Part shown: positions 1 through 64,000 of the stretch, in pieces | Layout: every line of letters starts with the position of its first letter | Position numbering within the stretch: position 1 is the stretch's first letter | NCBI GenBank assembly: GCA_001805445.1 | Contig: MHGF01000025.1 | Coordinates: forward strand, 338-64,337 | Reading direction: 5' to 3' | Length of the DNA: 64,000 bases | Source: Omnitrophica WOR_2 bacterium GWF2_43_52 | GTDB taxonomy: Bacteria; Omnitrophota; Gorgyraeia; Gygaellales; UBA12090 | Notes under the pieces: model-generated | Databases searched by the model: none | What the model was told of the DNA's origin: nothing | What the model saw: only the letters and a program-made list of their open reading frames with translations | Program-made: the position numbers and the translations under genes

Positions 1-558
1 TTAAAACAGTGCCGATGGACGACAGGGACTTTGCAAAATGGCTCAAATTTTCCTCATTTTGGCGAAAACGCCAAAATTGACTTCTCCGAAGTCAAAGATA
101 AGCTGAAAATTAACCAAGAAAAACAATCAAAACTGACGGACGCTTATCTGGAAAATTTGCTTGGTGAAGATGTCTATCGCGAGAAAAATTCAAGCCTTAG
201 AGATGAAGAAGAATCTTTGAAGAAACTCCTTGCAGGATATGAGCTTAGAGAGATTGAACGAGAACGGTCAGAGGGCTATATAAACAGAGTAAAAGAGTTT
301 CTTGATGGCTATGATGATAGCAAAGAAAAGATAGACTTTGCTACTAAAAAAAAACTTGCCGGGCTGCTTTTTAAAAACATCAAAATCGCCTCATGCCTTG
401 GCGGCCGTTTGCCCCAAAAAAGAATTTCATTTTCTCTTTTTGCCCCCTTTAATTTTTTGTTTTTAGAAACCGAAAGAAAATCGCAATGTCAAAAGAATCA
501 AAAGCTTATAAAAATTTGCCAAAAAAAGTCTACATCCGTACCTTCGGATGTCAGATGA
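1..558 (+). CDS. 3' part of a larger gene that enters the window from upstream. The C-terminal coiled-coil region resembles large serine recombinases. The true stop is uncertain because the reading frame stays open into the miaB start.
   Basis: Frame 1 is open from position 1 with no start codon in the window. The translation '...LTDAYLENLLGEDVYREK...FATKKKLAGLLFKNIKI' matches the pattern of the serine-recombinase C-terminal coiled-coil and final beta-strand. Confidence 0.35.
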   Translation, partial: LKQCRWTTGTLQNGSNFPHFGENAKIDFSEVKDKLKINQEKQSKLTDAYLENLLGEDVYREKNSSLRDEEESLKKLLAGYELREIERERSEGYINRVKEFLDGYDDSKEKIDFATKKKLAGLLFKNIKIASCLGGRLPQKRISFSLFAPFNFLFLETERKSQCQKNQKLIKICQKKSTSVPSDVR

Positions 559-1736
559 ACCTCAGGGATTCTGAAGTAATTGCGGGGCTGCTTTTGGAGG
601 GGGGATTTGGGGTGACGGAAGAAGAGGAAAAGGCTGACGCGGTTTTGTTTGTGACTTGTTCTGTGAGGCAGCATGCTGAGGATAAGGTTTGGTCGGAGAT
701 TGGGCGGTTTTCTAAAATGGTGCCTAAGCCGGTTATCGGGCTGGTTGGTTGTATGGCAGAAAACTATAAAGACAAAGCTTTTAAACGGATGCAGGGGATT
801 GATGTGGTGGTGGGGACGAATAATATCGGGGAAATTCCATATTTATTAAAAGAGGTGTTTGCTCATCAGCTCATTAGCTCATTAGCTCATCAGCCTTTTT
901 TAGCGGTAAGTAAAAAAGAGCGCGATGAGGTTGTGTATGAGTCTATGTTTCGTCAGGAAAAAGACAGTAGCTTTGTGGTGATTTCAGAGGGATGTGATAA
1001 TTTCTGCTCTTACTGTGTAGTGCCGTATGTGCGGGGAAGGCTAAGACATCGGAATTATAAGAATATTATCGCGGAGATAGAGCAAAATATAAAACAGGGA
1101 ATTGAGCGCGTTACTTTGCTTGGCCAGAACGTGAATGCGTATCAGTTCAAATCTGTCAGTCAATATCAGGAAATACGGATATTACCCCCTCCCTTGCCCT
1201 CCCCACATCAGGGGAGGGCATATCGTTCGCGGTCAATAGTTAATTTTATGCAATTATTAAAGCTGGTTAATGATATAGACGGTTTACGAGAATTCAGTTT
1301 TGTTACCTCTCATCCGAAAGACGCCTCAGTTGAGCTTTTTGAGGCTATGGCTAAGTTAGATAAGCTCAAAAAATATTTACACTTGCCATTTCAGTCAGGT
1401 TCGAATAGAATATTAGAGTTGATGAAACGCGGCTATACCAGAGAGCGCTATCTTCAATTAGCAGGAGAATATCGTAAGATAGTGCCCCAAGGTGAGCTTA
1501 CCACAGATATTATCGTGGGTTTTCCGAGCGAGACGGAAGAGGATTTTAAAGAGACCCTTGAACTCGTGCAAAAGGTAAGATTTAACGGCGCCTATATCTT
1601 TAAATACTCGCCCCGCCCGCATGCTAAGGCGGGCGAATTACCTGACGATGTGCCAAAGATAGAGAAAGAACGAAGGCATAGGATTTTATTAGAAACCCAA
1701 AAAAAGATTTCTAAGGAGTTAAAAGCTAAACAGTGA
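486..1736 (+). CDS. miaB: tRNA-i6A37 methylthiotransferase, a radical-SAM enzyme of the MiaB/RimO family
   Basis: An N-terminal MTTase domain with 'FGCQMN' and a radical-SAM 'CDNFCSYCVVP' motif. It sits next to miaA. It contains two in-frame repeat insertions, described in the findings. Confidence 0.8.
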   Translation: MSKESKAYKNLPKKVYIRTFGCQMNLRDSEVIAGLLLEGGFGVTEEEEKADAVLFVTCSVRQHAEDKVWSEIGRFSKMVPKPVIGLVGCMAENYKDKAFKRMQGIDVVVGTNNIGEIPYLLKEVFAHQLISSLAHQPFLAVSKKERDEVVYESMFRQEKDSSFVVISEGCDNFCSYCVVPYVRGRLRHRNYKNIIAEIEQNIKQGIERVTLLGQNVNAYQFKSVSQYQEIRILPPPLPSPHQGRAYRSRSIVNFMQLLKLVNDIDGLREFSFVTSHPKDASVELFEAMAKLDKLKKYLHLPFQSGSNRILELMKRGYTRERYLQLAGEYRKIVPQGELTTDIIVGFPSETEEDFKETLELVQKVRFNGAYIFKYSPRPHAKAGELPDDVPKIEKERRHRILLETQKKISKELKAKQ

Positions 1737-2488
1737 AACAAAAAATATTTTTGACTTTTCTACTTTCTACTTTCTACTTGCTACTCTCTACTCTCTACTG
1801 CTATGCCGAAGGCTTACACAGAGCTGAGGCTCTTTACTTGCAAGGCAGCTATAGCGAAAGCATTGAAGAATGCGCGGAAAGCATTTCCCGCGGGAAGGAT
1901 ATGGATAGGGCATACTATCTTTTGGGGCTTAATTACCTTAAGCTGGGTGATACTCAAAAGGCGCGTGAGAAACTGAAAATCATGATAGAAAATTATAAAG
2001 AGAGTAACTATAGCGCTATTGTCCAAGTGCTCTATGCAGACAGCTATTTTATAGACCAGGAATACGCGACCGCGCAAAGCCGTTATGAGGAAATTCTAAG
2101 GACTAATACGGCACTAGCTAACAGCGCTTATTTAGGCTTGGCCCGCTGTGCTTTGAAAACTGGGGAGTGGGAAAAGGCAAAAGGCTATGCCGAGTTGTTA
2201 GCGCAGAAATTTCCTAAGAGTTTAGAGGCACGTATGGCTAAGGAACTTTTTAGCGGGCAGGAATTTTTCTTTACAGTGCAGGTGGGAAGTTTTGCAAGCC
2301 TTAAAAATGCCGAACGCCTAATGAGTAAATTGCAGGGAAAATACTTTGACGCATTTATTGACCAAGTTCCTTCAGGACAAAATCTCCTCTACCGTGTACG
2401 GGTTGGAAAAGTAAAAACTCGCCAGGAAGCGTTGGCGCTTAAGAATGCGTTGGAAGCAGAAGGGTATCCTACCAGAATTTTCCCTTAG
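1733..2488 (+). CDS. TPR-repeat plus SPOR-domain envelope protein (septal peptidoglycan binding)
   Basis: A signal peptide or N-terminal transmembrane segment, TPR-like helices, and a C-terminal SPOR domain ('FFTVQVGSFASLKNAE...YRVRVG'). Confidence 0.65.
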   Translation: MKQKIFLTFLLSTFYLLLSTLYCYAEGLHRAEALYLQGSYSESIEECAESISRGKDMDRAYYLLGLNYLKLGDTQKAREKLKIMIENYKESNYSAIVQVLYADSYFIDQEYATAQSRYEEILRTNTALANSAYLGLARCALKTGEWEKAKGYAELLAQKFPKSLEARMAKELFSGQEFFFTVQVGSFASLKNAERLMSKLQGKYFDAFIDQVPSGQNLLYRVRVGKVKTRQEALALKNALEAEGYPTRIFP

Positions 2489-2491
2489 TTT

Positions 2492-3448
2492 ATGGCAAAG
2501 CCGGAATTACGCCCCGTAAAACAAAAGCCACAAATTATTTTTTTAGTCGGCCCTACCGCTATCGGTAAAAGCGCTCTTGCCATATCATTAGCCAAAAAAA
2601 TCAGCGCTGAAATCATATCTCTTGATTCCATGCAGATTTATAAAGGCTTAAGGATTGTAAGCTCTCAACCTGACATGGCGATGCAAAAGAGTATTCCTCA
2701 CCATTTACTGGGCTTTGTTTCTCCAGGAGATAAGTTTGATGTTGCCACATACAGAAAATTAGCACTGCAAAAAATAAGGCAGGTCCATAAAAGAAAAAAA
2801 ATCCCCTTGTTTGTAGGCGGGACCGGCCTTTACATGAGTGTGCTTATTGATGGAATCTTTGAGGAAGTAAAGAAGGATGAAGCCTTGCGTAAAAAGCTCT
2901 ACCAACAAGAAAAAAAACGAGGAAGCGGATTTTTGTATAATAAATTACTGGCGGTGGATAGAGAGGCTGCTGCCAAGATTCATCCTCATGATACGCGTAG
3001 GATTGTTAGGGCCTTAGAAGTCTATACGCTCACCGGAAAACCTATTTCAGAATTATGGCGTAAGAGAAAAGGCTTAAGTGAAAAATATGAGGTAAGGATA
3101 TTCGGGCTCAATAAAGACAGGCAGGAGCTCTATAATGATATTAATGCGCGTGTGGAAACAATGTTTAAGGAGGGGTTAGTCGCAGAAGTAAGGAAAGCAG
3201 GTAAGAAAAAGATAAGCCTTACCTGTAGCCAGGCAATCGGCCTTAAGGAAGTGCGGGGCTATTTAGAGGGAGGCTATGATTTAGCTTTCGCTAAAGAGTT
3301 GATGAAGAAAAATACCCGCAATTATGCCAAAAGGCAGTTGACGTGGTTTAGGAAAGATACGCGGATTCTTTGGTTAGATGTAACAAAGGTAAGGATTGAA
3401 GATGCGATTATCAATGAGTTAGTCTATGCTGAAAACACTTTTTCATAA
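2492..3448 (+). CDS. miaA: tRNA dimethylallyltransferase
   Basis: P-loop 'GPTAIGKS' and MiaA conservation throughout. Confidence 0.85.
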   Translation: MAKPELRPVKQKPQIIFLVGPTAIGKSALAISLAKKISAEIISLDSMQIYKGLRIVSSQPDMAMQKSIPHHLLGFVSPGDKFDVATYRKLALQKIRQVHKRKKIPLFVGGTGLYMSVLIDGIFEEVKKDEALRKKLYQQEKKRGSGFLYNKLLAVDREAAAKIHPHDTRRIVRALEVYTLTGKPISELWRKRKGLSEKYEVRIFGLNKDRQELYNDINARVETMFKEGLVAEVRKAGKKKISLTCSQAIGLKEVRGYLEGGYDLAFAKELMKKNTRNYAKRQLTWFRKDTRILWLDVTKVRIEDAIINELVYAENTFS

Positions 3449-5270
3449 TAAATTTTTTGCAATAATCAGCATATGCCTTTTAGGTAGTCTTATTTACTCT
3501 AACACATTCTCTTGTTCATTTCATCTTGATGATAATCGCTGCATTGCGCGTAATCCTAATATACAAGATATCGCGAATTTAGGAGCTATTTTTGATTTTT
3601 GGCCTACGCGCTTTATAGCTTTTTTTTCGATAGCGCTTAATTATCATCTCAACCAAGTTCATCTTTTCGGCTGGCACTTATTTAATCTTATTGTACACTT
3701 GGCTACAGCGGTTTTGGCCTGGTGGTTTATCCGTTTAACATTTTCTACCCCTGCAATGAGAGGTAAAGCGATTGCTGTTTATGCTGTTCCTTGCGCTTTA
3801 TTCTCCGGGTTGATTTTTGTCGCGCATCCTATTCAGACACAGAGCGTAACGTACATTATTCAAAGGATTACTTCTCTGTCGGCCCTTTTTTATTTAGCTT
3901 CCTTATGCCTGTATAGTAAGTCGAGATTGTTGACGGACAGTTCGCAAAACAGGAAAACTACAACATGGTGTTATGTTGCTTCAGTCTTTCTATCTGTCAT
4001 AGCAATGTTTACAAAAGAGTCGACCATAACGCTGCCTTTTATGATTGTAATGTATGAGGTGTTTTTCTTTGATAAAAAAGACGTTAGCTATAGAAGCGTT
4101 GTACCATTTTTGCTTTGTTTAGCAGTAATTCCTTTAACAATGTTTTTTACTCACTCTGTAGATTTCTTGGAAATGAGAAGGGTTCAGGAAGGAGGTAGCC
4201 TTTTATCTTCGAGCACTTATTTTTTGACCCAACTTAGAGTTGTTTTTACCTATCTGAGGCTTCTTTTCTTTCCTGTAGGACAGAATCTCGATTATGATTA
4301 TTCTCCTTCCAAGACTTTGCTGGGGGATTTTCCTGCCTTGCTGAGTTTTCTGTCTTTGCTTTTGATTTTATTTTTTGCTCTAAAGGCTTTTCGCAGGCAT
4401 AAGTTAATTGCTTTTAGTATTTTCTTCTTTTTTCTTGCTCTTGCGCCGGAATCAAGCGTTATCCCTATTAAGGATGTGATTTTTGAGCATCGATTATACC
4501 TTGCGATGGTTGGATATATTCTTTTTATAGTCAGCAGCACATATTCATTGTTTGGTAAAAAATACTCTAAACTCATCGCAGTGTTTCTTTCACTTCTTGT
4601 TTGTGTTTATTCAATCATGTCATATGCCAGAAATGTTGTTTGGAAGGATGAATTTAGTTTGTGGGATGATGTGGTAAAAAAATCTCCTCGAAAAGCCAGG
4701 GCATACCTTTGCCGTGGCAACGCTTATGTAAGCAAGGGTAAAATAGATAAAGCCATCGTTGATTATACTACGGCAATAGCAATTCACTCGCAGTATGCGC
4801 AAGCCTATTCTAGCAGAGGATTTGCTTATCATATCCAAGGGAATTTTAGAGAGGCTGTTTTAGATTATGATCAAGCGATAAAAATTAAGCCGGATTTTGC
4901 GCAAGCGTATAATGATAGAGGCGCCATCTATCAAAGCTTAGGGGATTTGGATAGGTCAATTTCAGATTATAGTGCGGCTATAGACAGTAACCCATATTAT
5001 TATGAAGCTTATAATAACCGGGGAGTAATTTATCAAACAAGGAATAGTTTAGAACAAGCTATTGTAAATTATAGTAAGGCAATAGAAATCAACCCTCATT
5101 ATGGCACGGCTTACAGAAATCGGGCCACTGCCTATTTTTTATATGGAGAATATGATAAATGCTTTAGGGATATTGCTAAGTCAGAAAGTTTAGGGATAAA
5201 GTTTGATCCGGAGGCTTTAAAAATTATGCGGGGAGTTTTTGAAAGAAATGACTCTGCTGGCGGTGGGTAG
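3426..5270 (+). CDS. Polytopic membrane protein with a C-terminal TPR array. It is likely a GT-C-fold glycosyltransferase of the PMT/DUF2723 type.
   Basis: About 10 predicted transmembrane helices with an 'FHLDD' loop motif, followed by at least 6 TPR repeats ('AYxxRGxAY'). Confidence 0.5.
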   Translation: MLKTLFHNKFFAIISICLLGSLIYSNTFSCSFHLDDNRCIARNPNIQDIANLGAIFDFWPTRFIAFFSIALNYHLNQVHLFGWHLFNLIVHLATAVLAWWFIRLTFSTPAMRGKAIAVYAVPCALFSGLIFVAHPIQTQSVTYIIQRITSLSALFYLASLCLYSKSRLLTDSSQNRKTTTWCYVASVFLSVIAMFTKESTITLPFMIVMYEVFFFDKKDVSYRSVVPFLLCLAVIPLTMFFTHSVDFLEMRRVQEGGSLLSSSTYFLTQLRVVFTYLRLLFFPVGQNLDYDYSPSKTLLGDFPALLSFLSLLLILFFALKAFRRHKLIAFSIFFFFLALAPESSVIPIKDVIFEHRLYLAMVGYILFIVSSTYSLFGKKYSKLIAVFLSLLVCVYSIMSYARNVVWKDEFSLWDDVVKKSPRKARAYLCRGNAYVSKGKIDKAIVDYTTAIAIHSQYAQAYSSRGFAYHIQGNFREAVLDYDQAIKIKPDFAQAYNDRGAIYQSLGDLDRSISDYSAAIDSNPYYYEAYNNRGVIYQTRNSLEQAIVNYSKAIEINPHYGTAYRNRATAYFLYGEYDKCFRDIAKSESLGIKFDPEALKIMRGVFERNDSAGGG

Positions 5271-5291
5271 CGTGAGGTTAAGGAGAGCAAA

Positions 5292-6563
5292 ATGATTGAG
5301 TTGTTTGAGAAAGAAAAGGCTTTGCTGGTTACTGTTGATGTATTTTCTTTACGATCCCAGGGCATGAAGATTGAGGATGAAAAACAAGAGTTAAGGGAAT
5401 TGGTAAAAACTGCTGGTTTAGAGATAGTTGATGAAGTTATATGCCATTACGATAAACCGTCGCCTAGTTTGTTTATCGGCTCAGGCAAGGCCGCGGAACT
5501 AAACCTGGTAGCAGCTCAACTGCGGATTGATGTGGTAGTTTTCTCTGTTGATCTGTCCGGAACCCAAGCCAGAAATTTGGAGGAAAAGTTAGGCTGTAAA
5601 GTCATTGACAGGACCCAGTTGATTTTAGACATATTTGCCCTGCATGCCAAAAGCCCCGAAGGAAAGATGCAGGTGGAACTTGCCCAGTTGGAGTATTTAT
5701 TGCCGCGCTTAACCGGGAAAGGGACAATGCTCTCGCGTTTAGGGGGAGGCATCGGTACCCGGGGCCCGGGTGAACAGAAATTAGAGCTTGACCGCAGGCG
5801 TATCCGCAGCCGAATTACCAGGCTGAAGGGGGATTTGGAAAAGGTTCATTCCCATCGCGAGTTGATTCGTAAAAAGCGCAAGGAAGACGATGTCCCTTTG
5901 GTTTCTTTTGTAGGTTATACCAACGCGGGAAAGACTACTCTTCTTAATTCTCTGGTAAACGAGCATCAGTTAGCCGATGACAGTTTGTTTACCACCCTTG
6001 ATCCATTGTCGCGGACACTGGTTCTGCCTAATCATCAAAAAGTTGTGATTTCCGATACGGTTGGTTTTTTGCATAACCTGCCGCATCACCTTATTGAGGC
6101 GTTTAAGGCTACGTTAGAAGACGTAAGAGAGGCGGATTTATTGATTCATGTCTTAGACATTGCTCATCCACTGCGCTATAGCTATTATCAGTCGGTGAAT
6201 ACGGTGCTTCAGGAATTGAATTGCCAGGATAAACCTACTATCACTGTATTGAATAAAGTTGATAAGTTAGAGGATGCAAGTTGGCTTGAACGCTACAAAA
6301 TCGATTTTCCTAATTCAGTAGCCCTCTCCGCGTTAAAAAAAGAGAATCTTGATGGCTTCTTAGCCTTGATATCACAAAAGGTGTCTAACGTCTTTGAAAA
6401 GGTAGAATTAAGCATACCCTTAGATAAAATGAGCTTAGTGGATTTAATTTATCGGGAAGGCAAGGTTGAAAAGGTGCGCTATACCAGTAAGTCAGTGATC
6501 GTATCTGCCTTTCTTCCTGCTACTGTTACCAATAAGCTTTCTTCCTACGTGAATAGGAAATAA
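5292..6563 (+). CDS. hflX: GTPase HflX
   Basis: HflX N-terminal domain plus G-domain motifs ('GYTNAGKTTLLN', 'DTVGF', 'NKVD'). Confidence 0.85.
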   Translation: MIELFEKEKALLVTVDVFSLRSQGMKIEDEKQELRELVKTAGLEIVDEVICHYDKPSPSLFIGSGKAAELNLVAAQLRIDVVVFSVDLSGTQARNLEEKLGCKVIDRTQLILDIFALHAKSPEGKMQVELAQLEYLLPRLTGKGTMLSRLGGGIGTRGPGEQKLELDRRRIRSRITRLKGDLEKVHSHRELIRKKRKEDDVPLVSFVGYTNAGKTTLLNSLVNEHQLADDSLFTTLDPLSRTLVLPNHQKVVISDTVGFLHNLPHHLIEAFKATLEDVREADLLIHVLDIAHPLRYSYYQSVNTVLQELNCQDKPTITVLNKVDKLEDASWLERYKIDFPNSVALSALKKENLDGFLALISQKVSNVFEKVELSIPLDKMSLVDLIYREGKVEKVRYTSKSVIVSAFLPATVTNKLSSYVNRK

Positions 6564-6684
6564 TTTTCTTTCCACCCCTTTTTCCCAACAGATATAAGCC
6601 GCACTGTCACAGAAGAAAGCGCTTTCAAAAAAAGCTGTTTTCGCCCTTGTAACTCCTGTTTCTTGAGGTAAACTTAAAGTATCC

Positions 6685-9600
6685 ATGAAATCACATTTGC
6701 TGCATAAAACTATTTCCCTATGGGTATCTTTTTGCCTCATTTTTACCCAATTCGCATTTGCCCAAGGGGTAGCCGAACTTAATGTATCAGAGTACTTTAG
6801 GCAAATACATACTAATGTACCTTTTGGTGATAAGCTGAGGCCGCCTCAGCTTAGGTATTTCTCTTATGATACTGTCACAGATGATTATAGGATTATTTTA
6901 GATAAGGGGGCAATAAAAGAGATATCAGAAACCGACGCGGCAGAAAAAGCGAAAACACTTTTAAGTTACTTTCTGATAGGGGTAACCCTCCCCAATGATA
7001 CATTCTGGGTCAACCTGAGGCCCGATGCTCCGGATACTATCATAGACTTTGAATTAGAGAAAACCGATATCGGGAGGATTCTTCTGGAAGCCGACCTGCA
7101 ACTCAAGAAAGATACGGCTCAATGCACCTCACCTCAAACGCCAGATGGTAAGCTCTATTGGGATAAGCTCTATCAGAAGGCAGGTGAGCTCTTTGGCTCT
7201 GAGAATATTACCATTCCTACCTTAACCCGTCCGTGGATAGTACCAGGGGAGATAATCGTAAGAGAAACAGATAATTCCGCCTACATTTACAAGGCAAGCC
7301 TCAAGGTATTGTTAGAAGAAGATTACCTCAAAAGCTCTCAGCTTTCAGCTGTCAGCGTTCAGCAGTATAATTTTAAAGACGAACGGCTAAAAGAGTTGAA
7401 TGAATACTCCACACAGCTTATCAGAGAACTTATTATTCCAAAGCTGACCAGAGAGGTTAATACTTCCCAAAGGTATGCCGCCTTGCGGCAGGTATTCTTT
7501 TCATTAGTGCTTTCTCGATGGTTTAAGGAAAGATTCCGGGGAAAGCAGGGCGCCTATGCGAAGCTAATTGACAGTAAGAATTTAACTAACCTTATTTCGC
7601 AAGAGCAGTGGTCAAAAAATACCTATTTTAATGAATATAAGGAATCATTTCAGCATGGCGAATATAATATAAAGGAAGGTGTAGCCACTCCTTATGGGCA
7701 AACGATACGGAGTTATGTGAGCGGAGGAATTGAATTGACAGGCGCAGCCAGCCCTTTAAATAGTAATAGCTTTAGGGCTGGAGAGGGCCAAAAAATTACT
7801 AACACAATGCTTACTCTGGCAGGAAATGGAAAAAATCCAAGCCTGCAATTTCCTGCGGTCACATCTTCGCCTTTAGGAAAGCCTGAAGAATATAACAATA
7901 AAACAAACAATATAATTAAAGAGATACGTGATGAGGCTTATAAGGTTCACAGTGGCCTCAAAACTATAATAGAAGCATTAAGGCTTAAAATTACTACAGA
8001 GGATAAAGCACATCAAGACATTGAAGCGGCATTGGATAATCTATCAAGTTGGCCGGGTATCTTGCCTGAAAGTACCGATATTAAGGCTATGGCTAAGGAA
8101 ATAGCGAAAGCATTAAGAATATTGAATAAATATTATCTTAGAGATTTAAAAGGGATACTTGAAAAAAGTGGTTTTGAGGAGCAGTTCTCTGCCATGATAC
8201 TGCGTATGGAAAAAATTATTCCCTTAAAAGAGCAGATTCCCGAAGCGCTTGATAACTTTATGGTTAAGTATAAAAGTAGTATTAACCAAGAGCAATTCCA
8301 AAAAGTAGAAGAACTGCGCCTCAAGGAAAGGCAAGAGTTAGAGAATAAGTACGATGATTTTATCCGTTTATGCGCGTATATGGAGGACCTTGTATCGCAG
8401 CTACGAGAACATGCACAGGAACCTGCGAAAGATTCGCTTTATTTTGATTTGGATGAGTGGCTTTCTTTGGAGTTTAGGGCGCAAATAGAAATGATTGAAA
8501 TAGTGGCTGTGGAAGCTGTGAAGGAAATCCATGGTAAGTTTCAGGAAAAAGTAAATGGAATGGAGCGGCAAAGGGAGGAGTTGGAAAATGATATTAAAAA
8601 TATTCACGACAAAATGAGCGCGGGTGTTTTAGAGCTTATTAATAGGTATAACGATTTAGCGCTGCCTTCATTTATGCCAGCGGGTGATGCCGCCGTTGTA
8701 AGCGAAGATGCGTTCAGCCTATTATTTTTAGAAAACAAAGATTTCAACCACTTGACGCAATTTCAATTTCTTTTGCTTTTTGCAAGTTATGCCTTGGGAA
8801 ATTACGAAATTACAAGGGATAAGAATATACAAAAAGCGTTTAAGGAGAAATCTTTTGCTGAAGGGTTAATTACATTATATAAGAGCGTTTATGATCTAGA
8901 TGAAAGGACAAAGAGCTTTGCTAAAGAGCCTTATACTCCAAATTATAATAAAGCTCTTAATCGTATTCTTATTGAAATGCAGAAAAGAAGTGAAAACTTA
9001 GAGAATAAAATCAGCGGTAATTTGGAATATGCCGTTACTAATGATATGCCTTTTGTGAGATTGCCATTTAGCTTAAGACAAGATAAAGATAATGATTTTA
9101 TAAGGAGCAATCTGCCTGAAGCGATAAGCAGGCTTGATAATTATTCCAAAGAGCTTGTAGCAGGATATGGTAAGTCAAGAGATAACAGTATGAGAAATCA
9201 TTTATTTTTATTAAACGTAATAGCTGTCAGCGCGAAGGTTGAGATGGAGTTGTTGATGAGTGAGATTAACGGCAATGCTGAAGCTGCGTCTCCCTTGAGG
9301 CAAGAGAATCAGGAGCAAGATGAGTTAGAAAGGATTAAGAAAGAGTTTCTTCCGCCTCTTGGCGCAGGCAGGCTTACTTTTAAAGATGCAGCAAATAAAA
9401 TTGTTCATGAAATTAGCCAAGTCATAATGGAAAAGATCAATTCTACTGATGAGAACGCAGCATCAAAATTATATAGGGAGAAGCCGTCACCTTACAGTAG
9501 CCTCAAAACGTACCTAGAGGCTTTAGGCTTTACTATTAATGAAAAAGTGGACATGCAGAAGCTGCAAAACGAGATAGAAGCTCTTATCGGGGTAATAAAG

Positions 9601-10407
9601 GATTACGGCTTTGCAGCTAAGCTGGCGGATGAGATTAAAGCTTTGGACACACTTAGTAATAGATTGATTTCACAAGGCGAACAGTTTGCTGAGGAGCTGA
9701 GTCAGTTAAAGGTGACGCCTGCATATTTGGGAAGCCTTATAAAAGAGAGGCCTGTCGCTCTTTATTATCAATTTGCTGAGCTGGTCAAGTTAAATGATCA
9801 AAGCTATCCTGATAATTTTTCTTTGATTCTAGTCCCGTTGCCTCATGACGAGGGTAGTTTTTTAATTCAATTGCAAACACCGCAGCGCAGTATTGTAAAT
9901 ATAAATGTTTATAAAAATGGTGCTATTAAAGTTTCGCGCAATGATATTTTAAACAATTTAGACGTGAGGGTTTTAGCCATGAATATTGCAGAGGCTTTGC
10001 AAAAAGGCGTTGCTTCTTCTGGGATTCAAGGCCAGCCGCAAGGGGATATTGGAGGTATTGACTTTCGTGCGATGAATATATTGACGCAGCCAATGGGAAA
10101 CCTTTCCGGGTTGGATTTTAGTTTACCTGTGTTGAGTAGGGCAACGTTGGAAGACTTTGATATGGAGAAAGAATTAGAGCAGATTAGGAATATGGTAAAA
10201 GGCGGGATAATTCCCTCTGGCCAAAGAGTGAAGGAGTATGTAGCGGCCTGTTTTCAAAAAGGGCAAATGAAGGAAAAGGAGGATGAATTGATGTTTTGTT
10301 TGCTGGAAATCTGCATGTTGCAAGAGGAGCAAGTAGTAGAAAGCTCGGCAGCATTGAGAGAATCAATAGTTATCGTAGATACAGGAAGATACGTTTTAAA
10401 AAAGTAA
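6685..10407 (+). CDS. Large secreted, mostly alpha-helical protein of unknown function (1240 aa)
   Basis: A long ORF with a clear signal peptide and RBS context. No motif I recognise. Confidence 0.6.
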   Translation: MKSHLLHKTISLWVSFCLIFTQFAFAQGVAELNVSEYFRQIHTNVPFGDKLRPPQLRYFSYDTVTDDYRIILDKGAIKEISETDAAEKAKTLLSYFLIGVTLPNDTFWVNLRPDAPDTIIDFELEKTDIGRILLEADLQLKKDTAQCTSPQTPDGKLYWDKLYQKAGELFGSENITIPTLTRPWIVPGEIIVRETDNSAYIYKASLKVLLEEDYLKSSQLSAVSVQQYNFKDERLKELNEYSTQLIRELIIPKLTREVNTSQRYAALRQVFFSLVLSRWFKERFRGKQGAYAKLIDSKNLTNLISQEQWSKNTYFNEYKESFQHGEYNIKEGVATPYGQTIRSYVSGGIELTGAASPLNSNSFRAGEGQKITNTMLTLAGNGKNPSLQFPAVTSSPLGKPEEYNNKTNNIIKEIRDEAYKVHSGLKTIIEALRLKITTEDKAHQDIEAALDNLSSWPGILPESTDIKAMAKEIAKALRILNKYYLRDLKGILEKSGFEEQFSAMILRMEKIIPLKEQIPEALDNFMVKYKSSINQEQFQKVEELRLKERQELENKYDDFIRLCAYMEDLVSQLREHAQEPAKDSLYFDLDEWLSLEFRAQIEMIEIVAVEAVKEIHGKFQEKVNGMERQREELENDIKNIHDKMSAGVLELINRYNDLALPSFMPAGDAAVVSEDAFSLLFLENKDFNHLTQFQFLLLFASYALGNYEITRDKNIQKAFKEKSFAEGLITLYKSVYDLDERTKSFAKEPYTPNYNKALNRILIEMQKRSENLENKISGNLEYAVTNDMPFVRLPFSLRQDKDNDFIRSNLPEAISRLDNYSKELVAGYGKSRDNSMRNHLFLLNVIAVSAKVEMELLMSEINGNAEAASPLRQENQEQDELERIKKEFLPPLGAGRLTFKDAANKIVHEISQVIMEKINSTDENAASKLYREKPSPYSSLKTYLEALGFTINEKVDMQKLQNEIEALIGVIKDYGFAAKLADEIKALDTLSNRLISQGEQFAEELSQLKVTPAYLGSLIKERPVALYYQFAELVKLNDQSYPDNFSLILVPLPHDEGSFLIQLQTPQRSIVNINVYKNGAIKVSRNDILNNLDVRVLAMNIAEALQKGVASSGIQGQPQGDIGGIDFRAMNILTQPMGNLSGLDFSLPVLSRATLEDFDMEKELEQIRNMVKGGIIPSGQRVKEYVAACFQKGQMKEKEDELMFCLLEICMLQEEQVVESSAALRESIVIVDTGRYVLKK

Positions 10408-10528
10408 GCTTAGCAATACTCGCGTATCAGATATACGAGTAATGACAAGCTATTTCTGCCCACAGCTAACAAGGGCATTTTTAATACTCGTTACAGTTAG
10501 AATATCTAATTAATTTTATTAAATTATC

Positions 10529-10557
10529 TTGACAAAATAATTATTTAATGGTATAAA
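10529..10557 (+). promoter_or_regulatory. Sigma-70-like promoter for hspR (TTGACA, 17-bp spacer, TATAAA)
   Basis: TTGACA at 10529-10534, a 17-bp spacer and TATAAA at 10552-10557, about 35 bp upstream of the hspR start. Confidence 0.5.
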
Positions 10558-10591
10558 AATATTTAGAATAGAAGAAAGAGAGAGTGACCAA

Positions 10592-10849
10592 GTGCCTATG
10601 TTTGATATACAAATAAGCCCTGATGAGCCCGTATACGTGATTAGTGTTGTCAGTAAGCTGGTAGGGATACCACTGTGGACGTTACGGCAATTGGATAAGG
10701 CAGGGGTAGTCTGCCCCAAAAGAATTGGTAAAAAAAGCCGCCTTTACTCTCTTAAGGATGTGAGAAGGCTTGAGTATGTGCATTTTTTGATAGAAGAAAA
10801 ACACGTGAACATTAGCGGCGTAAAAATAATTTTAGAAAAAGAAGAGTAA
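10592..10849 (+). CDS. hspR: MerR-family heat-shock repressor HspR
   Basis: 'PVYVISVVSKLVGIPLWTLRQLDKAGVV...RLYSLKDVRRLEYV' is the HspR/MerR helix-turn-helix signature. It lies immediately upstream of hsp20 and clpB. Confidence 0.7.
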   Translation: MPMFDIQISPDEPVYVISVVSKLVGIPLWTLRQLDKAGVVCPKRIGKKSRLYSLKDVRRLEYVHFLIEEKHVNISGVKIILEKEE

Positions 10850-10867
10850 AATTTTTTTATTTTTTCG

Positions 10868-10894
10868 TTGGCACTCTTAAGCGAAGAGTGCTAA
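10868..10894 (+). promoter_or_regulatory. CIRCE operator (HrcA binding site) upstream of hsp20
   Basis: TTGGCACTC-N9-GAGTGCTAA compared with the consensus TTAGCACTC-N9-GAGTGCTAA. hrcA is encoded 3.3 kb downstream. Confidence 0.8.
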
Positions 10895-10974
10895 AATGAA
10901 CTTGATGAGAAAAGGGTAAGTGAAGGCTTTGCCTGCGGTGCAGGCAAAGCAAAGAGTGAAAGGAGGCGGTTAGA

Positions 10975-11433
10975 ATGGCTATCGTAAAATGGAGGGGAAG
11001 AGAGTGGGATCCGTTTCACGAATTAAGGGATTTGGAAAAAGGGTTAACGCGCTTCTTTGATACTTCCTATGAAATGTTGCCGGAGAAAATATCCAAAGAA
11101 GCGACATGGTCGCCGTCAATGGATATCAGCGAGGACAAAAATCAGGTAACCATCAAAGTGGATTTACCGGGAGTGAAGCAATCTGATATAGACATCTCTG
11201 TGGATAATAATATGCTGACCATTAGCGGCCAGCGTAAGCATGAGGAAGAGCATAAGGAAAAGAAATATCACAGCATTGAGAGATTTTACGGTTCGTTTTT
11301 GCGCAGCCTGCCTTTACCCGCGTATGTTGATGCCGATAAAGTAAAGGCGCAGTATAAGGAAGGGGTGTTGGCAATACATATCCCCAAAAAAGAAGGCGCG
11401 AAGGCGAAACAGATTAAGGTGGAAGTGAAATAA
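10975..11433 (+). CDS. Small heat-shock protein (Hsp20/alpha-crystallin)
   Basis: Alpha-crystallin domain, an AGGAGG RBS, and the CIRCE upstream. Confidence 0.85.
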   Translation: MAIVKWRGREWDPFHELRDLEKGLTRFFDTSYEMLPEKISKEATWSPSMDISEDKNQVTIKVDLPGVKQSDIDISVDNNMLTISGQRKHEEEHKEKKYHSIERFYGSFLRSLPLPAYVDADKVKAQYKEGVLAIHIPKKEGAKAKQIKVEVK

Positions 11434-11562
11434 GATTAGAGAAGAATTTTTTACGTTTACCGTTCACCGCTTACCGTGTACCGTTATAATCGTACATACT
11501 CTACGGTAAACGGTTCGCGGTTAACGGTACACGAAACGTGATTCTTCAAGAAGGATAGGTAA

Positions 11563-14142
11563 ATGAATTTAGACAAGTTCACCATAAAAGCGCAGGAAGC
11601 CATTCAGGATGCTGTCGCGTTAACTAAAAAGTTAAGCCACCAGCAGGTGGATAATGAGCATCTTTTGTTGTCTTTATTACGGCAGGAAGAAAGCATTGTC
11701 GTTGAGGCCCTCGTGAGCATGGGGTTGAATACGGCTTCTTTGTCGAGGGAAACTGAGGATTCCCTTAAGGAGCGTTCTAAAGTATACGCTAAGGCGCAGG
11801 AAGTGTATTTTTCTTCCCGGCTTACTACTACCTTCAGTAGTGCCGAAGAAGAGGCAAGGCGGCTTGGAGATGAGTATGTTTCGGTTGAGCATTTATTTTT
11901 AGCAATGCTTGATGATTTATCAGGGGTTTTGGGAAAACATAAGCTATCGCGTGACAGGGTGTTATCTGAGTTGGCAAAGATACGCGGAAGCCATAGGGTA
12001 ACTGATAATAATCCAGAAGCTAAATTCAAGGCATTAGAAAAATACAGCCGAAATCTTACGGATTTGGCTAACCGGGGAAAATTAGACCCGGTGATAGGGC
12101 GCGATGATGAGATTCGCCGGCTGATTCAGGTATTGTCCAGGCGCACAAAAAATAATCCCGTGCTTATCGGCGAGCCAGGTGTTGGCAAGACCGCTATTGT
12201 TGAGGGGCTTGCCCAGAGAATTATCAATAATGATGTGCCCGAAGGATTAAAAGAGAAGCAGGTAGTGGCATTAGACCTGGGGGCATTGATTGCCGGAGCA
12301 AAGTTTAGAGGGGAGTTTGAGGACAGGCTTAAGGCAGTGCTCAAAGAGATACAGGCGAAAGAAGGCCAGATTATCTTATTTATAGATGAGTTGCATACCG
12401 TAGTTGGCGCGGGATCCGCGGAAGGGGCGGTTGATGCCTCGAATATGCTTAAACCAGCGTTGGCACGGGGAGAATTGCGTTGCGTCGGCGCGACCACTTT
12501 GGATGAATACCACAAATATATTGAAAAAGACGCTGCCCTTGAACGCAGATTTCAGCCGATTTTAGTTGGCGAGCCTACGGTTGAAGATACGATTACCATT
12601 TTACGCGGGCTCAAAGAGCGGTACGAATCTCATCACGGGGTGCGGATTAAAGATTCCGCGCTTATTGCCGCGGCCACGTTATCCAATCGTTATATCAGTG
12701 AGAGGTTTTTGCCGGATAAGGCAATAGACCTGATTGATGAAGCGGCCTCAGGGCTGCGTATCGAAATAGACAGTAAGCCTCAGGAGTTAGATGAGGTAGA
12801 GCGTAAAATCATGCAGATAGAAATTGAGGCTCAAGCGTTAAAAAAAGAAAAAGACCGGAATTCAATCGAGCGGCTAAAGAAAATTGAGAAGGAGTTAGAA
12901 ATATTAAAGGAAAAATCTGAGGGGCTCACCAAGCATTGGAAACAGGAGAAAACCGTAATCAAGAAAATACAGGATGTTAAAAACAAAATAGAAGAAGTCA
13001 AGGCGGATGAGAAAAAATACGAACGCGCGGGAAACTTGGACAAGATAGCCGAGATTCGTTACGGAAAGCTGATAGCGTTAGAGAAAGAATTAGACGAGGA
13101 AAATAAGAGGCTGCAAAAGCTCCAGCAAGACAGGCAGATGCTTAAGGAAGAAGTTGATGAAGAGGATATTGCCAAGGTTTTATCTAAATGGACGCATATC
13201 CCCTCAAGCAGGTTGCTTGAAGGTGAAATCGAGAAATTATTAAAAATCGGAGAGCGGCTTAAGAGCAGGGTTATCGGCCAGGATGAGGCGGTAGAGGCGG
13301 TCTCAAGCTGTATCCGCAGGTATCGTTCGGGTTTGGGAGATCCTCACCGTCCAATGGGTTCCTTTATCTTTATGGGGCCAACCGGTGTGGGCAAGACCGA
13401 GCTCGCCAAATCATTAGCCTGGTTTTTATTTGATGATGAGCAGGCAGTGGTGCGTATAGATATGTCTGAATATATGGAGAAGCATACGGTTTCCCGGCTT
13501 GTGGGCGCGCCTCCGGGATATGTGGGCTATGAGGAAGGCGGACAGCTTACAGAAACCGTCAGGCGCAGGCCTTACGCGGTGGTCCTTTTTGATGAGATTG
13601 AGAAGGCGCATCCGGAGGTGCTGGATGTTTTATTGCAGCTTCTGGATGATGGCCGTTTAACTGACGGGCAGGGCAGAACAGTGAATTTTAGGAATACCTT
13701 GATTATTATGACCTCTAACCTCAGGGATAACGAAGCATTAAAGGGCGCTTTCCGTCCGGAATTCATTAACCGTATTGATGAAATAATTATTTTTAAGAGC
13801 CTCGGGGTTGAAGAAATAAAGAAAATAGTGGATGTTCAGTTGAATATCCTTAAGAAACGCATGGAAGAGAGAAAAATAACCTTAGAGGTAAGCGATAAGG
13901 CAAAAGAATATTTGGCGAATATCGGTTATGACCCTGTGTATGGCGCGCGGCCGCTGAAGCGGGTTATCCAAAAAAATATTCAGGATCCTCTATCGCTTAT
14001 AGTGCTGCGAGCTGAACTAAAAGAGCTCGAGACAGTGAAAGCGGCCTTAGAAAGTGAAACCAAGGGCCTGAAGAAAAATCAACTCTTAACAGAAAAATCT
14101 GAAACCAATATTGACAAGAAGATAGTTTTTGTTAAAATATAA
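11563..14142 (+). CDS. clpB: Chaperone disaggregase ClpB
   Basis: Two AAA+ modules ('GEPGVGKT', 'GPTGVGKT') with a middle coiled-coil. Confidence 0.9.
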
Positions 14143-14200
14143 GTTTCCTTTTAGAAACATAGCGTGTATCTGCGCGCAATCGAGATTTCCTTAAAACATA

Positions 14201-14938
14201 ATGGTAAGAAGAACGGATAAAGAAACGCGTAACCGCGAAGTGCTTTCGGCAGTAATCGAAAGCTATATCAAAAGGGCCTTAGCGGTCAGCTCCGATGATA
14301 TCTGCCGCGATTTTGAATGTTCTTCGGCAACGATGCGCAATGTCATGACTGAGCTTGAGGGCCAGGGGTATCTTACCCATACCCATACCTCAAGCGGGCG
14401 CATACCGACCGATCAAGGGTATCGTTATTATGTGGATATGCTTTTATCGCAGATGCAGCTTTTGGAGGAAGAGAAGAGCTCTATCACCCATGAATACTGC
14501 CGGCAGCTTACGAAATTGGAAGATATTCTTGAGAAGACTTCAGAGGTCCTCTCTACCTTTACCCATTGCGCTGGTATCGTAACTATTCTGGATAAAGAAA
14601 ATAAAATCTATTACAATGGAGCGTCATTAATTATAGGCCATCCCGAATTAAAAAATATTGAGCGAATCCGCAGCATTGTGCGTATCCTTGAGGAAAAGAA
14701 AACGCTCCTAGAGATTCTGAACCGGGATTTAGAAAAAAGGCTGCGGGTGTATATCGGCCATGAACTTGCCTGTTCTGAAATAGATACGTGCTCTTTAATT
14801 GTTTCAACCTACGAGGTTGAAGATAAGCCTACAGGGAGAATTGCCGTATTGGGGCCGCGGAGCATGAATTACAGCTCGGTTATCCCTACGATTGAGTATG
14901 TATCGGAGTTAATGAGCAAGGCATTGGAAAACTTATAA
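14201..14938 (+). CDS. hrcA: Heat-inducible repressor HrcA (short form, 245 aa)
   Basis: HrcA N-terminal winged helix. It is followed by grpE-dnaK-dnaJ. Confidence 0.7.
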   Translation: MVRRTDKETRNREVLSAVIESYIKRALAVSSDDICRDFECSSATMRNVMTELEGQGYLTHTHTSSGRIPTDQGYRYYVDMLLSQMQLLEEEKSSITHEYCRQLTKLEDILEKTSEVLSTFTHCAGIVTILDKENKIYYNGASLIIGHPELKNIERIRSIVRILEEKKTLLEILNRDLEKRLRVYIGHELACSEIDTCSLIVSTYEVEDKPTGRIAVLGPRSMNYSSVIPTIEYVSELMSKALENL

Positions 14939-14945
14939 CGAATCT

Positions 14946-15569
14946 ATGCATCTGAAAGATAATAATCAAAATGACGATAAGGAACCCCTGAAGGCCGAAG
15001 CCAAACACGCGCATGTAAAGAAGCCGGAAGAAAAAGTGATGATTGTCGCGGAGGAAGAGTATAAACGGCTGCAGGAGGAGTCCATCAAATGTAATGACCT
15101 GCACGACAGGCTCTTGAGGCTTCAGGCGGAATTTGATAATGCCCGTAAGCGTATGGAGAAGCAGTCCCAGGATTTTACTAAATATGCTAATGAAGGTATT
15201 ATTTTGGAACTGCTTACTATTCTAGACGATTTGGAAAATGCGTCACAAGCCGCGGAAAACAAGAATGCCGATTTAGCGAATTTCTTAAAAGGTATAGAGA
15301 TGATTCTTACTCATCTGTATGAGATGCTAAAATCCCACGGGGTTAAGCCTATAGAGGTCACAGGAAAGGCATTTGACCCGCATACATCCGAGGCTATGCT
15401 CCAGGTAGCTTCAGCGTTACCCGAGCATACGGTGGTTGAGGAATTGCAAAAAGGGTATTTTCTTCATGATAGAGTAGTGAGGACATCAAAAGTAAAGGTG
15501 TCAACCGGTAAACCTGTAGAACAGAAAGCTCAAATAGCATTGGAACAAAAGGATAACAAAACAGCTTAA
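14946..15569 (+). CDS. grpE: Nucleotide exchange factor GrpE
   Basis: GrpE coiled-coil plus a C-terminal beta domain. It sits in the dnaK operon. Confidence 0.85.
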   Translation: MHLKDNNQNDDKEPLKAEAKHAHVKKPEEKVMIVAEEEYKRLQEESIKCNDLHDRLLRLQAEFDNARKRMEKQSQDFTKYANEGIILELLTILDDLENASQAAENKNADLANFLKGIEMILTHLYEMLKSHGVKPIEVTGKAFDPHTSEAMLQVASALPEHTVVEELQKGYFLHDRVVRTSKVKVSTGKPVEQKAQIALEQKDNKTA

Positions 15570-15606
15570 GGTTTGAAAGGCCGAAAATATTAAGGGAGGA
15601 AGAAAA

Positions 15607-17499
15607 ATGGCTAAAGTAATAGGAATTGATTTAGGGACATCAAACTCAGCGGCAGCAGTGATGGAGGGTGGAAGGCCTGTGATTATTCCTTCCGCGGAAG
15701 GCGCGGGGGTTGCTTCAGGCAAGGCATTCCCATCATACGTAGCCTTTACCAAAGACGGCCAGCGTTTAGTAGGAGAGCCGGCGCGCCGCCAGGCAGCGAT
15801 TAATGCCGAGGGTACCATTCAGGCGGCCAAACGCAAGATGGGTACGGACCATAAATTTAAGGTCTACGGCAAGGAATATACCCCTCAGCAGATTTCCGCG
15901 TTTATTTTGCAGAAAATCAAGCAGGACGCCGAGAGCTATTTAGGGGACAAGGTTGAAGAGGTAGTGATTACCTGCCCCGCGTATTTTAACGATAACCAGA
16001 GGACCGCGACTAAAGACGCGGGTGAAATTGCCGGGCTTAAGGTATTACGCATTATCAACGAGCCTACTGCCGCCTGTCTTGCCTATGGTTTAGAAAAATC
16101 TCATAAGGAACAGAAGATTATGGTTTTTGACTTAGGCGGGGGGACACTGGATGTTACTATTATGGAAATGGCGCAAGGCGTATTTGAGGTTAAAGCTACC
16201 TCAGGAGATACGCAATTAGGCGGGACCGATATGGATAACGCCCTGATTGAGTATGTTACCAAAGAATTTAAGAAAGAGTCCGGCATTGATTTGAAAAACG
16301 ATAAGATGGCGGTACAGCGTGTGCGAGAATCGGCGGAGAAGGCGAAAATTGAGCTTTCAAGCACGGTGAGCACAGATCTAAACCTGCCTTTTATTACCGC
16401 GGATGCCACAGGCCCGAAACATCTTACGATGAATTTAACCAGGGCCAAGGTTGAGGAATTGATTATGCCTATTGTAGAAAGGTGCCACCATCCTATGGAA
16501 CAGGCGCTTTCGGATGCCAAACTTACCGCTAAAGATATCGACCGGGTGATTATGGTTGGCGGGCCAACCCGTATGCCTATTATCCAGAAATATGTTGAAG
16601 ATTTTGTGGGCAAAAAAATCGAGCGCGGTGTTGACCCTATGGAATGTGTTGCCTTGGGGGCCGCGGTCCAGGCGGCGATTATCACGGGCGATATGAAAGA
16701 CGTCTTGCTTTTGGATGTGACGCCGCTTTCACTTGGTATTGAAACCTTAGGCGGGGTCAGTACCAAACTCATTGAGAGAAATACCACTATCCCTACCAAA
16801 AAGAGCCAGATATTTTCAACTGCCGCTGATAACCAGACCGCGGTTACCATTCGCGTGCTCCAGGGTGAGCGTCAAATGGCCGATGATAATGTTGAATTAG
16901 GCAGGTTTGATTTGGTGGGTATCCCTGCCGCCCAGCGCGGCGTGCCGCAGATTGAGGTTGGCTTTGATATTGACGCTAATGGTATTGTGCACGTTTCAGC
17001 TAAAGATTTAGGTACCGGAAAGGAGCAATCTATCCGCATCACCGCGCCGAAGAAGCTATCCAAAGAGGAAATTGATAAAATGGTCAGGGACGCGGAGAAA
17101 TTCGCCGCCGATGATATCAAGAAAAAAGAGGAAGTTGAAATCAAAAATCAGGCGGATACGCTGGTGTATTCCACGGAAAAATCCTTGAAGGAGTTCGGAG
17201 ATAAAATTGCTGCTTCCGAGAAAGAGGGAATTCAGAAAAAAGTTGATGATTTAAAAGATGCGATAAAGGATAAGGATGTTGATAAAATTAAGAAGAAGAT
17301 GGAAGAGTTAACTGCCGCTTCTCATAAATTAGCCGAAGAAGTATATAAACAGGCAGCGGCCAAACAACAAGGGCAGAAGCCTGAAGAGAAAGCCCAGGGT
17401 TCATCAGAGCGGGGACAGAAGACAGAAAAAGAACCAAAAGAAAAACAGAAGGATGAGGATATCATTGACGCCGAGTACAAGGCGGAGGATGATAAATAA
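15607..17499 (+). CDS. dnaK: Hsp70 chaperone DnaK
   Basis: '[10 protein letters not shown]' and 'DLGGGTLD' motifs. Confidence 0.95.
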
Positions 17500-17575
17500 A
17501 CTGCTAAACTGTCAAATTGGCACATTGTTTTTTATTCTCAACAATGTAACAATTTAGCAATGTAACAGTTAAACA

Positions 17576-18736
17576 ATGATGAGTACTAAACGCGACTATT
17601 ACGAAATACTCAATGTAAGCAAGGCCGCTCCTTTGGATGAGATAAAGAAGGCATACAGAACTCTTGCCATGAAGTATCATCCTGACCGTGTCCCTCCTGA
17701 GCAAAAAAAAGAGGCGGAGGAAAAGTTTAAGGAGATATCTGAGGCCTACGCGGTTCTATCCGATACCCAGAAAAGATCGCTCTACGATCAATACGGCCAT
17801 TCGGGGATTGACCAGAAATATGCCTATGAAGATATCTTTAAGGGCGCTGATTTTGGCAGCATTTTTGGTGACGCGAAAGGGTTTGGCGGAGGTATCTTTG
17901 ACGAAATTTTCAGCGATTTAGGCTTTGATATATTTGGAGGCGGAGCCCGAAAGCAGGGGACACGTTCGCGCAGGGGAAGAGATATCCAGATTGAGGTGGA
18001 TATTACTTTAGAAGAAGCTTATGCGGGGTTGGAAAAGACTATTAATGTTCCCCGCTATGAAATTTGCTCAACCTGCCAGGGACAGGGGGCGAAACCGGGT
18101 TCGAAAAAGACTGCCTGCAGCCAGTGTAAGGGCGCGGGGCAGGTAATTATGTCCAGCGGCTTCTTTCAGATACGTCAGACCTGTCCGAAGTGCCGCGGCG
18201 AAGGCTCTTTTGTAGGCCAGCCCTGTACTTCTTGCCAGGGGCAGGGCAGGATAAAAATTACCCGTAAGATAGAGGTTAAAATTCCCGCGGGCATTGATAC
18301 GGGCTCATCGCTGCGGGTGCGCGGTGAAGGTGAAGCCGGAACACAGGGGCATGGGGATCTCTATGTTTTGATTAATGTCCTGCCGCATAATAACTTTGAA
18401 CGCCATAATAATGATATTGTAACTGAAAGCAGGATACCTCTTTCGACTGCTCTTTTGGGCGGGGAAGTTGAAGTTTTGACTTTAGAGGGGAAAGTGAAAA
18501 TGAAAATCCCTTCGGGCACTCAGCCGGGAAAGATATTTCGGCTCAAGGAAAAAGGCATGCCGGATGTGCATAGCTATGACCGGGGAGATCAGCTTGTGCG
18601 GATGAATGTTGAGATTCCTAATGATTTAACAGCGCAGCAGAGAAAGCTTATAGAAGAGTTTGCCGCGCTGCGCGGGGAAGAGGTAGATGCGGGAAAAGAG
18701 TCTTTTACGGACAAAGTAAAGAAAGTGTTTAGATAA
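17576..18736 (+). CDS. dnaJ: Hsp40 co-chaperone DnaJ
   Basis: J-domain 'HPD', a G/F region, and four CxxCxGxG zinc repeats. Confidence 0.9.
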
Positions 18737-18912
18737 AGAAGAGAACAGAAGACAGAGTACAGAAAACAGAAATTAGTAGAAATATACAGCAAAGCGAGGA
18801 AATTGATTGAGCTCATTGTTGGTAGAATTTCCACGAATTTCAATAAATTTCTGCATATTTCTGTAATCTGTTCTCTGTTATCTGTTATCTAACCGAACGA
18901 AGTGAGGTTATA

Positions 18913-19176
18913 ATGCCAACATATGAATACGAATGTAAGTCTTGCGCGTACCGTTTTGAAAAGTTTCAAAGTATGACAGATAAGCCTTTGTCGCGCTGTC
19001 CAAAGTGCAAAAAGTCACTACGCAGGATTATTGGTAATGGCGCGGGTATAATTTTTAAGGGAGCAGGGTTCTACGCGACTGATTACCGAAAATCAACCGG
19101 AAAAGAAAAGAGCGCGCAGGCTGCGTGCGCTGCAAGTAAGCCATCGTGCCAAGGCTGTCCTTCGGCGAATAAGTAA
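18913..19176 (+). CDS. FmdB-family zinc-ribbon protein
   Basis: 'YEYECKSC...RCPKC' zinc ribbon. Confidence 0.6.
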   Translation: MPTYEYECKSCAYRFEKFQSMTDKPLSRCPKCKKSLRRIIGNGAGIIFKGAGFYATDYRKSTGKEKSAQAACAASKPSCQGCPSANK

Positions 19177-19187
19177 CGCTCTCTGCG

Positions 19188-19562
19188 GTGCGAAAATTTT
19201 TTCTTTATTGGTTTCCTGTTTATAGTTATATGGCGCTTATTTTCTATCTTTCTTCCTTAAGCCGTCCCCCCGAACAGTTCTCTCTTTTTGAATGGGATAA
19301 ACTTAACCATTGCCTTGAATATGCCATTTTGGGGCTGCTCCTTATAAGGGCATTGAATGAACACTATGGCAAGGTGGGTTTCCTTCAGCTGCAAATTATC
19401 GCTTTTATCATCGCGGCCGTTTATGGGGCAAGCGATGAGTTTCATCAAAGCTTTATTTTTGGCAGAAGCGCGAGTTTCCTTGATTGGATTACCGATATGA
19501 TAGGCGCGGCTATCGGCGCGTTTTTTATTCTTAAGCGAAAGAAGGCCTCATGGCAGAAATAA
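19188..19562 (+). CDS. VanZ-like membrane protein
   Basis: Small 4-transmembrane protein with VanZ-like motifs. Confidence 0.5.
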   Translation: MRKFFLYWFPVYSYMALIFYLSSLSRPPEQFSLFEWDKLNHCLEYAILGLLLIRALNEHYGKVGFLQLQIIAFIIAAVYGASDEFHQSFIFGRSASFLDWITDMIGAAIGAFFILKRKKASWQK

Positions 19563-20863
19563 GCGCGTTTTGCGGTTTGCGATATAACCCCACGCTCGTT
19601 AAAAAAATAGAAAAAGTAGTATGCCCGCCCTATGACGTTATTTCCCCGGAGCAGCAGAATAAACTCCATGCATCAAGCCGCGATAATTTTATCCGTCTCA
19701 TTTTAGGTAAGGCAAAGCAAAGTGATACCTCCAGGCATAATAAATATACCCGCGCGGGAGATTTCTTAAAGGAGGCTATCAGAAAAAAAGTATTCGTTTG
19801 CGACAGCCTGCCAGCTATCTATCTCTATGAACAGGAGTACAGGGTAGCCGCTCAGGGCTATAAGCGCCTTGGTTTTATTGCCCTTCTTCGGCTTGAGCCG
19901 ACAGGAAAAGGGGTAGTGTTTCCTCACGAGAAGACTTTTTGTAAGCCCAAACAGGACAGGCTTTCCCTGCTTAAGGCGACGCAGGCAAATCTCTGCCCTA
20001 TCTTTGGGCTCTATGATGCCGATGATGCCGCTGTCGACGCGCGCCTCAGAAAGCATGCCAAGGCAAAACCGCTCTATGATTTTTTCTTTGAGGGAATAAG
20101 AAATAAACTTTGGAAAATAGAAGACCGGGAATTTATCCGCGGGCTTACGCAAGCGATGGCCGATAAACAGATTTTTATCGCTGACGGCCATCATCGCTAT
20201 GAAGTAGCCAGCCTTTATCATAGGCTAGCGCGCAAGCGTACCGTGGCGCGCTCGCGGAGTGATTATGTGATGATGTATTTTTGTAACCTCAGGAACCAAG
20301 GCCTCAGAGTGTTGCCAACGCATAGGGTAGTACGTAATGTCAGCCAGGAAATTATTTCTCAACTACCGGCATTGTTAGAAAACTATTTCAAGCTAAGCCC
20401 TTGCGCGAATTTACCCGAGCTTCTTCTCCAGCTTAAAAAAAGGGCAGGCCGGCGCGCCTTCGGACTTTTTTTAGGAGCAAACCGGTTTTACCTGCTTGAT
20501 GTTAGGGCTACTCCGGCAAAAAAGAAACCCGTGGTTTCCCAAGGAGATTATTGCTATAATAACTTAGATGTTGTTTTGCTGCATAGTTTAGTTTTTAGCA
20601 AACTACTGAAACTAAAAAAGCAGCATCATCACGATGCGGATATTGTGTATGCCCGGGATGAAAAGCAAGCCGTTAGTTTAGTAAAAAGCAAAAAATACCA
20701 GGCAGCATTTTTTATGAATCCGCCAAGCCCTCGGGAAATCAGCTCTATCGCGCGCTGCTTTAAAAAGATGCCGCATAAGTCAACGTATTTTTATCCTAAG
20801 CCGGTTTCAGGGCTGGTGATAAACATGCTCAAGAAAGAGCTGCCAGTAGAGAGTAGAGAGTAG
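19550..20863 (+). CDS. DUF1015-family protein
   Basis: N-terminal 'FCGLRYNP...PPYDVIS' is characteristic of DUF1015. Confidence 0.6.
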   Translation: MAEISAFCGLRYNPTLVKKIEKVVCPPYDVISPEQQNKLHASSRDNFIRLILGKAKQSDTSRHNKYTRAGDFLKEAIRKKVFVCDSLPAIYLYEQEYRVAAQGYKRLGFIALLRLEPTGKGVVFPHEKTFCKPKQDRLSLLKATQANLCPIFGLYDADDAAVDARLRKHAKAKPLYDFFFEGIRNKLWKIEDREFIRGLTQAMADKQIFIADGHHRYEVASLYHRLARKRTVARSRSDYVMMYFCNLRNQGLRVLPTHRVVRNVSQEIISQLPALLENYFKLSPCANLPELLLQLKKRAGRRAFGLFLGANRFYLLDVRATPAKKKPVVSQGDYCYNNLDVVLLHSLVFSKLLKLKKQHHHDADIVYARDEKQAVSLVKSKKYQAAFFMNPPSPREISSIARCFKKMPHKSTYFYPKPVSGLVINMLKKELPVESRE

Positions 20864-20915
20864 AAAGTAGAAAGTAGAAAGTAGTAACTAAATTACTTAC
20901 TACTCTCTACTATTT
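20845..20915. terminator. Hairpin built from AGTAGAR heptamer tandem repeats and their inverted copy, between the DUF1015 gene and accD
   Basis: 'agtagagagtagagagtagaaagtagaaagtagaaagtag' ... 'cttactactctctactattt'. Confidence 0.45.
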
Positions 20916-20938
20916 ACTCCCGAAGGTAGTGAGGGAAG

Positions 20939-21775
20939 ATGCCGTTATTTAAGCCTAAATATACAATAGTCAAAGTAAAAAAGAAAGAAATTCCTGAGGG
21001 CTTATGGACTAAGTGTGAGGATTGTTCAGCTCCTATTTACAATAAGAACCTTGAGGAGAGCCTTAAGGTATGCCCGAAATGCGGGTATCATTTTATGCTT
21101 ACTGCCGGAGAGCGGCTGCAGTTGCTTATTGATGAAGGAACTTTTCGTGAATATGACCCAGATATGGTTTCGGCAGATCCTTTAGGATTTAAAGGGCCAA
21201 AAACCTATTGTGATAAGCTTAAAAGCGACCAGGAGATAACGGGGTTAAAGGACGCTGCAGTAAGCGGTGAAGGAACTTTAAATAGGAAAAAAATTGTAAT
21301 TGTTGTCACCGATTCCCGCTTTATTATGGGCTCAATGGGTTCAGTGGTGGGAGAAAAGATTACCAGGGCAGTCGAAAAGGCAACCAGTATGAAGGTCCCT
21401 GTAATTATTGTTTCCGGCTCTGGCGGCGGAGCGCGTATGTATGAAGGGATGTTTAGCCTGATGCAGATGGCAAAAACCTCAGGCGCGCTTGCTTTGCACC
21501 AGAAAGCAGGGCAGCTGTATATTTCAATTTTGACAAATCCCACAATGGCGGGGATTTTGGCATCATTTGCCAGCCTAGGCGATGTTATCATCGCTGAACC
21601 AAAGGCGTTAATAGGTTTTACCGGCCCGCGAGTTATTGAACAGACGATACGCCAGAAACTGCCTGCCGGTTTCCAAAGCTCAGAGTTCCTTTTGGAGCAT
21701 GGCCATATTGATATGATTCTGCAGCGCAAACAGATGAAGGCAGTGGTAAGCCAGCTGATTGATTATCTGAGTTGA
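20939..21775 (+). CDS. accD: Acetyl-CoA carboxylase carboxyltransferase beta subunit
   Basis: N-terminal C4 zinc ribbon and a carboxyltransferase domain. Confidence 0.85.
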   Translation: MPLFKPKYTIVKVKKKEIPEGLWTKCEDCSAPIYNKNLEESLKVCPKCGYHFMLTAGERLQLLIDEGTFREYDPDMVSADPLGFKGPKTYCDKLKSDQEITGLKDAAVSGEGTLNRKKIVIVVTDSRFIMGSMGSVVGEKITRAVEKATSMKVPVIIVSGSGGGARMYEGMFSLMQMAKTSGALALHQKAGQLYISILTNPTMAGILASFASLGDVIIAEPKALIGFTGPRVIEQTIRQKLPAGFQSSEFLLEHGHIDMILQRKQMKAVVSQLIDYLS

Positions 21776-21925
21776 CATCTTTTCGGAATCTACTATAATA
21801 TATTTCACCTGAAAGGCTCTGCTGTTGTGTATACTTTGACCAGCGATAAAGTATGTAGAGTAATTCCGAGGGATGGTGAATGTGTGTGACAGGATAGCTT
21901 GATGCAAAACTAAAAAAGAGGAAAA

Positions 21926-23029
21926 ATGGCACAAGTAAGCTTAAAGGATGTTTCTAAGGTATATCCGGGAGGGGTTACCGCGGTAAATAAAGTAAGCCTT
22001 GGCATTGAAAATAAGGAGTTTATGGTCCTCGTCGGGCCTTCTGGTTGCGGTAAGTCCACAACCTTACGAATGATCGCAGGCTTAGAGGAGATAAGTTCCG
22101 GGGAATTATACCTTGGAGATAAACTGGTCAATGATGTCCCGGCAAAAGACCGTGATATCGCCATGGTATTTCAGAATTATGCCTTATATCCTCATATGAC
22201 CGTATTTGAAAATATGGCATTTGGCTTAAAGCTCAGGCGTTATCCAAAAGCAGAGATAGAGAAACGGGTTAACGACGCCGCGGGAATTTTAGGGCTTAAA
22301 CGCCTCTTTAGCCGCAGGCCGAAGGAATTATCCGGCGGAGAGCGCCAGCGTGTCGCGGTTGGCAGGGCAATTGTAAGGAAACCTCTGGTATTCTTGTTTG
22401 ATGAGCCTTTGAGTAACCTTGACGCGAAATTGCGCGTGCAGATGCGTACGGAAATTCATAAGCTCCACCTTCGCTTGGCGACTACTATGATTTATGTAAC
22501 CCATGACCAGACAGAAGCTATGACTATGGGGGATCGCATCGCGGTAATGAAAGACGGGCTGGTGCAGCAAGTGGCTGATCCTATTACTATCTATGACCAT
22601 CCGGTCAATAAGTTTGTGGCCAGTTTTATCGGTTCTCCTCCCATGAATTTTATGCTTGGAAGGATTATTAAGAAAGACAGCCGTTTCTATTTTGATGAAG
22701 GTAAAATCAAGGTGAAGATTGTCGAGGAAATGAATAGGATTATTGCTTCTTACGCGGGTAAAGAGATTTTCCTCGGTATACGTTCAGAAGATATTTACGA
22801 TAAGCTTTTTGTTTCAACCGCTCCTCCCGAAAATATTGTCCGCGCGACCTGTGAAGTTGTTGAACCGCTGGGCTCCGAGGTCTACTTATATCTTAATACC
22901 GGAAAACATAGTTTTATCGCGCGGGTCGGCGCTCATGACCGTCCTTTGATCAATCAGGATATGGATCTCGTTTTTGATATGAGTAAAGTCCATTTCTTTG
23001 ATAAAGATACAGAAGCTACCGTTGTTTAA
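21926..23029 (+). CDS. Sugar-type ABC transporter ATP-binding protein (MalK/UgpC/MsmK family). It is an orphan with no adjacent permease.
   Basis: Walker A 'GPSGCGKST', signature 'LSGGERQRV', and a C-terminal MalK-like regulatory domain. Confidence 0.8.
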   Translation: MAQVSLKDVSKVYPGGVTAVNKVSLGIENKEFMVLVGPSGCGKSTTLRMIAGLEEISSGELYLGDKLVNDVPAKDRDIAMVFQNYALYPHMTVFENMAFGLKLRRYPKAEIEKRVNDAAGILGLKRLFSRRPKELSGGERQRVAVGRAIVRKPLVFLFDEPLSNLDAKLRVQMRTEIHKLHLRLATTMIYVTHDQTEAMTMGDRIAVMKDGLVQQVADPITIYDHPVNKFVASFIGSPPMNFMLGRIIKKDSRFYFDEGKIKVKIVEEMNRIIASYAGKEIFLGIRSEDIYDKLFVSTAPPENIVRATCEVVEPLGSEVYLYLNTGKHSFIARVGAHDRPLINQDMDLVFDMSKVHFFDKDTEATVV

Positions 23030-23124
23030 CCCGGATTTTAAAAGGCGCTCTTAAACAATCTATGTTTCTTCCATTCGTATCATATCCCTGGCGATAAAAC
23101 GCAGGAATATTTAAGAGGGAGCCT

Positions 23125-24351
23125 ATGTCCCCCAATGGGCACCTTTTTATGGCTTACCTTACACATCCGTCCATAGTAGCGAGCCTTGCCTTTGTTTCTT
23201 TCCTTATAGCCGTATCGTTCATACAGAAAAAGAATAAAAAAGAGTATTCGCTAAAAGCAGAGCTTGAAGACCTGCAAGGGCGGATAAATATCGCCAGCCA
23301 ACAGCTCGAGGTTGAAGAGTCGCGAAGCCGAGCCCTCCGTTTTAAACTGAGGCGTTATGACGCCTTATCTCTTTTTACCGAGAAACTTAATCAGAATTTA
23401 TCCTTGGACGATACTCTTGCTATGTTGCTAGGCCAAACCCTCATCCTTCTTGGCCATGAAAAGACTATCTGCATGGTGTATTCTGTAGATAGCTCCTCAG
23501 GAGAGGTGGTATTGGAGGCAGCCAAAAACAATACGACAGAGTATTCGTTTGTTAAGGGAAAAGACAGCGATATGTTTAACCAGTGGGTAGTAAAACATAT
23601 GCAACCGTTATTAGTTGAAGATACGGTAAATGATTTTCGTTTTGACATAAAAAAACTAAAAACAGCGGCTGCCTTTCCCATAGGTTCACTTATCGCCTGC
23701 TGTCTTGTAAGCCAAAATAGTCCTCGGGGCATCGTGCGTTTAGATTCTCCCTATGCTAAATCATTTACTCTTGAGGATCTGAGGGTCTTAAACACTATCG
23801 CGGATATCGCAAGCGTAGCCATAGATAACGCGCGGTATTACCAGCATTTAAAGGAATTGGTGGTTAAGGATTCACTCACCGCGCTCTATACCCGCGCTTT
23901 TATTCTCGAGAAGCTTAAGGAGGAATTACAGCGTGTCAATAGCGCCACAGGCGGTTTAGCAGTTATGATGATAGATATAGATTACTTCAAGCAGTATAAC
24001 GATCTCTACGGCCATGTGGCCGGAGACTCTGTGCTAAAGAATTTAAGCGCGTGGTTGGGCGGATATATAAAGCCGAAGAACGCTCATCTGGGCCGTTATG
24101 GCGGCGAAGAATTTTTGATCATTGTCCCGTCTTGCACCAAACAGGAAGGGTTTAGTTTGGCTGAGACTATCCGTAGTTTTGTCCAGGAGAAAAAGATGAT
24201 GGTGCGGCGCAAAGCGACTGCCATTACTGTTTCAATAGGTGTTGCTCACTGTCCCCAGGATGCCGCGTCACTTTTGGAGTTGCTCCATAAGGCGGATACG
24301 GCATTGTATGAGGCAAAAAAATTGGGTAGGAATAGAGTATGCTTATTCTAG
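23125..24351 (+). CDS. Membrane-anchored coiled-coil/GAF-like sensor diguanylate cyclase (GGDEF)
   Basis: An N-terminal transmembrane segment and an intact 'RYGGEEF' active site. Confidence 0.8.
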   Translation: MSPNGHLFMAYLTHPSIVASLAFVSFLIAVSFIQKKNKKEYSLKAELEDLQGRINIASQQLEVEESRSRALRFKLRRYDALSLFTEKLNQNLSLDDTLAMLLGQTLILLGHEKTICMVYSVDSSSGEVVLEAAKNNTTEYSFVKGKDSDMFNQWVVKHMQPLLVEDTVNDFRFDIKKLKTAAAFPIGSLIACCLVSQNSPRGIVRLDSPYAKSFTLEDLRVLNTIADIASVAIDNARYYQHLKELVVKDSLTALYTRAFILEKLKEELQRVNSATGGLAVMMIDIDYFKQYNDLYGHVAGDSVLKNLSAWLGGYIKPKNAHLGRYGGEEFLIIVPSCTKQEGFSLAETIRSFVQEKKMMVRRKATAITVSIGVAHCPQDAASLLELLHKADTALYEAKKLGRNRVCLF

Positions 24352-25328
24352 GGGTTTTCTTTGGAATCCTTATCGCTTCCATGGTGATGTGGTGGATTTG
24401 GAACACAGGGAAGCGAAGCGTGCAGGCTTTGTCTATCGCTTCTTTGGCCAAGCGTGATTTGCTCGAAGTTATCGGGACTAGGCTGCAATATGCCCAGGAG
24501 TCAAATGCTAAAATAGCAGCTTCTGTAGAAATGGAGTCGGCCCTCTATGAGGTTACCAAGGAGCTTTCGAAGCCTCTTGAGGAAGAAGATATACTGAATA
24601 CGTTTCGAGAGAAGATAACCGCGCTTTTTAATCTCAGTGAGGCAGAATTTGTTGAATCTCCTGACGCAAGCGGCAAAAGTGTGTTCAGGATTTCGGCCAA
24701 TCAAAAGACATATTATTTTGCTGTTAGGGATTCCGTGAGCGTAAATAGGGTTAAGATGATGGTAATGGTAAACCAGCTTGAGCTTTTCTTAAAGCGCGCG
24801 GAGCTATATAGGGAAATACAGGAACTTTCAATTACCGATAGCCTGACCGGTGTCTACGTGCGGCGGTATTTTATGGAGAGATTTAAAGAGGAACAGGTGC
24901 GAGCAAAGCAGAATAACCTGGCGTTATCATTTTTGATTATCGACGTAGATAACTTTAAAACCTACAATGACACCTATGGACATATCACAGGAGATTTTAT
25001 CTTAAGGGAAATTGGGCGCATTCTTAGCGGCTCTTTACGCCAGATTGATATGTGCGCGCGCTATGGCGGAGAAGAATTTTGTATCATGTTACCTGAGACT
25101 ATTAAAGAAAAGGCCTACTTGGTAGCAGAACGCATCCGTTTAAATATGGAAAAGGCCAGAATAAGTGCTTTCCATGAGCGTTTCAACTGTACCATCAGTA
25201 TAGGAGTATCATCATATCCTGAAGACGCGGAACAGATCAGCCGGTTAATTGATAAGGCGGATAAGGCCCTTTATATCGCGAAGGCCAAAGGCAGGAATAG
25301 AGTCTGCGCGTTCGGCATTAAATGTTAG
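24339..25328 (+). CDS. Membrane-anchored diguanylate cyclase (GGDEF)
   Basis: 'RYGGEEF' motif. It overlaps the upstream DGC gene by 13 nt. Confidence 0.8.
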   Translation: MLILGVFFGILIASMVMWWIWNTGKRSVQALSIASLAKRDLLEVIGTRLQYAQESNAKIAASVEMESALYEVTKELSKPLEEEDILNTFREKITALFNLSEAEFVESPDASGKSVFRISANQKTYYFAVRDSVSVNRVKMMVMVNQLELFLKRAELYREIQELSITDSLTGVYVRRYFMERFKEEQVRAKQNNLALSFLIIDVDNFKTYNDTYGHITGDFILREIGRILSGSLRQIDMCARYGGEEFCIMLPETIKEKAYLVAERIRLNMEKARISAFHERFNCTISIGVSSYPEDAEQISRLIDKADKALYIAKAKGRNRVCAFGIKC

Positions 25329-25497
25329 CGCGCCGGGAATATGGAGAGTAACCGGCCAGTTATCAGTGGCCAAAGGAAATGGGTACTGTCCCCGCCTGCG
25401 GCGGGGCCACCCATTTCCCCCGTTTAGCGACCGATTACTATGGAGATAATTTTCTGCTTGCAAAGGGGGATGTTTTAGGTTACAATACACCTCTCTT

Positions 25498-26430
25498 ATG
25501 GTTAAAAACTATATCATTGGCATAGACTTAGGCGCGACGAACATAAAAATCGGGTTAATCAGAAAAAGGCGGATAGTTTTGCGCGCTGTTGTGCCTACAG
25601 CTACTTTTGGTATAAAGGAAAATCTTATCGCCGGCCTTTCTAACGCGGCAAGCGGCCTTTTCTTGGAAGCGGATATCACTAAAAATAATGTGGCTGGTAT
25701 TGGTATCGGTGTTCCCGGGCCTGTTGATTTTTCTAGAGGTGTAGTCCATTTTTTCCCCAATATAAAAGGCTGGTGTAATGTTGCCCTAAAATCGATTATG
25801 CAAAAAAAGACGCATTTACCGGTAGTGATTGATAATGATGCCAATCTGATGAGTTTAGCGGAAACTCGTATCGGCGCGGCAATAGGGTTAAAGAATGTTA
25901 TTGGCATTACCCTTGGCACAGGGGTAGGGGGAGGGATAATCATTAACGGAGAGCTTTATCGCGGCAGTAGCTTTTGTGCCGGTGAGGCCGGCCATATTCC
26001 TCTTAATGAGGCTGGCCCGAAATGTAACTGTGGTGGCCGCGCCTGTATCGAGCGCTATGTCGGGAATAGATATATCTTAAGGAATGTCAGAAAAACCTTT
26101 GGTAAAGGTATTAATTTGGAAGCTCTAAGCCGTTTAGCCCATCAGGGGAATGCCAAAGCTATTGGCATATGGAATGGTGTTGCCTGCCACTTGGGGGTGG
26201 GGCTTTCCGGAATAATCAATTTTCTTAATCCTGACGCGGTAGTTATTGGCGGCGGGGTTTCTAATGCCGGCAAGTTTATTTTTGATAAGGCTAGGGAAGT
26301 CATAAAGGAAAGATCCATGCCTACCCAGGCAAAAACAGTTAAGATCCTTAAGGCAAAATTAGGCAATGACGCTGGTATGATAGGCGCGGCTTTATTGGTT
26401 GAAGAAACATTGGTAAAAAATGAAAAGTAA
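25498..26430 (+). CDS. ROK-family sugar kinase (glucokinase-like)
   Basis: 'IGIDLGATN' and a ROK zinc motif 'CNCGGRAC'. Confidence 0.75.
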   Translation: MVKNYIIGIDLGATNIKIGLIRKRRIVLRAVVPTATFGIKENLIAGLSNAASGLFLEADITKNNVAGIGIGVPGPVDFSRGVVHFFPNIKGWCNVALKSIMQKKTHLPVVIDNDANLMSLAETRIGAAIGLKNVIGITLGTGVGGGIIINGELYRGSSFCAGEAGHIPLNEAGPKCNCGGRACIERYVGNRYILRNVRKTFGKGINLEALSRLAHQGNAKAIGIWNGVACHLGVGLSGIINFLNPDAVVIGGGVSNAGKFIFDKAREVIKERSMPTQAKTVKILKAKLGNDAGMIGAALLVEETLVKNEK

Positions 26431-28711
26431 GCCTTCAATACTGTTTTTAGCTCTCCTGATTTCATTATCTGGGTATTCTTTCGCTTTCGCGCAGGAAGAT
26501 TTAAAAATAGGGGAAAATGTTCAGCCGTCAGATACTCGTGATGCCTCGTCAGGGCTTTTAACTGCCGCTCAGGAGGAAGGAGATAAGCGTACGCCTGTTA
26601 AGGCACTTTCAGGGGATTCCGAAAATACCCAGGAAAAACAGCCGATAATTATTAATGCCGATACAATTGAATACTCAAAAGAAAAAAATGTGGTTACTTT
26701 AGAAGGCAATGTGAAGCTTATCAAGGAGAATTCGGTTTTAACCTGCGATAAGGCGACCGTTAATACCGCCACCAACGAAGCCCATGCCCAAGGCCATGTC
26801 ATTTTAGAAGACGGCCAAGGCGTGATTAAGGCAAACTCTTGCGATTACAATTTTAAAACAAAAACCGGCCAGGCATTTGATGCTACCATAGCATATCATC
26901 CTTATTTTGGCTCAGGGAAAATCGTGCGTAAGGTATCCGAAAACGAAATAGAGATTAAAAACGGCTATTTTACCACCTGCGATAAAGAGCAGTCTCCCCA
27001 TTATAGGATACAAAGCCGCTTGTTGAGGTTATTCCCTAACGATAAGGTCACTGCCAAGGCCATGACGATGCGGGTAGCCAATACTCCCATATTCTATATG
27101 CCGAAGTTTACCCAGAACTTAAAGGATGACCGGATGCATGTTGAGGTTAGCCCTGGTAAAAATAAGGACTGGGGCTTGTTTCTTTTAACCGCATGGAGAT
27201 ATGACCTTCTGCCTGATTCCGGTGGCAGGGTGCACCTTGATTATCGGGAAAAGAAAGACTTTGCCTGGGGTATTGATAATTATTATGATACGAAAAAAGC
27301 GGGCAAAGGGTATGTCAAGACTTATTATATGAACGAGCGGACTATTGGCAGAAAGCATCTGTATTCTTATCCGGTTAACCTTAAGGCAACAAGCGATACT
27401 CAGCGTTATCGTATTCAATGGCGCCATAAATGGGATATAGATAAGAATACCTATTGGCTGGCGGAGTATCATAAACTAAGCGATACAAAATTCATCAAAG
27501 ATTATTTTTTCCGTGAGTATGAAAAGGATAAGCAGCCTCTTTCGTACCTGGTGTATAACCGTATCCTTTCAAATCAATCTTCTACATTTAGCATCCTAAC
27601 TCAAAAACGGACTAATCGTATTTTTTCAGAAACAGAAAAGTTGCCGGAGATAAAATTAGATAACGCCACTACCCAGATTTTGGAGTCTCCTTTTTACGTA
27701 AGTAGTAATGTTTCGTATGTAAGTTTTAACGAAAAAATAGCGACCACGCCAGAGAATGCTGGGCGTTGGGATGAAGATGATGCTAGTCAGAGAGAGGATC
27801 TGTATAAGCGATTCTCATTACCTTTCAAATTAGCTTTTCTTGAGCTGAATCCTTTCGCAGGTAGCCGCGAAACGTATTTTCGCCGTATCTCTGGTAGGGA
27901 TGTAGGTGTTTTTAGGGAAGTCTGGGATAGCGGAATTAGCCTTACCACAAGATTTTACAGGATATTTGATGTCGATACTGATATTGTGGGCATGGAAATT
28001 AGCAAGTTGCGGCATATTGTCAGCCCTAATATTAATTACTCGTATATTCATCCCCCGACAGTTTCTTCAACAAAACTTTTACAGTTTGATGGTATAGATG
28101 CCATAGGTGAGTCAAATCAAATAGCATTCTCATTAGAAAATAAACTGCAAACCAAGCGGCGCAATAAAACTGTTGATTTCTTGCGCTTAATCGTGGATTC
28201 AAATTATTTTTTTAATGTTGAAGGGCGTAATCGGAATTGGAGCGATACTATTAATTTTGACCTGGAGATGCTTCCCTATGATTGGATGAGGTTTGAATCA
28301 GATGCTACTTATAACCATGAGAAGGATTATTTTTCTTATGCTAATTTTGACGCGACGGCATCCGGCAAGGGGCTTTCTGTTGGCGGCGGCTATCGTTATG
28401 AAAGAAAGTCCAGCAGCCAGATGACCGGAGAAATCATCTGCAATTTAATCAAAGGCTGGTCTTTTAAAGTGTATGAAAGGCTGCAATTTAAAGGAAACAG
28501 CCTTTTAAAGGAACAGACCTATAGTATTTCAAAAGAGCTCCATTGCTGGATTCTTGATGTTAATTATAATGTGGTGCGCGAGCGCGGGGAAACGATATGG
28601 TTTGCCTTAAGGCTCAAGGCTTTCCCGGAGATGTCGATTGATTATAACCAGAATTACCATGACCCTAAGCCGATGTCGCAGGGATATGCTGAGGGCAAGG
28701 CGGCTGATTAG
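26420..28711 (+). CDS. lptD: LPS-assembly outer-membrane protein LptD (OstA-like N-terminal domain plus beta-barrel)
   Basis: Signal peptide, an OstA/LptA-like jellyroll and a long beta-strand-rich C-terminal region. Confidence 0.65.
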   Translation: MKSKPSILFLALLISLSGYSFAFAQEDLKIGENVQPSDTRDASSGLLTAAQEEGDKRTPVKALSGDSENTQEKQPIIINADTIEYSKEKNVVTLEGNVKLIKENSVLTCDKATVNTATNEAHAQGHVILEDGQGVIKANSCDYNFKTKTGQAFDATIAYHPYFGSGKIVRKVSENEIEIKNGYFTTCDKEQSPHYRIQSRLLRLFPNDKVTAKAMTMRVANTPIFYMPKFTQNLKDDRMHVEVSPGKNKDWGLFLLTAWRYDLLPDSGGRVHLDYREKKDFAWGIDNYYDTKKAGKGYVKTYYMNERTIGRKHLYSYPVNLKATSDTQRYRIQWRHKWDIDKNTYWLAEYHKLSDTKFIKDYFFREYEKDKQPLSYLVYNRILSNQSSTFSILTQKRTNRIFSETEKLPEIKLDNATTQILESPFYVSSNVSYVSFNEKIATTPENAGRWDEDDASQREDLYKRFSLPFKLAFLELNPFAGSRETYFRRISGRDVGVFREVWDSGISLTTRFYRIFDVDTDIVGMEISKLRHIVSPNINYSYIHPPTVSSTKLLQFDGIDAIGESNQIAFSLENKLQTKRRNKTVDFLRLIVDSNYFFNVEGRNRNWSDTINFDLEMLPYDWMRFESDATYNHEKDYFSYANFDATASGKGLSVGGGYRYERKSSSQMTGEIICNLIKGWSFKVYERLQFKGNSLLKEQTYSISKELHCWILDVNYNVVRERGETIWFALRLKAFPEMSIDYNQNYHDPKPMSQGYAEGKAAD

Positions 28712-28932
28712 TTATTGCCGGGAAACCTTATTTTCAGTGTTTAAAATTGATTTTTCCAGTGTAAACTAATGCATTGTTACATAAGTCCTTTGATAGATAT
28801 GATGGTAAAAATGGGTCCTGTCCAGGTTATGTTTTCGCCCCGCCTACGGCGGGGCTCAAACACAACCCGGCCACCAATTTTTACAGCTATTTTAAGAAAC
28901 TTATGTAACAATGTACTAATCAAGGAAAGAAA

Positions 28933-30246
28933 ATGAATATCGCAATCATAGGAACTGGGTATGTAGGATTAGTCACAGGCGCTTGTTTCGCGGATTTAGG
29001 CAATACCGTTATATGCGTGGATAACAATAAGGATAAAATCGCTTCGCTTAAAAAGCTGATAATGCCTATTTATGAGCCGGGGCTTGATGAATTGGTCAGG
29101 CGCAACGTTAAGGAAAAACGGCTTTGTTTTAGCGCCGATATCAAGGAAGCCCTCAGGAAGTCAAAAATAATTTTTATCGCCGTTGGCACCCCTCCATTAG
29201 ATAACGGCGATGCCGATCTTACCGGGGTAGAAAACGTCGCCAAAGCCATCGCGAAAAACTTAAACGGATATAAACTGATAGTGGAAAAATCGACGGTGCC
29301 GGTAGAAACAGGTTTTTGGGTTGAGCATACCATTAAGGTCAATCTCCCGAACGCGAAAAAAGGGAAAATCAGCTTTGATGTCGCTTCAAATCCCGAATTT
29401 TTGCGGGAAGGCCAGGCTATCAACGATTTTATGCATCCTGACAGGATTGTTATTGGCGTGGAGTCGCAGGCTGCCAGGGAGCTTTTATGTGATTTGTATA
29501 AGCCGCTTAAAACACATCTTGTTGTTACCGATATAAAATCAGCCGAAATTATCAAGCACGCGTCTAATTCCTTTCTCGCTACTAAAATTTCGTTTATCAA
29601 TGCCATAGCGCAGATATGTGAGCGCGTGGGAGCGGATGTCGTTAAGGTCGCTGACGGTATGGGGATGGATAAAAGAATTGGCAGGGCATTTTTAGACGCG
29701 GGAATAGGCTATGGAGGCTCCTGTTTTCCTAAAGACCTGGATGCTTTTATCACCATTGCCAGGAAAAACGGCTATGATTTTGAATTGCTTAAGGCAGTGC
29801 GGGATATTAATGAGTATCAGAAAAAAGATATCGTTAAAAAAATTAAGGACGCATTGTGGATACTCAAAGATAAGCGTATTTGCCTTTTGGGGCTTTCTTT
29901 TAAACCCAATACCGATGACCTGCGAAGCGCTCCTTCGTTGGCTATTATTGAGTCACTTCAGTCAGAAGGCGCGAAAATAAGGGTTTTTGATCCCCAGAGT
30001 ATGGAAAAGGCCAAAGAAATAGTTCAGGGAGTTACCTTTTGTAAAGATGCCTATCAGGCGGCAAAAGGCGCGGATTGCGTTGTTATTGTAACCGAATGGA
30101 ATGAGTTTAAGGAGCTTGATGTAGCACGGCTTAAAAAAATTATGCATCAGCCCCTTATTATCGACGGTAGAAACATCTATGAACCGCAGGTAATGAAGAA
30201 AAACGGTTTCCGCTATATCGGGATGGGGAGAGGAAAGAGGCAATGA
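28933..30246 (+). CDS. ugd: UDP-glucose 6-dehydrogenase
   Basis: 'IAIIGTGYVGLV' Rossmann fold and a catalytic 'GGSCFPKD' motif. Confidence 0.85.
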   Translation: MNIAIIGTGYVGLVTGACFADLGNTVICVDNNKDKIASLKKLIMPIYEPGLDELVRRNVKEKRLCFSADIKEALRKSKIIFIAVGTPPLDNGDADLTGVENVAKAIAKNLNGYKLIVEKSTVPVETGFWVEHTIKVNLPNAKKGKISFDVASNPEFLREGQAINDFMHPDRIVIGVESQAARELLCDLYKPLKTHLVVTDIKSAEIIKHASNSFLATKISFINAIAQICERVGADVVKVADGMGMDKRIGRAFLDAGIGYGGSCFPKDLDAFITIARKNGYDFELLKAVRDINEYQKKDIVKKIKDALWILKDKRICLLGLSFKPNTDDLRSAPSLAIIESLQSEGAKIRVFDPQSMEKAKEIVQGVTFCKDAYQAAKGADCVVIVTEWNEFKELDVARLKKIMHQPLIIDGRNIYEPQVMKKNGFRYIGMGRGKRQ

Positions 30247-30689
30247 TCCAGGGTGTAAAGGTAAAACAACTAAAAGTGTTTCCCGACGGCCGGGGAAAAC
30301 TGATGGAAATCTTGCGTTGTGACGACGAAATATTCCAGAAGTTCGGGCAGGTGTATTTTACTACCGCGTATCCGGGAGTTGCCAAGGCCTGGCACTATCA
30401 TAAGAAACAGGATGACCACTTCTGTTGTATCAAAGGGAAGATGCGTTTGGCACTGTATGACGCGCGGAAAACATCAAAAACCTATCGGAAGATTAATGAG
30501 TTTGAGTTAAGCCTGGAGAATCCCCTTTTAGTGAGAATCCCAAAGAAGGTCTACCATGGGTTTAAGTGTATCAGTGATGAGGAAGCCGTTGTCATTAATG
30601 TGCCTACTGTCGCCTATAACCGGGATAATCCCGATGAATACAGGATAGATGCCTTTGATAATGATATCCCGTATGACTGGAGAAAGTAA
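30243..30689 (+). CDS. rfbC: dTDP-4-dehydrorhamnose 3,5-epimerase-like cupin (RmlC family)
   Basis: RmlC-like motifs ('WHYHK', 'CIKGK', 'YHGF'). Confidence 0.65.
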   Translation: MIQGVKVKQLKVFPDGRGKLMEILRCDDEIFQKFGQVYFTTAYPGVAKAWHYHKKQDDHFCCIKGKMRLALYDARKTSKTYRKINEFELSLENPLLVRIPKKVYHGFKCISDEEAVVINVPTVAYNRDNPDEYRIDAFDNDIPYDWRK

Positions 30690-31429
30690 TGCCGAAAGCT
30701 GATAGCCTTAAAGGGATTATTTTATGCGGAGGGCTGGGAAAGCGCCTCGAGCCTTTAACCCGGATTACCAACAAACATTTGCTTCCTGTGTATGATAAAC
30801 CGATGGTTTATTATACCATTCAAACCCTGGTTGAGGCGGGGATACAGGATATTATGATTGTCACCGGAGGCAATAACGCGGGAGATTTCCTGAGGTTGAT
30901 CGGTAACGGCCAGGAATTCGGCTTACGCCATATCAATTATACCTATCAAAGAGGGGAAGGCGGTATTGCCGAGGCATTAGGGTTGACCGAGCATTTTGCC
31001 GATGGCTCAAAGATTGTGGTTGTCTTGGGAGATAACCTTATCGGTGGGTCAATCAAAAAATACGTAGACAAGTTTAGGAGGCAGGAGAAGGGTGCCCGTG
31101 TCCTTGTAAAGAAGGTGCAAGACCCCGAGCGCTTCGGCGTAGCCGAAATTAAAAACGGGAAAATAGTATCCATAGAAGAGAAACCGAAGAAGCCGAAATC
31201 CTGCTACGTCATTACCGGTATCTATATGTATGATGAAAAAGTGTTTGATATTATCAAAACCTTGAAACCCTCAGGCCGCGGAGAATTTGAAATAACCGAC
31301 GTGAATAACGCCTACTTGAAAAAGAACGAACTCTCGTATGATATTTTAAATTGCTGGTGGACAGATTGCGGCCTCCCTGAGACACTCTATCGCGCCGCTA
31401 CCTTAGTGCGAAAGAAATGTAAGGAATAA
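30689..31429 (+). CDS. rfbA: Glucose-1-phosphate thymidylyltransferase, short form (sugar nucleotidyltransferase)
   Basis: 'GIILCGGLGKRLEPLT' nucleotidyltransferase motif. Confidence 0.7.
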   Translation: MPKADSLKGIILCGGLGKRLEPLTRITNKHLLPVYDKPMVYYTIQTLVEAGIQDIMIVTGGNNAGDFLRLIGNGQEFGLRHINYTYQRGEGGIAEALGLTEHFADGSKIVVVLGDNLIGGSIKKYVDKFRRQEKGARVLVKKVQDPERFGVAEIKNGKIVSIEEKPKKPKSCYVITGIYMYDEKVFDIIKTLKPSGRGEFEITDVNNAYLKKNELSYDILNCWWTDCGLPETLYRAATLVRKKCKE

Positions 31430-31432
31430 TCC

Positions 31433-32389
31433 ATGAGATTACTTGTGACAGGTGGAGCCGGTTTTATCGGCTCCAATTTTATTAGGCATATCCTTAAGAA
31501 ATATCCGGGCTATAGCGTTACTAATCTGGATAAGCTTACCTATGCCGGTAACCTGGAAAATCTTTCGGATATCGAGAAGAATAAGCGCTACCGGTTTGTC
31601 AAAGGGGATATCGCCAATGGCGCGTTAGTCAGTAAAGTGCTTTCCGAATGCGACTGCCTTGTGAATTTTGCCGCGGCAACACATGTGGACCGTTCAATTT
31701 CTGACGCGTCGGATTTTATCAAGGCCAATATTGCCGGCACGTATGTATTGCTGGAAGCGGCCCGCAAGCACAGGGTAAGGAAGTTTTTGCACATATCAAC
31801 CGATGAAGTCTATGGAAGCATCGAAAAAGGGAGGTCTCAAGAGACAGACGCCCTTTTTCCTAACAGCCCTTATTCGGCAAGTAAAGCGTCAGCCGACCAC
31901 CTGGCGCGGGCGTATCATGTTACCTATAACGTACCTGTTTTGATTACCCGCTCATCGAACAATTTCGGGCCTTATCAGTATCCTGAGAAAGTTATCCCGC
32001 TTTTTATCACGCATCTGCTTGAAGGCAAAAAAGTGCCGCTCTACGGAGATGGGATGAATAAGAGGGATTGGATCTTTGTTGTGGATAATTGCCGGGCTAT
32101 CGATACGGTGCTGCATAAGGGGAAAATCGGAGAAGTGTATAATATCGGCGTAGGTAATGAAATTCCCAATATACTGCTGACTAGGAAAATCCTTCAGTCC
32201 ATGGGTAAGCCTGAGAGTTGCATCAGCCATGTCCAGGATAGGCCTGGCCATGACCGGCGGTACGCTTTGAATGTCAGGAAGCTAAAAGCATTAGGCTGGT
32301 ATCCTGAATTCTCATTTGAGAAAGCCCTTGCCTTGACGATTGCCTGGTATACCAATAACCAAAAGTGGTGGAAAAGAATAAAAAAATAG
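31433..32389 (+). CDS. rfbB: dTDP-glucose 4,6-dehydratase
   Basis: 'VTGGAGFIGSNF' and a YxxxK catalytic motif. Confidence 0.85.
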   Translation: MRLLVTGGAGFIGSNFIRHILKKYPGYSVTNLDKLTYAGNLENLSDIEKNKRYRFVKGDIANGALVSKVLSECDCLVNFAAATHVDRSISDASDFIKANIAGTYVLLEAARKHRVRKFLHISTDEVYGSIEKGRSQETDALFPNSPYSASKASADHLARAYHVTYNVPVLITRSSNNFGPYQYPEKVIPLFITHLLEGKKVPLYGDGMNKRDWIFVVDNCRAIDTVLHKGKIGEVYNIGVGNEIPNILLTRKILQSMGKPESCISHVQDRPGHDRRYALNVRKLKALGWYPEFSFEKALALTIAWYTNNQKWWKRIKK

Positions 32390-33252
32390 TCTTTATAACC
32401 GGCGCGGAAGGCATGTTAGGTAGGGAACTCGCAGCCATATTCGCGAAGCATTATAAGGTTATCGCGCCTGCCCGTAAAGAATGTGATATTACAGACGCTA
32501 AGAAAGTAACGGCTCTTTTTCTGCGGTACAGGCCGTGGCTTGCGATACACGCGGCAGGTTTTACCGATGTTGACGGCTGCGAAGAGAATGTAAGAAAAGC
32601 GTACGCGGTCAATGCCCAAGGCACCTGTATCGTGAGTAAGGCGGCCCGCACAAGCGGTACAGTGCTTATCTATGTGAGCACGGATTATGTCTTTAGCGGT
32701 GCCAAGCATGCTGCCTACCGGGAAACCGACAGGGTTCATCCCTTAAGTGTTTACGGCAGGACTAAATTAGAGGGAGAAGAGTTCGTAAGGAAGCTGTTAA
32801 AAAAACACATTATTATTCGTACTTCCTGGCTTTTTGGGACAGGCAGGGATAATTTTATCACGAATGTCATGGCATGGGCAAAAGAGAAAGAATGCTTTTC
32901 TATTGTTTGCGATAAGTACGCCTGTCCGACATATACCATTGACCTGGCAAAGGCACTGTATCTTATCGCAAAGCGCATTGATACCCATAAGCCCGGAGAT
33001 ACATTCTATGGCACCTATCATATTGCTAATTCCGGGTATTGCTCGTGGTTTGATTACGCCAACTATATCCTAAAGGTGGCCAAGGTAAAGAATGTCCGGC
33101 TTCTACCCGTTGCGATGGCACAGATGAAGTTTAAGGCCAAGCGCCCGGCGTTTTCCGTGTTGGATAGCACGAAATTTAACCGGGTGTTTGGATATAAGCT
33201 CAGGCCATGGCAAAAAGCAGTAAAGGAGTATATGCAATGTACATACCATTAG
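32365..33252 (+). CDS. rfbD: dTDP-4-dehydrorhamnose reductase
   Basis: RmlD-like short-chain dehydrogenase/reductase fold, in the rml cluster. Confidence 0.8.
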   Translation: MVEKNKKIVFITGAEGMLGRELAAIFAKHYKVIAPARKECDITDAKKVTALFLRYRPWLAIHAAGFTDVDGCEENVRKAYAVNAQGTCIVSKAARTSGTVLIYVSTDYVFSGAKHAAYRETDRVHPLSVYGRTKLEGEEFVRKLLKKHIIIRTSWLFGTGRDNFITNVMAWAKEKECFSIVCDKYACPTYTIDLAKALYLIAKRIDTHKPGDTFYGTYHIANSGYCSWFDYANYILKVAKVKNVRLLPVAMAQMKFKAKRPAFSVLDSTKFNRVFGYKLRPWQKAVKEYMQCTYH

Positions 33253-34523
33253 AGAAAAAAATAAAGAATAAAAGCGCTCAAGTTGCGGTGATAGGTTTGG
33301 GATATGTTGGATTACCTCTTGCGGTTGAGCTTGCAAAGGCGGGCTTTCACGTTACGGGAATTGATACCGATAGTGATAGAGTGCATAATGTCAAAAACGC
33401 AATTCCCTATATCCTGGATGTAGATAGTAAAGATGTAAAAAGATTAGTTAAAGAGGCTTCATTAGTAGCGACGACTGATTTTCGGCGCTTAGGCCATGTT
33501 GATGTTATTATTATCTGTGTCCCTACGCCGCTCAAGCGAAAATACCAGCCGAATATAAGCTATATTAAGCAGGCAGTTACCCAGATAAAACAGCATCTGC
33601 GCAAAGGGCAGTTAGTGATTTTAGAAAGTACGACGTATCCCGGGACAACGGATGAGGTTATCCTGCCGATGCTTGAGTCAACCGGTTTAAAATGCGGGAT
33701 AGACTTCTTTTTAGTCTTTTCTCCCGAAAGAATTGACCCGGGCAATGAAAAATTCCCCTTAAACAAAATCCCTAAGGTTGTCGGAGGGGTGACTCAGGAG
33801 TCCGCGCATTTATTCAAATTGTTGTATGAAAATATCATAGAGCGGGTCGTCACTGTCTCAAGCCCGCGCGCTGCCGAGACGGTAAAGCTTTTAGAGAATA
33901 CCTTCCGCCTTATCAATATCGGGTTAGTCAACGAACTCGCGATGCTCTGTCATACCATGAATATGGATGTCTGGGAAATAATTGACGCGGCAAAGACCAA
34001 GCCTTTCGGTTTTATGCCCTTTTATCCGGGGCCGGGCGTCGGCGGCCATTGCATTCCAAAAGACCCTTTATATTTATATTGGAAAGCAAAGCTCCACGGG
34101 TTTAAGTCGCGTTTTATAAAATTGGCCTCAGATTTAAACTCCTCGATGCCGGCGTATGTCGTGAACCGTTTACATGCCCTGAAGCCTTTACCGGGGGCAA
34201 AAATTTTGGTCTTAGGGGTAACCTACAAGAAAGATGTGAAAGACCTTCGTAAATCCCCGCCTTTAGAGATAATTGATTTGCTTAAGAAAAACAAGGCTGA
34301 TGTTTTTTATGCTGACCCGCTTATTCCTTACCTCAAATTTGGGCATTTTAATGTAAAGGCAACTCCTCTTACTTCCAAAGCCTTAAGCGCTATGGACTGC
34401 GCGGTAGTGGTTACTGACCACACCAGTTTTGACTATGATTTTATCCTCAAGCATTCCAAGCGTATCTTTGATACCCGTAACGCCTATAAGGGTAATAAGA
34501 GCGATAAGATCATTCGTCTGTAA
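33237..34523 (+). CDS. UDP-N-acetyl-D-mannosamine/glucosamine dehydrogenase-family NDP-sugar dehydrogenase (WecC/TviB-like)
   Basis: 'VIGLGYVGLPLA' and 'GGHCIPKD' motifs. The start was moved to the ATG at 33237, which follows an AAGGAG RBS; the ORF track start is 33207. Confidence 0.75.
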   Translation: MYIPLEKKIKNKSAQVAVIGLGYVGLPLAVELAKAGFHVTGIDTDSDRVHNVKNAIPYILDVDSKDVKRLVKEASLVATTDFRRLGHVDVIIICVPTPLKRKYQPNISYIKQAVTQIKQHLRKGQLVILESTTYPGTTDEVILPMLESTGLKCGIDFFLVFSPERIDPGNEKFPLNKIPKVVGGVTQESAHLFKLLYENIIERVVTVSSPRAAETVKLLENTFRLINIGLVNELAMLCHTMNMDVWEIIDAAKTKPFGFMPFYPGPGVGGHCIPKDPLYLYWKAKLHGFKSRFIKLASDLNSSMPAYVVNRLHALKPLPGAKILVLGVTYKKDVKDLRKSPPLEIIDLLKKNKADVFYADPLIPYLKFGHFNVKATPLTSKALSAMDCAVVVTDHTSFDYDFILKHSKRIFDTRNAYKGNKSDKIIRL

Positions 34524-34982
34524 ATCCTTGAGAAAATATTCATAGCATCTCTTTAGCATCGATGTAATTCTTCCCGCATGTTAGAGAGTGTCTTTGTACT
34601 CACACGCTCTCTTATCGTAAAGATTCCCGCAATAAAAGATAACCCAGAATAGTTTTATTATTACACTGTGATAAGAAATTTGGGTCACTGTGTAGTAGTG
34701 CTCCGTGACATAAATTCTTACTATCTGCAACACTTCACTTGCCAGCGGGGGTGGCAAGGTTGTGTTTGAGCCCCGCCGTAGGCGGGGCGAAAACATAACC
34801 TTGACAGGACCTCCGCCCTATATTCAAACATGATAGCGCAATGCCAAAATCTAATGTCACAGCGCAGCAGGATAATAGAGGTAATTTCATGATAATGTAA
34901 AAATATGTCATGATATGTAAATATTCTTCTTGACAATTGTGCTAACTATTATAAAATGTAACCTATGGTGTCAGAGGCTCTT

Positions 34983-35132
34983 ATGACTATTGATGACCTG
35001 GCGGGGTATTTAAAGGTTAAAAAGCGCACTATTTATGAGTGGCTTAAAAAGAAGAAGATTCCCGCTTCAAAAGTCATTGGGCAGTGGAGGTTCCGTCGGG
35101 AAAGAATAGATGCGTGGCTTGAGAATGAGTAG
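34983..35132 (+). CDS. Small HTH_17 (excisionase/AlpA-like) DNA-binding protein, 49 aa. It is below the ORF-track size cutoff.
   Basis: 'MTIDDLAGYLKVKKRTIYEWLKKKKIPASKVIGQWRFRRERIDAWL' matches the HTH_17 motif. A TTGACA-N17-TAAAAT promoter lies about 45 bp upstream. Confidence 0.6.
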   Translation: MTIDDLAGYLKVKKRTIYEWLKKKKIPASKVIGQWRFRRERIDAWLENE

Positions 35133-35173
35133 TTGTCAGCATACGTGCCTCTTACGAGGGCGAAAGGAGATAG

Positions 35174-38100
35174 ATGTATTTTAAGAAATTAGAGCTCTTG
35201 GGATTTAAATCTTTTGCCGATAAAACAACCTTGTATTTTGAACCGGGAATAACCGCGGTAGTCGGGCCCAATGGATGCGGGAAGTCGAATATTTTTGATG
35301 CTATCCGCTGGGTTTTAGGCGAGCAATCCGTTAAATCTCTGCGCGGCTCTAAAATGGAGGATGTCATTTTTAACGGTACCGAAAGCATTCCCGCGTTAGG
35401 CTACGCGGAGGTTTCGTTAACCTTTGCTAATGAGACGAAGGTTTTGCCTATTGATTATGATGAGGTAACGGTGACCCGCAGGCTTTTCCGCTCCGGAGAA
35501 AGCGAATATTGTATTAATAAGACGCAGGTGCGGCTTAAGGATATAACTGAGCTTTTTTTAGGCACCGGTATTGGCGCGGAGAGTTATTCTTTAATTGAAC
35601 AGGGTAAGATAGATTTGATATTGAGTTCAAAACCCGAAGACAGGCGCTTAGTGTTCGATGAGGCCGCTGGAATCAGTAAGTATAAATCACAGAAAAGGGA
35701 AACGATGCGTAGGCTAGAAGATGCCGAGGCAAATCTTCTTCGTATCAATGATATTATTATTGAGGTTAAACGTCAGATAAACTCTCTTGAGCGCCAGGCG
35801 GCAAAGGCACGGCGCTATAAAGATGTTTTCGAAAAGCTTAAAGGCCTTGAAACTACCTTGGCTGCTTACCAGTTAGGAGAGTATGAAGCGCAAATAGCCC
35901 AGCTTAACCTGCAGCTTGAGCAGTTGATAGCTACGGAGATGCGCGATGCCCAGGCAATTGAAGGGCTGCATAAGGAATGTGCTGAGCGTCAGAAGGAATT
36001 GGATGGGCTGGAAACTCAGTTAAGCGATTTCCGAAGCCGGGCAACGACTGCTGCCAATGCCATTGCCCATGATGTTCAGGAGCTCGGGTTTAATCGCGAA
36101 CGCATAGAGGAACTCAAGAAGCGGATAGCGCTGCTTGCAGGGCAAAGGGAAGAGCTTGCTATAAAAATTACCCAAGACCGCCAGAAGATAGATAATTTTA
36201 AGGCTAACCTTGATGTTTTAATCAGAGAATTGGAGGGAAAAAATGGCTTGGAAGCAAAAGCCAGCAGCGAACTTGAAAACGTTAGCCTTACGATTACCAC
36301 TGCTCAGGCGACACTAAAAGAAGCAAAGACAAAAGTCATAGAATTCGCCGCGCAGGAAGCATTGCTGCATAATCAGGTGAATGATTTTACCAGCCAGTTG
36401 AATCAGGCAATTGCCCGGAAAAAGCGGCTGGATATAGAAAAGCTTAAGAATGAAGAAGAACTTTCGCTCGTCAATCAGAATTTAATGGCCGCGCAGGAGT
36501 TGGAGGATACCTCGTATAGAGCATTCACCAGCCGTAAAGAAGAATGTGAGCAGATAAAAACACGCAATAACCAGTGCCTTCAGGCAAAAGACTCTCTCAG
36601 CGCGCAGCTGCAAAATCATGAAAATGAGCTAGCCGCGCTTTCATCGCAAAAAGAATTTTTATGCAACTTAAAACTGCAGTATGAGAATATTACTGAATCC
36701 TCAAACGCCACGGTCTTGCTTGATGTTTTAAGTGACGAAAAAGTCAGCGGAATTATTATTAAGGTTGAAGAGGTCCAAAAAATTCAAGAGGGCGGCTCCG
36801 GTATTGTTGGGCAGGCAAAGTTTAAGGCCAGAGGAGTTGCTAAGCCTATTTCCTTAGATCCGGAGGAGGTTATCAATAAAATCGAGGCTCTTACTCAGCA
36901 GATACAAACGTTGACGGATTCCCTCGCGCGAAAAAGCCAGGAAATTACAGAATTGGCGCTAAGGCTCGACGGCGCGGAGAAGTCTTTACGCGAAAGCGAA
37001 TTGGAATATAACACCTGTAGAAATAAAAAGGATAATATACGCCAGCATGCTCAAAGGCTTAAAGATGAGTTCGATGTGGTGTGTCTTGAGACGCAGGATA
37101 TCGATGCGCAGGTCAGTAAGCTCACTATAGAAGAAAAGTCTTTCAACGAGAGGCTGGTTACTATCACAGAATTGTCGAAGGCTAATCAGGAAACGATAGA
37201 CCGATGCCTTGAGGAAATAGCCTCTGGCAATAGCGCGAAAGAACGGATATTACTATCGCTTACACAGTTAAAGACGGAGATTTCCGCCTATCAGGAAAAA
37301 GTGGCAGGACAGCAGGAAGCGCGCTCACTCCTTGAAGAGGCTTACGTAAAAAGTAATGCTGATAGAGAAGCTATTTGCAGGGAGGAATCAGATTCCAAGA
37401 AACGTATTCAGGATTTAGAAAGCCAGATCGGCATCCTTGAAGCCGGTATAGAAGATTTCAAAAAGCAGAAAGAACTCTTCGAGGAGGAGATACAAAAAAA
37501 CGCGGCAGCGTTTTCTGAATCAAAGCAGGCACTCTCCTCCGTGCAGGATGCCATTACTCAGAAAAAGGATACCCTTGATGAGATTAAGTCTAAGGTTCAT
37601 GAATTGCAGCTGCAGTTGCAGCAGGTGACGTTTTTACGCAGCGGCATAGAGGAACGTATGCATCAGGTATATAAAATGCAGGCGCCTGAGGTACGCGGCC
37701 ATCTTCAGGAGGATTTAAATATAGAAGAGGTTTCTCAGGAAGTGGAATTGTTGAAACAAAAGATTGAATCTTACGGGCAGGTGAATTTGGTGGCAATTGA
37801 GGAGTTTGATGAGCTTAAACAGCGCTATGATTTTCTTATCAACCAGCAGTCAGATTTATTAAAATCAAAAGAGTCATTGCATGAAGCCATTTTAAAGATA
37901 AACCGTACCACAAAAAAGATATTTTTAGAGACTTTTGAGAAGCTGGTAGTAGAATTTAAGAATTATTTTCGCCTGCTTTTTGGAGGAGGAGATGCCCAGC
38001 TTTTTCTGGTTGACGAGCAGGATGTTTTAGAAAGCGGCATCGAGATTGTCTGCCGTCCTCCGGGCAAGAAGCTGCAGAACGTGCTGCTTCTTTCCGGCGG

Positions 38101-38431
38101 GGAAAAGTCAATGTCAGCAAGCGCTCTTATGTTTGCTATTTTTAAGGTCAAGCCTTCTCCGTTTTGCGTGCTGGATGAGATTGATGCTGCTTTAGATGAG
38201 GCAAACGTGGATAGGTTTAGCCGCATGCTCGTTGATTTTACCGCGCAGTCGCAGTTTATCGTTATTACCCATAATAAGAAAACTATCGCCAATGCCAATA
38301 TCATGTACGGGATTACTATGGAGAAGGCGGGGATTTCAAAGATTGTTTCGGTAAAATTAGCGGAAAACACAGAAAAGAAAAAACTTGTTAGCTCGCTCCA
38401 AGAAGAACAAAAGGTTCCTGAGGCGGTGTAA
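35174..38431 (+). CDS. smc: Chromosome partition protein SMC
   Basis: N-terminal Walker A 'GPNGCGKSN', a long coiled-coil with a hinge, and a C-terminal 'LSGGEKS' plus Walker B. Confidence 0.9.
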   Translation: MYFKKLELLGFKSFADKTTLYFEPGITAVVGPNGCGKSNIFDAIRWVLGEQSVKSLRGSKMEDVIFNGTESIPALGYAEVSLTFANETKVLPIDYDEVTVTRRLFRSGESEYCINKTQVRLKDITELFLGTGIGAESYSLIEQGKIDLILSSKPEDRRLVFDEAAGISKYKSQKRETMRRLEDAEANLLRINDIIIEVKRQINSLERQAAKARRYKDVFEKLKGLETTLAAYQLGEYEAQIAQLNLQLEQLIATEMRDAQAIEGLHKECAERQKELDGLETQLSDFRSRATTAANAIAHDVQELGFNRERIEELKKRIALLAGQREELAIKITQDRQKIDNFKANLDVLIRELEGKNGLEAKASSELENVSLTITTAQATLKEAKTKVIEFAAQEALLHNQVNDFTSQLNQAIARKKRLDIEKLKNEEELSLVNQNLMAAQELEDTSYRAFTSRKEECEQIKTRNNQCLQAKDSLSAQLQNHENELAALSSQKEFLCNLKLQYENITESSNATVLLDVLSDEKVSGIIIKVEEVQKIQEGGSGIVGQAKFKARGVAKPISLDPEEVINKIEALTQQIQTLTDSLARKSQEITELALRLDGAEKSLRESELEYNTCRNKKDNIRQHAQRLKDEFDVVCLETQDIDAQVSKLTIEEKSFNERLVTITELSKANQETIDRCLEEIASGNSAKERILLSLTQLKTEISAYQEKVAGQQEARSLLEEAYVKSNADREAICREESDSKKRIQDLESQIGILEAGIEDFKKQKELFEEEIQKNAAAFSESKQALSSVQDAITQKKDTLDEIKSKVHELQLQLQQVTFLRSGIEERMHQVYKMQAPEVRGHLQEDLNIEEVSQEVELLKQKIESYGQVNLVAIEEFDELKQRYDFLINQQSDLLKSKESLHEAILKINRTTKKIFLETFEKLVVEFKNYFRLLFGGGDAQLFLVDEQDVLESGIEIVCRPPGKKLQNVLLLSGGEKSMSASALMFAIFKVKPSPFCVLDEIDAALDEANVDRFSRMLVDFTAQSQFIVITHNKKTIANANIMYGITMEKAGISKIVSVKLAENTEKKKLVSSLQEEQKVPEAV

Positions 38432-38572
38432 CCAAAGGCAGGAGTATGTGTCCTCCTGCAAAGCTTTTTCTCTCACCCCAGAGTTGTGTCTTTAGAGTAA
38501 CGTAATCGTATAAACCACTAAGCATACCGTTACTAAAAAGCGCTCATAGGCAGTCGCAGCGTTTTTTCTAAC

Positions 38573-39772
38573 CTATCCGCAGATACAATTTTTTCCTTGG
38601 TTTTTTGCTTCATAGAGTGCTTTATCAGCATGCCCTAAGAGCGCGTCCTTGGTTTGGGCGTCTTCAGAGAAGGCGGCAAGGCCGATGCTGATGGTGAGTT
38701 TCTTCGCGGAATGGTTTTGAGGCTGCTGGAAATCGTATTGTTCTATGGCCGCGCGTATTCTTTCCGCGATAAAACGCGCTTCCTGTTTGTTGGTGTGTTG
38801 TAACAGTATGGCGAATTCCTCGCCGCCATATCGGTAAATTGAATCTTGTTTTCTGGCGGAAAGAATAAGCAGGCGGGCGATCTGTTTTAGTATCTGATCC
38901 CCTTTTTGATGGCCGAAGGTATCGTTGTAGCTTTTGAAATTATCCAAATCCGCCATAATAATGCTTAAGGGCTGTTTATTCTTCTGTGCCGCGGTAATTT
39001 CTTCCTGAAGGCAATATTGAAAGTATCCGTGATTCCAAAGCCCTGTGAGGCTGTCGGTATGGGTTTTAATGAGAGTTTGTTCGTAGAGCTGGGAGTTTTC
39101 TATCGCTAACCCCGCTTGGTTAGCAAACATGGTAAGGATGCGAATACCGTCATTGGTGATCGGTTTATGGGTATACGGGTTATCGGCAAAGAGGACTCCG
39201 ATGATTTTGTTCTTTGCCTTAAGAGGGACGGTGATGAATTCTTCCGGTTTTAAAATATTAAGCAACGTGTCATCTTTATTCGGGAAAGTGCTCTCCCTGT
39301 TAAAATGAAGAGGCATGCCGTCAAGGAGGGTCATCGCTAAGACGCCGCCTTCTTCTTCTTTTAAAGGCAGGCGCAGGCTTTTGACTATGCGGTTAAGCTG
39401 GCTGTTGGCAAGCTGCCCGGAGACCTGGTAGTTGTTTATAAGGTCTTGAAGGTCAATAGATTCTTTTTCCATGCAGGTCCAGATTTGGTTTGCTTCTTCA
39501 CCGCTATCCGGGCCAATCCCCATTTTTCCCTCCAGAACCCCCTCTTTTTCATTGACGAGAAAAAGCATGGCTCGGTTGAAGCCCAATCCGACATGCGCGG
39601 TTACCGCGGTAAGGATGATGTAGAGAATCTCATCAAGTTTAAGCGTGGTATGCATGGCATTGGAAATCTCATAGAGGAGGGCGAGCTCTATACGTGTCTT
39701 TTGCAGCTCATTGGGGGTATTTTCAGGTTCACTCATAAGATAAAATGTAACATACGGCGCAAGAAAAGTCAA
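38573..39772 (-). CDS. GAF-domain diguanylate cyclase (GGDEF)
   Basis: 'RYGGEEF' motif and an N-terminal GAF domain. Confidence 0.8.
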   Translation of the reverse strand: MTFLAPYVTFYLMSEPENTPNELQKTRIELALLYEISNAMHTTLKLDEILYIILTAVTAHVGLGFNRAMLFLVNEKEGVLEGKMGIGPDSGEEANQIWTCMEKESIDLQDLINNYQVSGQLANSQLNRIVKSLRLPLKEEEGGVLAMTLLDGMPLHFNRESTFPNKDDTLLNILKPEEFITVPLKAKNKIIGVLFADNPYTHKPITNDGIRILTMFANQAGLAIENSQLYEQTLIKTHTDSLTGLWNHGYFQYCLQEEITAAQKNKQPLSIIMADLDNFKSYNDTFGHQKGDQILKQIARLLILSARKQDSIYRYGGEEFAILLQHTNKQEARFIAERIRAAIEQYDFQQPQNHSAKKLTISIGLAAFSEDAQTKDALLGHADKALYEAKNQGKNCICG

Positions 39773-39849
39773 GCTTGACTTAGAAGAGGCGATACGCTAT
39801 AATTATTTTCCGGTAAAAACTACAAAAAGCTCAAATTGAGGGGGTTACC

Positions 39850-40899
39850 ATGACACAGGAAAAGAAACTACAGGCAGATCCAAAGCAGGACGTAAACGCT
39901 AATCGTCAGAAGGCATTAGAGTTGGCATTGGCCCAGATAGAAAAACAGTTTGGTAAGGGGGCTATTATGAAGCTTTCAAGCGATATAAAGCTTGATGTGC
40001 CGGCAATATCAACGGGCGCGTTATCGTTAGATTTGGCATTGGGCATAGGAGGCTTACCTCGGGGGAGGGTTGTCGAAATTTTCGGCCCTGAATCTTCGGG
40101 TAAGACCACCCTTACCTTAAGCGTGATTGCCCAGGCGCAGAAAACAGGCGGGGTTGCCGCGTTTATTGACGCTGAGCATGCCTTTGATTCCATTTACGCG
40201 AAAAAAGTCGGCGTTAATCTTGACGAATTGCTCATTTCTCAGCCGGATACCGGAGAGCAGGCATTGGAGATCGCGGAAACCTTGGTGCGCTCAAATGCCG
40301 TTGATGTGATCGTGATTGATTCGGTAGCGGCATTGACACCACGGGCAGAAATTGAGGGTGAAATGGGAGATAGCCATATGGGCCTGCAGGCACGGCTTAT
40401 GTCCCAGGCATTAAGAAAACTTACCGCGGCGATAAGTAAATCGAAAACGTGCATGGTTTTTATTAATCAGATACGTGAAAAAATCGGGGTGATGTTCGGA
40501 AATCCCGAGACGACTCCGGGAGGAAGGGCCTTAAAGTTTTATTCTTCAGTGCGCATCGATTTGCGAAGGCTAAGCCAGATTAAAAGCGGGGAAGAGATTG
40601 TTGGTAACCTGGTGAGAGCTCGGGTAGTAAAGAATAAGGTCGCGGCACCTTTCCGTGAAGCAGAGTTTGAGATCTATTATAGTGAAGGCATTTCCAGAGT
40701 TGCCAATATCCTTGAGTTGGCCTCAGAGTTTGGAATTGTGCAGAAGTCCGGAAGCTGGTTTGCTTATAACAGCGAGAAACTCGGCCAGGGAAAAGAGCAG
40801 GCTGTACAGTTTCTGAAAGCACAGGCAAAATTGATTAAAGAATTAGAAGAGAAAGTCCGAGCCTATGCTTTAGCCAAGGTAAAAGAACAGGCTAAATAG
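39850..40899 (+). CDS. recA: Recombinase RecA
   Basis: 'GPESSGKTT' motif and RecA conservation throughout. Confidence 0.95.
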
Positions 40900-41069
40900 G
40901 TATTGTTAAAAAACCTTATTTTACACGAATTACCGCGAATTTTTAGCGAATTAACACGAATAAATTTGTGGAAATTAGTGTTTAAAATGGACTTTTTCAG
41001 TGTAAACTGAATAGGTGCTCTGGAAAAACAGGAGTTTTCTATCAGCAACCATTTAGGGAGGATAGCGGT

Positions 41070-42566
41070 ATGGGAAGTAAAACTAAATGGCTTTTCTTAG
41101 GGTCGGGTTTGGCTGTGGGAATTATTCTGGGGTTAGGGTTTGCGGGTAAGCCGGCAATTGTTTCTCCTGTCCATGCGGCACATCCGGTATCAGCGGAACC
41201 TTTTACGGCAAGCTTTGAGAGCGCGGTTGAGCTTGTCGCGAGCAGGGTTGGGAAAACGGTAGTTTCTATTAGTACCGTGCGTACCCAGCGGCTTCCCGGA
41301 ATGAGCAGGTATTATTTCGGAACCCCTTCTGAAGATGATATCTTCCGCAGATTTTTTGAGGATTTCTTTGGGGAAATGCCGGAAAGAGAATTTAAACAGC
41401 AAGGCCTAGGTTCAGGGGTAATTATTGATAAACAGGGTTATATTTTGACCAATGAGCATGTGGTCGCCGACGCGGATAAAATTACCGTTACCTTATCTGA
41501 CGGCAAGGAGTATAAAGCCGAGGTCAAAGGTACCGACAAGCGCTCAGATTTGGCAGTGATTAAGATTACCGGCGATAATTTTCCCGCTGCTTCGTTAGGG
41601 GATTCAGATACGCTAAGGATAGGCCAGTGGGTGATAGCCATAGGTAATCCCTTTGGTTATGCCCTGCATAACCCGGAGCCAACGGTAACGGTAGGCGTGG
41701 TGAGCGCGTTACACCGCTCTTTAGGCCGTAGTAGCGTGGATAGAGATTACGGCGACCTCATTCAGACTGACGCGGCGATTAACCCGGGTAATTCCGGCGG
41801 CCCTTTGGTGAATTTAAAGGGAGAGGTTGTCGGCATTAATGTAGCGATATTCTCTACTACCGGAGGATACCAGGGTATTGGCTTTGCCGTTCCGATTAGC
41901 TCGGCACAGAAGATAGTGGCAAAACTTATTGAAGGCAAGACAATCTCCTATGGCTGGCTTGGAGTCAGTGTTCAGAATCTTGATGATACCCTGGCGCAGT
42001 ATTTCGGGCTTAAAGAAAAAAGAGGTGTTTTAGTCTCACAGGTAATGGATAAGAGCCCCGCGCAAAAAGCCGGGATTAAAGAAGGAGATGTAATTTTAAA
42101 ATTTAATGGTGTTGATACCAATACGGTGAACTCACTTCTGAAGTCGGTAGGCACTACAGAAGCGGGTAAGAAAGTAAGGGTAGCCTTCATAAGGGACAAA
42201 ATCCCTTTTACCGTGGATGTTGAAGTTGGTTTACGGCCAGAGACAAGTGAGGAACAGCTCCTGCCTTCAGAGAAAGATAAGGATGTATCCGCGTATTGGC
42301 GCGGGATCAGGGTAATGGAGATTACCGCGGAAGTGGCGCGTCAATACCGTTTAAAGGCCGCCAAGGGTGTGGTGGTGGTTGATATTAAACCAGATAGTGA
42401 AGCTGATGCAGCAGGGATGGTGGCAGGGGACATTATTGAAGAAATCAATAAAACGGTTATTGATACCATCGCAACCTATGCGAGAGTGACTCAATCAATC
42501 GGCGCGGGGGATTGCCTTATTCGCAGCTTGCGGGGCTTCTTCGTTCTAAAAGGTGGCAAAAAGTAA
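41070..42566 (+). CDS. htrA: Periplasmic serine endoprotease HtrA/DegP (trypsin domain plus two PDZ domains)
   Basis: 'GNSGGPL' catalytic serine motif and two PDZ domains. Confidence 0.9.
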   Translation: MGSKTKWLFLGSGLAVGIILGLGFAGKPAIVSPVHAAHPVSAEPFTASFESAVELVASRVGKTVVSISTVRTQRLPGMSRYYFGTPSEDDIFRRFFEDFFGEMPEREFKQQGLGSGVIIDKQGYILTNEHVVADADKITVTLSDGKEYKAEVKGTDKRSDLAVIKITGDNFPAASLGDSDTLRIGQWVIAIGNPFGYALHNPEPTVTVGVVSALHRSLGRSSVDRDYGDLIQTDAAINPGNSGGPLVNLKGEVVGINVAIFSTTGGYQGIGFAVPISSAQKIVAKLIEGKTISYGWLGVSVQNLDDTLAQYFGLKEKRGVLVSQVMDKSPAQKAGIKEGDVILKFNGVDTNTVNSLLKSVGTTEAGKKVRVAFIRDKIPFTVDVEVGLRPETSEEQLLPSEKDKDVSAYWRGIRVMEITAEVARQYRLKAAKGVVVVDIKPDSEADAAGMVAGDIIEEINKTVIDTIATYARVTQSIGAGDCLIRSLRGFFVLKGGKK

Positions 42567-43029
42567 AGACGCCGCTGGCGCGCGCCAGTGTATCTGGCGC
42601 CTTCTGAAATTCCGTCAACGCAGTGAGCATGAGATTCGTCAAAGGCTTGCGTTACATGCATACGAGCCATCGATAAGCGAAGAAGCCATTACGTATTTTA
42701 AGGATATAGGTTATCTTGATGACAGGGTCTTCGCGAAGCAGTGGATTGAGGCCAGGCTCGATAAGCCTTTGGGTTTACGGGCGATCAAGGTAGAGTTGCA
42801 AAGAAAAGGTATTAGCGCGGAAATTATAGATGAGCTCTTAACGCAAAAAAAGCAAACCCTCGATGAACATGCGATTGTAGAGAAAGTAGCGGAAAAATAT
42901 CTCGCCGCGGTAAAAGAAAAGAAGGAGCCTTCACTAAGGCTCAAAGCAAGGTTTTATGCCTATCTCTTCCGCCGCGGATTCTCTCCCGAGGTAATCAGCG
43001 AGGTAGTACAACAATTTTTTAAAGAATAA
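42553..43029 (+). CDS. recX: RecA regulator RecX
   Basis: RecX-family helical repeats, with the typical position after recA (here with htrA in between). Confidence 0.65.
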   Translation: MAKSKDAAGARQCIWRLLKFRQRSEHEIRQRLALHAYEPSISEEAITYFKDIGYLDDRVFAKQWIEARLDKPLGLRAIKVELQRKGISAEIIDELLTQKKQTLDEHAIVEKVAEKYLAAVKEKKEPSLRLKARFYAYLFRRGFSPEVISEVVQQFFKE

Positions 43030-43032
43030 GCC

Positions 43033-45696
43033 ATGAACACAGACCTTATCCGTCAGAAATACCTTAATTTCTTTGCCAAGAAAGGCCACAAAGTCATTGC
43101 TTCATGTTCACTTGTCCCCCAGGATGATCCTACGCTTCTTTTTACGACCGCGGGCATGAATCAATTTAAAAAGGAATTCCTGGGACAGGTGACGGCCTAT
43201 CGGCGAGCAACTACCTGCCAGCGTTGTTTGAGGACCGACGACTTGGATAAGGTAGGCCATACCGCCTATCACCATACCTTATTCGAAATGCTGGGAAACT
43301 TTTCCTTTGGCGATTATTTCAAGGAAGAAGCGATTGTCTGGGCGTGGGAATTCCTAACGAGCGAGTTAAAGCTTAATCCTGAGGTGCTTTGGGTATCGGT
43401 ATACCAGGAAGATAAGGAAGCATTCACGCTCTGGAAGCATAAGGTTGGTTTTCCTGAGGAAAGGATTGTGAAATTAGGGGCAAAGGATAATTTTTGGCCT
43501 TCCAATGCCATAGAAGACGGCCCTAACGGGCCGTGCGGGCCATGTTCAGAAATATTTTTTGATTATGGCAAAGATACCGGCTGTAAAAAATCTGATTGTA
43601 AACCCGGATGTGATTGCGGAAGGTTCGTTGAAATATGGAATTTAGTTTTTACCCAGTTTAACCGTAAAGATAAAGGAATCGTGGAACCTTTGCCAAGCAA
43701 AAATATAGATACTGGGATGGGCTTAGAGCGCATGGCTTCGGTTATGCAGGGAGTAAAGAGTAATTTTGATATCGATATCTTTAAGCCGATTATTAAGGCA
43801 ATTCTAGGTTATCTGCCATTTCCGCCGCAGGCGGATCAGCCTACGGCTGAGCCCATAGACTATCGGCTGATACATGCAATCGCCGACCATATTCGCGCCA
43901 TAACTTTTGCCATGTATGACGCGGTTATGCCTTCAAATGAACAAAGAGGCTATGTGGTGCGAAAGCTTATCCGTAAGGCCGAGTTTCACGGCTATACCCT
44001 GGGGATACGGGAGCCATTTTTATACCGGCTAAGCCCAGTTGTCGGGCAAACGTTTAAAACCACCTATCCCGAGCTTCCCCAACACTTGGAGAAAATCAAC
44101 GAGATCCTGGAGAGGGAAGAGAAGAATTTTATAACAACCTTACAAGAAGCTCCTCAGATTCTAAAGCGTGAATTTAAAGAGACACAAAAAAAAGGCAGCG
44201 GCCATAGCGCCTTTAAGCTCCATGATACCTACGGTATTCCCTTGGAAATTACTAAGAGCTGGGCTAAAGAGCGCGGTTTTGATATAGATGAAGACGAGTT
44301 TCAGTATGACTTAAAGCAGCAACAAGAGCGTTCAAAAAAATTCAGTAAGCTCAGTGACGGCGTATTTGTGGGAGAGGCACTGAAACTAGAGCTTAAGCCA
44401 AGCAGGTTTTTAGGCTACCAGAAGCGCCTGGTGAAAGACGCGAAAATCTTAAAAATCATTAAGGACGCTCACGTGGTAAAATCAGCGCGGGCACCCGATA
44501 CCTGCCAGCTTATTCTTGATAAAACGCCTTTTTACGCGGAATCCGGAGGACAGATTGGCGATAGAGGAGTAATAACCAAAGGAAAAAATGTTTTTACAGT
44601 GTCTGACGTGCAAAAGCACGGGGCATTATTTCTGCACCGCGGTACGTTAGAAAGCGGTAAGCTCAAAGTCAATGACAGGGTTTCCCTGGAGGTCGACAGC
44701 GCGTTTCGCCAGGCAGTCAGCCGCGCGCATACCGCGACCCATCTTTTGCAGGCCGCGTTGCGAGAGGTCCTGGGCAGCCACAGTAAGCAGGCAGGCTCCT
44801 TAGTTGAAGCTGATCGCCTGCGCTTTGACTTTATCCATTTTGAAAAAATATCGCCCAATGACGTAAAGAAGATCGAAGCTCTTGTAGAAAAGAATATTCT
44901 CTTAAGCCACGAGGTTACCGTAAAACAAACAACATTAGCCAACGCGAAAAAAGATAAGGCGATTGCCTTATTTGAAGATAAATACGAAGAGAACGTGCGT
45001 ATGGTTAGTGTCGGCACGTATTCAAAAGAGCTTTGCGGGGGAACACACCTGGAGAGTTCATCACAGGTAGGTTTATTCAAAATCACCGCGGAAAGTTCTA
45101 TAGCCAAAGGGATCCGCAGGATTGAAGCCTTAACCGGAGAGCTTGCCTGGGATAATCTTCGGCAGGCAAGCGAGCAGGTGGCAAGAATTTCCGAGGTATT
45201 CAAGATTAGCGATGATAAAATAATTCCTTTTATTGAGGAGAAACTTACTGCGCTTGCGCGCCTGGAAAAGGAATCTGCCTGGCTGCGCCTTGAAATGCAT
45301 AAGCGTGACACCAATAATCTCATCCAGGATGCCGAGGATATTAATGGAATGAAGCTCCTTTGTCAAAAGTATCAGGATGTGGATATCGGGTTGTTACGTC
45401 AGATAATGGATGTGCTCAAATCAAAAGTAGCTTCATATGCCTTTTGCCTGGGGGCCGCGGAGAGCCTCAAGGCAACGCTTATCATTGGACTCTCAGATGA
45501 TGCCGTCAGAAAGGGGCTTGATGCTTCGCGGATTATTAAGGACGTCGCGTCTTTTATTAACGGCAGCGGAGGAGGCCGGCCAACTATGGCGCAGGCCGGA
45601 GGAAGCAACCCTCAAGGCCTGGATAAGGTCATGGAAAGATTTAAGGAGATCGTCAGGAATACGGATAAGATCGTACGGCCTGGCGCGGGCCTATAA
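43033..45696 (+). CDS. alaS: Alanine--tRNA ligase
   Basis: Class II core, editing domain ('HTATHLL') and a C-terminal DHHA1 domain. Confidence 0.95.
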   Translation: MNTDLIRQKYLNFFAKKGHKVIASCSLVPQDDPTLLFTTAGMNQFKKEFLGQVTAYRRATTCQRCLRTDDLDKVGHTAYHHTLFEMLGNFSFGDYFKEEAIVWAWEFLTSELKLNPEVLWVSVYQEDKEAFTLWKHKVGFPEERIVKLGAKDNFWPSNAIEDGPNGPCGPCSEIFFDYGKDTGCKKSDCKPGCDCGRFVEIWNLVFTQFNRKDKGIVEPLPSKNIDTGMGLERMASVMQGVKSNFDIDIFKPIIKAILGYLPFPPQADQPTAEPIDYRLIHAIADHIRAITFAMYDAVMPSNEQRGYVVRKLIRKAEFHGYTLGIREPFLYRLSPVVGQTFKTTYPELPQHLEKINEILEREEKNFITTLQEAPQILKREFKETQKKGSGHSAFKLHDTYGIPLEITKSWAKERGFDIDEDEFQYDLKQQQERSKKFSKLSDGVFVGEALKLELKPSRFLGYQKRLVKDAKILKIIKDAHVVKSARAPDTCQLILDKTPFYAESGGQIGDRGVITKGKNVFTVSDVQKHGALFLHRGTLESGKLKVNDRVSLEVDSAFRQAVSRAHTATHLLQAALREVLGSHSKQAGSLVEADRLRFDFIHFEKISPNDVKKIEALVEKNILLSHEVTVKQTTLANAKKDKAIALFEDKYEENVRMVSVGTYSKELCGGTHLESSSQVGLFKITAESSIAKGIRRIEALTGELAWDNLRQASEQVARISEVFKISDDKIIPFIEEKLTALARLEKESAWLRLEMHKRDTNNLIQDAEDINGMKLLCQKYQDVDIGLLRQIMDVLKSKVASYAFCLGAAESLKATLIIGLSDDAVRKGLDASRIIKDVASFINGSGGGRPTMAQAGGSNPQGLDKVMERFKEIVRNTDKIVRPGAGL

Positions 45697-45734
45697 TAGG
45701 AAAACAACTTTTCATGCGATGGTACGGATACTGA

Positions 45735-46985
45735 ATGCTTCCACCATGGCTAGACAAGCTTATGAAAATCATCAAATACGGTTCTAAGGAATTAACAAAA
45801 ATCTATGCGCGGTCGCTTTGCCGTAAACCAAAGGTTATCGCGAAAGTCGCTAAGATTATCGAAGATGTGCGTATTGCTGGCGATGACGCCTTAGTGCGCT
45901 ATACCAAAAAATTTGATAACGTAAAACTCCTACCTAAGCAGATAAGAGTTACCCAGGCAGAGATTAGCGGCGCGTATCAAAATATCAGCCCTGACTTTAT
46001 CTCAAGCCTAAAGGTCATCATCGAGAATGTCACTAAATTCTACAAAAGACAACTTAAAAAGCCCTGGAAGCTTAAGGCTGATGATGGAGTAATTCTTGGC
46101 GAGCAGTTTACCCCGCTTGATTCTGTCGGTGTTTATATCCCCGCGGGCCAGGCGCCGCTTGTTTCCACGGTTTATATGACAGTGCTTCCGGTAAAGATTG
46201 CCGGAGTAAAAAGGACCGTCCTGGTCAGCCCGCCGGATAAAACAGGGAACATCAATCCCCATATTTTGGTGGTGGCCGACCTTCTTAAGGTTGATGAAAT
46301 ATATAAGCTTGGCGGCGCGCAGGCAATAGCGGCATTAGCGCTCGGCACTAAAATACTTGAGCCGGTGAACAAAATCGTCGGCCCTGGGAATGTCTATGTT
46401 ACCGAGGCAAAACGCCAAGTCTACGGGTATGTTGATATTGATATGCTCGCCGGGCCTACAGAACTGGTTATCATTGCCAATCGCCACAGCCCCGCGTCCT
46501 TCTTAAAGGCTGACCTCTTAGCGCAGGGAGAGCACAGGGGCGGGCTTGCTATTTTGATTACCACCTCAAAGGCGCAGGCCAGGCACTTTAAGCACGAACT
46601 GGATAAGACTCGCGGCTATACGGTCTTGGTAAAAAATCTTAACGAGGCTATTGAAGTGGCCAATAAAATCGCCCCGGAGCATTTGGAGATACTCATTAAG
46701 AATCCTTCTAAGATCCTGAAAAAAATAAGGAACGCGGGGGCGATATTCTTAGGCCCCTACAGCCCTACCGCGGTAGGCGATTACGTAGCCGGGCCAAGCC
46801 ATGTTTTACCAACCAGCGGCACAGCCAAGTTTTTCTCCGGTTTATCCCTGCAGGACTTTATTAAATCCAACCATATCATAAGCTATTCTAAAAAAGCTTT
46901 AGAGAAGGTGCGAGGGCCGCTAGAAAAAATTGCCGAGATCGAGGGGTTATCGAGGCATTTGGAATCGGTAAGGGCGCGTTTTTAA
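45735..46985 (+). CDS. hisD: Histidinol dehydrogenase
   Basis: HisD conservation. The true start may be the internal M at about 45765. Confidence 0.85.
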   Translation: MLPPWLDKLMKIIKYGSKELTKIYARSLCRKPKVIAKVAKIIEDVRIAGDDALVRYTKKFDNVKLLPKQIRVTQAEISGAYQNISPDFISSLKVIIENVTKFYKRQLKKPWKLKADDGVILGEQFTPLDSVGVYIPAGQAPLVSTVYMTVLPVKIAGVKRTVLVSPPDKTGNINPHILVVADLLKVDEIYKLGGAQAIAALALGTKILEPVNKIVGPGNVYVTEAKRQVYGYVDIDMLAGPTELVIIANRHSPASFLKADLLAQGEHRGGLAILITTSKAQARHFKHELDKTRGYTVLVKNLNEAIEVANKIAPEHLEILIKNPSKILKKIRNAGAIFLGPYSPTAVGDYVAGPSHVLPTSGTAKFFSGLSLQDFIKSNHIISYSKKALEKVRGPLEKIAEIEGLSRHLESVRARF

Positions 46986-47037
46986 AAACGCAGATCATCG
47001 CGGATTAGAATAACGCGGATTACACGGATAAGGCAAA

Positions 47038-47637
47038 ATGAGAAAACAAAGAAAAGCAAAAGTTGAGAGAAGAACAACAGAAACCACTATTGGCCTCGCG
47101 ATTAACTTAGATGGCAGGGGGAAATCGAAAATTAAAACGCCGATAGGTTTTTTGAGCCATATGCTTACCCTTTTTGCTAGACACGGATTATTTGACCTTG
47201 AGCTAAAGGCTACTGGGGATACAGAGGTGGATCTTCATCATACGAATGAAGATATTGGGATATGCCTAGGCCAGGCGCTCCAAAAGGCGCTCAAGGATAA
47301 GGCAGGTATCAGAAGGTTTGGTTTTGCCTCGGTGCCTATGGATGAGGCGCTTGTAGAACTAAGCCTGGATATCAGCGGAAGGCCTTATTTAGCGTTTATC
47401 GTTAACCGTTTACCGTTTACCGCTACTGGGAAAGAATACAGTATGAATTATTTAAAGCAGTTCCTGCAGGCACTGGTGAATACCTCGGGGATAACCATGC
47501 ATGTGGAAATCCTCTATGGGGAAGATTTGCATCACTGTATTGAAGCGGTGTTTAAGGCTTTAGGAAGAGCTTTACGGGAGGCGGTAAGTATCGATAGCCG
47601 TATTCAAGGAATTTTATCTACAAAAGGAAGATTGTAG
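47038..47637 (+). CDS. hisB: Imidazoleglycerol-phosphate dehydratase
   Basis: IGPD motifs ('HHTNED'). Confidence 0.85.
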   Translation: MRKQRKAKVERRTTETTIGLAINLDGRGKSKIKTPIGFLSHMLTLFARHGLFDLELKATGDTEVDLHHTNEDIGICLGQALQKALKDKAGIRRFGFASVPMDEALVELSLDISGRPYLAFIVNRLPFTATGKEYSMNYLKQFLQALVNTSGITMHVEILYGEDLHHCIEAVFKALGRALREAVSIDSRIQGILSTKGRL

Positions 47638-47659
47638 TGCGCTGTGAACTTAATTATTG

Positions 47660-47815
47660 CAAAATAACCAAACACCAATTTCCAATAACCAAATAATAAC
47701 CAATGTGCCAATGACCAAACTATTTGTTTATTGGGTATTGTCACGCAAAGCTGGTTTCTTGTCTCTATGAGATAATGGGCAGGTGAGTTTATTTGGTTAT
47801 TGGTGATTTATGCTC
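47660..47815. repeat. MITE-like long imperfect hairpin repeat (copy 1 of the 'AACCAAACACCAATTTCCAATAACCAAA' family)
   Basis: A 35-bp block nearly identical to 52822-52860. The arms CCAATAACCAAATAA and TTATTTGGTTATTGG pair. Confidence 0.6.
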
Positions 47816-47885
47816 AATAATTTTTTCGCAGCAGTAAAATTGTTTGGCATGTCCTCTGCTTGTTGTGTAATAGGGTATTGTTATT

Positions 47886-48560
47886 ATGATTTCAGTTATC
47901 GACTATGGTATGGGAAATTTGCGCAGTGTGGCAAAGGCGTTAGAAGCCGCGGGTGCGGGGGATGTTTTGGTGACTTCAGATATCAAGACAATTGACAAAG
48001 CAGATAAGATCGTCCTCCCCGGTGTTGGCGCGATGCAGGATGCCATGAAAGAGCTTAAGCGGTTGGATTTAATAAAGGTGATTAAAGAAAGTATTCTGAA
48101 AAAACCGTTTCTAGGTATTTGCCTCGGGCTGCAGTTACTTTTTACCGAAAGTGAAGAGGGGCACAAGACGCGAGGGTTGGGGGTATTTAAAGGAAAGGTT
48201 AAACGCTTTAGTTCTGACATGAAAGCCCCGCATATGGGGTGGAATCAAATTGTACGAAGGACGAAGGACGTCCCTTCGACTTGGTTCGACTACGCTCACC
48301 ACAAGTCGCTCAGGGCAGGGGGACGAGAGACGAAAAAAAACATAAATCTGTTAAAAAATATCCCTGATGCTGCGTATTTTTATTTCTGTCATTCATACTA
48401 TGTTGTTCCGGATGATAAAGGCCTGATTGCGACAACTACCGAGTATGGCATTGACTTTGTATCTTCAATTTGTAAGGGTAATCTTTTTGCCTGTCAGTTT
48501 CATCCTGAGAAAAGCCAAAGTGTGGGTTTAAAGCTTTTAGAAAATTTTGTAAGGCTATAG
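47886..48560 (+). CDS. hisH: Imidazole glycerol phosphate synthase glutaminase subunit
   Basis: 'VLPGVGA' and a catalytic Cys 'GICLGLQ'. It contains an in-frame insert of about 30 aa. Confidence 0.85.
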   Translation: MISVIDYGMGNLRSVAKALEAAGAGDVLVTSDIKTIDKADKIVLPGVGAMQDAMKELKRLDLIKVIKESILKKPFLGICLGLQLLFTESEEGHKTRGLGVFKGKVKRFSSDMKAPHMGWNQIVRRTKDVPSTWFDYAHHKSLRAGGRETKKNINLLKNIPDAAYFYFCHSYYVVPDDKGLIATTTEYGIDFVSSICKGNLFACQFHPEKSQSVGLKLLENFVRL

Positions 48561-48642
48561 CTAATACAAAGCGGCCAACGGTAAACGGTTCACGCCTACC
48601 TGCCGGCAGGGTAAACGTAACTTTATTTGAGAGAGCAGTGAA

Positions 48643-49371
48643 ATGCTTATTATTCCCGCGATTGATTTAAAAGACGGCCAAGTCGTCAGATATACGAAAG
48701 GAAGATTACATAAAAAGGTGTATTCTGACGATCCTCTGAGTATAGCGCTCAGCTGGCAGGCCCAAGGGGCAGGGTTTTTACACCTTGTGGACCTTGATGG
48801 CGCGATGACAGGGGTGCAAAAAAATCTGGCTATCATTAAAAAAATAACGAAAACCCTTAAAATCCCGGTAGAAGTCGGAGGAGGGATTAGGGATTTGACA
48901 GCGGTAAAAAAAGTAATTGGCAGCGGGGCAGAGAGGATTATTTTAGGAACGAAGGCAATTGAGGATTTTGGTTTTTTGGAGAAGGCTCTGGAACGCTATG
49001 GTGATGCCATAGCCCTGAGTATTGATGCCGCGGGAAAAAAGGTCGGCCTCTACGGATGGAGCTCGGCTTCTTCTCTTGGGTTAGATTGTCTTTTTAAGAA
49101 GTTGCAAAAGATACGCCTGAAAACGATAATTTATACCGATATTACCCGTGACGGGACATTGCAGGGAGTAAACCTTTCCAGGGTAAAGAGTGTTTTGCGA
49201 TCAACGGCGATTAATGTGATTATTTCCGGCGGGGTTTCTTCATTGACAGATATACAAAAACTTGCTAAGCTAACCTTTTCTCATTTTAAGGGTGTTATTG
49301 TGGGAAAAGCATTGTATGAGCATAAGTTTTCTTTACAAGAAGCGCTAGCAGTAGTACGAGAGGAGGGGTAA
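48643..49371 (+). CDS. hisA: ProFAR isomerase
   Basis: HisA TIM-barrel motifs ('IIPAIDL', 'GGGIRD'). Confidence 0.85.
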   Translation: MLIIPAIDLKDGQVVRYTKGRLHKKVYSDDPLSIALSWQAQGAGFLHLVDLDGAMTGVQKNLAIIKKITKTLKIPVEVGGGIRDLTAVKKVIGSGAERIILGTKAIEDFGFLEKALERYGDAIALSIDAAGKKVGLYGWSSASSLGLDCLFKKLQKIRLKTIIYTDITRDGTLQGVNLSRVKSVLRSTAINVIISGGVSSLTDIQKLAKLTFSHFKGVIVGKALYEHKFSLQEALAVVREEG

Positions 49372-49374
49372 ACG

Positions 49375-49818
49375 ATGAGAGGGAAAATTTTCATTATAGC
49401 GGGGATGTTAGGATTGGCAGGATGCGCGACTGCCCATAAAAATAGTGATATGGAAATGCAGAGCCTACGTACGCATGTTAGTGAGTTAGAATCACAGCTT
49501 CAGCAAAAGGATAATCAGGTTATTGCCCTCCAGGAAGCCTTGGATACCGAATCTAAGGAAAGGACAAGCCTTGCAACCCAGCTCTCAACCTTAACTGAGA
49601 AGTATAAGTCGGTTTCCCATACAGGTTCAGTGAAGCAAATTCAAATTGCTCTCCAGAACGCGGGTTATGATATGGGCAAGATTGATGGGGTAATGGGTGG
49701 TAAAACCCGTAGCGCGGTGAGAGATTTTCAAAAGGCCAATAGTTTGAAGGTTACCGGGAAGGTGGACAAAGAGACTTGGCTTTTGCTGCGGCAATATCTG
49801 CATAAAAAGGTAAAATAA
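49375..49818 (+). CDS. Lipoprotein with a coiled-coil and a PG_binding_1 (peptidoglycan-binding) domain
   Basis: 'LAGC' lipobox and a C-terminal 'GKIDGVMGGKTRSAVRDFQ' peptidoglycan-binding motif. Confidence 0.6.
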   Translation: MRGKIFIIAGMLGLAGCATAHKNSDMEMQSLRTHVSELESQLQQKDNQVIALQEALDTESKERTSLATQLSTLTEKYKSVSHTGSVKQIQIALQNAGYDMGKIDGVMGGKTRSAVRDFQKANSLKVTGKVDKETWLLLRQYLHKKVK

Positions 49819-50023
49819 CTATTCGTTAAGAATACGGAAATCTAGTGCGCTGTTACAAAAGTTATCAAACAGCGCACTAGGGGGTGTGGGGGAGATTGTC
49901 CACCACGCTTGGGGGGTGCTCAGCGATCCGCCGTAGGCGGAGAGCGCCGAAGCCCGCCGTAGGCGGGCTAGCGGAAGTGCGAAATCAATATTAAGAATTA
50001 ATTTGACAGAGCACTAGGCAACG

Positions 50024-50845
50024 ATGTTAACCAAAAGGATTATACCCTGCCTTGACGTTAAAGACGGAAGGGTGGTAAAAGGAGTCAAGTTTTTAAATTT
50101 AAAAGACGCGGGTGACCCGGTTATCATTGCCAAACGCTATGAAGAAGAGCAGGCCGATGAACTTGTATTCCTGGATATTACCGCAAGCGCGGAAAACAGA
50201 AATATTATTCTCGATGTGGTCCGGCGCACCGCGGAAAATGTCTTTATGCCGCTTACTGTCGGAGGAGGGATACGCGCTATAGCTGACATCCGCGCGTTGC
50301 TGAATGCCGGCGCGGACAAGGTTTCTATCAATACGGCGGCAGTAAAGAGGCCGGCGCTCATCAAAGAGGCAGCGGATAAATTCGGCAGTCAGTGTATTGT
50401 GGTGGCGATTGACGCTAAAAGGGTCAATAGTCAATGGCCTATGGCCAATGGTCAAACGAAGAAGCTATCGACTATCGACTATCGATTATCGACTAAGAAG
50501 TGGGAAGTGTATATTAACGGAGGCAGAACGCCCACAGGGTTAGATGCTGTAAAATGGGCGAAGAAGGCTGAAGCCTCAGGAGCGGGTGAAATACTTTTGA
50601 CCAGCATGGATGCTGATGGGACAAAAAACGGTTATGACCTTGAGCTGACGAACGCTATAACAACTGCAGTGAATATTCCACTCATCGCATCGGGAGGCGC
50701 GGGGAAAAAAGAGGATTTTTATACTGTATTGACTGAAGCAGGCGCGGATGCCGCGTTAGCCGCATCGCTTTTTCACTATCAGGAGTTACGCATTAAAGAG
50801 GTTAAGAGCTATTTACAGAAAAAAGGAGTATTGGTGCGATGGTAA
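50024..50845 (+). CDS. hisF: Imidazole glycerol phosphate synthase cyclase subunit
   Basis: HisF motifs. It contains an in-frame insert of about 21 aa. Confidence 0.85.
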
Positions 50846-51186
50846 ATCTTAAGCAATTAGACCTGAAATATGATAGCGCGGGGCTTATTCCCGCGATTAT
50901 ACAGGATTATAGGACCAATGAAGTGCTCATGGTGGCATATATGAATGAGCAATCTCTGAAGCGCACCCTGAAACTTAAAAAAACGTGTTTTTGGTCGCGT
51001 TCACGCAAGGAATTCTGGGTCAAAGGTGAAACTTCCGGACATTACCAGCATGTAAAAAGTATGTATTATGACTGTGATTGCGACGCGCTTCTGGTTAAGG
51101 TTCGCCAAGTTGGCGTTGCCTGCCATACGGGCAATCGCTCTTGCTTTTACCGCAGCCTTACTAAAACTAAGAGCTCGAAAAGCTAA
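50839..51186 (+). CDS. hisI: Phosphoribosyl-AMP cyclohydrolase
   Basis: HisI motifs with conserved Cys and His residues ('CDCDA...CHTG'). Confidence 0.8.
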
Positions 51187-51295
51187 TATTATTATTTATG
51201 GATAAGCTCATTGGTTTTTTGATAAACGCAAGCAGCAGCCGGCGAACGGTCAGCGGTAAACGGTACACGTAAAAGAAGTTTTCTAGGTAAATACA

Positions 51296-52774
51296 ATGTT
51301 TTTTCCTTCTAAAGAAGAGTTTATACAATTAGCCAAACAAGGTAATCTTATTCCGGTATATAAGGAAATTCCCGGAGATTTAGAAACGCCTGTTTCGGTA
51401 TTTTTAAAGTTATCCCAGGGAAGCGAGTATGGCTATCTTTTGGAATCTGTTGAGGGCCAGGAAAGGATTGCCAGGTTCTCTTTTGTTGGTGTCGAACCTC
51501 AGGCGATTCTTAAGGTAAAAGGCAAAAGGCTTGAGATTATTACTCGTAATAGTAAAGGAGCTTTGCGAGAGACTCTGGTAGTAGAAACCGAAGACCCGTT
51601 CCTGGAAATTAAGAAGTTTATGTCAAAATACAGGATGGTTAAGACAAACAAGAGCGCGCGTTTTTGCGGCGGGCTGGTAGGGTACATTGGTTACGATATG
51701 GTGCGTTTTTTTGAAAAGATACCTGATAAAAATCCTGATTCTCTGGGCACACCTGATTGCTTATTTATGCTGACTGATACCCTGGCTATGTTCGACCATT
51801 ACCACCATAAACTTAAGATTATTTCCTGCGCTTTTATGGAAACGGCCGGCAGCGCGGCAGTGAGCCGCGCGTATACACAGGCACTCAAACGGATAGAGGG
51901 CCTGATAAAAAAAATGAATGCCCGTGTGCGGGAAAAGAGTAGTGTAAAGCAAGAAAAAGCCAAGGTTCGGCATTGTAGTTCCCTGCAAGCATTTACGCGT
52001 ATGGTGCAAAAGGCAAAAGAATATATCACCAAAGGAGATATCATTCAAGTGGTCTTGTCTCAGGTGCTTACTGCTAAAATTACCCGTAAACCGTTTGATA
52101 TCTACCGCAGCCTGCGAAGCCTTAATCCTTCGGCATATATGTTTTATCTTAAATTTAAGGCGTTGCATGTAGCAGGCTCGTCTCCGGAGATGCTGGTACG
52201 CTGCGAAGACGGATGTGTGGCAACCCGCCCTATTGCCGGGACCCGTCCCCGCGGCAAGACCGAGGCAGAAGACCTGCTCCTTGAGAAGGAATTGCTCAGC
52301 GATGACAAGGAGAAAGCAGAGCATATCATGCTCGTTGACTTAGGCAGGAACGACTTGGGCAGGGTCTGTCAATTCGGGTCTGTGCGCTTGAGTGACTTTA
52401 TGCGTGTTGAGCGTTATTCCCATGTGATGCATATTGTCAGCGAGGTACAGGGGAGGCTTCAGAGAGGCAAGGACAGTTTTGATGTGCTGCGCGCCGCCTT
52501 TCCCGCGGGAACGGTCAGCGGCAGCCCTAAAGTGCGGGCAATGGAAATTATTGATGAGTTGGAAAATTTCCGGCGCGGCCCCTACGCGGGGGCGGTAGGG
52601 TATTTTGGTTTTTCGGGGAATCTGGATACCTGTATTACCATCCGTACTATTGTCATTGAGAAAAATACGGCTTATATTCAGGCAGGCGCCGGCATTGTCG
52701 CTGATTCCGTGGCCAAGCGGGAATATCAAGAAACCTTGAATAAAGCGAAGGCGCAAGTAGAGGCGCTGTGTTAA
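51296..52774 (+). CDS. Anthranilate/aminodeoxychorismate synthase component I (TrpE/PabB family)
   Basis: Chorismate-binding domain conservation. Confidence 0.75.
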   Translation: MFFPSKEEFIQLAKQGNLIPVYKEIPGDLETPVSVFLKLSQGSEYGYLLESVEGQERIARFSFVGVEPQAILKVKGKRLEIITRNSKGALRETLVVETEDPFLEIKKFMSKYRMVKTNKSARFCGGLVGYIGYDMVRFFEKIPDKNPDSLGTPDCLFMLTDTLAMFDHYHHKLKIISCAFMETAGSAAVSRAYTQALKRIEGLIKKMNARVREKSSVKQEKAKVRHCSSLQAFTRMVQKAKEYITKGDIIQVVLSQVLTAKITRKPFDIYRSLRSLNPSAYMFYLKFKALHVAGSSPEMLVRCEDGCVATRPIAGTRPRGKTEAEDLLLEKELLSDDKEKAEHIMLVDLGRNDLGRVCQFGSVRLSDFMRVERYSHVMHIVSEVQGRLQRGKDSFDVLRAAFPAGTVSGSPKVRAMEIIDELENFRRGPYAGAVGYFGFSGNLDTCITIRTIVIEKNTAYIQAGAGIVADSVAKREYQETLNKAKAQVEALC

Positions 52775-52821
52775 GGAGTGGCCAGAAATCAGATTGAGGA
52801 AAAAGAACGAGGCAGTAACAT

Positions 52822-52965
52822 GAAAATAACCAAACACCAATTTCCAATAACCAAACAATACCCAATCACCAATAGCCAAATTTCACGCATGCTGTTTGGT
52901 TATTGATAATAGGGTATTGGGGTTTGTTTGATTATTGTATCTTGATAATTGGTTATTTCGGGCTC
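52822..52965. repeat. MITE-like hairpin repeat (copy 2 of the 'CCAATAACCAAA' family)
   Basis: Shares a 35-bp block with 47662-47697 and has a complementary TGTTTGGTTATTG arm. Confidence 0.6.
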
Positions 52966-52990
52966 AAGATATTACACGAGGAGGATAATA

Positions 52991-53236
52991 ATGTCAGTAG
53001 CAATCAGGATGAGGAAAGTCGGTAAAGGTATAAAGAAAAATTTCTATTTTAGGGTTGGGGTCATTGACGAGCAAAAAAGCCGGGATGGCAAAATGCTGGA
53101 AGATATCGGCGTCTATGAGCCTGCCAAAAAAGAAAATAATTTCAGGATTAACAAGGAGCGCTTTGACTACTGGAAATCAAAGGGCGCGGTTATTTCTGAT
53201 ACGGTAAGAAGCCTGGTTAAGAAAAGCAGTAAGTAG
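52991..53236 (+). CDS. rpsP: 30S ribosomal protein S16
   Basis: 'VAIRMRKVGKG...FYFRVGV' and a GAGGAGG RBS. The start was moved to the internal ATG at 52991. Confidence 0.85.
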   Translation: MSVAIRMRKVGKGIKKNFYFRVGVIDEQKSRDGKMLEDIGVYEPAKKENNFRINKERFDYWKSKGAVISDTVRSLVKKSSK

Positions 53237-53294
53237 TAAGTAGAGAGTAGATAGTAGTAAGTAGATAGTAGCAAGTAAAAGAAAGGAAGATCAA

Positions 53295-53579
53295 ATGCAG
53301 CCACAACAACAGGTTCCGGCGCTTGCCCAGTTTATTCCCTTACTTCTGGTAATGGTCATTTTTTATTTTTTGCTCATACGGCCGCAAAAAAAGCAGGAAG
53401 ACGCGCGCAAGGCGATGCTTAAGCAAATCAAAAAAAATGACGAAGTGGTGACTTCAGGGGGAATCCACGGCGTGGTGCTTACGGTTAAGGATCGGACAGT
53501 GACCTTGCGTATTGACGATAATGTTAAGATTGAAGTTGACAGGGAAGCGATTGCCAGAATAGCAAAAGTGGCAGGCTAA
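53295..53579 (+). CDS. yajC: Preprotein translocase subunit YajC
   Basis: A single transmembrane helix plus the YajC motif. It sits upstream of secDF. Confidence 0.8.
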   Translation: MQPQQQVPALAQFIPLLLVMVIFYFLLIRPQKKQEDARKAMLKQIKKNDEVVTSGGIHGVVLTVKDRTVTLRIDDNVKIEVDREAIARIAKVAG

Positions 53580-53676
53580 TTAGTTACCACTTTGGAATTA
53601 GTTACCGCGGAAAAACAGGGGTTTCTCAGCGGTAACTAATTATTGCGGGTTTTTTGATGCGGGAGGGAAGGGGAGA

Positions 53677-55857
53677 ATGACATCTAATCAAAGGCTTAAC
53701 GTAAAAATTGCACTTATCGTAGGATTGCTGGGCGCGTCTATTTGGCTTGCGTTTCCGCTAAACAAAAAGATAAATTTAGGGCTGGACTTACGCGGAGGGA
53801 TGCATTTGGTCTTACGCGTCGATATGTCAAAATTAAGCGCGGACGCCAAAAACGACGCGGTTGAACGGGCAATTGAAATTGTCCGTAACCGAATTGATGA
53901 GTTTGGCGTCTCAGAGCCGCTTATCCAGCGTCAGGGCACAGACCAGATTGTCGTTCAGCTCCCCGGGGTAACAGACCGCGAGCGCGCGAAAGATTTAATC
54001 GGAAAGACCGCCCTGCTTGAATTTAAGCTGGTCAATGACAAGCCTCAGGATTTAACTGATGCCGCAGCCGGAAAGGTTCCTGATGGCTTTGACTATGTCA
54101 AGGATGAAGAAGGGCGAGCGGTACTTTTAAGTAAAACCGCTTCCCTGACAGGGCAGGCAGTTAAAGATGCGAGCGTGGGTATTGATCAATACGGCCTTCC
54201 CGCGGTCAAATTAACCTTTAATGAAAAAGGTATCGACGCATTCGCGAAGCTGACCGGCGAACATATTAATGAGCGCCTGGCAATTGTGCTTGACGGTAAA
54301 ATTCATTCTGCTCCTGCCATACGGTCAAAAATAGACTCGGGTGAGGCGGAAATTACCCGAGGGGGTGGTTTTGGCGTTGAGGAGGCCAATGATTTAAGAA
54401 TTGTGCTTCGTTCAGGGGCGCTGCCGGCTCCTATGAATATTGAAGAGGAACGCACGATAGGGCCGCTTTTAGGCGCGGATTCTATCAGAACTGGAGTCAA
54501 GGCAAGTATCATTGGAACCTTAGCGGTGTTTGTCTTTATGATTATCTACTACCTTTTTTCAGGAGTGGTTGCCTGTATCGCGCTTTCCCTTAATTTTCTG
54601 TTTATCCTTGCTTGTATGGGGTATTTTCATGCTACCCTTACCTTGCCGGGCATCGCGGGTATTGTGCTTACTTTGGGCATGGCAGTAGATGCCAATGTGC
54701 TTATCAGCGAGCGTATCCGTGAGGAGCTGAAGCTTGGGAAATCCTTGTTCGCGGGCATACAGACCGGTTACGCCAAGGCCTTGAGTGCCATTTTTGACTC
54801 AAACTTTACGACCTTGATCGCGGCATTTTTCTTGTTTCAATTCGGCACAGGGCCTATCCGCGGTTTTGCCTTAACCTTAACTATCGGGCTGCTTGCCAGT
54901 ATGTTTACGGCGATATTTGTTACGAAGGCTATTTTTGAGCTCACGCTTACCAATAAGAATTTTAAGAGTTTAAAGATGCTGCAGTTTATCGGTGAAACAA
55001 AATTTGATTTTATCGCCAAGCGTAAGATTTTTTACGCGCTTTCGTCATTGGTGATTATTATTGGATTAGTGAGTTTTTTTAAGAAAGGTAAAGATGCCTA
55101 CGGTATAGATTTTTCCGGAGGGCAGCTCCAGGAATATAGCTTTACCAAACCTGTGGCGGTTGATACTATGCGCGCCATTCTCAAGGAAGCGGGGATTTCT
55201 GACGGCTCAATACAGCAGTTTAAAGAAGACCCGAAAATCGTGATGATCCGCACAAGCGTTGATACCGCGGACGCGGTTGCCGCTCAATTAAAAAAGAATT
55301 TAGCTGATAATCCCTTTGAGGTGCTGCGGGTAGAAAACGTCGGCCCGGTCGCGGGAAAGGAACTTCAGAAAAAGGCGCTTATGGCGCTAGGATTATCGCT
55401 TCTAGGGATATTGTTCTATGTGGCATACAGGTTTAAACACTTTAATTTTGCCATCGCCGGCGTCATTGCTCTTTTCCATGATGTCCTGGTAACGCTGGGG
55501 ATCCTGGCGCTTACCGGAAAGCAGATAGACCTCTTAATCGTTACCGCGCTTTTGACCATCGCCGGTTATTCTATTAACGACACTATTGTTATTTATGACC
55601 GGGTGCGCGAAAATATGAGGGCACAGCGTAAATTGACGCTTGCCCAGATTATTAATTTAAGTGTTAATCAAACGCTCTCGCGCAGTATCCTTACCAGCGG
55701 TGTAACCCTTTTGGCTGTGAGCGCGTTATTCTTCTGGGGAGGAGCTATTCTGCATAATTTTGCCTTTAGCCTGCTCGTGGGATTTATTTCAGGGGTATAT
55801 TCTACCGTATTTATTGCCTCGCCTTTAGTTTTAGCCTGGTCAAAGAATAAGAAATAG
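53677..55857 (+). CDS. secDF: Fused protein-export membrane protein SecDF
   Basis: SecD periplasmic domain and two six-helix membrane bundles in one ORF. Confidence 0.9.
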   Translation: MTSNQRLNVKIALIVGLLGASIWLAFPLNKKINLGLDLRGGMHLVLRVDMSKLSADAKNDAVERAIEIVRNRIDEFGVSEPLIQRQGTDQIVVQLPGVTDRERAKDLIGKTALLEFKLVNDKPQDLTDAAAGKVPDGFDYVKDEEGRAVLLSKTASLTGQAVKDASVGIDQYGLPAVKLTFNEKGIDAFAKLTGEHINERLAIVLDGKIHSAPAIRSKIDSGEAEITRGGGFGVEEANDLRIVLRSGALPAPMNIEEERTIGPLLGADSIRTGVKASIIGTLAVFVFMIIYYLFSGVVACIALSLNFLFILACMGYFHATLTLPGIAGIVLTLGMAVDANVLISERIREELKLGKSLFAGIQTGYAKALSAIFDSNFTTLIAAFFLFQFGTGPIRGFALTLTIGLLASMFTAIFVTKAIFELTLTNKNFKSLKMLQFIGETKFDFIAKRKIFYALSSLVIIIGLVSFFKKGKDAYGIDFSGGQLQEYSFTKPVAVDTMRAILKEAGISDGSIQQFKEDPKIVMIRTSVDTADAVAAQLKKNLADNPFEVLRVENVGPVAGKELQKKALMALGLSLLGILFYVAYRFKHFNFAIAGVIALFHDVLVTLGILALTGKQIDLLIVTALLTIAGYSINDTIVIYDRVRENMRAQRKLTLAQIINLSVNQTLSRSILTSGVTLLAVSALFFWGGAILHNFAFSLLVGFISGVYSTVFIASPLVLAWSKNKK

Positions 55858-56031
55858 CCCAGGAAAAGCGGCCGTCAAAATTATTATCCCGGATTTTACT
55901 CCGACGCCAGAAAGCCCCGCTATTTATAGCGGGGATGAATGGCTTTCTGGGTCGGAGTTCCGACCTCTGAAGGAGCGTCGGAACTATTCAAGAAAGAAGC
56001 CCCGTGATTTATCACGGGGAGTCTACACTGT

Positions 56032-57948
56032 ATGTTTAAGTCTCTTAAACTATACACTCACCAAACAATTAATCTTGAAGAACTGACGGCTGCCTTAATC
56101 GCCTTTGGATATCAAAGGCAGGAACAGGTTTCCCAGGAGGGCGATTTCTCGCGGCGGGGAGAAATCCTTGATGTCTATCCTGCTACCTTTGATTGTCCCA
56201 TCCGTATTGCTCTCGATATCAATACGATAGAATCGATTACCAGTATTGACCTTATCCATAACCGGGTTATCTTTAGCCATAGCCTGGTTATTATTCTGCC
56301 TAAGCATAAGTCCTACCGCAGCCAGAATACAGGGTTTACCCAGGAATCGCCGCTTAACCTTTTTGTAGAATTAAAAAAAGGCGATCTTCTGGTGCATATC
56401 CAACACGGCATCGGCAGGTATATGGGCATTGAAAAAGTCAAGACCTTAAAAGCCACCAGCGACCATTTTGTTCTTGAGTACGCGCATAAGGAAAAATTAT
56501 TTGTTCCGGTAACCGAGGCGCACCGAATCCAGAAATTTATCGGTTTAAAAGCGCATGTTCCTAAACTGAACCGTCTGGGAACTAATGAGTGGGAGGCCGT
56601 CAAGCGCAGAGTTCAAAAAGGGATTAAGACCGTAGCCGTGGGGCTCCTTCGCCGTCAGGCAGAACGCGCGGTCACCCTAGGCTTTTCCTTTAGTAAAGAT
56701 ACCGACTGGCAGGAGAGGTTTGAAAAGACTTTTCCTTATCAGGAAACTCCGGACCAGATAAAAGCGGCGCTTGAGGTGAAAAATGATATGGAGTCGCCGC
56801 ATCCTATGGACAGGCTTTTATGCGGCGATGTAGGCTACGGCAAGACTGAGGTGGCGTTACGCGCCGCGTTTAAGGCGGTCATGGATAATAAACAGGTTGC
56901 CGTTTTAGTGCCTACTACTATTTTGGCAGAGCAGCATTATCAGAATTTTATTCGCCGTTTAAAAGATTTTCCGGTGAATGTGCAAATGCTTTCCCGCTTT
57001 CGAAGCGATGCCCAGCAGAAAAAGATTGTTGAAGAGACTAAAAAAGGAAACGTGGATATTATTATCGGAACTCACCGCTTGCTTTCTGACGACCTTGCTT
57101 TTAAGGATTTAGGGCTCTTGATTATTGATGAGGAACAGCGTTTCGGGGTTGCGGCAAAAGAAAAGTTAAAATCTATGAAGCTGGCGGTAGATGTTTTGAC
57201 CCTTACGGCAACTCCGATCCCGCGCACGCTCTATATGGGGCTCATGGGGCTTAAAGATATTTCAAGTATCAACACCCCTCCGCAAAATCGTATACCAATT
57301 ACCACCTATGTGGTAGAATATGATGATGATATCATCAGCCATGCCCTTACCAAGGAATTAAGCCGTAAAGGGCAGGTATTCTTTGTGCATAATCAGATTT
57401 ATGATATCGAGGAGATGGGCCAGAGGATTAAAAAGCTGGCTACGAGAAATGCTATCGTTACCTGCGCTCATGGCCAGATGCCGGAAAAAGAACTTGAAGC
57501 GATTATGGTAGGATTCCTGGAGCAAAAAATTGATTGTCTGGTTTCAACGACCATTATTGCTTCAGGCATAGATGTTCCCATGGCAAATACCTTACTCGTT
57601 AATAATGCCCATCTCTTCGGGCTTTCGGATTTACATCAGCTGCGCGGCAGAGTGGGACGGTTTGACCGTAAGGCATACGCGTATTTTTTTATCCCTAAGG
57701 ATGAGATCCTGTCGAGCGAGTCCCGCAGGCGTCTTGAAGCGCTCAAGGATTATTCTGAGCTTGGCGCGGGCTTTAAGATTGCCATGGAAGACCTGGAAAT
57801 CCGGGGCGCGGGCAATCTCTTAGGCTATACCCAGCACGGCTTTATTCAGGCTGTGGGATTTGATTTATATTGCCGTCTACTCAAAGAGATGGTAAATGTA
57901 TTAAAGAAAGGTAATGATACTCGTGTTGATGAAGACAATGAGGAATAA
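56032..57948 (+). CDS. mfd: Truncated transcription-repair coupling factor (Mfd). Only D3, the RNAP-interacting domain and the translocase are present; D1a/D2/D1b and D7 are missing.
   Basis: CarD/TRCF RNAP-interacting domain ('GDLLVHIQHGIGRYMGIEKV'), helicase motifs ('GDVGYGKTEVALRAA', 'DEEQRFG') and a 'TRG' motif. It is 638 aa, against about 1150 aa for full-length Mfd. Confidence 0.75.
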   Translation: MFKSLKLYTHQTINLEELTAALIAFGYQRQEQVSQEGDFSRRGEILDVYPATFDCPIRIALDINTIESITSIDLIHNRVIFSHSLVIILPKHKSYRSQNTGFTQESPLNLFVELKKGDLLVHIQHGIGRYMGIEKVKTLKATSDHFVLEYAHKEKLFVPVTEAHRIQKFIGLKAHVPKLNRLGTNEWEAVKRRVQKGIKTVAVGLLRRQAERAVTLGFSFSKDTDWQERFEKTFPYQETPDQIKAALEVKNDMESPHPMDRLLCGDVGYGKTEVALRAAFKAVMDNKQVAVLVPTTILAEQHYQNFIRRLKDFPVNVQMLSRFRSDAQQKKIVEETKKGNVDIIIGTHRLLSDDLAFKDLGLLIIDEEQRFGVAAKEKLKSMKLAVDVLTLTATPIPRTLYMGLMGLKDISSINTPPQNRIPITTYVVEYDDDIISHALTKELSRKGQVFFVHNQIYDIEEMGQRIKKLATRNAIVTCAHGQMPEKELEAIMVGFLEQKIDCLVSTTIIASGIDVPMANTLLVNNAHLFGLSDLHQLRGRVGRFDRKAYAYFFIPKDEILSSESRRRLEALKDYSELGAGFKIAMEDLEIRGAGNLLGYTQHGFIQAVGFDLYCRLLKEMVNVLKKGNDTRVDEDNEE

Positions 57949-57964
57949 ACTAGAGGAGATAATA

Positions 57965-58870
57965 ATGGGAAAAAAAGTAGTGCTTATCGCTATAGTTCTT
58001 GGTATTCTAGGCTTATGCGCAAGCGCGCAGGCGGCAGACAGGATACTTGCCATTGTCAATAAAGATAGCATTACCCAGTCTGAGGCTGATATTTATCTTA
58101 ATATGATTATTCTCCAGCTCAGCCAGCAGTATACAGGAAAGGCCCTTGAAGAAAAGGCCGCGGATGAGCGAAAACAGCTGATCGAAAAGATGATTGAGGA
58201 TAAGGTGATTCTTCAAGAGGCAAAACGGCAGGGTTTCGCGGCGCGAGCGGAAAAGGTTAAGCAAAAAGTAGAACAGATAAGAGCAGCCTATGGCTCGGAA
58301 ACAGAGTTTGAGAATTCTTTAAAAGAGAGAGGCCTGACGATTCGCGATATAGAAGGAAAGCTTAGCGACGAAATGATTATGCGCGAGATTATAGAGCGCC
58401 AGGTACGCGGTAAAATCGTCATCAGCCCTGAAGAGGTAACAAAATTCTACGCAAGCCATAAAAGCGAATTCCTCCAGCCTGAAACGCGTGCCATTGAATC
58501 CCTGTATATTGAAGATGCAGCAGCCTTAGAGGCCTTGGAAGAGGAGCTTGAAAATAATACGGGATTTCAGGCCTCAGCGGAGAAGTACAAAGCTGCCTAT
58601 GCTAATGATGTAGTCGCCAGGGAGCAGCTGCGGCCCCAACTGCAGGAGCAGATATTCTCCTTAGCCTTGAACGAAGTTTCCAAACCGCTCAAGGAAGAAA
58701 AGGGCACGTATTTCTTCAAGGTTCTGGAAGTGCATCCGCCTCGTCAACTTGCCTTGGCCGAGGTGCATGAGCATATTTTTGGTTACCTGTTCGAGCAGAA
58801 ATTCACCGTCAAAATGCTCGAATGGCTAGAAGATCTAAAGTCAAAATCCTACATAAAAATCAATTCCTAA
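57965..58870 (+). CDS. SurA N-terminal-domain periplasmic chaperone-like protein
   Basis: Signal peptide and 'ADRILAIVNKDSITQSE', a SurA N-domain signature. The probable start is the internal ATG near 57965, after a GAGGAG motif; the ORF track starts at 57914 and overlaps mfd. Confidence 0.55.
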   Translation: MGKKVVLIAIVLGILGLCASAQAADRILAIVNKDSITQSEADIYLNMIILQLSQQYTGKALEEKAADERKQLIEKMIEDKVILQEAKRQGFAARAEKVKQKVEQIRAAYGSETEFENSLKERGLTIRDIEGKLSDEMIMREIIERQVRGKIVISPEEVTKFYASHKSEFLQPETRAIESLYIEDAAALEALEEELENNTGFQASAEKYKAAYANDVVAREQLRPQLQEQIFSLALNEVSKPLKEEKGTYFFKVLEVHPPRQLALAEVHEHIFGYLFEQKFTVKMLEWLEDLKSKSYIKINS

Positions 58871-58987
58871 CCCCACCTACCAATTCAACCTCGTAGGTTG
58901 TAGGAAAACGTCGACGGGTAATTCTGACAACCTACGAGGTTGAATTGGTTGACAACCTACGAGGTTGAATTGGTTTTGGAAGATGAG

Positions 58988-59950
58988 ATGAAGATTCGGT
59001 GTGGTATAACGATGGGGGATCCTGCGGGAATAGGCGCGGAAATTATTCTCAAGGCGCTTGTCAGGCCATCAATACGGAAATTAGCGGATTTTGTGGTTAT
59101 CGGAGATCGCCGTATACTCGAGGAAGTATGGAGGATAGAAAATAGGAAGGGGAAGCTGGCGGGCTTTAAGGTAATTGACCTGAAAAATGTGTCCGAGAAA
59201 GGATTCAAGTTCGGTAAGTTACGCTCTGCCAATGGAAAGGTAGCCCTGGAATATCTGGATACGGCTATTGATTTAATCAACCATAAACACATAGATTGTT
59301 TAGTTACCGCTCCGGTGAATAAGGAGGCAATTACTTCCTCTGGATGCCATTTTACCGGACAAACCGAGTATCTGGCGCGGCATTTTAAGATACAAAATGC
59401 GGTCATGATGCTGCTGAATAAAAAATTAAAAGTGGCTTTGGCAACCCGCCATATTCCCTTAAAGGATGTACCTGCCCATATAACGATTGATGGGCTTGTA
59501 AAAGTAATTACAGGATGCGCGCAAGGGCTATATTCTTTTTTCGGTATGAGAAATCCCCGTCTTGCAGTCTGCGGCCTCAATCCGCATGCCTCTGATAACG
59601 GGGTGATAGGTAAGGAAGAAGCGCGGGTGTTGATTCCCGCGATAAAAAAGGCAAGAAGACAGCGTATTTCAGTAAGCGGCCCGTTTGCCGCTGATACTAT
59701 TTTTGAAAAAGCAGTCCAGGGTAAGTATGACTGCGTTGTTTGTATGTATCATGACCAAGGGCTTATTCCGCTCAAGCTTACCGGTTTTAACCAAGCGGTG
59801 AATATTACCTTAGGCCTGCCTTTTGTGCGTACTTCACCGGGCCACGGTACCGCCTATGATATCGCCGGAAAAAATAAAGCTAACCCGGAATCCCTTATCC
59901 AGGCAATAAAAATCGCCCTCCAATGCACCCGAAACCAAAGAAAAGCTTAG
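58988..59950 (+). CDS. pdxA: 4-hydroxythreonine-4-phosphate dehydrogenase
   Basis: PdxA conservation. The start was moved to the ATG at 58988; the ORF track start lies inside the repeat. Confidence 0.8.
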   Translation: MKIRCGITMGDPAGIGAEIILKALVRPSIRKLADFVVIGDRRILEEVWRIENRKGKLAGFKVIDLKNVSEKGFKFGKLRSANGKVALEYLDTAIDLINHKHIDCLVTAPVNKEAITSSGCHFTGQTEYLARHFKIQNAVMMLLNKKLKVALATRHIPLKDVPAHITIDGLVKVITGCAQGLYSFFGMRNPRLAVCGLNPHASDNGVIGKEEARVLIPAIKKARRQRISVSGPFAADTIFEKAVQGKYDCVVCMYHDQGLIPLKLTGFNQAVNITLGLPFVRTSPGHGTAYDIAGKNKANPESLIQAIKIALQCTRNQRKA

Positions 59951-60702
59951 GGCAGAATTTCCTCGTTGATAAAAACATCCAGGAAAAAATAATTGCCGCC
60001 TGTAACCTCAAAAAAACCGATACCGTAGTGGAAATAGGCCCGGGCAAAGGAGAAATAACCAAATTTCTACTTGCCACGGTAAAAAAGGTAGTCGCGGTTG
60101 AAATTGACCGCGCGCTCTGTGAGCGTTTGGTAGAACAATTCAGGCCGTATCCGAATTTCACCTTGCTTCATGCCGATATCCTGAAAACTTCATTGGCACA
60201 CTATAAAAACCTGAAAATTATTGCCAATATCCCTTACTATATCTCAACTCCCATAATTACCTATTTACTGCAGTATAGAAAACAGATAAAGGTTATTTAT
60301 TTAACCATGCAAAAGGAATTAGCCGGCCGTCTTGTCGCGACCGCCGGCACTAAGGCCTATGGCTCTTTTAGCTGTTTTACCCAGTTTTATACCCAGCCAA
60401 AGATACTTTTTCCCATTAAGAATACGTCATTCTGGCCAAAGCCAAAGGTGGATTCATCGTTTGTAGAGTTAAAAATTCTAAAAACACCGAGAGTCAAAGT
60501 GAAGGATGAAGAGCTTTTTTTTAGGATTATCCGCCGTGGCTTTAATCAACGGCGTAAAGTGCTTACCAATAGCCTGGCGACAATAGCTCCTATAAAGAAG
60601 CTGCAAGGCGCGCTTCGCGGCCGTAACCTATCCCAGACAGTAAGGGCTGAAGATTTGAGTTTAGAAGATTTTGCGCGCTTGGCGGGCTGTCTTAGTGGGT
60701 AA
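59923..60702 (+). CDS. rsmA: 16S rRNA (adenine1518/1519-N6)-dimethyltransferase
   Basis: 'LGQNFL' motif and a SAM-binding motif. The pdxA-ksgA linkage is conserved. Confidence 0.85.
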   Translation: MHPKPKKSLGQNFLVDKNIQEKIIAACNLKKTDTVVEIGPGKGEITKFLLATVKKVVAVEIDRALCERLVEQFRPYPNFTLLHADILKTSLAHYKNLKIIANIPYYISTPIITYLLQYRKQIKVIYLTMQKELAGRLVATAGTKAYGSFSCFTQFYTQPKILFPIKNTSFWPKPKVDSSFVELKILKTPRVKVKDEELFFRIIRRGFNQRRKVLTNSLATIAPIKKLQGALRGRNLSQTVRAEDLSLEDFARLAGCLSG

Positions 60703-60801
60703 TGCCCTACATATCAAGGCTCAGCCTTTAAATGTATATGACTTTCCAAGGCTGAGCCTTTACAATTTCCGAGGCTGTGTCAAAAAAATTATGCTCTCCT
60801 C

Positions 60802-60829
60802 TTGAAACTTAGCAAAGCTATGGTATACT
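60802..60829 (+). promoter_or_regulatory. Promoter (TTGAAA, 16-bp spacer, extended -10 TGGTATACT) driving the riboswitch leader
   Basis: TTGAAA at 60802-60807 and TGGTATACT at 60821-60829. Confidence 0.5.
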
Positions 60830-60851
60830 TTAACTAAAGATATTGTGACTA

Positions 60852-60930
60852 CTGATAAAGGTAAACCCAGAGTAATCTGGGGGCGCAAAGCAATGGGGTC
60901 CTGATAAAGGATTGCCCGGCTGCCAAAGGG
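60852..60930 (+). ncRNA. Candidate c-di-GMP-I (GEMM) riboswitch aptamer
   Basis: 'AAAGGUAAACC-CAGA-GUAA-UCUGG-GGGCGCAAAGC...GGGGUCCUGAUAAAGG...GCCCGGCUGCC' compared with the Vc2/GEMM core 'GGCAAACC-stem-GNRA-stem-GGACGCAAAGCC...'. Confidence 0.55.
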
Positions 60931-60997
60931 TAAGAACCGCCGATTACGCAGATTATGTGTAGCAAAGAAAAATGCGAATTACGCGGATTCTGAAATA

Positions 60998-61030
60998 AAC
61001 CTAAGGTATCAAGCGCTTTAGGTTTTTTTA
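60998..61030 (+). terminator. Intrinsic terminator and expression platform of the riboswitch (AACCUAA stem, 13-nt loop, UUAGGUU, then U7)
   Basis: aacctaa ggtatcaagcgct ttaggtt ttttttt. Confidence 0.7.
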
Positions 61031-61163
61031 TTGCCCCTGATTCTTTTGTGAGGAGGTGGTGTTCATAAGGCTAATGATGATAGTAAATTAGGAAGATTTC
61101 TCTTGACAATAGAATATCAGGTGTTAGAATAAGTTTGCCTTTGAAAGGCAGAAAGGGGGCAAT

Positions 61164-61646
61164 ATGTTTACAAAAAATAAGAAAGGTTTTACCTTAGTTG
61201 AAATTATGATTGTGGTGGCAATCATAGCGCTTTTGGCGGCAATATCAATTCCCGGGCTTTTACGTTCGCGTATGAATGCCAATGAGTCAAATGCTATCGG
61301 TAGTGTAAAGACATTAAGCACTGGTGCTGAGACGTTTAGGTCAGCTCAGGCTGCTCCACTGTATCCTGCTGATATAGCAGTTGACCTTGTTGGTGCTGTT
61401 CCTCCGTATGTCACGGGTTTTGTTGGCGCAGCAGATCCTGTTACAAAAAGCGGCTATACCTTTAGTATAGGACGAAATACAGCGAATACCTATACTGTTA
61501 GGGCAAATCCAACAACTGTAGGAACAACAGGAAACCGTGCCTTTTGCGTTGATGAAACAGGCCTTATGTATGCAACAACGGCAGCGGCAGGCTTTGTAGA
61601 TACTGCAGCATGTATTGGACAGGGAGGTGCTACACAATTACAGTAG
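61164..61646 (+). CDS. Type IV (major) pilin
   Basis: N-terminal 'KKGFTLVEIMIVVAIIALLAAI', the class III signal with Glu5. Confidence 0.85.
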   Translation: MFTKNKKGFTLVEIMIVVAIIALLAAISIPGLLRSRMNANESNAIGSVKTLSTGAETFRSAQAAPLYPADIAVDLVGAVPPYVTGFVGAADPVTKSGYTFSIGRNTANTYTVRANPTTVGTTGNRAFCVDETGLMYATTAAAGFVDTAACIGQGGATQLQ

Positions 61647-61669
61647 AAATAAAAACTTTTTTGGAAAAA

Positions 61670-61706
61670 GACAAATGGCGATGGTATTTCCATCGCCATT
61701 TGTCTT
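61670..61706 (+). terminator. 15-bp stem hairpin after the pilin gene
   Basis: gacaaatggcgatgg tattt ccatcgccatttgtc. Confidence 0.5.
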
Positions 61707-61877
61707 CAGAAATGTTGCTTAAAAAATAGATGAAACATAAGAGATGAGACTGATTTTTGAATGGGGATTAACTATTGATCTATCTAACCTGTGGTTTATT
61801 AAAAAAATAATGAGATGATGCAGGAATGATGACTGCCTTAGATTAGAACTTTCCTAAGAGATTTTCCGCTCTTTAAA

Positions 61878-62315
61878 ATGAAGATAGCCAAAGGGTTCAC
61901 GCTCGTAGAAATAATGCTGGTGGTTGCTCTTATTGCCTTATTAGCAGGGCTTGCTGTTCCTCAAGTTTTGCGCTCTAGGCTTCTTGCACATGAAGCTGCG
62001 GCAATAGCGGGCATGAAGGCAATCCATAAGGGATGCCAGATGTATTACAGCGCTAATGATAATACGTATCCTCTCACCGGTTTGACGGATTTAGCTTCTG
62101 CTAGTCCGGCATATATAGATTCTGTATTAGGTTCAGGAACAAAGCAGGGCTATCAGTTTACGTTTACCTTTGTTGATGCTGACCATTATTTTGTGAACGC
62201 GGATCCGGTTACCCCCGGAGTAAGCGGTAATAGATATTTTTATATAGATCAGGAGGGCGCGATACATAGTTCAACAACCGGCCAGGCAACGGCAGCGGAC
62301 CCTCTCGTGCAATGA
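61878..62315 (+). CDS. Type IV pilin
   Basis: 'KGFTLVEIMLVVALIALLAG' prepilin N-terminus. Confidence 0.8.
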   Translation: MKIAKGFTLVEIMLVVALIALLAGLAVPQVLRSRLLAHEAAAIAGMKAIHKGCQMYYSANDNTYPLTGLTDLASASPAYIDSVLGSGTKQGYQFTFTFVDADHYFVNADPVTPGVSGNRYFYIDQEGAIHSSTTGQATAADPLVQ

Positions 62316-62338
62316 TTTAGGAATCTCTAGGAAAGCTG

Positions 62339-62764
62339 GTGGCAGGCGCTATGGCAAGAAAACTTAATAAAGGTTTCACCCTTCCGGAATTACTGCTGGC
62401 TTTTTCGGTTATGGCTCTTGTCTTGGCAGGGGCATTGAGCCTTTTCATCAGCTGTATCTTTCTTAATGAAACTAACCGGAATCTGAGCGTGGCAACCGGG
62501 CATGCCCAGCTCGTTTTAGAGGAGATAAAAAATACTAATTTCGTAAGTATGCAGTCGGGGGCTATAAATCCAGAGACAAATTGGGATTGGGATAACGCCG
62601 CGATAAGCGCGAAAGGCTTGATTGTTCTTAATACTGAGTCAATCAGCACGCAGGCAGTATGGACAGGTACCGACCGGCTTAACGTCAATGTTACGGTGAG
62701 TTGGAAAGACCGCGGGCTAAGGGATAGGTCAACATCCTTAGAAACACTCATCACTGAGCCATGA
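62339..62764 (+). CDS. Minor pilin or pseudopilin (PilV/GspI-like)
   Basis: 'KGFTLPELLLAFSVMALVLAG' N-terminus. Confidence 0.65.
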   Translation: MAGAMARKLNKGFTLPELLLAFSVMALVLAGALSLFISCIFLNETNRNLSVATGHAQLVLEEIKNTNFVSMQSGAINPETNWDWDNAAISAKGLIVLNTESISTQAVWTGTDRLNVNVTVSWKDRGLRDRSTSLETLITEP

Positions 62765-63321
62765 AAAACCCATTAAGCCATATATTTTTTTTAAAAGGCA
62801 AGAGGATACCAAAGCCTTCAGGACTTACCTTGGTTGAAATTTTGATTGCGACTGCCCTGTTCCTCCTGCTGATCACAGGTGTTTTCGCGGTGCTTAATGT
62901 CGCGGACATGAGCTGGCATTCTGATATGGGGCTGGTAGACTTACAGCAGGAGGCCCGGCACATTATGGATGGTATGACCCGGGAAATCCGGCAGGCTGAC
63001 CCGTCTAGAGACGTTACCATTGGCGCCGGCGGCAATAGCCTCCAGTTTTATATTGCTAGTTATACTGACCCTATAAGCTATACTTTGATTAACGGCCAGC
63101 TTATTCGCCAGCATCCAAATGGCGTAAGTAAGGTATTGGGAAATGATGTCAGCAGTTTAGGCTTTTGCTGGCTGCAATCTAACGGTGCCTGTCAGGCTGC
63201 CAGAAATAATAGCTATACCTTGCAGGTGAGTTTACAGGCAACTAAGACCGTCAGGCAGAGGGTAGTGGTTTTTCCTTCTGCCGGGCCTTTGATAGAGGAG
63301 GTTAAGCTAAGAAATGAATAA
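62761..63321 (+). CDS. Minor pilin (PilW/GspJ-like)
   Basis: 'SGLTLVEILIATALFLLLITGVF' N-terminus. Confidence 0.6.
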   Translation: MKNPLSHIFFLKGKRIPKPSGLTLVEILIATALFLLLITGVFAVLNVADMSWHSDMGLVDLQQEARHIMDGMTREIRQADPSRDVTIGAGGNSLQFYIASYTDPISYTLINGQLIRQHPNGVSKVLGNDVSSLGFCWLQSNGACQAARNNSYTLQVSLQATKTVRQRVVVFPSAGPLIEEVKLRNE

Positions 63322-64000
63322 TAGAGGAGCAGCACTCATTATTGCTTTTGCGGTAATATTGGTGTTGGCTATCTTAGGCAGCGCGATACTTTCGCGCAGT
63401 ATCTCCGAAAACAACATAGCTAAGCGATATCAAGAGTCAACCCAGGCCTTTTGGCTTGCCGAGAGCGGGATTAACAGGGCACTCTATGAGTTGCGTAACA
63501 ATTATGACTTGAACTCCGTCAGCGCGACCGCCCTTGGCCAGGGTGGGTATCAGGTAAGTATAGCCCAAAGCGGGCAGAATCGTATCGTTACCGCGACCGG
63601 TTATATCCCTTTTACCGGCCAGGCCCGCGCCAGCCGTATCATAGAAGCGACCATGTCTAAAACTATTCCTCCTGATTTTTATGAGAATGCCATTTATTCC
63701 GGAGGAGACATAGATTTAAACGGCAACGCCTATCAGGTAAACGGAAAGGTACGCTACGCGGATGAGCTTGACTATCAGCACGACTATATAACCGGGACAG
63801 AAACCCAGGATCCCTCAATTAGCCCTTTAGCCCGGTTTGATTTCACGCAGATGCGCGCTTTGAGTGTGGCACAGCAGAACCTTTATGTTGTAAGCGGCAA
63901 CAAACTTATCAATCAGGCAACAGGATCCGAGGCATTTCCAAGTTCCTTCTGGTTTTCTCCGCCGACTGACATTAATGACGGGACAACCGGAACTCCCAAC
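63314..64000 (+). CDS. PilX-like pilus assembly protein (partial; the 3' end lies beyond the window)
   Basis: 'MNNRGAALIIAFAVILVLAILGSAIL...QAFWLAESGINRALYEL' matches the PilX N-terminal domain. The ATG at 63314 overlaps the upstream stop (ATGAATAA). Confidence 0.6.
   Translation, partial: MNNRGAALIIAFAVILVLAILGSAILSRSISENNIAKRYQESTQAFWLAESGINRALYELRNNYDLNSVSATALGQGGYQVSIAQSGQNRIVTATGYIPFTGQARASRIIEATMSKTIPPDFYENAIYSGGDIDLNGNAYQVNGKVRYADELDYQHDYITGTETQDPSISPLARFDFTQMRALSVAQQNLYVVSGNKLINQATGSEAFPSSFWFSPPTDINDGTTGTPN

Follow-up and report, generated by a model that had tools for sequence, protein, structure and literature searches.

An in-frame insert in the miaB gene of this Omnitrophota genome is best read as a tolerated relic of G/C-rich, triplex/G4-type repeat DNA in a permissive loop of the MiaB protein, a reading to which we give a probability of roughly 55%. 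The three-arm motif in the insert is perfect and far beyond chance. Its layout and loop sizes (6 and 3) match those of two published repeat patterns, TM_ECO and rPQS with an adjacent C-tract, and the same MiaB loop hosts other repeat-derived inserts in other Omnitrophota. Against this reading, the literature describes TM and rPQS repeats as exclusively intergenic, and there is no second copy in the data searched.

Results

The host gene is the open reading frame at 486-1736 on the plus strand of the window, which is the whole 64-kb stretch of DNA analysed; the gene downstream begins at 1733. Its product of 416 residues is a MiaB-type methylthiotransferase, with the Pfam domains UPF0004 at residues 14-110 and Radical_SAM at 164-361, the radical-SAM CxxxCxxC core, a TIGR01574 (MiaB) score of 374.1 bits against a cutoff of 355.3, and a match to 7MJV, the solved MiaB of B. 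uniformis, with an E-value of 2.7e-79. Its sequence is identical to that of a protein from a Candidatus Omnitrophota MAG (contig DNSN01000005.1, GCA_003499645.1). No C-terminal TRAM RNA-binding domain is found in the protein by Pfam, and the TIGR01574 profile is covered only at 1-372 of 437; for all of the best 120 MiaB homologues only PF00919 and PF04055 are listed. A literature search on TRAM-less MiaB returned nothing relevant. An earlier reading of this DNA from its letters alone (the sequence-only reading) called MiaB essential, which does not agree with the dispensability of miaB in model bacteria.

Where does the insert begin and end? Alignment, the gap to 7MJV and pLDDT place its 28 codons, SVSQYQEIRILPPPLPSPHQGRAYRSRS, at 1152-1235 on the plus strand (residues 223-250), with edges that are approximate to a few codons. 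In the alignment with 7MJV, residues 224-251 lie opposite 5 residues, leaving about 23 extra. This is the number that the sequence-only reading had given for the segment after GQNVNAY, and against the nearest insert-free Omnitrophota MiaBs the excess in the protein alignment is 28 residues. The insert is carried by the six closest proteins and missing in the next-closest, at about 73% identity; the empty site in DNA was taken from the relative L170. The 28 extra codons leave the reading frame of miaB undisturbed. They occupy the loop of the radical-SAM domain that follows the GQNVNAY strand, where pLDDT is below 50 at residues 224-248, between the strands at 220-222 and 251-253, the remaining AlphaFold2 model being confident. 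All 28 residues are predicted to be a disordered loop tipping a short beta-hairpin. The insert is G/C-rich and palindromic in a host genome of 44% G+C, and in this respect the structured palindromic DNA that had been reported in frame in miaB is borne out. Palindromic elements in Rickettsia genes (RPEs) were reportedly described by Ogata et al. in 2000; as in that type of element, the insert keeps the frame of a conserved protein and sits where the fold is permissive, judging by the AlphaFold2 prediction.

Within the 28 codons there is a perfect 10-bp hairpin, TGCCCTCCCC-ACATCA-GGGGAGGGCA, at 1195-1220, with the C-rich arm at 1195-1204, the loop at 1205-1210 and the G-rich arm at 1211-1220. 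The palindrome GCCCTCCCC-ACATCA-GGGGAGGGC at 1196-1219 had been noticed before and is exact, although its stem, then given as 9 bp, is one pair longer. Folding, a check proposed in the sequence-only reading, predicts a strong RNA hairpin with an energy of -22.1 kcal/mol. There is one G/C-rich perfect stem of at least 10 bp in the window, where a dinucleotide shuffle has 0.01 on average. As the sense strand is the C-rich one, the core is translated as PPPLPSP...GR (PPPLPSPHQGR). The hairpin was also considered as an intrinsic terminator and rejected, having no T-run after it, and an Rfam search at the insert gave nothing at E-values up to 1.

The hairpin is not the whole motif. A third arm that had been overlooked, CCCCCTCCC at 1185-1193 on the plus strand, mirrors the C-rich arm of the stem across a TTG spacer and completes a perfect three-arm motif of the triplex/G4 type. 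The C-rich arm, the mirror arm and the complementary G-rich arm can, by their sequence, adopt a hairpin, intrastrand triplex or G-quadruplex fold. The minus strand has at 1186-1218 the sequence CCCTCCCC-TGATGT-GGGGAGGG-CAA-GGGAGGGG, a purine-motif (class II) intrastrand triplex motif of 8 perfect triads. The window has no other class II motif of 8 triads, and none occurs in 200 shuffles; the stems and loops of the motif are those of a TM/PIT class II block (stems of at least 8 nt, loops of 1-6 nt). The only canonical potential G-quadruplex of the window, GGGGAGGGCAAGGGAGGGGG, lies on the same strand at 1185-1204, that is, on the strand templating miaB transcription, and its fold is predicted at -26.6 kcal/mol with RNA parameters. 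It has the sequence features of an rPQS, namely a PQS of four G-runs with a C3TC3-type tract, CCCTCCCC, 6 nt off on its 5' side. The minus-strand 40-mer for the three-arm motif is TATGCCCTCCCCTGATGTGGGGAGGGCAAGGGAGGGGGTA.

How has the insert changed among relatives? All three arms are invariant in the four alleles compared (the window, L001, L002 and L172). L172 retains the full perfect palindrome of 10 bp, L001 and L002 an 8-bp core; these two have lost the outer G-C pair (A.A in L001, G.G in L002), with no compensatory change. Relatives that kept the peptide and lacked the palindromic DNA would have pointed to an ordinary loop in the sequence-only reading. None of these relatives is of that kind, and they are too close to serve as an independent test. 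Inside the insert dN is 0.07-0.12 and dS 0-0.15 (omega about 1), compared with a dN of 0.2 and a dS of 1.5-1.8 in the rest of miaB; the codons flanking the insert are intermediate, with a dS of about 0.5. Most of the substitutions that the insert has undergone are nonsynonymous (7N:3S relative to L001, 4N:0S relative to L002), with omega about 1 or higher. Because dN is close to dS and synonymous divergence is about 10-fold below that of the rest of the gene, these comparisons support the view that the insert behaves evolutionarily as DNA and not as a selected peptide.

The low divergence covers a tract at 1104-1301 on the plus strand (residues about 207-272), with the insert at its centre, in the comparison of the window with L002. 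In L172, 135 nt (window 1116-1250) are 100% identical, in a gene otherwise of L002 type or foreign. These alignments suggest that the insert was probably moved between lineages by recombination. The mosaic patterns could in part reflect strain-chimeric metagenome assemblies, and the low synonymous divergence could alternatively reflect constraint at the nucleotide level. L172 was downgraded as proof of recombination, for it has 2.6x coverage and its left half is deviant in tetranucleotide composition (r = 0.65 between halves).

Are there other copies from which the insert might have come? Searches with the palindrome (up to 2 mismatches) and with the 84-nt insert found no second copy of either, whether in the 64 kb of the window or in loci of related Omnitrophota that add up to about 80 kb, and the three-arm motif was not found elsewhere in the window or in an extra 1 kb of the contig, that is, one copy in 64 kb plus 1 kb. 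With no second copy in any of these, a donor repeat family in the lineage is not demonstrated. A phmmer search of the 35-residue peptide against 1.84 billion representative proteins gave only one MiaB cluster and low-complexity Pro-rich matches. An RPE-like selfish element, as the sequence-only reading had it, is in its multi-copy sense not supported by these results: the further palindromes that it proposed to look for did not appear in the window or the related loci, and the peptide is confined to MiaB. The approximately 50 nt that lie beyond the 34-nt core of the insert could be traced to no source. No convincing terminal inverted repeats or target-site duplication were found, and the outer pairing of the insert, ACGGATAT/ATATCGT, is weak. 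The sole flanking direct repeat, GTCAATA at 1159 and 1232, was rejected as a target-site duplication, since its copies enclose 73 nt, a length not divisible by 3, and excision would not restore the frame. A literature search on repeats in Omnitrophota returned nothing relevant.

The search was extended to other genomes. Genome contigs scanned with GCCCTCCCC-N6-GGGGAGGGC gave no Omnitrophota among the matches listed, which were chance or terminator-like occurrences in G/C-rich genomes. The 22-nt hairpin core was found in 44 metagenome contigs, selected for the hairpin alone, and none of them has a copy of miaB or an Omnitrophota context. A perfect third arm, GGG[AT]GGGG, stands 2-5 nt from the hairpin in 18 (about 18-19) of these 44 unrelated contigs. 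Several of those have two copies of the motif, one copy being clearly intergenic and terminator-like; an Rfam search of 12 metagenome loci with the motif gave nothing. Such recurrence in unrelated bacteria speaks for a shared class of motif rather than for a single accident.

The same loop of MiaB is occupied by other repeats in other Omnitrophota. Both L003 and L004 have octamer tandem arrays and an ATTGC...GCAAT hairpin there, and L169 has a double palindrome, GGGACAGTCCCC, an element present at two loops in L169. Most Omnitrophota MiaBs lack the three-arm insert or have unrelated inserts. Short tandem duplication is itself frequent inside genes of the present genome, examples being an octamer array at 861-894 and numerous arrays of heptamers. 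Upstream of miaB, at a distance of 0.7 kb, is a RAYT gene (REP-associated tyrosine transposase), which scores 81.7 bits with NF047646, whose cutoff is 80; it is flanked by a 23-nt inverted repeat, AAATAGTGTCGTTTCTGCGTAAC, with 0 matches in the window. A RAYT/REP link to the insert was considered and rejected, the inverted repeats flanking the RAYT gene being unlike the insert and not recurring in the window.

Discussion

How might such DNA have come to lie in miaB? We suggest that structure-forming, G/C-rich repeat DNA became inserted in frame at a permissive MiaB loop. It would have entered once, in an ancestor common to a small clade, through illegitimate recombination, template switching or some unknown mobilisation. 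MiaB would tolerate the insert, which would contribute nothing to catalysis. Later passage between diverged lineages would have taken place by homologous recombination with a tract of roughly 130-200 nt, and structure-induced breakage at the motif may have favoured it.

Other explanations start from the structure of the DNA or from its mobility. The hairpin, G4 or triplex might be a functional cis-acting element that pauses the ribosome or RNA polymerase, tunes the expression of miaB or acts as a recombination hot spot. A pausing site would separate the halves of the radical-SAM domain; the mRNA hairpin is predicted to be strong (-22 kcal/mol), the G4 is on the template strand, the three arms are unchanged across four alleles, conservation at synonymous sites is about 10 times higher in the insert than elsewhere in miaB, and TM motifs are tied to local genome rearrangement in E. 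coli (PMC4666352). However, the broken outer pair in L001 and L002 has no compensatory change, the low dS reaches into the codons on either side, as a recombination tract would explain better than local constraint, and the element is restricted to a tiny clade while most Omnitrophota MiaBs do without it or have unrelated inserts. PIT/TM motifs also proved inactive as promoters or terminators in E. coli (PMC4666352). We hold a cis-acting role to be unlikely, though it is the foremost of these alternatives. Somewhat less credible is a mobile repeat of RPE or MITE type, a multi-copy miniature transposable element that enters genes in frame and of which the 84 nt would be a single representative. 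The in-frame position, the predicted disordered loop, the palindromic core and a low dS suggesting recent spread are as expected of such a repeat, as are the palindromic or tandem-repeat inserts at the same loop of other Omnitrophota MiaBs, the L169 element at two loops and the RAYT gene upstream. Yet the insert is single-copy in 64 kb, when about 1.3 Mb of R. conorii hold 44 in-gene RPEs (PMC10969869), its peptide is known only from MiaB among the representative proteins searched, no convincing terminal inverted repeats and no usable target-site duplication were found, and the 23-nt repeats of the RAYT gene are unrelated to it and absent from the window.

Could the insert have needed no donor at all? 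The arms may have been made in place from a short run of proline codons by slippage and template switching (quasi-palindrome correction). This agrees with a single copy in the data searched, with three arms that are copies of one 8-mer, direct-mirror and inverted, within 34 nt, and with a genome prone to short tandem duplication in genes such as that at 861-894. But between alleles that have the 84 nt and alleles without them there is no intermediate, and identical arms with the same loop geometry recur as a repeat unit in many unrelated bacteria, so we consider local origin quite improbable. To an ordinary lineage-specific surface loop, rich in Pro and Arg and selected as protein, for example for contact with tRNA, with an incidental palindrome, we give the least credence. 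The length after GQNVNAY does vary across MiaB/RimO proteins, the peptide has basic residues (RAYRSRS), and all Omnitrophota MiaBs among the best 120 homologues lack the RNA-binding TRAM domain. A perfect hairpin with a mirror arm is nevertheless not expected from codon choice (0 of 200 shuffles), the substitutions are mostly nonsynonymous, the loop is predicted by AlphaFold2 to be disordered, and the next-closest MiaBs are without it.

G/C-rich three-arm repeats of the triplex/G4 type have to our knowledge been known since 2000, and we know of no established function or mode of spread for them. The locus offers a motif inside a conserved gene, an empty site in close relatives, and alleles whose mosaicism suggests motif-centred recombination. 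The origin and movement of the motif, the recombination it may provoke and the tolerance of a radical-SAM enzyme for a translated non-B-DNA element all become testable here. The insert itself, which resembles tolerated structure-forming DNA more than a working part of the protein, is a modest curiosity. A wider possibility, which we put forward tentatively, is that permissive loops of housekeeping proteins in Omnitrophota are systematically colonised by short structure-forming DNA of several unrelated classes, which would pass from one diverged lineage to another via short recombination tracts seeded at the non-B DNA itself. The classes in question are the three-arm motifs of triplex/G4 type, the GGGACAGTCCCC double palindromes and the tandem arrays of 7-8 nt, and their inserts would be translated as disordered loops rich in Pro, Gly or Arg. 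Such colonisation, if true, would be a phylum-wide, multi-family counterpart of the RPE phenomenon of Rickettsia, and the present insert would then be the first TM/PIT-type motif to be caught in a reading frame along with an empty-site comparator. If repeat-derived MiaB inserts are general in Omnitrophota, they would make a second independent case, after Rickettsia, of repeat DNA shaping protein loops; if they are not, the present insert is a harmless one-off.

Comparison with known repeat systems

Which known system does the insert resemble most? REPs are short G/C-rich imperfect palindromes, extragenic and numerous. The insert is like the REP/RAYT system as a short G/C-rich palindrome near a RAYT gene, and unlike it in that the repeats of the RAYT gene are unrelated to it and that REPs are extragenic and numerous. 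With RPEs it shares palindromic DNA in frame in the gene of a housekeeping enzyme, at a position compatible with the fold. It differs in being 84 nt long and single-copy, whereas RPEs are about 100-150 bp and form defined multi-copy families, and in having its peptide in MiaB only, whereas that of an RPE is conserved in many unrelated proteins.

The likeness to intergenic repeats is more specific. TM_ECO elements, earlier called PIT elements or BoxC, are G/C-rich intrastrand triplex motifs of E. coli and other bacteria with the consensus CCCTCNCCC N3-6 GGGNGAGGG N3 GGGNGAGGG; there are 23 copies in MG1655, "always located intergenically" (Holder et al. 2015, PMC4666352). TM motifs have been linked to local genome rearrangement in E. 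coli, and no promoter or terminator activity of PIT/TM motifs was shown there (PMC4666352). Like TM_ECO, the window motif consists of a pyrimidine stem, a loop of 3-6, a purine stem, a loop of 3 and a mirror purine stem (8/6/8/3/8-9), and it is G/C-rich in a genome that is not and shows signs of local rearrangement or recombination. Its loops are of fitting length, but its 8-nt stems CCCTCCCC/GGGGAGGG are not the 9-nt CCCTCNCCC/GGGNGAGGG of the consensus, and unlike TM_ECO it is present once in 64 kb plus 1 kb, is translated inside miaB and belongs to a different phylum.

The rPQS with an adjacent C-rich tract are repeats of Methanomicrobiaceae (Chashchina et al. 2021, PMC8044849). They occur in at least 4 copies per genome, all intergenic, with the C-tract 3' of the PQS (PMC8044849). 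The window motif shares with them four G-runs with loops of 1, 3 and 1 nt, a single A between two runs, and a C3TC3-type tract complementary to two G-runs, which allows competing hairpin, triplex and G4 folds; the design of the rPQS test oligonucleotide, GGGGGGTGGGGG-CA-GGGGAGGGGG-CTCG-CCCCCTCCCC, is nearly that of the window motif (PMC8044849). It differs from the archaeal rPQS by its C-tract 5' of the PQS, the arrangement that PMC8044849 calls bacterial, and by being single-copy inside a coding sequence, whereas rPQS are multi-copy and intergenic. On this comparison of layouts, the closer known relative of the insert is the intergenic intrastrand-triplex/rPQS class, which the sequence-only reading had not considered, and not the RPE.

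The miaB gene and its insert

The miaB gene (486-1736, plus strand) encodes a 416-aa MiaB-type methylthiotransferase, in which a domain search places a UPF0004 domain at residues 14-110 and a Radical_SAM domain at residues 164-361. The protein scores 374.1 bits with the NCBIfam profile TIGR01574 (cutoff 355.3), is related to the solved Bacteroides uniformis MiaB 7MJV with an E-value of 2.7e-79, and is identical to a protein deposited from a Candidatus Omnitrophota MAG; contig DNSN01000005.1 of GCA_003499645.1 contains the window, close to one contig end. The TRAM RNA-binding domain is absent, the TIGR01574 profile being matched at positions 1-372 of 437 only, and it is absent too from all of the best 120 MiaB homologues, which are of Omnitrophota type. 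Another MiaB, P0099, has 660 aa and an additional SPOR domain. The gene order miaB, TPR-SPOR protein, miaA (486-3448) is conserved.

A sequence-only reading had proposed about 23 extra residues in this enzyme, and residues 224-251 are indeed opposite only five residues of 7MJV. In the alignment, the protein exceeds the nearest Omnitrophota MiaBs that lack the segment by 28 residues, best placed at residues 223-250 (nt 1152-1235). The palindrome GCCCTCCCC-ACATCA-GGGGAGGGC lies at 1196-1219 as claimed, but its perfect stem has 10 bp (1195-1220) and not 9. The predicted energy of this RNA hairpin is -22.1 kcal/mol, and the 111-nt region folds more stably than its own shuffles (z = -2.9 as RNA, -3.2 as DNA). 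Perfect stems of at least 10 bp number 4 in the window against 0.6 per dinucleotide shuffle; for G/C-rich ones it is 1 against 0.01 expected.

The hairpin is one part of an in-frame three-arm motif of the triplex/G4 type. The third arm, CCCCCTCCC (1185-1193), was overlooked by the sequence-only reading; it lies 3 nt upstream of the C-rich stem arm and is its mirror image. Note that the minus strand at 1186-1218 reads CCCTCCCC-TGATGT-GGGGAGGG-CAA-GGGAGGGG, that is, a pyrimidine arm, a complementary purine arm and a purine arm mirroring the second. It is thus a perfect 8-triad purine-motif intrastrand triplex motif, of which a motif scan found a single instance in the window, while 200 shuffles yielded none. 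Both G-rich arms together form GGGGAGGGCAAGGGAGGGGG (1185-1204, minus strand), the sole canonical G-quadruplex sequence on both strands of the 64 kb, although a single one per 64 kb is unremarkable in itself since shuffles average 0.83. The predicted quadruplex fold competes with the hairpin (-26.6 vs -23.5 kcal/mol, RNA parameters with quadruplex folding allowed). No Rfam family matches the motif.

Translation of the C-rich strand gives PPPLPSP...GR, part of a loop of 28 residues for which disorder is predicted. In an AlphaFold2 model built with a 40-sequence alignment, which is confident overall (mean pLDDT 82.5), pLDDT falls below 50 at residues 224-248, which are flanked by two short strands (220-222 and 251-253). 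On this model the insert would lengthen, at its tip, a small hairpin that follows the GQNVNAY strand.

Carriers, alleles and divergence

Which MiaBs carry the insert? Among the best 120 homologues only the six closest do (P0001-P0006, 74-100% identity), a small clade, with the peptide SVSQ[YD]Q[EK]IRI[LS]PPPLPSP[HQ][QR]GR[AGE]YRSRS. From P0007 (about 73% identity in the alignment) outward, the loop has only 5-6 residues. Three further alleles were read as DNA, at loci L001 (P0006), L002 (P0004) and L172 (P0121). All three keep the three arms and an identical 8-bp core stem; the loop varies among ACATCA, ACAACG and ACATCG, and the outer pair, G-C in the window, is A.A in L001 and G.G in L002. 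With an unchanged core and a broken outer pair there is no compensatory change, only invariance and decay at the stem edge.

By Nei-Gojobori estimates of the window against L001 and L002, the insert (residues 223-250) has dS of 0.15 and 0.00 and dN of 0.12 and 0.07, respectively. In the 53 flanking codons dS is about 0.5; in the rest of miaB it is 1.5-1.8, with dN about 0.2. Against L002, a tract of about 200 nt (residues ~207-272) has four synonymous changes and four amino-acid replacements, every one of the latter within the insert. This pattern suggests that the insert, with omega about 1 and synonymous divergence far below that of the gene, behaves as sequence without protein-level selection. 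Judged from these alleles, either its common ancestor would be about 10 times younger than that of the surrounding gene, or all insert positions would be equally constrained.

The miaB of L172 (5001-6128) is a mosaic. Its first ~506 nt, upstream of the GQNVNAY codons, come from a wholly different, unrelated MiaB lineage; 135 nt then are 100% identical to window 1116-1250, whole insert included; the remainder is of L001/L002 type and matches L002 at 94% and the window at 79% identity. The mosaic could be a genuine recombinant or a chimeric assembly. Coverage of the contig is 2.6x, and tetranucleotide composition sets its left half apart (r = 0.65 between halves vs at least 0.79 among window pieces), so L172 was given no weight.

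A permissive loop

The same loop holds different inserts in other Omnitrophota, repeat-built wherever the DNA was read. In L003 (gene 2001-3449) and L004 (gene 321-1571), four octamer copies (NNCCGGTT-like; TACCGGTT/AGCCGGTT/CGCCGGTT) are followed by an imperfect palindrome, ATTGCTTCTCCGCC-TGC-GGCGGATCGCAAT. L169 has AGGGACAGTCCCC-AAAAACC-GGGGACAGTCCCT there and a near-identical element at another MiaB loop, which carries it also in L001, L002 and L004. Such variety marks the GQNVNAY loop as one where insertions of repetitive or palindromic DNA are tolerated in Omnitrophota.

The double palindrome GGGACAGTCCCC-N3-7-GGGGACAGTCCC is in frame at two MiaB loops in L169 (10230-10270, 10686-10726) and at the first of these in several other lineages (L001 358-395; L002 292-330; L004 534), translated as RDSPQK[AP]GTVP or GQSPSGTVP; L169 has no further copy over its 21 kb, and the window has no copy. 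A second in-frame repeat of the window miaB (861-894), 4.2 copies of the octamer GCTCATCA/GCTCATTA, encodes AHQLISSLAHQ in the linker that connects the UPF0004 domain to the radical-SAM domain. At this place P0007 has AHQLIRSSAHQ, and other relatives have different repeat-like peptides, e.g. TKDEGRRTKDEG, which corresponds to the heptamer ACGAAGG, present too at window 48254-48270.

Surroundings of miaB and other repeats

ORF 31-558, overlapping the miaB start at 486, can be aligned over its full length with the last 150 aa of a large serine recombinase (E = 1e-5), and both end in PSD[VA]R. In locus L170 (5313-10004) and the P0007 contig, an integrated element with a primase-helicase, an HTH protein and a serine recombinase adjoins the miaB start. 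The first 25 MiaB residues are the same in the window, P0002 and the distant P0034 (57% identity), which suggests that the integrated element may supply the 5' end of miaB. A 228-aa gene at the contig end (L171 1-826), which lies outside the window some 0.7 kb upstream of miaB, scores 81.7 bits with the NCBIfam 'REP-associated tyrosine transposase' (cutoff 80). Perfect inverted repeats of 23 nt, AAATAGTGTCGTTTCTGCGTAAC / GTTACGCAGAAACGACACTATTT, stand on either side of it, and the contig stops exactly at the outer one; neither repeat occurs in the 64-kb window.

About 17 short tandem arrays of 7-nt period occur in the 64 kb, among them 1757-1799, 7333-7363, 11450-11528, 18736-18890, 20845-20918, 47388-47422, 47663-47692, 48570-48594, 50432-50495, 51245-51273, 52825-52879 and 53223-53281. 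The unit families AGTAGAR, TTTACCG and AATAACC recur in both orientations, intergenically and inside ORFs; the L003/L004 octamer resembles the TTTACCG arrays, and array 1757-1799 encodes the signal-peptide hydrophobic core of the TPR-SPOR protein. We take these arrays to resemble cyanobacterial STRR heptamers; no literature on heptamer arrays in Omnitrophota was found.

Two 62-nt inverted repeats (28814-28875, 34750-34811), 95% complementary, enclose a 5.9-kb block of six genes. Each holds the hairpin GCCCCGCC-TAC-GGCGGGGC, with no match to a tRNA or an Rfam family. At 58879-58975, two tandem copies of a 25-nt unit, TGACAACCTACGAGGTTGAATTGGT, are preceded by an inverted copy 15 nt away; this group lies directly ahead of ORF 58940-59950, extends over its start and has an operator-like layout. 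A c-di-GMP-I riboswitch aptamer (RF01051, 55.3 bits; 60850-60927) precedes ORF 61164-61646, which is followed at 61668-61706 by a perfect 17-bp hairpin, AAGACAAATGGCGATGG-TATTT-CCATCGCCATTTGTCTT.

Search for further copies

Is the insert one copy of a repeat? Even with 2 mismatches allowed, the palindrome does not recur in the window, which also has no second triplex motif and no excess of the arm 9-mer (16 occurrences vs 12.8 by chance). In blastn against the window, L001-L004 and L169-L171, the 84-nt insert found nothing beyond 9-11-mers. A phmmer search with the 35-aa peptide covered 1.84 billion representative proteins; its hits were a single MiaB cluster plus four proline-rich proteins of low complexity. 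A multi-copy element is not supported by this evidence from the window, related loci and protein representatives.

The design does occur elsewhere. Scanning metagenomes for the hairpin core CCCTCCCCACANCNGGGGAGGG turned up 44 contigs, mostly from G/C-rich organisms, with no miaB copy among them. A second C-rich arm lies 2-4 nt upstream of the core in 19, and 18 have the perfect 8-triad motif CCCTCCCC-N5-6-GGGGAGGG-N2-5-GGG[AT]GGGG. Several contigs (L137, L139, L157, L161) hold two motif copies, and longer flanks are common to groups of contigs in the manner of repeat families. In L136 (27% G+C) the motif is intergenic; a T-run comes after it, then a promoter-like pair, TTGACA/TATAAT.

Origin of the insert and comparison with known systems

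Then why is the segment there? It is probably neutral and confined to the small clade, and we infer a passenger tolerated by the enzyme, which would have entered once and later been exchanged between diverged lineages via short homologous-recombination tracts. The non-B DNA itself may promote such exchanges, by analogy with a proposal for TM loci in E. coli. C- or G-run motifs give a stop-free Pro- or Gly-rich peptide in most frames, which would make them easy passengers in genes.

Other explanations must be weighed against a tolerated passenger. A hairpin or G4 selected for a cis-acting role would fit the invariant core, but covariation is absent and the low dS reaches into the flanks, so we consider it unlikely. 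A true multi-copy element, RPE- or MITE-like, would agree with the palindromic DNA and is slightly less probable still, having no copy-number support in the window and related loci searched. That the motif was generated in place by template switching appears improbable, and more doubtful yet is a loop selected at protein level, which is contradicted by omega and would make the motif improbable from codon choice. The insert offers a testable case of a non-B-DNA repeat in a conserved gene, with empty-site comparators at hand.

The proposed likeness to Rickettsia palindromic elements (RPE) comes down to palindromic DNA read through in frame; the insert is single copy in the window and related loci searched, and its peptide was not found to recur in other proteins. 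Closer parallels are found among intergenic motifs. The triplex motif TM_ECO, earlier named PIT, was defined by Holder et al. (2015) as CCCTCNCCC N3-6 GGGNGAGGG N3 GGGNGAGGG, and 262 proteobacterial genomes have 3610 copies of it, while MG1655 has 23. Its place is "always located intergenically"; it is unconnected with known mobile elements and associates with regions of local rearrangement (PMC4666352). In Methanomicrobiaceae, Chashchina et al. (2021) described repetitive potential G-quadruplex sequences (rPQS) next to a C3TC3 tract; all are intergenic, and in vitro they interconvert between hairpin, triplex and G4. For bacteria the authors noted a C-tract on the 5' side of the PQS (PMC8044849). 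Since the insert differs from these families in consensus, in copy number within the sequence searched and in its place inside a gene, it is not classed as a member of TM/PIT or rPQS. It shares with both, however, the same architecture, and its C-tract is 5' of the PQS as in the bacterial arrangement of rPQS.

Follow-up and report, generated by a model that had tools for sequence, protein, structure and literature searches.

Repeats that encode part of a leader peptide, as in the opa genes of Neisseria, and genome-wide families of heptamer arrays, as in STRR, Xanthomonas and Nostoc, are already known from bacteria. The opa genes contain variable CTCTT tracts and switch at a rate of approximately 1e-3 per generation (PMC3960869). 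The hmwA promoters of Haemophilus influenzae carry between 13 and 24 perfect heptamers (PMC8262952). Heptameric arrays are over-represented in some bacterial genomes, the described examples being the cyanobacterial STRR, the GGGGAYT arrays of Nostoc and the GGGAATC arrays of Xanthomonas, and polymerase slippage is their proposed cause (PMC4692102 and references therein). In the literature search, no account came up of such arrays in the Omnitrophota, nor of an orthologous signal peptide in which nucleotide periodicity is conserved amid turnover of the sequence itself.

The DNA analysed here (the window) is a stretch of 64,000 nt from contig MHGF01000025.1 of Omnitrophica WOR_2 bacterium GWF2_43_52, an uncultured member of the Omnitrophota. 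Close to its left end, a heptanucleotide array lies within the 5' coding region of a gene for a TPR-SPOR protein; the features concerned are listed in Table 1. The best explanation of this tract, to which a probability of roughly 0.6 was attached, is that it represents a coding copy of a dispersed, STRR-like family of heptamer arrays situated at a permissive site, and that it is old in the gene family, has been renewed by slippage or conversion, and is stable in this lineage.

Table 1. Features of the window, with array units in the signal peptides of orthologous loci (L numbers)
Feature	Location	Strand	Basis
MiaB-like radical-SAM methylthiotransferase gene, upstream	486..1736	+	Pfam UPF0004 and Radical_SAM; synteny in orthologues
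TPR + SPOR periplasmic/envelope protein gene, 251 aa, GTG start	1733..2488	+	ORF list, Pfam, NCBIfam, PDB
Predicted Sec-type signal peptide, residues 1-25	1733..1807	+	Read from sequence, orthologue alignment
Heptanucleotide tandem array, ~6 units, AGTAGAR family in reverse complement	1757..1799	+	TRF, lag-7 scans, translation
miaA (IPP transferase), downstream, 3 nt past TPR-SPOR stop	2492..3448	+	Pfam IPPT 7e-81
Sister array, opposite orientation: 2 x AGTAGAG then 4 x AGTAGAA	20845..20884	+	TRF, pattern search
Third, more degenerate AGTAGNR array, intergenic, upstream of YajC-like ORF and secDF (Pfam)	53223..53281	+	TRF, pattern search
GGTTACY unit	L027, L039/L040 signal-peptide array		
CTACGTG/CTATCCG units	L028 signal-peptide array		
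GACTATT unit	L029 signal-peptide array		
CTGTCAA unit	L030 signal-peptide array		
GGACTGT unit	L031 signal-peptide array		
ATTTGGN unit	L032 signal-peptide array		
TTACCAG unit	L033 signal-peptide array		
GCGGCCT unit	L035 signal-peptide array		

Tandem Repeats Finder (TRF) identified a period of 7 between 1757 and 1799, with 6.1 copies, 91% matches, no indels and a score of 65. The units were CTACTTT, CTACTTG and CTACTCT, i.e., the reverse complement of AGTAGAA/AGTAGAG, and they were arranged as 3.3 copies of TTTCTAC, one G variant, and then 2.7 copies of CTACTCT. The sequence between 1759 and 1799 was ctactttctactttctacttgctactctctactctctact, which agreed letter for letter with an earlier, sequence-only reading of this DNA. 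Perfect repetition was confined to two runs, at 1757–1779 (23 nt, 3.3 units) and 1781–1799 (19 nt, 2.7 units); with three unit variants interrupting it, the array was not the long homogeneous tract of a contingency locus.

The tract is located 24–66 nt inside the ORF. The GTG start codon at 1733 overlaps the stop codon of the miaB-like gene as GTGA, and the TPR-SPOR gene is translationally coupled to miaB. The 251-aa product, which is 100% identical to OGX14709.1 from Omnitrophica WOR_2 bacterium GWF2_43_52, has a C-terminal SPOR domain (Pfam, 5e-17) as well as TPR families. NCBIfam gave weak matches to the TPR of YbgF and the SPOR domain of FtsN/RlpA, while the SPOR part also matched the RlpA SPOR domain in PDB; Tol-Pal YbgF was the nearest relation of the TPR part, and FtsN/RlpA that of the SPOR part. 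A protein of this domain content is expected to reside in the periplasm in association with peptidoglycan, and would need export. The gene order miaB-X-miaA-hflX was kept in every orthologous locus examined among the Omnitrophota, and the TPR-SPOR gene was single-copy, conserved and syntenic, rather than accessory or surface-variable.

By inspection, the N-terminus began with a basic n-region, which was followed by ~20 aa of hydrophobic core and, at positions -1 and -3, by small residues. The layout comprised an M/V-KQK n-region, the h-region IFLTFLLSTFYLLLSTLY and a C-Y-A c-region, with a predicted cut before EGLHRAEALY. The tract, which was free of stop codons in all three frames, encoded residues ~9–23 of this peptide (FLLSTFYLLLSTLYC), that is, the h-region; its in-frame translation within the ORF read ...FLLSTFYLLLSTLYCY..., and the Kyte-Doolittle hydrophobicity of the h-region was 1.7–2.1. 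The cleavage-site alanine, A25, was conserved in at least 90% of 36 aligned orthologues, and L28, A31, E32, Y35 and L36 beyond it were conserved or invariant in the same alignment. All orthologues began with MKxK, continued with a run of hydrophobic residues and retained the context around A25. Downstream of the tract, no in-frame ATG or GTG was found within ORF 1733..2488 before residue ~57, and the sole earlier start candidate was a TTG at residue 36, which lies within conserved sequence. Given that there is no plausible downstream start and that the context of A25 is conserved, the tract is coding and specifies the h-region; the protein is predicted to be exported and cleaved after A25. A lipoprotein signal was considered and rejected, since Cys23 is not preceded by a lipobox and is not conserved. 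The sequence-only reading had described a tandem tract of heptamers in reverse AGTAGAR orientation that encodes the hydrophobic core of the TPR/SPOR signal peptide; both parts of this description were upheld, the first by TRF and direct reading, the second by translation and orthologue alignment.

The tract belongs to a larger population of arrays. When period-7 tracts were defined by at least 16 of 21 lag-7 matches and compared with shuffles, 10 were found in the window where ~0.2 were expected; under the same criterion, periods 5, 6 and 8–11 gave 0–3 tracts each. Unit families recurred among them: AGTAGAR occurred three times (1757, 20845 and 53223), TTTACCG/ACGGTAA four times (11450, 11503, 47388 and 51245) and AATAACC twice (47663 and 52825). 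The pattern AGTAGARAGTAGARAGTAG, allowing up to three mismatches, matched the window 17 times against an expectation of 0.10, and every match fell at 1760–1799 (minus strand), 20845–20918 or 53225–53278, as anticipated by the claim that this heptamer family recurs at 20845 and 53228.

Most intergenic copies in the window formed inverted pairs (11451–11536, 18740–18890, 20845–20918, 47676–47740 and 52824–52958). The array at 20845–20884, for instance, was paired with an inverted arm at 20894–20918, and it also supplied the stop codon of a DUF1015 gene (at 20863). The tract at 1757–1799 lies inside a gene and lacks an inverted partner; it behaves as one of the STRR-like arrays, but its placement is atypical for them. 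In-frame arrays were found besides in hisF (50432–50495), in an IGPD gene (47388–47422) and in an ORF of 1240 aa (7333–7363). Since a heptamer array passes through all three frames, none of them stays open if the unit, taken as a circle, contains a stop trinucleotide at any point. The AGTAGAA orientation is closed in this sense; the complementary CTACTTT is open, its translation being L-L-S-T-F-Y-F. All intragenic arrays in the window lay in the open orientation.

Resemblances between individual arrays were closer than a shared period. The reverse complement of 1757–1799 (AGTAGAG x2, AGTAGCA, AGTAGAA x3) matched 20845–20884 unit for unit with one mismatch, and the first 30 nt of the two AATAACC arrays were identical (47663–47692 and 52825–52854). 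Because the first pair shares its unit order and the second pair shares 30 nt, arrays, or parts of arrays, do spread as copies. These same observations could be explained by a recent overwrite. The h-region would then be no old resident but a relatively late copy, in inverted orientation, of one of the dispersed AGTAGAR elements (that at 20845, for example), made through gene conversion, recombination or transposition, with each lineage re-seeding the site from its own active families. Three observations among orthologues are consistent with this: the signal-peptide unit of L035 (GCGGCTT) is a 6/7 reverse complement of the unit AAGACGC in the miaB array of the same locus; the signal peptide of a relative, LSTIDYGLWT, uses a unit family that is found in hisF of the window; and the array types of L029, L037 and L038 are discordant with the phylogeny of the gene outside the array. 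However, a two-block order of two unit variants is simple, and slippage could make it twice independently. Neither flanking similarity, nor target duplication, nor an associated transposase was seen for the 1757–1799/20845 pair, and in three orthologues (L030, L032 and L033) the signal-peptide unit was unlike other arrays in the flank examined. Some of the mosaicism could equally be chimerism of metagenome assemblies. A recent overwrite was considered rather improbable.

Comparison of orthologous loci showed that an array at this site is a feature of the gene family. Within the 95 nt ahead of the conserved mature N-terminus, lag 7 was the top period of the h-region DNA in 9 of 9 independent orthologous loci (36–62% amino-acid identity); its score was within the top 0.8% or better of positions for each locus, and was the single best in most of the nine. 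The units concerned were mutually unrelated in sequence (Table 1). The peptide sequence of the h-region was not conserved in orthologues, whereas the 7-nt periodicity was. Among 75 distinct N-termini from the family, lag-7 identity was 0.117, compared with 0.070 ± 0.005 after shuffling (z ≈ 9), while other peptide lags gave 0.058–0.095. In a SurA-like family of this phylum, used as a control, there was no lag-7 excess (z ≈ -0.3), and only one of ~6 signal peptides in the window carried an array, the other ~5 being at background. These values led to rejection of the idea that heptamer arrays occur in Omnitrophota signal peptides generally.

A periodicity that is specific to one gene family and conserved despite turnover of the sequence might itself be the object of selection, either as the heptad face of an uncleaved signal-anchor helix (self-association), or as a binding or regulatory site in DNA or RNA at the miaB/TPR-SPOR junction. 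Translation of a heptanucleotide array necessarily gives a heptad peptide, in which small or polar residues recur (S/T/Y, T/G/Y/W and C/G). Yet the periodicity is one of 7 nt, and not merely of 21 nt, and selection at the level of the peptide would not yield 7 nt; moreover, the conserved context of A25 suggests that the h-region is removed. A shared nucleic-acid ligand is argued against by unit composition, which ranged from G-free to G-rich among orthologues. The RNA of the tract was less structured than shuffles (z = +1.1), and RNA structure was rejected as an explanation on that basis. Searches at the tract for a promoter, a terminator and an inverted partner found none of them, and there was no match to Rfam at this position. 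Selection on the periodicity itself was judged to be very improbable.

Closely related orthologues gave a view of how the arrays change. Clusters with an identity of 90% or more had a nearly constant mature protein, while the leader had changed wholesale. Identity between L037 and L038 was 97.5% outside the array and 85% within it, the array being of equal length in both; that of L037 was homogenised to CTATGGA x3. The pair L039/L040 (~95–97% identical) differed by a GC-rich mini-hairpin of 21 nt inside the signal-peptide array, present in L039 as CCCCGCC-AAC-GGCGGGG, and also by a heptamer array of 42 nt within the linker of MiaB. All of the array changes in these two pairs kept the reading frame. 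The MiaA N-termini of orthologues likewise carried heptamer-array sequence. The 21-nt insertion resembles the small dispersed repeats (SDR) of Nostoc, reportedly described by Elhai and colleagues in Genome Res in 2008; these are tiny hairpins whose insertion, in genes as well as in heptamer arrays, leaves the frame intact. The likeness concerns the orthologue L039 and not the tract of the window.

The sequence-only reading had further proposed a possible phase-variation switch. Worked out as a mechanism, the tract would be a contingency locus, where slipped-strand changes in the number of heptamers toggle production and export of the TPR-SPOR protein between ON and OFF, in the manner of the CTCTT tracts in the leader peptide of Neisseria opa. 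The unit is not a multiple of three and lies inside the ORF, and when changes of -2, -1, +1 and +2 units were simulated, truncated products of 26, 78, 33 and 85 aa resulted, while changes of three units in either direction remained in frame (244 and 258 aa). A switch is possible geometrically, therefore, since one or two units more or less truncate the protein. Two further features are in keeping with it: the array is gene-specific and family-wide with changing units, a pattern that fits selection for mutability and not for sequence, and homogenisation of orthologue arrays between close strains implies that turnover of units occurs. In addition, the assembly of one orthologue was out of frame (L038, with proteins P0130 and P0135).

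That frameshift was the only one found. In L038, an orthologue of 48% identity, a T8-to-T7 homopolymer change had occurred just 5' of the array and the number of units was unchanged; it may be real or an assembly error, and the short L038 protein was rejected as an OFF allele created by unit number. Short members of the orthologue clusters, of 239 and 234 aa, had resembled frameshift alleles; the short protein of L037 was likewise rejected as an OFF allele, as it proved to be an in-frame artefact of start calling. A difference in miaB length, 393 against 416 aa, reflected a different start call on identical DNA and was also dismissed.

Within the species, the array was stable. The tract was base-identical in the consensus sequences of 14 distinct contigs or assemblies from different samples, which had been located by means of the protein and also by means of the adjacent gene miaA, the second route being independent of an intact reading frame; these assemblies were nearly clonal (miaB 100% identical) and therefore constitute a weak clock for stability. 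The relative L036, with 88.8% nucleotide identity over 1160 nt, matched the tract in the number (six) and order of its units, one substitution apart; this short contig differed at 2 positions in the first 100 nt compared with ~11% overall, and its 5' end may be chimeric or recombinant. Neither the 14 assemblies nor L036 contained a variant in unit number. A scan of metagenome contigs with the protein found no strain-level loci of the same species, only two distant loci. Fixity of the repeat number, which the sequence-only reading had named as an observation that would count against its proposal if seen in deep sequencing, was thus found at the level of assembly consensus only (the 14 assemblies and L036). 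Its other counter-indication, a repeat conserved in orthologues solely as an amino-acid sequence, was not what was observed, as orthologues keep the periodicity of the DNA and not the peptide.

Considered together, the interruption of the tract into perfect runs of just 3.3 and 2.7 units, its identity in the 14 assemblies, its unchanged state in L036, and its residence in a single-copy, conserved and syntenic gene coupled in translation to miaB all count against the switch, and the proposal was not sustained. Heptamer arrays also occur in the hisF and IGPD genes and between genes, where switching is implausible. A contingency locus was regarded as unlikely.

The preferred reading, a coding copy of a dispersed array family at a permissive site, would operate as follows. 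An array in the CTACTYT orientation is stop-free in three frames and translates to Leu, Ser, Thr, Phe and Tyr, and for this reason six units (42 nt, 14 codons) can make up the hydrophobic h-region when a Sec signal peptide is encoded; the h-region would tolerate such an array because hydrophobicity and length are the sole requirements there. Possession of an array at the TPR-SPOR site would go back far in the history of the gene family. Slippage, conversion from one array to another and small insertions would remodel it over time, each change amounting to a multiple of 21 nt, such that the sequence of the unit drifts while the 7-nt periodicity lasts. Slippage and conversion are the putative agents of this remodelling, which would presumably be near-neutral. 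The reading accords with the excess of heptameric repeats known from some bacteria and with polymerase slippage as its hypothesised cause (PMC4692102). In the present lineage, the array would be one that is interrupted by variant units, stable, and acting as the core of a signal peptide.

The chief weakness of this reading is that a neutral model of a permissive site leaves without explanation the fact that one gene has kept an array throughout the phylum. A lasting periodicity also implies ongoing turnover of units, and out-of-frame intermediates would then be expected, as in a contingency locus. Because neutrality fails to explain an array in one gene across the phylum, three rival explanations stay alive. 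It is conceivable, though doubtful, that the TPR-SPOR gene carries a selected, gene-specific heptanucleotide cassette across the Omnitrophota, which would behave as a hypermutable module, with export of a cell-division/envelope protein being lost reversibly or the leader being rapidly re-coded, and be renewed continually by slippage or by conversion from dispersed arrays, the copy in the window being quiescent at present.

Were the tract a genuine switch, it would represent a contingency locus in an uncultured groundwater phylum of free-living or episymbiotic organisms, outside the host-adapted pathogens; the evidence does not support this. Under the preferred reading of a dispersed array family, the Omnitrophota would possess an STRR-like array system that writes itself into proteins, namely a signal-peptide core, a loop of HisF, the linker of MiaB and, in orthologues, the N-termini of MiaA. 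The leader of one gene family, which stays periodic in 7 nt across the phylum amid turnover of its sequence, offers a clean natural example of a signal peptide made from low-information repeat DNA. Start-codon miscalls, contig breaks and chimeras were seen to cluster at heptamer arrays, and annotation and assembly at such arrays call for caution on each of these counts.

The tract resembles Neisseria opa in being a pyrimidine-rich repeat in 5' coding sequence, with a unit that is not a multiple of three, and in encoding the hydrophobic core of a signal peptide (PMC3960869). The opa tracts, however, are perfect, differ in repeat number from strain to strain as well as inside a single strain, and belong to a multi-copy family of surface adhesins (PMC3960869), whereas the Omnitrophota array is interrupted, invariant in the assemblies examined, located in a single-copy conserved gene, and part of a repeat family that is mostly intergenic. 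With the (ATCTTTC)n repeats of H. influenzae hmw1A/hmw2A, it shares a T/C-rich heptanucleotide unit and association with the gene for an envelope protein; but the hmw repeats lie between promoters and grade transcription (PMC8262952), while the present tract is coding, with ~6 imperfect copies and no variation seen. Lastly, the arrays of the window are like those of STRR, Nostoc and Xanthomonas in showing an excess of period 7 and recurring families of units, in being mainly intergenic and often in inverted pairs, and in varying between related genomes (PMC4692102). They differ from STRR and GGGGAYT arrays (PMC4692102) in belonging to the phylum Omnitrophota, in having other unit sequences and in not forming G-quadruplexes. 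The copy at 1757–1799 differs in being intragenic, at a coding site that bears an array throughout the orthologous family. Set beside the STRR themselves, the period-7 excess and the recurring unit families are common to both, an intergenic location is shared by most copies in the window though not by the tract at 1757–1799, and the cyanobacterial origin and the STRR1–3 units are peculiar to the cyanobacterial arrays.

Within a housekeeping gene, arrays have a second hot spot: the MiaB linker that joins UPF0004 to the radical-SAM domain. It holds the fourfold octamer of the window and, at the matching place in the orthologous locus L040, a heptamer array that was missing from L039, a locus 95-97% identical to it. 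Another orthologous locus (L035) carried heptamers somewhere within miaB. In two more, they occupied the extreme start of miaA; arrays seem to be drawn to the gene boundaries of the miaB/TPR-SPOR/miaA cluster. Positions of these and other elements are listed in the table.

Repeats and other elements in the window and in orthologous loci (own coordinates)
Feature	Position	Strand	Context
8-nt repeat GCTCATYA, x4	window 861-894		inside miaB; encodes AHQLISSLAHQ
Heptamer array, 42 nt	L040 about 470-515		MiaB linker
(AAGACGC)n heptamer array	L035 314-351		within miaB
(ACCGCAA)n heptamer array	L033 10805-10840		start of miaA, right after TPR-SPOR stop
(CTAAAAC)n heptamer array	L030 2127-2160		start of miaA, right after TPR-SPOR stop
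Adjacent (CAATGGC)n and (CTATCGA)n arrays	window 50432-50495		hisF
(TTTACCG)n array	window 47388-47422		IGPD gene
Inverted pairs of heptamer arrays	window 11451-11536, 18740-18890, 20845-20918, 47676-47740, 52824-52958		intergenic
GC-rich mini-palindrome GCCCTCCCC-ACATCA-GGGGAGGGC	window 1186-1221		inside miaB
CCCCGCC-AAC-GGCGGGG, 21 nt	L039 about 1258-1278		inside signal-peptide array
Hairpin	L038 about 845-885		3' end of miaB
Perfect 25-nt direct repeat, x2 (TGACAACCTACGAGGTTGAATTGGT)	window 58925-58975		junction of SurA-like gene and next ORF
c-di-GMP-I riboswitch (Rfam RF01051, 55 bits, E=4e-8)	window 60850-60927	+	

Other coding sequences of the window were also affected. The two hisF arrays encoded approximately 24 additional residues in a loop of HisF, the Pfam match of which covered 227 profile positions with 251 residues; the array in the IGPD gene filled native positions and added no length. 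Between genes, the inverted pairs had arms of 20-65 nt with 75-88% complementarity and, judged by sequence, would be able to form long hairpins, for example between hsp20 and clpB, or dnaJ and the Zn-ribbon gene; such pairs might serve as terminators, mRNA stabilisers or REP-like elements. Two AATAACC-family arrays, 5 kb apart, were identical in their initial 30 nt (AATAACCAAACACCAATTTCCAATAACCAA; 47663-47692 and 52825-52854), which implies copying rather than independent slippage. Elsewhere, the riboswitch was located upstream of consecutive genes with prepilin-type N-methylation motifs (61164.., 61878.. and 62761..).

In one orthologue assembly, the reading frame was disrupted beside the array. 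The T8 run directly 5' of the array in the orthologous locus L029 (1320-1335) was T7 in L038 (about 930-945), and the L038 assembly (protein P0130) is out of frame for this reason; the change may be genuine homopolymer variation or else an assembly error. P0135, known from its protein call alone, had the identical truncated length of 234 aa. Many of the metagenome contigs from the species of the window (L003-L010, L019 and L020) stopped within miaB, within the TPR-SPOR gene or a short way upstream of the latter, and a pattern of this kind suggests that assemblies were broken by local repeats around these genes.

The mini-palindrome in miaB of the window lay within a stretch of about 25 aa inserted into MiaB. 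Like it, the palindromic element of L039 and the hairpin of L038 are GC-rich and situated in coding sequence, and these mini-palindromes call to mind the small dispersed repeats known from Nostoc.

Follow-up and report, generated by a model that had tools for sequence, protein, structure and literature searches.

The two inverted 62-nt repeats that bracket a nucleotide-sugar operon in an uncultured groundwater Candidatus Omnitrophota bacterium are, in our judgement, likely to be near-identical long-form copies (e1 and e2) of a species-specific, REP/MITE-like family of intergenic hairpins, with an opposite orientation that is incidental and does not mark out a mobile or invertible unit. The family is probably low in copy number and confined to the lineage, with its stem-loops situated at transcript ends. 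A preliminary description of the window (the whole 64,000-nt stretch of DNA analysed here) had reported the repeat pair and the six nucleotide-sugar ORFs between them; the pair is real and the gene content was borne out by Pfam and NCBIfam identification, although the positions first given for the repeats were approximately 3 nt off. The features at this locus are as follows.

28767..28918, no strand assigned: imperfect palindrome of about 150 nt with e1 at its centre; outer arms 28767-28786 / 28899-28918 (20 nt, 90%)
28805..28884, + strand: e1 hairpin with its copy-specific flanks, GTAAAAATGGGT / ACCAATTTTTAC (12 nt, 92% complementary)
28814..28875, + strand: e1, long-form hairpin repeat in the lptD-ugd spacer
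28933..34523, + strand: the six nucleotide-sugar genes (ugd-like, rmlC-like, rmlA-like, rmlB, rmlD, second NDP-sugar dehydrogenase); context, outside the element
34744..34817, - strand: e2 hairpin with another, copy-specific paired flank, GGCGG.GGT / ACC.CCGCT
34750..34811, - strand: e2, long-form hairpin repeat, inverted; follows the second dehydrogenase gene and precedes the HTH-SMC promoter

An inverted-repeat search recovers the two 62-nt arms at 95% complementarity and a separation of 5874 nt; they are identical at 59 of 62 positions and contain a 54-nt perfect core, with no such pair expected by chance. A 37-nt core occurs exactly twice, once on each strand, against zero expected (100 shuffles). 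All three differing positions fall within two neighbouring base pairs of the outer stem, where a C-G pair in one copy corresponds to A-T in the other and an A.C mismatch likewise to A-T. Each copy is an imperfect 62-nt palindrome, in e1 composed of the segments GGTCCTGTCC AGGTTATGTTTTC GCCCCGCC TAC GGCGGGGC TCAAACACAACC CGGCCACC, and both contain the GC hairpin noted previously, GCCCCGCC-TAC-GGCGGGGC. RNA folds of e1 and e2 give z = -4 to -8 relative to shuffles, and the extended e2 hairpin folds at -53.4 kcal/mol as + strand RNA. As had been proposed, the flanks of the two copies are unrelated, since their local alignment score falls inside the shuffle range; a TTATGT(A/C)A motif common to both flanks, and found also in the HTH promoter, did not exceed shuffles and was dropped as evidence, and we attribute to chance the 8 nt by which the lptD stop region matches the ugd RBS region in inverted orientation. 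Because e1 and e2 are both present, and identical, in many independent assemblies (JGI, ENA, NCBI), an assembly artefact is ruled out.

Other spacers hold two shorter relatives of the pair, of which one is at an unlinked locus, and a more remote candidate lies in the his operon.

25347..25421, + strand: h3, short-form member in the GGDEF-ROK spacer; hairpin 25375-25419, GGAAATGGGTACTGTCCCCGCCTGCGGCGGGGCCACCCATTTCC
L041:7076-7150: h3', paralogue of h3, at an unlinked locus
49928..49969, - strand: two tandem small hairpins (49928-49940 and 49951-49969) in a his-operon spacer

The first of these lies 3.4 kb upstream of e1 and carries a conserved left extension of 28 nt (25347-25374), while the native site of h3' is between gidA and a PAP2 gene. 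Both h3 and h3' have their two termini and tip in common with e1/e2, and an nhmmer profile built from the two matches e1 at E = 5e-4 (246-kb search space). All four copies are built alike, with a basal stem, an asymmetric internal loop in which 5'-CCTGT faces CC, and the GC tip CCCCGCC-T(A/G)C-GGCGGGG; the long form is the short form plus a 13-bp middle stem, so that the two arms have gained or lost sequence symmetrically. The basal stem is paired in each of the four, also where the flank sequence differs, and the pairing continues into flanks that are otherwise unrelated. All four copies fold as hairpins and occupy spacers between co-directional genes, with a mixed orientation relative to transcription (three one way and one the other). 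The his-spacer hairpins have only the tip core CCGCC-GTA-GGCGG in common with e and h3, and on that resemblance may be distant relatives; this GC tip of 13-19 nt caps three different stems, namely h3, the e middle stem and the his-spacer hairpins. Only four members are documented in the approximately 95 kb of the source species sampled, three of them clustered in one 9.5-kb stretch, so that the dispersal and mobility of the family are conjectural.

The genes around the elements were compared with six Omnitrophota relatives (L016, L018, L019, L021, L023 and the P0003 contig) whose LptD is 66-76% identical by tblastn; P0003 (72%), the closest homologue with a long contig, was compared by gene calls only. 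The order ABC-GGDEF-GGDEF-ROK-LptD-ugd-rmlCABD-(DH)-HTH-SMC is kept in all six; two of them lack the sixth gene, which is the sole difference in gene content. In the window, the RmlC-like ORF is a small cupin and the RmlA-like ORF a short nucleotidyltransferase, each a match below cut-off, the remaining ORFs being identified as an NDP-sugar dehydrogenase (Ugd-like), RmlB, RmlD and a second NDP-sugar dehydrogenase. The lptD-ugd spacer measures 221 nt here as compared with 4-86 nt in the relatives, in which the whole of it is without counterpart; in the closest homologue of all (L028, LptD 79% identity), a 2.4-kb contig that covers the lptD-ugd junction only, the spacer is approximately 10 nt. 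No e-like sequence was found in those relatives with readable DNA. It is reasonable to postulate that the copies are younger than the divergence of the source lineage from its nearest sequenced relatives, and that the spacers they occupy are enlarged ones in an lptD/nucleotide-sugar/SMC gene row that is itself old and was inherited vertically.

From their folds and positions, the copies would be expected to act at operon boundaries as strong stem-loops, either of RNA or of single-stranded DNA, and there may form or stabilise transcript 3' ends and insulate transcription units. At the e2 site the relative L019 carries GGGACGG...CCGTCCC followed by TTTTTGTTTT, a canonical terminator whose position e2 occupies; e1 would split the ancestrally coupled lptD-ugd junction, so that transcription of the envelope genes may be rewired. 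The extended e1 hairpin has an A-tract upstream and a T-tract downstream and therefore resembles a bidirectional terminator, its basal stem being followed by AATTTTTAC with a T-run that starts approximately 2 nt after the stem. No U-tract follows the hairpins of e2, h3 or h3', which are therefore not classical intrinsic terminators; a terminator scan called none of the four copies, and a scan for promoter and terminator consensus found no more sites than in shuffles. While the elements resemble Rho-independent terminators as GC-rich stem-loops at operon ends, and e2 in its coincidence with the L019 terminator, their stems are far longer and contain internal loops, and near-identical copies recur at several loci.

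These same properties bear on an explanation that we regard as unlikely, namely that the hairpins are not selfish repeats at all and instead are non-mobile, cis-acting RNA or DNA sites (protein-bound stem-loops or unusual terminators) which co-ordinate or insulate envelope-related units and owe their similarity to selection or gene conversion. The position of e2 would fit such a role, as would the grouping of three copies out of four in the 9.5 kb that surround lptD and the sugar genes, the retention of the asymmetric CCTGT/CC loop in 4/4 copies, basal stems that stay paired despite flank differences, and the restriction of the e1/e2 differences to two adjacent base pairs in which pairing is kept or improved. 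This last point is weakened by the fact that template-switch correction in quasipalindromes can yield compensatory-looking changes without selection. The explanation is further at odds with the lack of the elements in every readable relative despite the same genes, the lack of any Rfam family match, the inconsistent orientation relative to transcription, and the residence of h3' in the unrelated gidA-PAP2 spacer.

Decidedly unlikely, in our view, is that the family represents an undescribed, non-autonomous hairpin module that nests at palindrome centres, or that extends palindromes outward through template switching. This reading is argued from the occurrence of the same tip on three stems, the symmetric insertion that yields the long form, the paired copy-specific flanks, the place of e1 at the centre of a 150-nt palindrome, and the lack of an evident RAYT or IS partner.

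For the preferred reading of a REP/MITE-like hairpin family, the likeness to bacterial MITEs, Correia, ERIC/IRU and RUP elements and Rickettsia palindromic elements is that of short, non-coding intergenic units with inverted-repeat termini, which in e are GGTCCTGTC / GCCACC at the ends of an element palindromic throughout its length. ERIC and Correia elements likewise occur in a long and a short version set apart by internal segments; here the two versions are set apart by sequence gained or lost symmetrically in the two stem arms. Unlike MITEs, the elements are smaller (39-62 nt core), show no target-site duplication at e1 or e2, where the flanks (GTAAAAAT/ATTTTTAC at e1 and GGCGG/CCGCT at e2) are inverted complements and not direct repeats, and have no parent found: no autonomous partner or IS with matching ends was seen in the window or in the loci fetched.

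The element is REP-like in kind without being demonstrably a canonical REP or REPIN. The earlier suggestion of two copies of a REP-like element came closer to the evidence, given the two further, shorter relatives. As with REP/BIME sequences of Enterobacteria and Pseudomonas and with REPINs (Bertels & Rainey 2011, PMC3116915; PMC3337134), the copies are extragenic, GC-rich imperfect palindromes repeated within the genome; they are also lineage-specific, lie between co-directional genes, form stable stem-loops, and reside in a host that encodes RAYT-like genes. REP and REPIN sequences typically number tens to hundreds per genome; four copies are documented here, in approximately 95 kb of sampled sequence. 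The unit differs in that it is a single 39- or 62-nt hairpin with an asymmetric internal loop and not a REP doublet.

That the elements are canonical REPs or REPINs mobilised by one of the organism's own RAYT (REP-associated tyrosine transposase) genes strikes us as quite improbable. The source species does possess two Y1_Tnp (RAYT-like) genes (L029:88-774 and L003:3695-4360), one of which, found approximately 1 kb before the window begins, reaches 81.7 bits with the NCBIfam model REP_Tyr_transpos (cut-off 80), and the elements are extragenic GC-rich hairpins with a GTAG tetranucleotide on one strand, though inside the loop, whereas REPs have it at the 5' end. Yet the repeats that flank the two RAYT-like genes, AAATAGTGTCGTTTCTGCGTAAC and CCTTAATTCCAAACCCGCATTGGAATT, are particular to each gene; they differ from e and h3, bear no resemblance to them and do not occur in the window, and no e or h3 sequence was found next to either gene. 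Furthermore, e folds as one continuous hairpin and not as two inverted REP palindromes with a short spacer; its arms are not themselves palindromic, and hence e is no REP doublet.

The proposal of a mobilisable or invertible cassette, in which the inverted copies would serve as site-specific or RecA-dependent sites for flipping or moving the six genes and so for variation of the surface polysaccharide, is one to which we can give hardly any credence: the synteny comparison, which bears on presence, absence or replacement of the cassette, returns the same order and orientation across both junctions in 6/6 relatives, with the repeats missing wherever DNA is readable, and the six sugar genes match the flanking genes in per-gene identity (divergence) and GC. 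The appeal of the idea lies in 62-bp inverted repeats that enclose exactly six genes and share a 54-nt perfect core, long enough for RecA, in an excisionase-family HTH gene directly downstream, and in the breaking of k=31 Logan contigs at the hairpin and element edges. The HTH gene and its promoter are nonetheless kept beside SMC in relatives without the repeats. In the independent JGI, ENA and NCBI assemblies e1 is spanned by 13 contigs and e2 by nine, every one of them collinear with the window and in the one orientation; assemblies of this kind give the majority arrangement and could miss a rare inverted subpopulation. In a strain approximately 98.6% identical (7-kb contig), the e1 and h3 spacers are identical to those of the window. 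No recombinase, integrase, invertase or transposase domain was found in the 64 kb (Pfam on ORFs outside approximately 48.6-52.8 kb, plus precomputed Pfam on called genes), and a flipped operon would oppose the uniform + orientation of the region. The likeness to Hin/Gin/Fim switches and to Bacteroides polysaccharide promoter inversions consists of inverted repeats around surface-polysaccharide-related DNA; site-specific invertible segments of that type differ from the present case in that here no invertase gene and no second orientation were found, the enclosed DNA is a 5.9-kb ancestral operon and not a promoter, and related repeats occur elsewhere as single copies. This removes the tempting but unsupported idea that the surface-polysaccharide genes of a candidate phylum are mobile or subject to phase variation, and in its place a lineage-specific interspersed hairpin repeat family is documented in Omnitrophota.

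A narrow literature search found no interspersed hairpin repeat family described in this phylum. A degenerate e-core pattern gave 0 matches in the GTDB representatives, which do not include the source species (best LptD match 76%), and the result therefore shows only absence from other species. Five metagenome matches, from a collection without the source samples, were all unrelated perfect hairpins; scans of viral contigs gave one chance match in one set and none in the other, and plasmid and phage BLAST gave no match. Against Rfam 15, searched at two thresholds that included the gathering score, the elements matched no family at either, the best e1 scores being at chance level; a c-di-GMP-I riboswitch elsewhere in the window is the only Rfam match that reaches threshold.

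The long and short forms, along with the copy-specific palindromic flanks, offer a small case for how palindromic repeats arise and grow. On a practical level, the family causes short-read assemblies to break or become chimeric at these spacers, as illustrated by one contig that joins two paralogous copies.

The two arms recovered by a repeat search of the window are 62 nt in length, 95% complementary and spaced 5874 nt apart, such that the inverted 62-bp pair of the preliminary description is real, with coordinates that were out by about 3 nt. The 37-nt core GTTTTCGCCCCGCCTACGGCGGGGCTCAAACACAACC is present a single time per strand, where shuffled sequences are expected to yield 0. The copies have a perfect 54-nt stretch in common and differ at three positions, all of which fall within two neighbouring base pairs in the outer stem (C-G to A-T, and an A.C mismatch to A-T). 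The flanks were described as unrelated, and local alignment of them indeed does not rise above shuffles. The repeats and their two shorter counterparts are as follows.

28814-28875, + strand: e1, long-form hairpin repeat, between lptD and ugd
34750-34811, - strand: e2, long-form hairpin repeat, inverted with respect to e1
25375-25419: h3, short-form hairpin GGAAATGGGTACTGTCCCCGCCTGCGGCGGGGCCACCCATTTCC, in the spacer between a GGDEF gene and a ROK gene, 3.4 kb upstream of e1
L041:7076-7150 (ERZ27254739:k141_2130082, another contig of the species): h3', paralogue of h3, at its native site between gidA/mnmG and a PAP2 gene

Each of e1 and e2 is by itself an imperfect palindrome. From base to tip, a basal stem leads through an asymmetric internal loop (CCTGT opposite CC) to a 13-bp middle stem that includes A.C or G.U positions; a 2x2 loop then separates this stem from the 8-bp GC tip, which is closed by a triloop. 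Their RNA folds have z = -4 to -8, and folding is better for the strand in which G.U pairs stand in place of the A.C mismatches (- at e1, + at e2). The two belong to a family and are not a mere pair. The termini of h3 are those of e1 (AAATGGGT(A/C)CTGTCC ... GGCCACC(C/A)ATTT), and it has the asymmetric loop and GC tip without the middle stem, the sequence of which is present only in e1 and e2. A unit of approximately 85 nt is common to h3 and h3', which diverge on either side of it, and an nhmmer profile of these two matched e1 (E = 5e-4, 246 kb searched). The window contains six instances of the 13-mer tip motif CCGCC-(TAC/GTA/TGC/GCA)-GGCGG, one of them within alaS and two in a spacer of the his operon. 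None is present in the relatives' loci, where the looser CCGCC-N3-4-GGCGG gave one hairpin with another loop. Nothing similar to the elements was found in GTDB representatives, a metagenome subset, viral contigs, plasmids or phages, no Rfam family matched them, and a narrow literature search returned no description of such repeats in Omnitrophota.

Every copy extends as a paired stem into flank sequence particular to that copy. At e1 the paired flank is GTAAAAAT/ATTTTTAC, with e1 at the centre of an imperfect palindrome of about 150 nt (28767-28918), and GGCGG/CCGCT is its counterpart at e2. The elements may have been inserted at the centres of palindromes already present, or intramolecular template switching may have extended the palindrome outward; both explanations fit. 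Such switching is known to generate clusters of pairing-improving changes in quasipalindromes, and it could have caused the differences between e1 and e2 without selection.

Six nucleotide-sugar ORFs lie between the arms, as first described: a Ugd-like NDP-sugar dehydrogenase, a small RmlC-like cupin and a short RmlA-like transferase (both calls scoring under NCBIfam cut-offs), RmlB, RmlD, and a second NDP-sugar dehydrogenase. Their reading as a mobilisable or invertible cassette is not supported, given an ancestral gene order, a single orientation and no recombinase found among the window's ORFs scanned. The order ABC-GGDEF-GGDEF-ROK-LptD-ugd-rmlC-rmlA-rmlB-rmlD-(second dehydrogenase)-HTH-SMC is kept in five GTDB relatives (L016, L018, L019, L021, L023) and in ENA contig P0003, the latter compared by gene calls only. 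The synteny comparison proposed at the outset, as to whether the cassette is present, absent or replaced in related genomes, therefore returned the same order in 6/6 relatives, and only the sixth gene varies, the second dehydrogenase being missing from L016 and L021. The lptD-ugd distance is 4-86 nt in relatives versus a 221-nt spacer in the window (in the nearest homologue, L028, with 79% LptD identity, ugd starts about 10 nt past the lptD stop), and the spacer between the second dehydrogenase and the HTH gene is about 460 nt versus about 120-200 nt in L023 and L019, with 34983 taken as the HTH start, following the comparison with L019. Searches by BLAST, nhmmer and motif over about 110 kb of relatives' loci gave nothing resembling e. 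Furthermore, amino-acid identity to relatives (53-83% for cassette genes, 52-87% for flanking genes) and GC content (43-46% and 41-45%) have similar ranges, and so do not set the cassette apart. The cassette is therefore not a unit: its genes are ancestral to this position, and the spacers received the repeats later.

The surroundings are those of a housekeeping chromosome, with genes almost all on the + strand (miaB-like, miaA, hflX, clpB, hrcA-grpE-dnaK-dnaJ, accD, GGDEF genes, ROK, lptD, the sugar genes, smc, recA, htrA, recX, alaS, his genes, secDF and pilin genes), and no recombinase or transposase domain was found among the window's ORFs scanned, which are those outside ~48.6-52.8 kb. 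A JGI contig from a groundwater metagenome, Ga0208373_1000173, has the identical sequence, which is also present in many further assemblies (JGI, ENA, Logan and NCBI MAGs); LptD relatives among the GTDB representatives, a collection that does not include the source species, are all Candidatus Omnitrophota (WOR_2) at <=76% identity, which makes the source an uncultured member of the Omnitrophota. Contigs from independent assemblies that cross e1 with both flanks (n = 13) or e2 (n = 9) are all collinear with the window, and a strain of about 98.6% identity over a 7-kb contig (DPCB01000079.1) has e1 and h3 spacers identical to it. The locus thus differs from invertible segments both in the recombinase, none having been found among the ORFs scanned, and in the second orientation, absent from the 13 and 9 contigs. 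Assemblies report the majority arrangement only, in which a rare inverted subpopulation would not show; nothing points to one.

The alternative of a REP-like element was broadly right, in that e and h3 resemble REP elements in being extragenic, GC-rich, palindromic and lineage-specific. They are a new family, low-copy as far as sampled, of a known element kind, and are unusual only in the nested long/short architecture and the palindromic flanks. They do not qualify as MITEs, as target-site duplications are missing, and no parent IS turned up in the window or the loci compared with it. REPINs are defined as a doublet of palindromic REPs (PMC3116915, PMC3337134), whereas e is one continuous hairpin. 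Two different genes for RAYT-like (REP-associated tyrosine) Y1 transposases, 36% identical to one another, are present in the species.

L029:88-774 (contig DNSN01000005.1, about 1 kb upstream of window position 1): RAYT-like gene 1, NCBIfam REP_Tyr_transpos 81.7 bits (cut-off 80), flanked by perfect 23-nt inverted repeats AAATAGTGTCGTTTCTGCGTAAC
L003:3695-4360 = L041:4355-5020: RAYT-like gene 2, flanked by CCTTAATTCCAAACCCGCATTGGAATT-type palindromes

The repeats flanking either gene do not occur in the window and have no likeness to e or h3.

REP elements are known to work as stem-loops that terminate transcripts or make them more stable, and that insulate one transcription unit from the next, and a comparable role is favoured for the e/h3 copies because all four lie between co-directional genes, 3' of a stop codon; because L019 has at the e2 position a canonical intrinsic terminator (GGGACGG...CCGTCCC, then TTTTTGTTTT); because e2 forms the strongest hairpin on the + strand transcript (-53.4 kcal/mol); because e1, with an A-tract on one side and a T-tract on the other, resembles a bidirectional terminator; and because e1 sits between lptD and ugd, which are near-contiguous in relatives. 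We infer that the copies would act in this manner. Against this role, U-tracts are missing from e2, h3 and h3', a consensus scan called none of the copies, and orientation with respect to transcription varies among them.

Several assembly breakpoints fall at repeats. In NODE_315 (ERZ5996431; L003/L033, 3.5x coverage), sequence from the gidA side of h3' runs into that from the ROK side of h3 around L003:6415-6480 (cf. window 25347-25412 and L041:7076-7150). This contig is a chimera made in assembly or else a genuine recombinant between the two paralogous repeats. Another hairpin family, CCCCG(CT/TG)ATTTAT(AG/CA)CGGGG, occupies the secDF|helicase spacer (55915-55934 and 56000-56019 = L024:3155-3259), and MAG contig DMEX01000067.1 (L027:2900-3300) has another upstream gene context just before the second of these hairpins, which is another repeat-associated breakpoint. 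Among the Logan k=31 contigs of SRR6488068, one (L039, window 25392-28801) begins within h3 and ends 4 nt before the extended e1 hairpin, and the next (L010, window 28886-34750) begins 2 nt past that hairpin and ends at the first base of e2; simple collapse of the shared 54-nt core would place these ends further in, and they could reflect hairpin-related coverage loss or an allele without the 84-nt e1 hairpin. Inside lptD (27353-27519), independent contigs or scaffolds (L004, L005, L008, L009) start, end or gap at about 27470-27519, which suggests a stretch that is strain-variable or hard to assemble.

The left part of the lptD|ugd spacer (28712-28770) and the recA|htrA spacer (40900-41010) have two blocks in common, AAACCTTATTTT and the 32-nt CAGTGTTTAAAATTGATTTTTCCAGTGTAAAC (28736-28767 versus 40977-41008, 91% identity, E = 1e-6), which may constitute a common promoter, or a regulatory module, for the two envelope-related operons that follow. 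Directly upstream of smc is a small excisionase-family HTH gene (34965-35132; NCBIfam MADS1-like, 74.5 bits, under cut-off), whose promoter (34880-34964) has TTGACA-16-TAAAAT preceded by repeated ATGTAA(A/G) motifs and is kept in all relatives (L016, L019, L021, L023); HTH-SMC looks like an autoregulated unit. The HTH|smc spacers at L016:16940-17250 and L021:16920-17100 carry tandem GAACATTAGA(A/G)CAATA-type repeats and a ACAGCGCACT palindrome, both missing from the window. A 1240-aa ORF (6685-10407), also called as a gene in the MAG annotation, is without a Pfam match at E <= 1e-5. Last, a c-di-GMP-I riboswitch (60850-60927; 55.3 bits versus a gathering score of 35) precedes a run of genes for pilin-like (N_methyl) proteins and PilM/PilO/secretin, the first pilin gene of which is followed by a hairpin with a perfect 17-bp stem (61668-61706).

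Follow-up and report, generated by a model that had tools for sequence, protein, structure and literature searches.

An in-frame insert of probable heptanucleotide-repeat origin in a hypervariable HisH loop of an Omnitrophota bacterium

The hisH gene of Omnitrophica WOR_2 bacterium GWF2_43_52, which encodes the glutaminase subunit of IGP synthase, carries an in-frame insert that is built in part from tandem 7-nt units. The corresponding loop is hypervariable in related Omnitrophota, differs by in-frame indels between strains of a sister species, and lies in a genome where arrays with a period of seven exceed chance by a wide margin. The extra residues are probably the remnant of a fast-evolving and largely neutral cassette of heptanucleotide repeats and hairpins, held in a permissive loop and remodelled locally. 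Here, we describe the gene, the insert and its relatives, and weigh the explanations that may account for them. Coordinates refer to the window, that is, the whole 64,000-nt stretch of contig MHGF01000025.1 (GCA_001805445.1; positions 338 to 64,337 of the forward strand) that was analysed.

The hisH gene and its product

The gene occupies 47886..48560 on the plus strand and encodes 224 aa; it is complete, and its reading frame is unbroken through the insert. Its product is identified as HisH by a profile score above the cutoff, by the catalytic triad and the fold, and by its place in a his operon with hisA and hisF. The ORF scores 230.1 bits against TIGR01855 (cutoff 105.4), in two matched stretches with a break after residue 125. 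C79 is invariant and H206 and E208 are nearly invariant in alignment A1, and these residues form the Cys-His-Glu triad of HisH. The gene order is hisD-hisB-hisH-hisA-(peptidoglycan-binding ORF)-hisF-hisI. An AlphaFold2 model made from an alignment of 38 homologues has a mean pLDDT of 85, with blocks of 90–97 outside residues 128–150; these residues are predicted with pLDDT below 50 and without secondary structure. The best Foldseek match of the model is 4gud_A (target-normalised TM 0.91, rmsd 1.8 Å), and the HisH chains of 1gpw and 7ac8 match as well.

The same structure delimits the insert. In a phmmer search against the PDB, residues 3–122 and 154–224 align to residues 6–128 and 135–203 of Vibrio cholerae HisH (4gud), and residues 123–153 (31 in all) face only six residues (129–134) of that protein. 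Compared with the HisH sequences of the PDB and with the insert-free Omnitrophota orthologue P0008 (locus L090; 198 aa), the insert covers residues V123–K150, VRRTKDVPSTWFDYAHHKSLRAGGRETK, encoded at 48252..48335 on the plus strand. It sits where the chain turns in the excursion after the HMGWN strand. The spacing from HMGWN to YFCHSY is 45 residues, as against 19 in P0008. An in-frame insert of repetitive DNA had been proposed by an earlier, sequence-only reading of the window, and the split TIGR01855 match, Tandem Repeats Finder (TRF) and the comparison of orthologues bear this out. The surplus of residues it described between the two motifs is real, although its counts of 49 versus 17 do not hold, and the size of about 32 aa that they imply gives way to a net gain of 25–26 aa (78 nt), with a turn of roughly 2–6 residues replaced. 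On the predicted structure, the insert is most likely a disordered surface loop on an otherwise ordinary HisH, and in all likelihood it has no part in catalysis. We assume that the loop is neutral and that enzyme activity is retained.

The identical HisH protein is encoded on 24 contigs from JGI, NCBI and ENA assemblies, among them GCA_001804465.1, and an assembly artefact was rejected on this ground. Close homologues bear Omnitrophica or Omnitrophota names at NCBI, from which the source is taken to be an uncultured Omnitrophota bacterium of groundwater. The hisH DNA is the same in all six assemblies compared out of these contigs; L001–L006 are one sequence, apart from runs of N in the scaffolds and a single chimeric stretch of hisD. 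No turnover of the loop was thus seen within the window's own strain, the assemblies compared being all identical in hisH. P0006, an NCBI record of this same protein, is annotated as partial and ends within the insert, and scaffold gaps in two assemblies coincide with such inserts. An intein or an intron was rejected on size, the insert being merely 78 nt, and a known RNA family was rejected since Rfam has no match at the site; across the window, one Rfam match alone reaches gathering level, a c-di-GMP-I riboswitch (60850–60927).

Composition of the insert

Read from left to right, the inserted DNA runs GTACGAA GGACGAA GGACG, then TCCCTTCGACTTGGTTCGACTACGCTCACCACAAGTCGCTCAGGGCAGG, then GGACGAG AGACGAA AAAAAAC, all on the plus strand. 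The left part contains a perfect heptamer array, ACGAAGG repeated 2.4 times (48254..48270; 100% match in TRF and also detected by the period-7 scan), which is translated as R-R-T-K-D. The central segment (48271..48320) is unique and holds weak inverted repeats, CGTCCCTTCG versus CGAAGGACG and CGACTTG...CAAGTCG. The right part (48321..48341), recognized by direct reading of the sequence, consists of the degenerate heptamers GGACGAG, AGACGAA and AAAAAAC. The hisH array is the weakest and shortest of the seven period-7 arrays in the window.

The string cgaaggacgaaggacgtcccttcg, quoted in the sequence-only reading, is present at 48255–48278, and the repeated 'tcgac' that it mentioned occurs at 48276 and 48286. 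The direct repeat seen in that string is above chance, as judged from the perfect ACGAAGG array and from the excess of such arrays in the window described below. The near-palindrome, on the other hand, has no folding advantage over shuffles: the predicted energy of the 84-nt insert, -23.4 kcal/mol, equals the mean of its shuffled versions (-23.4; z = 0.00), 96 of 200 of which fold equally well, and the 111-nt region around it reaches z = -1.28.

A second copy of the insert, its array or its core was absent from the 64-kb window at up to three mismatches. When the insert was compared with all other loci of the analysis by blastn-short, the matches were confined to the heptamer part, and the core at 48271–48320 had no copy there. 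Metagenome contigs with the 17-mer ACGAAGGACGAAGGACG of the left array number more than 120, most with a GC content of about 62%, and in 30 of 120 such contigs an inverted (CTTCGTC)n arm is located no more than 120 nt away. This genome is therefore not alone in having this type of heptamer and hairpins built from arrays, both of which are widespread. Open frames span 43 of 90 metagenomic (GACGAAG)n arrays, but with a GC content of about 62% in most of these contigs, chance open frames are common, and the count was not taken as a sign of coding.

Heptamer arrays and hairpins across the window

Under a uniform criterion, the window contains seven period-7 arrays against 0.05 expected in Markov-2 random sequences, and at most one array for each of the periods 8–12, periods other than seven being at background. 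About 20 of the 42 TRF rows have a period of 7, 14 or 21. The density of period-7 arrays per 100 kb is 10.9 in the window and 31.6 in sister Omnitrophota loci, and hisH loci from other phyla have 1.9. The intergenic regions hold long hairpins in which a heptamer array on one arm pairs with its reverse complement on the other (11450–11528, 18740–18890, 20845–20918, 47661–47824 and 52824–52958). Some array sequences recur at several window loci, and dispersed repeats are found as a 62-nt pair that is 95% complementary and a 44-nt pair (starting at 47661 and 52823) that is 95% identical.

Short GC-rich palindromes form the second component. The window contains seven occurrences of the pattern CCGCC N3-12 GGCGG where 0.49 would be expected, a 14-fold excess, with none of them inside the hisH insert, and four of the seven hairpins have a GTA or TAC loop. 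A recurrent design, YCCGCC-(GTA/TAC/GCA)-GGCGGR, is found in frame in alaS and is present in the hisH loops of three relatives (L087, L091 and L092).

Other genes of the window harbour similar DNA. In hisF, an in-frame insert at 50423..50495 on the plus strand, identified by TRF and by alignment of HisF proteins, combines (CAATGGC)x3.4 with (CTATCGA)x4.4, and the HisF loop after AIDAKR holds between 0 and 25 extra aa among four Omnitrophota. The hisB gene contains the array (TTTACCG)x5 (47388..47422, plus strand; TRF and HisB alignment) in a variable segment whose length is unchanged. In miaB (486..1736), a hairpin scan and the translation reveal an in-frame 9-bp GC hairpin, GCCCTCCCC-ACATCA-GGGGAGGGC, at 1196..1219 on the plus strand; residues 14–411 of the product match profile positions 1–372 only, leaving about 26 residues in excess. 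A further miaB hairpin at 1612–1633 was considered as an insert and rejected, its sequence being native-looking coding sequence (the YSPRP... region). An in-frame double hairpin in alaS (43821..43851, plus strand), TCCGCC-GCA-GGCGGA followed by TCAGCC-TAC-GGCTGA, encodes part of FPPQADQPTAE. The idea that hisF and miaB share one phenomenon with hisH thus holds for the in-frame repeat and hairpin architecture, and fails for the sequences themselves, which are not shared.

The same loop in relatives

The HisH alignment comprised 38 homologues, and loops were extracted from 120, of which 98 had both flanking motifs located. Among these 98, the loop after HMGWNQI ranges from 18 to 48 residues, and many HisH loops have a 7-aa periodicity, for example, RTTHDAR-RTT, RITNHES-RITN and KSKIKNQ. 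The closest relative, P0001 (locus L087), is 78% identical over the whole of HisH, 87% outside the loop and 33% within it. In relatives that are 86–95% identical outside the loop, identity within it is 0–38%, the loops being unrelated or absent. From these comparisons, the HisH loop appears to change at a much higher rate than the enzyme around it. What was found is the opposite of a peptide conserved in relatives without repetitive DNA: the loops are hypervariable, and heptamer and hairpin DNA encodes them. Among the best 80 matches listed in GTDB species-representative genomes, nearly all from other phyla, HisH is of canonical length, each match measuring 576–633 nt.

At the DNA level, the loops range from pure arrays to mixtures of arrays and hairpins. 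Those of L093 and L094 are pure arrays, (CGCACGA)x4.5 and (AAAATCA)x~9, respectively. L088 has (AATATCA)x3, two hairpins TCCCGC...GCGGGA and then A-rich heptamers, L091 has two hairpins, CCCG...CGGG and TCCGCC-TAC-GGCGGA, followed by A-rich heptamers, and in L092 heptamers flank CCCGCC...GGCGGG; in L090, the insert is absent. The loop of L087 consists of ACGAATGACGGAGGACG, two strong hairpins and CGAAGGGCGAAGGACG, so that the left array of the window is kept as ACGAATGACGGAGGACG and CGAAGGGCGAAGGACG stands in the place of the right heptamers. The flanking heptamers of the window and L087 inserts match at about 19 of 23 positions, and the central 44 nt, at about 30%, are unalignable. Folding was far better than that of shuffled sequences for the inserts of L087 (z = -5.1) and L088 (z = -5.2), unlike those of L091 and L092, whose folds were not far better than shuffles. 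The peptide SPAKAGSR, encoded by the hairpin TCCCGC-AAAA-GCGGGA, occurs at the hisH loop in P0004 and P0009, which belong to clades less than 84% identical.

Differences between strains of a sister species

The loci L088 and L215 share 99.1% identity over more than 10 kb, and their hisH genes are set apart by 10 substitutions and a single clean indel of 45 nt (15 aa). The indel is a double hairpin, TCCCGCAAAAGCGGGA-TCCCGCCTATTATTAAATGATGAGCGGGA, placed exactly between heptamer units; its ends show neither terminal inverted repeats nor a target-site duplication, and the 45-nt cassette of L088 had no further copy in the Omnitrophota hisH loci checked. L216 equals L215 across hisH save for a 27-nt deletion within the array. 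This deletion is not a multiple of seven, and neither the 27-nt nor the 45-nt change is a simple series of 7-nt steps. At least three in-frame alleles of the hisH loop, of 48, 33 and 24 residues, are therefore present in the species represented by L088, L215 and L216.

Origin of the insert

We favour an origin in which the hisH insert, like the intergenic arrays, would stem from the short heptamer and hairpin DNA that seems to fill the intergenic regions of the genome. Cassettes of this DNA would persist within genes only if their length is a multiple of three, they contain no stop codon and the protein is tolerant of them. The 7-nt units may expand, contract and homogenise through slipped-strand mispairing, and short GC-rich hairpin modules may come and go between them. 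The cassette in the window's hisH would be an old, decayed copy, with 2.4 perfect units remaining at the left, degenerate units at the right and a poorly folding centre, and it may have decayed from a hairpin-bearing ancestor. Such local making and remaking of the cassette, by slippage and by gain and loss of hairpins, would be the reason why the HisH loop evolves far faster than the remainder of the enzyme. Slippage by itself would leave two observations unexplained, namely the GC-rich hairpin modules and the recurrence of SPAKAGSR in the P0004 and P0009 clades.

The main rival concerns these hairpins. It holds that the insert, or its hairpin core, is a transposed miniature mobile element, comparable to Rickettsia palindromic elements, REP/REPIN sequences or cyanobacterial small dispersed repeats, with the heptamer arrays as its preferred target or its by-product. 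The 45-nt double hairpin, cleanly present or absent between strains that are 99.1% identical, counts in its favour, and the window and L087 inserts keep their flanks around unrelated centres, as if a cassette had been swapped. The common hairpin design, with its 14-fold enrichment in the window and its presence in alaS and in the L087, L091 and L092 hisH loops, the clearly dispersed 62-nt and 44-nt repeat pairs and the appearance of SPAKAGSR at the hisH loop in two clades point in the same direction. However, the core of the insert has no second copy in the 64 kb or in the other loci compared, and neither has the L088 cassette in the Omnitrophota hisH loci checked; the indel is devoid of terminal inverted repeats and target-site duplication, no transposase was identified among the few window ORFs scanned, and the window copy is not significantly structured. 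On balance, we regard transposition of the core as possible, though unlikely.

The remaining explanations, whether adaptive, based on RNA structure or based on phase variation, are weak because the insert is unconserved and the alleles observed are all in frame. The loop could be an adaptive, lineage-specific feature that adjusts the interaction of HisH with HisF or serves to bind a partner, or that shapes the his mRNA for stability, processing or attenuation. It begins a few residues after the Trp of HMGWN, which is an interface hinge residue in the Thermotoga maritima enzyme, and on that account an effect of the loop on allostery may be envisaged. The site is occupied in most of the clade, and shuffled versions of the L087 and L088 inserts have much weaker folds than the inserts themselves. 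Against a conserved function, sequence, length and structure all vary, with fold z-scores running from 0.0 to -5.2 and some orthologues having pure arrays or no insert; AlphaFold2 predicts disorder, no Rfam family matches the site, and like DNA is found in hisF, hisB, alaS, miaB and intergenic regions. We therefore consider an adaptive role improbable. It is hardly credible that the array is a contingency locus that switches hisH off and on by frameshifts through gain and loss of 7-nt units: the unit length is not divisible by three, orthologue arrays reach about nine units and the P0006 record breaks off inside the insert, but the window hisH holds merely 2.4 perfect units, its DNA is identical in the six assemblies compared, the sister-species alleles seen are all in frame, and hisH is a housekeeping gene within an operon.

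Comparison with known repeat systems

According to the summary of Mrazek 2007 given in PMC4679880, heptanucleotide repeats are the most abundant class of long simple sequence repeats (SSRs) among prokaryotes, with slippage of the polymerase as a proposed cause. Heptamer arrays are known from Cyanobacteria, where they are termed STRRs, and TAACTGA repeats from Beggiatoaceae, Cyanobacteria and Bacteroidetes (PMC4679880). The arrays described here share with STRRs and long SSRs their head-to-tail 7-nt units, a genome-wide period-7 excess and a mainly intergenic location, as well as several unit sequences per genome and an occasional overlap with the ends or interiors of genes. They agree with this class in two of its features, head-to-tail units of 7 nt and an excess of period 7 over chance and over other periods. 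STRRs are reportedly tolerated within a functional RNase P RNA gene. Unlike STRRs and long SSRs, the Omnitrophota arrays lie in frame within the housekeeping enzymes hisH, hisF and hisB, at strain-variable loops and in combination with GC-rich hairpin modules, and the intergenic ones pair with their own reverse complement into long hairpins.

The Rickettsia palindromic elements are selfish-looking repeats inserted in frame in unrelated metabolic genes, where they are translated and seem compatible with fold and function (PMC10969869). The hisH insert resembles them in being in frame, at a structurally permissive site of an otherwise intact gene. It differs from these elements, which measure about 150 bp and form defined multi-copy sequence families, in its length of 78–84 nt and in having no second copy in the sequences searched (64 kb of genome and the other loci compared); it is, moreover, partly made of tandem heptamers, and the window copy is not significantly palindromic, the stable hairpins being those of L087 and L088.

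REP elements are short, GC-rich imperfect palindromes, often paired, which occur as extragenic inverted doublets near a RAYT gene (PMC3116915). The short GC-rich palindromes of the window, far above chance, may be similar in kind; CCGCC-GTA-GGCGG contains GTAG, and the hisH hairpin of L091 also has a GTA/TAC loop. Unlike REP and REPIN sequences, the Omnitrophota modules measure 15–30 nt, some are in frame in genes, and no RAYT was present among the few window ORFs scanned. Small dispersed repeats of Nostoc are reported to be tiny hairpin-forming units that close relatives may have or lack at orthologous sites and that are found in repeat-rich contexts. The inserts described here would resemble them in their small hairpin units, their presence or absence between relatives and their repeat-rich surroundings.

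A full-text literature search returned no paper that combined 'Omnitrophota' with 'heptanucleotide'. As far as shown here, these heptamer and hairpin inserts are of known kinds, namely SSRs or STRRs and in-frame selfish repeats, and are undescribed for Omnitrophota in the literature searched.

Significance

The hisH case documents that repeats of a non-triplet unit of 7 nt, together with tiny hairpins, can reside in essential enzyme genes and turn over among strains of 99% identity, with the frame always kept. The HisH loop offers a natural experiment on loops that tolerate arbitrary sequence, and such inserts are a warning to annotators and aligners, as they mimic lineage-specific domains. 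More broadly, the case suggests that a mutational process with a period of 7 nt operates in an uncultured phylum, and the strain alleles in public groundwater metagenomes make this process directly testable. A bolder proposal, which we put forward as a doubtful one, is that Omnitrophota, and perhaps many other environmental bacteria with the (GACGAAG)n/(CTTCGTC)n hairpins of metagenomes, possess an active mechanism that would write 7-nt arrays, drop very small GC-hairpin cassettes preferentially into arrays already present and repeatedly rewrite the same surface loops of essential enzymes in frame. If this were true, loop diversification would have a natural engine, and ultra-small mobile DNA would gain a new class.

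Allelic variation of the hisH loop

The variable loop of HisH that carries the heptamer-repeat insert is found in three in-frame alleles, of 48, 33 and 24 residues, among near-identical strains of one sister Omnitrophota species (loci L088, L215 and L216, respectively). L088 and L215 share 99.1% identity across more than 10 kb, and a clean 45-nt double-hairpin indel (L088 positions 5916-5960) distinguishes their loops; the hisH genes of L215 and L216 are identical apart from a 27-nt deletion located within the heptamer array.

An independent assembly of the window's hisH is represented by the NCBI TPA protein record P0006 (140 aa, 100% identical), which is annotated as partial and stops within the insert, after ...DYAHHK. 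This truncation may reflect a contig break caused by the repeats.

Heptamer arrays in metagenomes and at gene ends

In metagenomes, (GACGAAG)n arrays are common on high-GC contigs (median 62%), with several arrays on some contigs and at least 18 units on one. In 30 of 120 such contigs, selected by a 17-mer of the left array of the hisH insert, an inverted (CTTCGTC)n array follows within 120 nt, giving hairpins with heptamer stems.

Two genes of the window, one for a DUF1015 protein (19550..20863) and rpsP (52949..53236), have 3′ ends that overlap AGTAGAG/AAGTAGA-type heptamer arrays (20845-20884 and 53223-53281, respectively), and both ORFs terminate inside these arrays. The S16 product is given as 75, 81 or 95 aa by gene callers in different assemblies of identical DNA.

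Surroundings of the his cluster

In the his clusters of Omnitrophota, hisA and hisF flank a conserved small ORF whose product has a PG_binding_1 domain (49375-49818 in the window); it occupies the same position in L088 and in two other loci of the phylum (L090 and L091). In the L088 species, a gene for a ParE toxin is additionally inserted between hisA and hisF, along with a small upstream ORF. The region upstream of hisF (49843-49969) is GC-rich (52%) and contains a hairpin with a 13-bp stem, CTAGTGCGCTGTT...AACAGCGCACTAG, together with two CCGCC-GTA-GGCGG hairpins. Scaffold N-runs in two public assemblies of the same strain (L002 and L005) coincide exactly with this hairpin region, and one of its motifs, TAGTGCGCTGT, recurs after the hisB stop codon at 47635.

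Other repeats, genes and a riboswitch

An inverted pair of 62-nt repeats, 95% complementary (28814-28875 and 34750-34811), encloses about 5.9 kb of DNA, in which two genes of the UDP-glucose/GDP-mannose dehydrogenase family lie. Each repeat copy harbours a CCCCGCC-TAC/GTA-GGCGGGG hairpin, and a left flank related to that of the pair, AAATGGGTnCTGTCC, occurs at 25377 as well. At the junction of two ORFs (repeat region 58879-58975), a 25-nt unit, TGACAACCTACGAGGTTGAATTGGT, forms a perfect tandem pair, preceded immediately upstream by an inverted copy (23 nt, 100% complementary); these repeats overlap the predicted start (58940) of the downstream ORF. Internal repeats, comprising 4.4 copies of AGCTTTC (7333-7363) and 2.5 copies of a unit of about 27-29 nt (7403-7472), lie in a 1240-aa ORF on the forward strand (6685-10407), for which no Pfam match was found.

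The TIGR01574 match of miaB (486-1736, forward strand) is limited to profile positions 1-372 of 437, and the C-terminal (TRAM) part may therefore be missing or divergent. Finally, Rfam RF01051 identifies 60850-60927 on the forward strand as a c-di-GMP-I riboswitch aptamer, with 55 bits where the gathering score is 35; the aptamer lies upstream of the ORF at 61164..61646.
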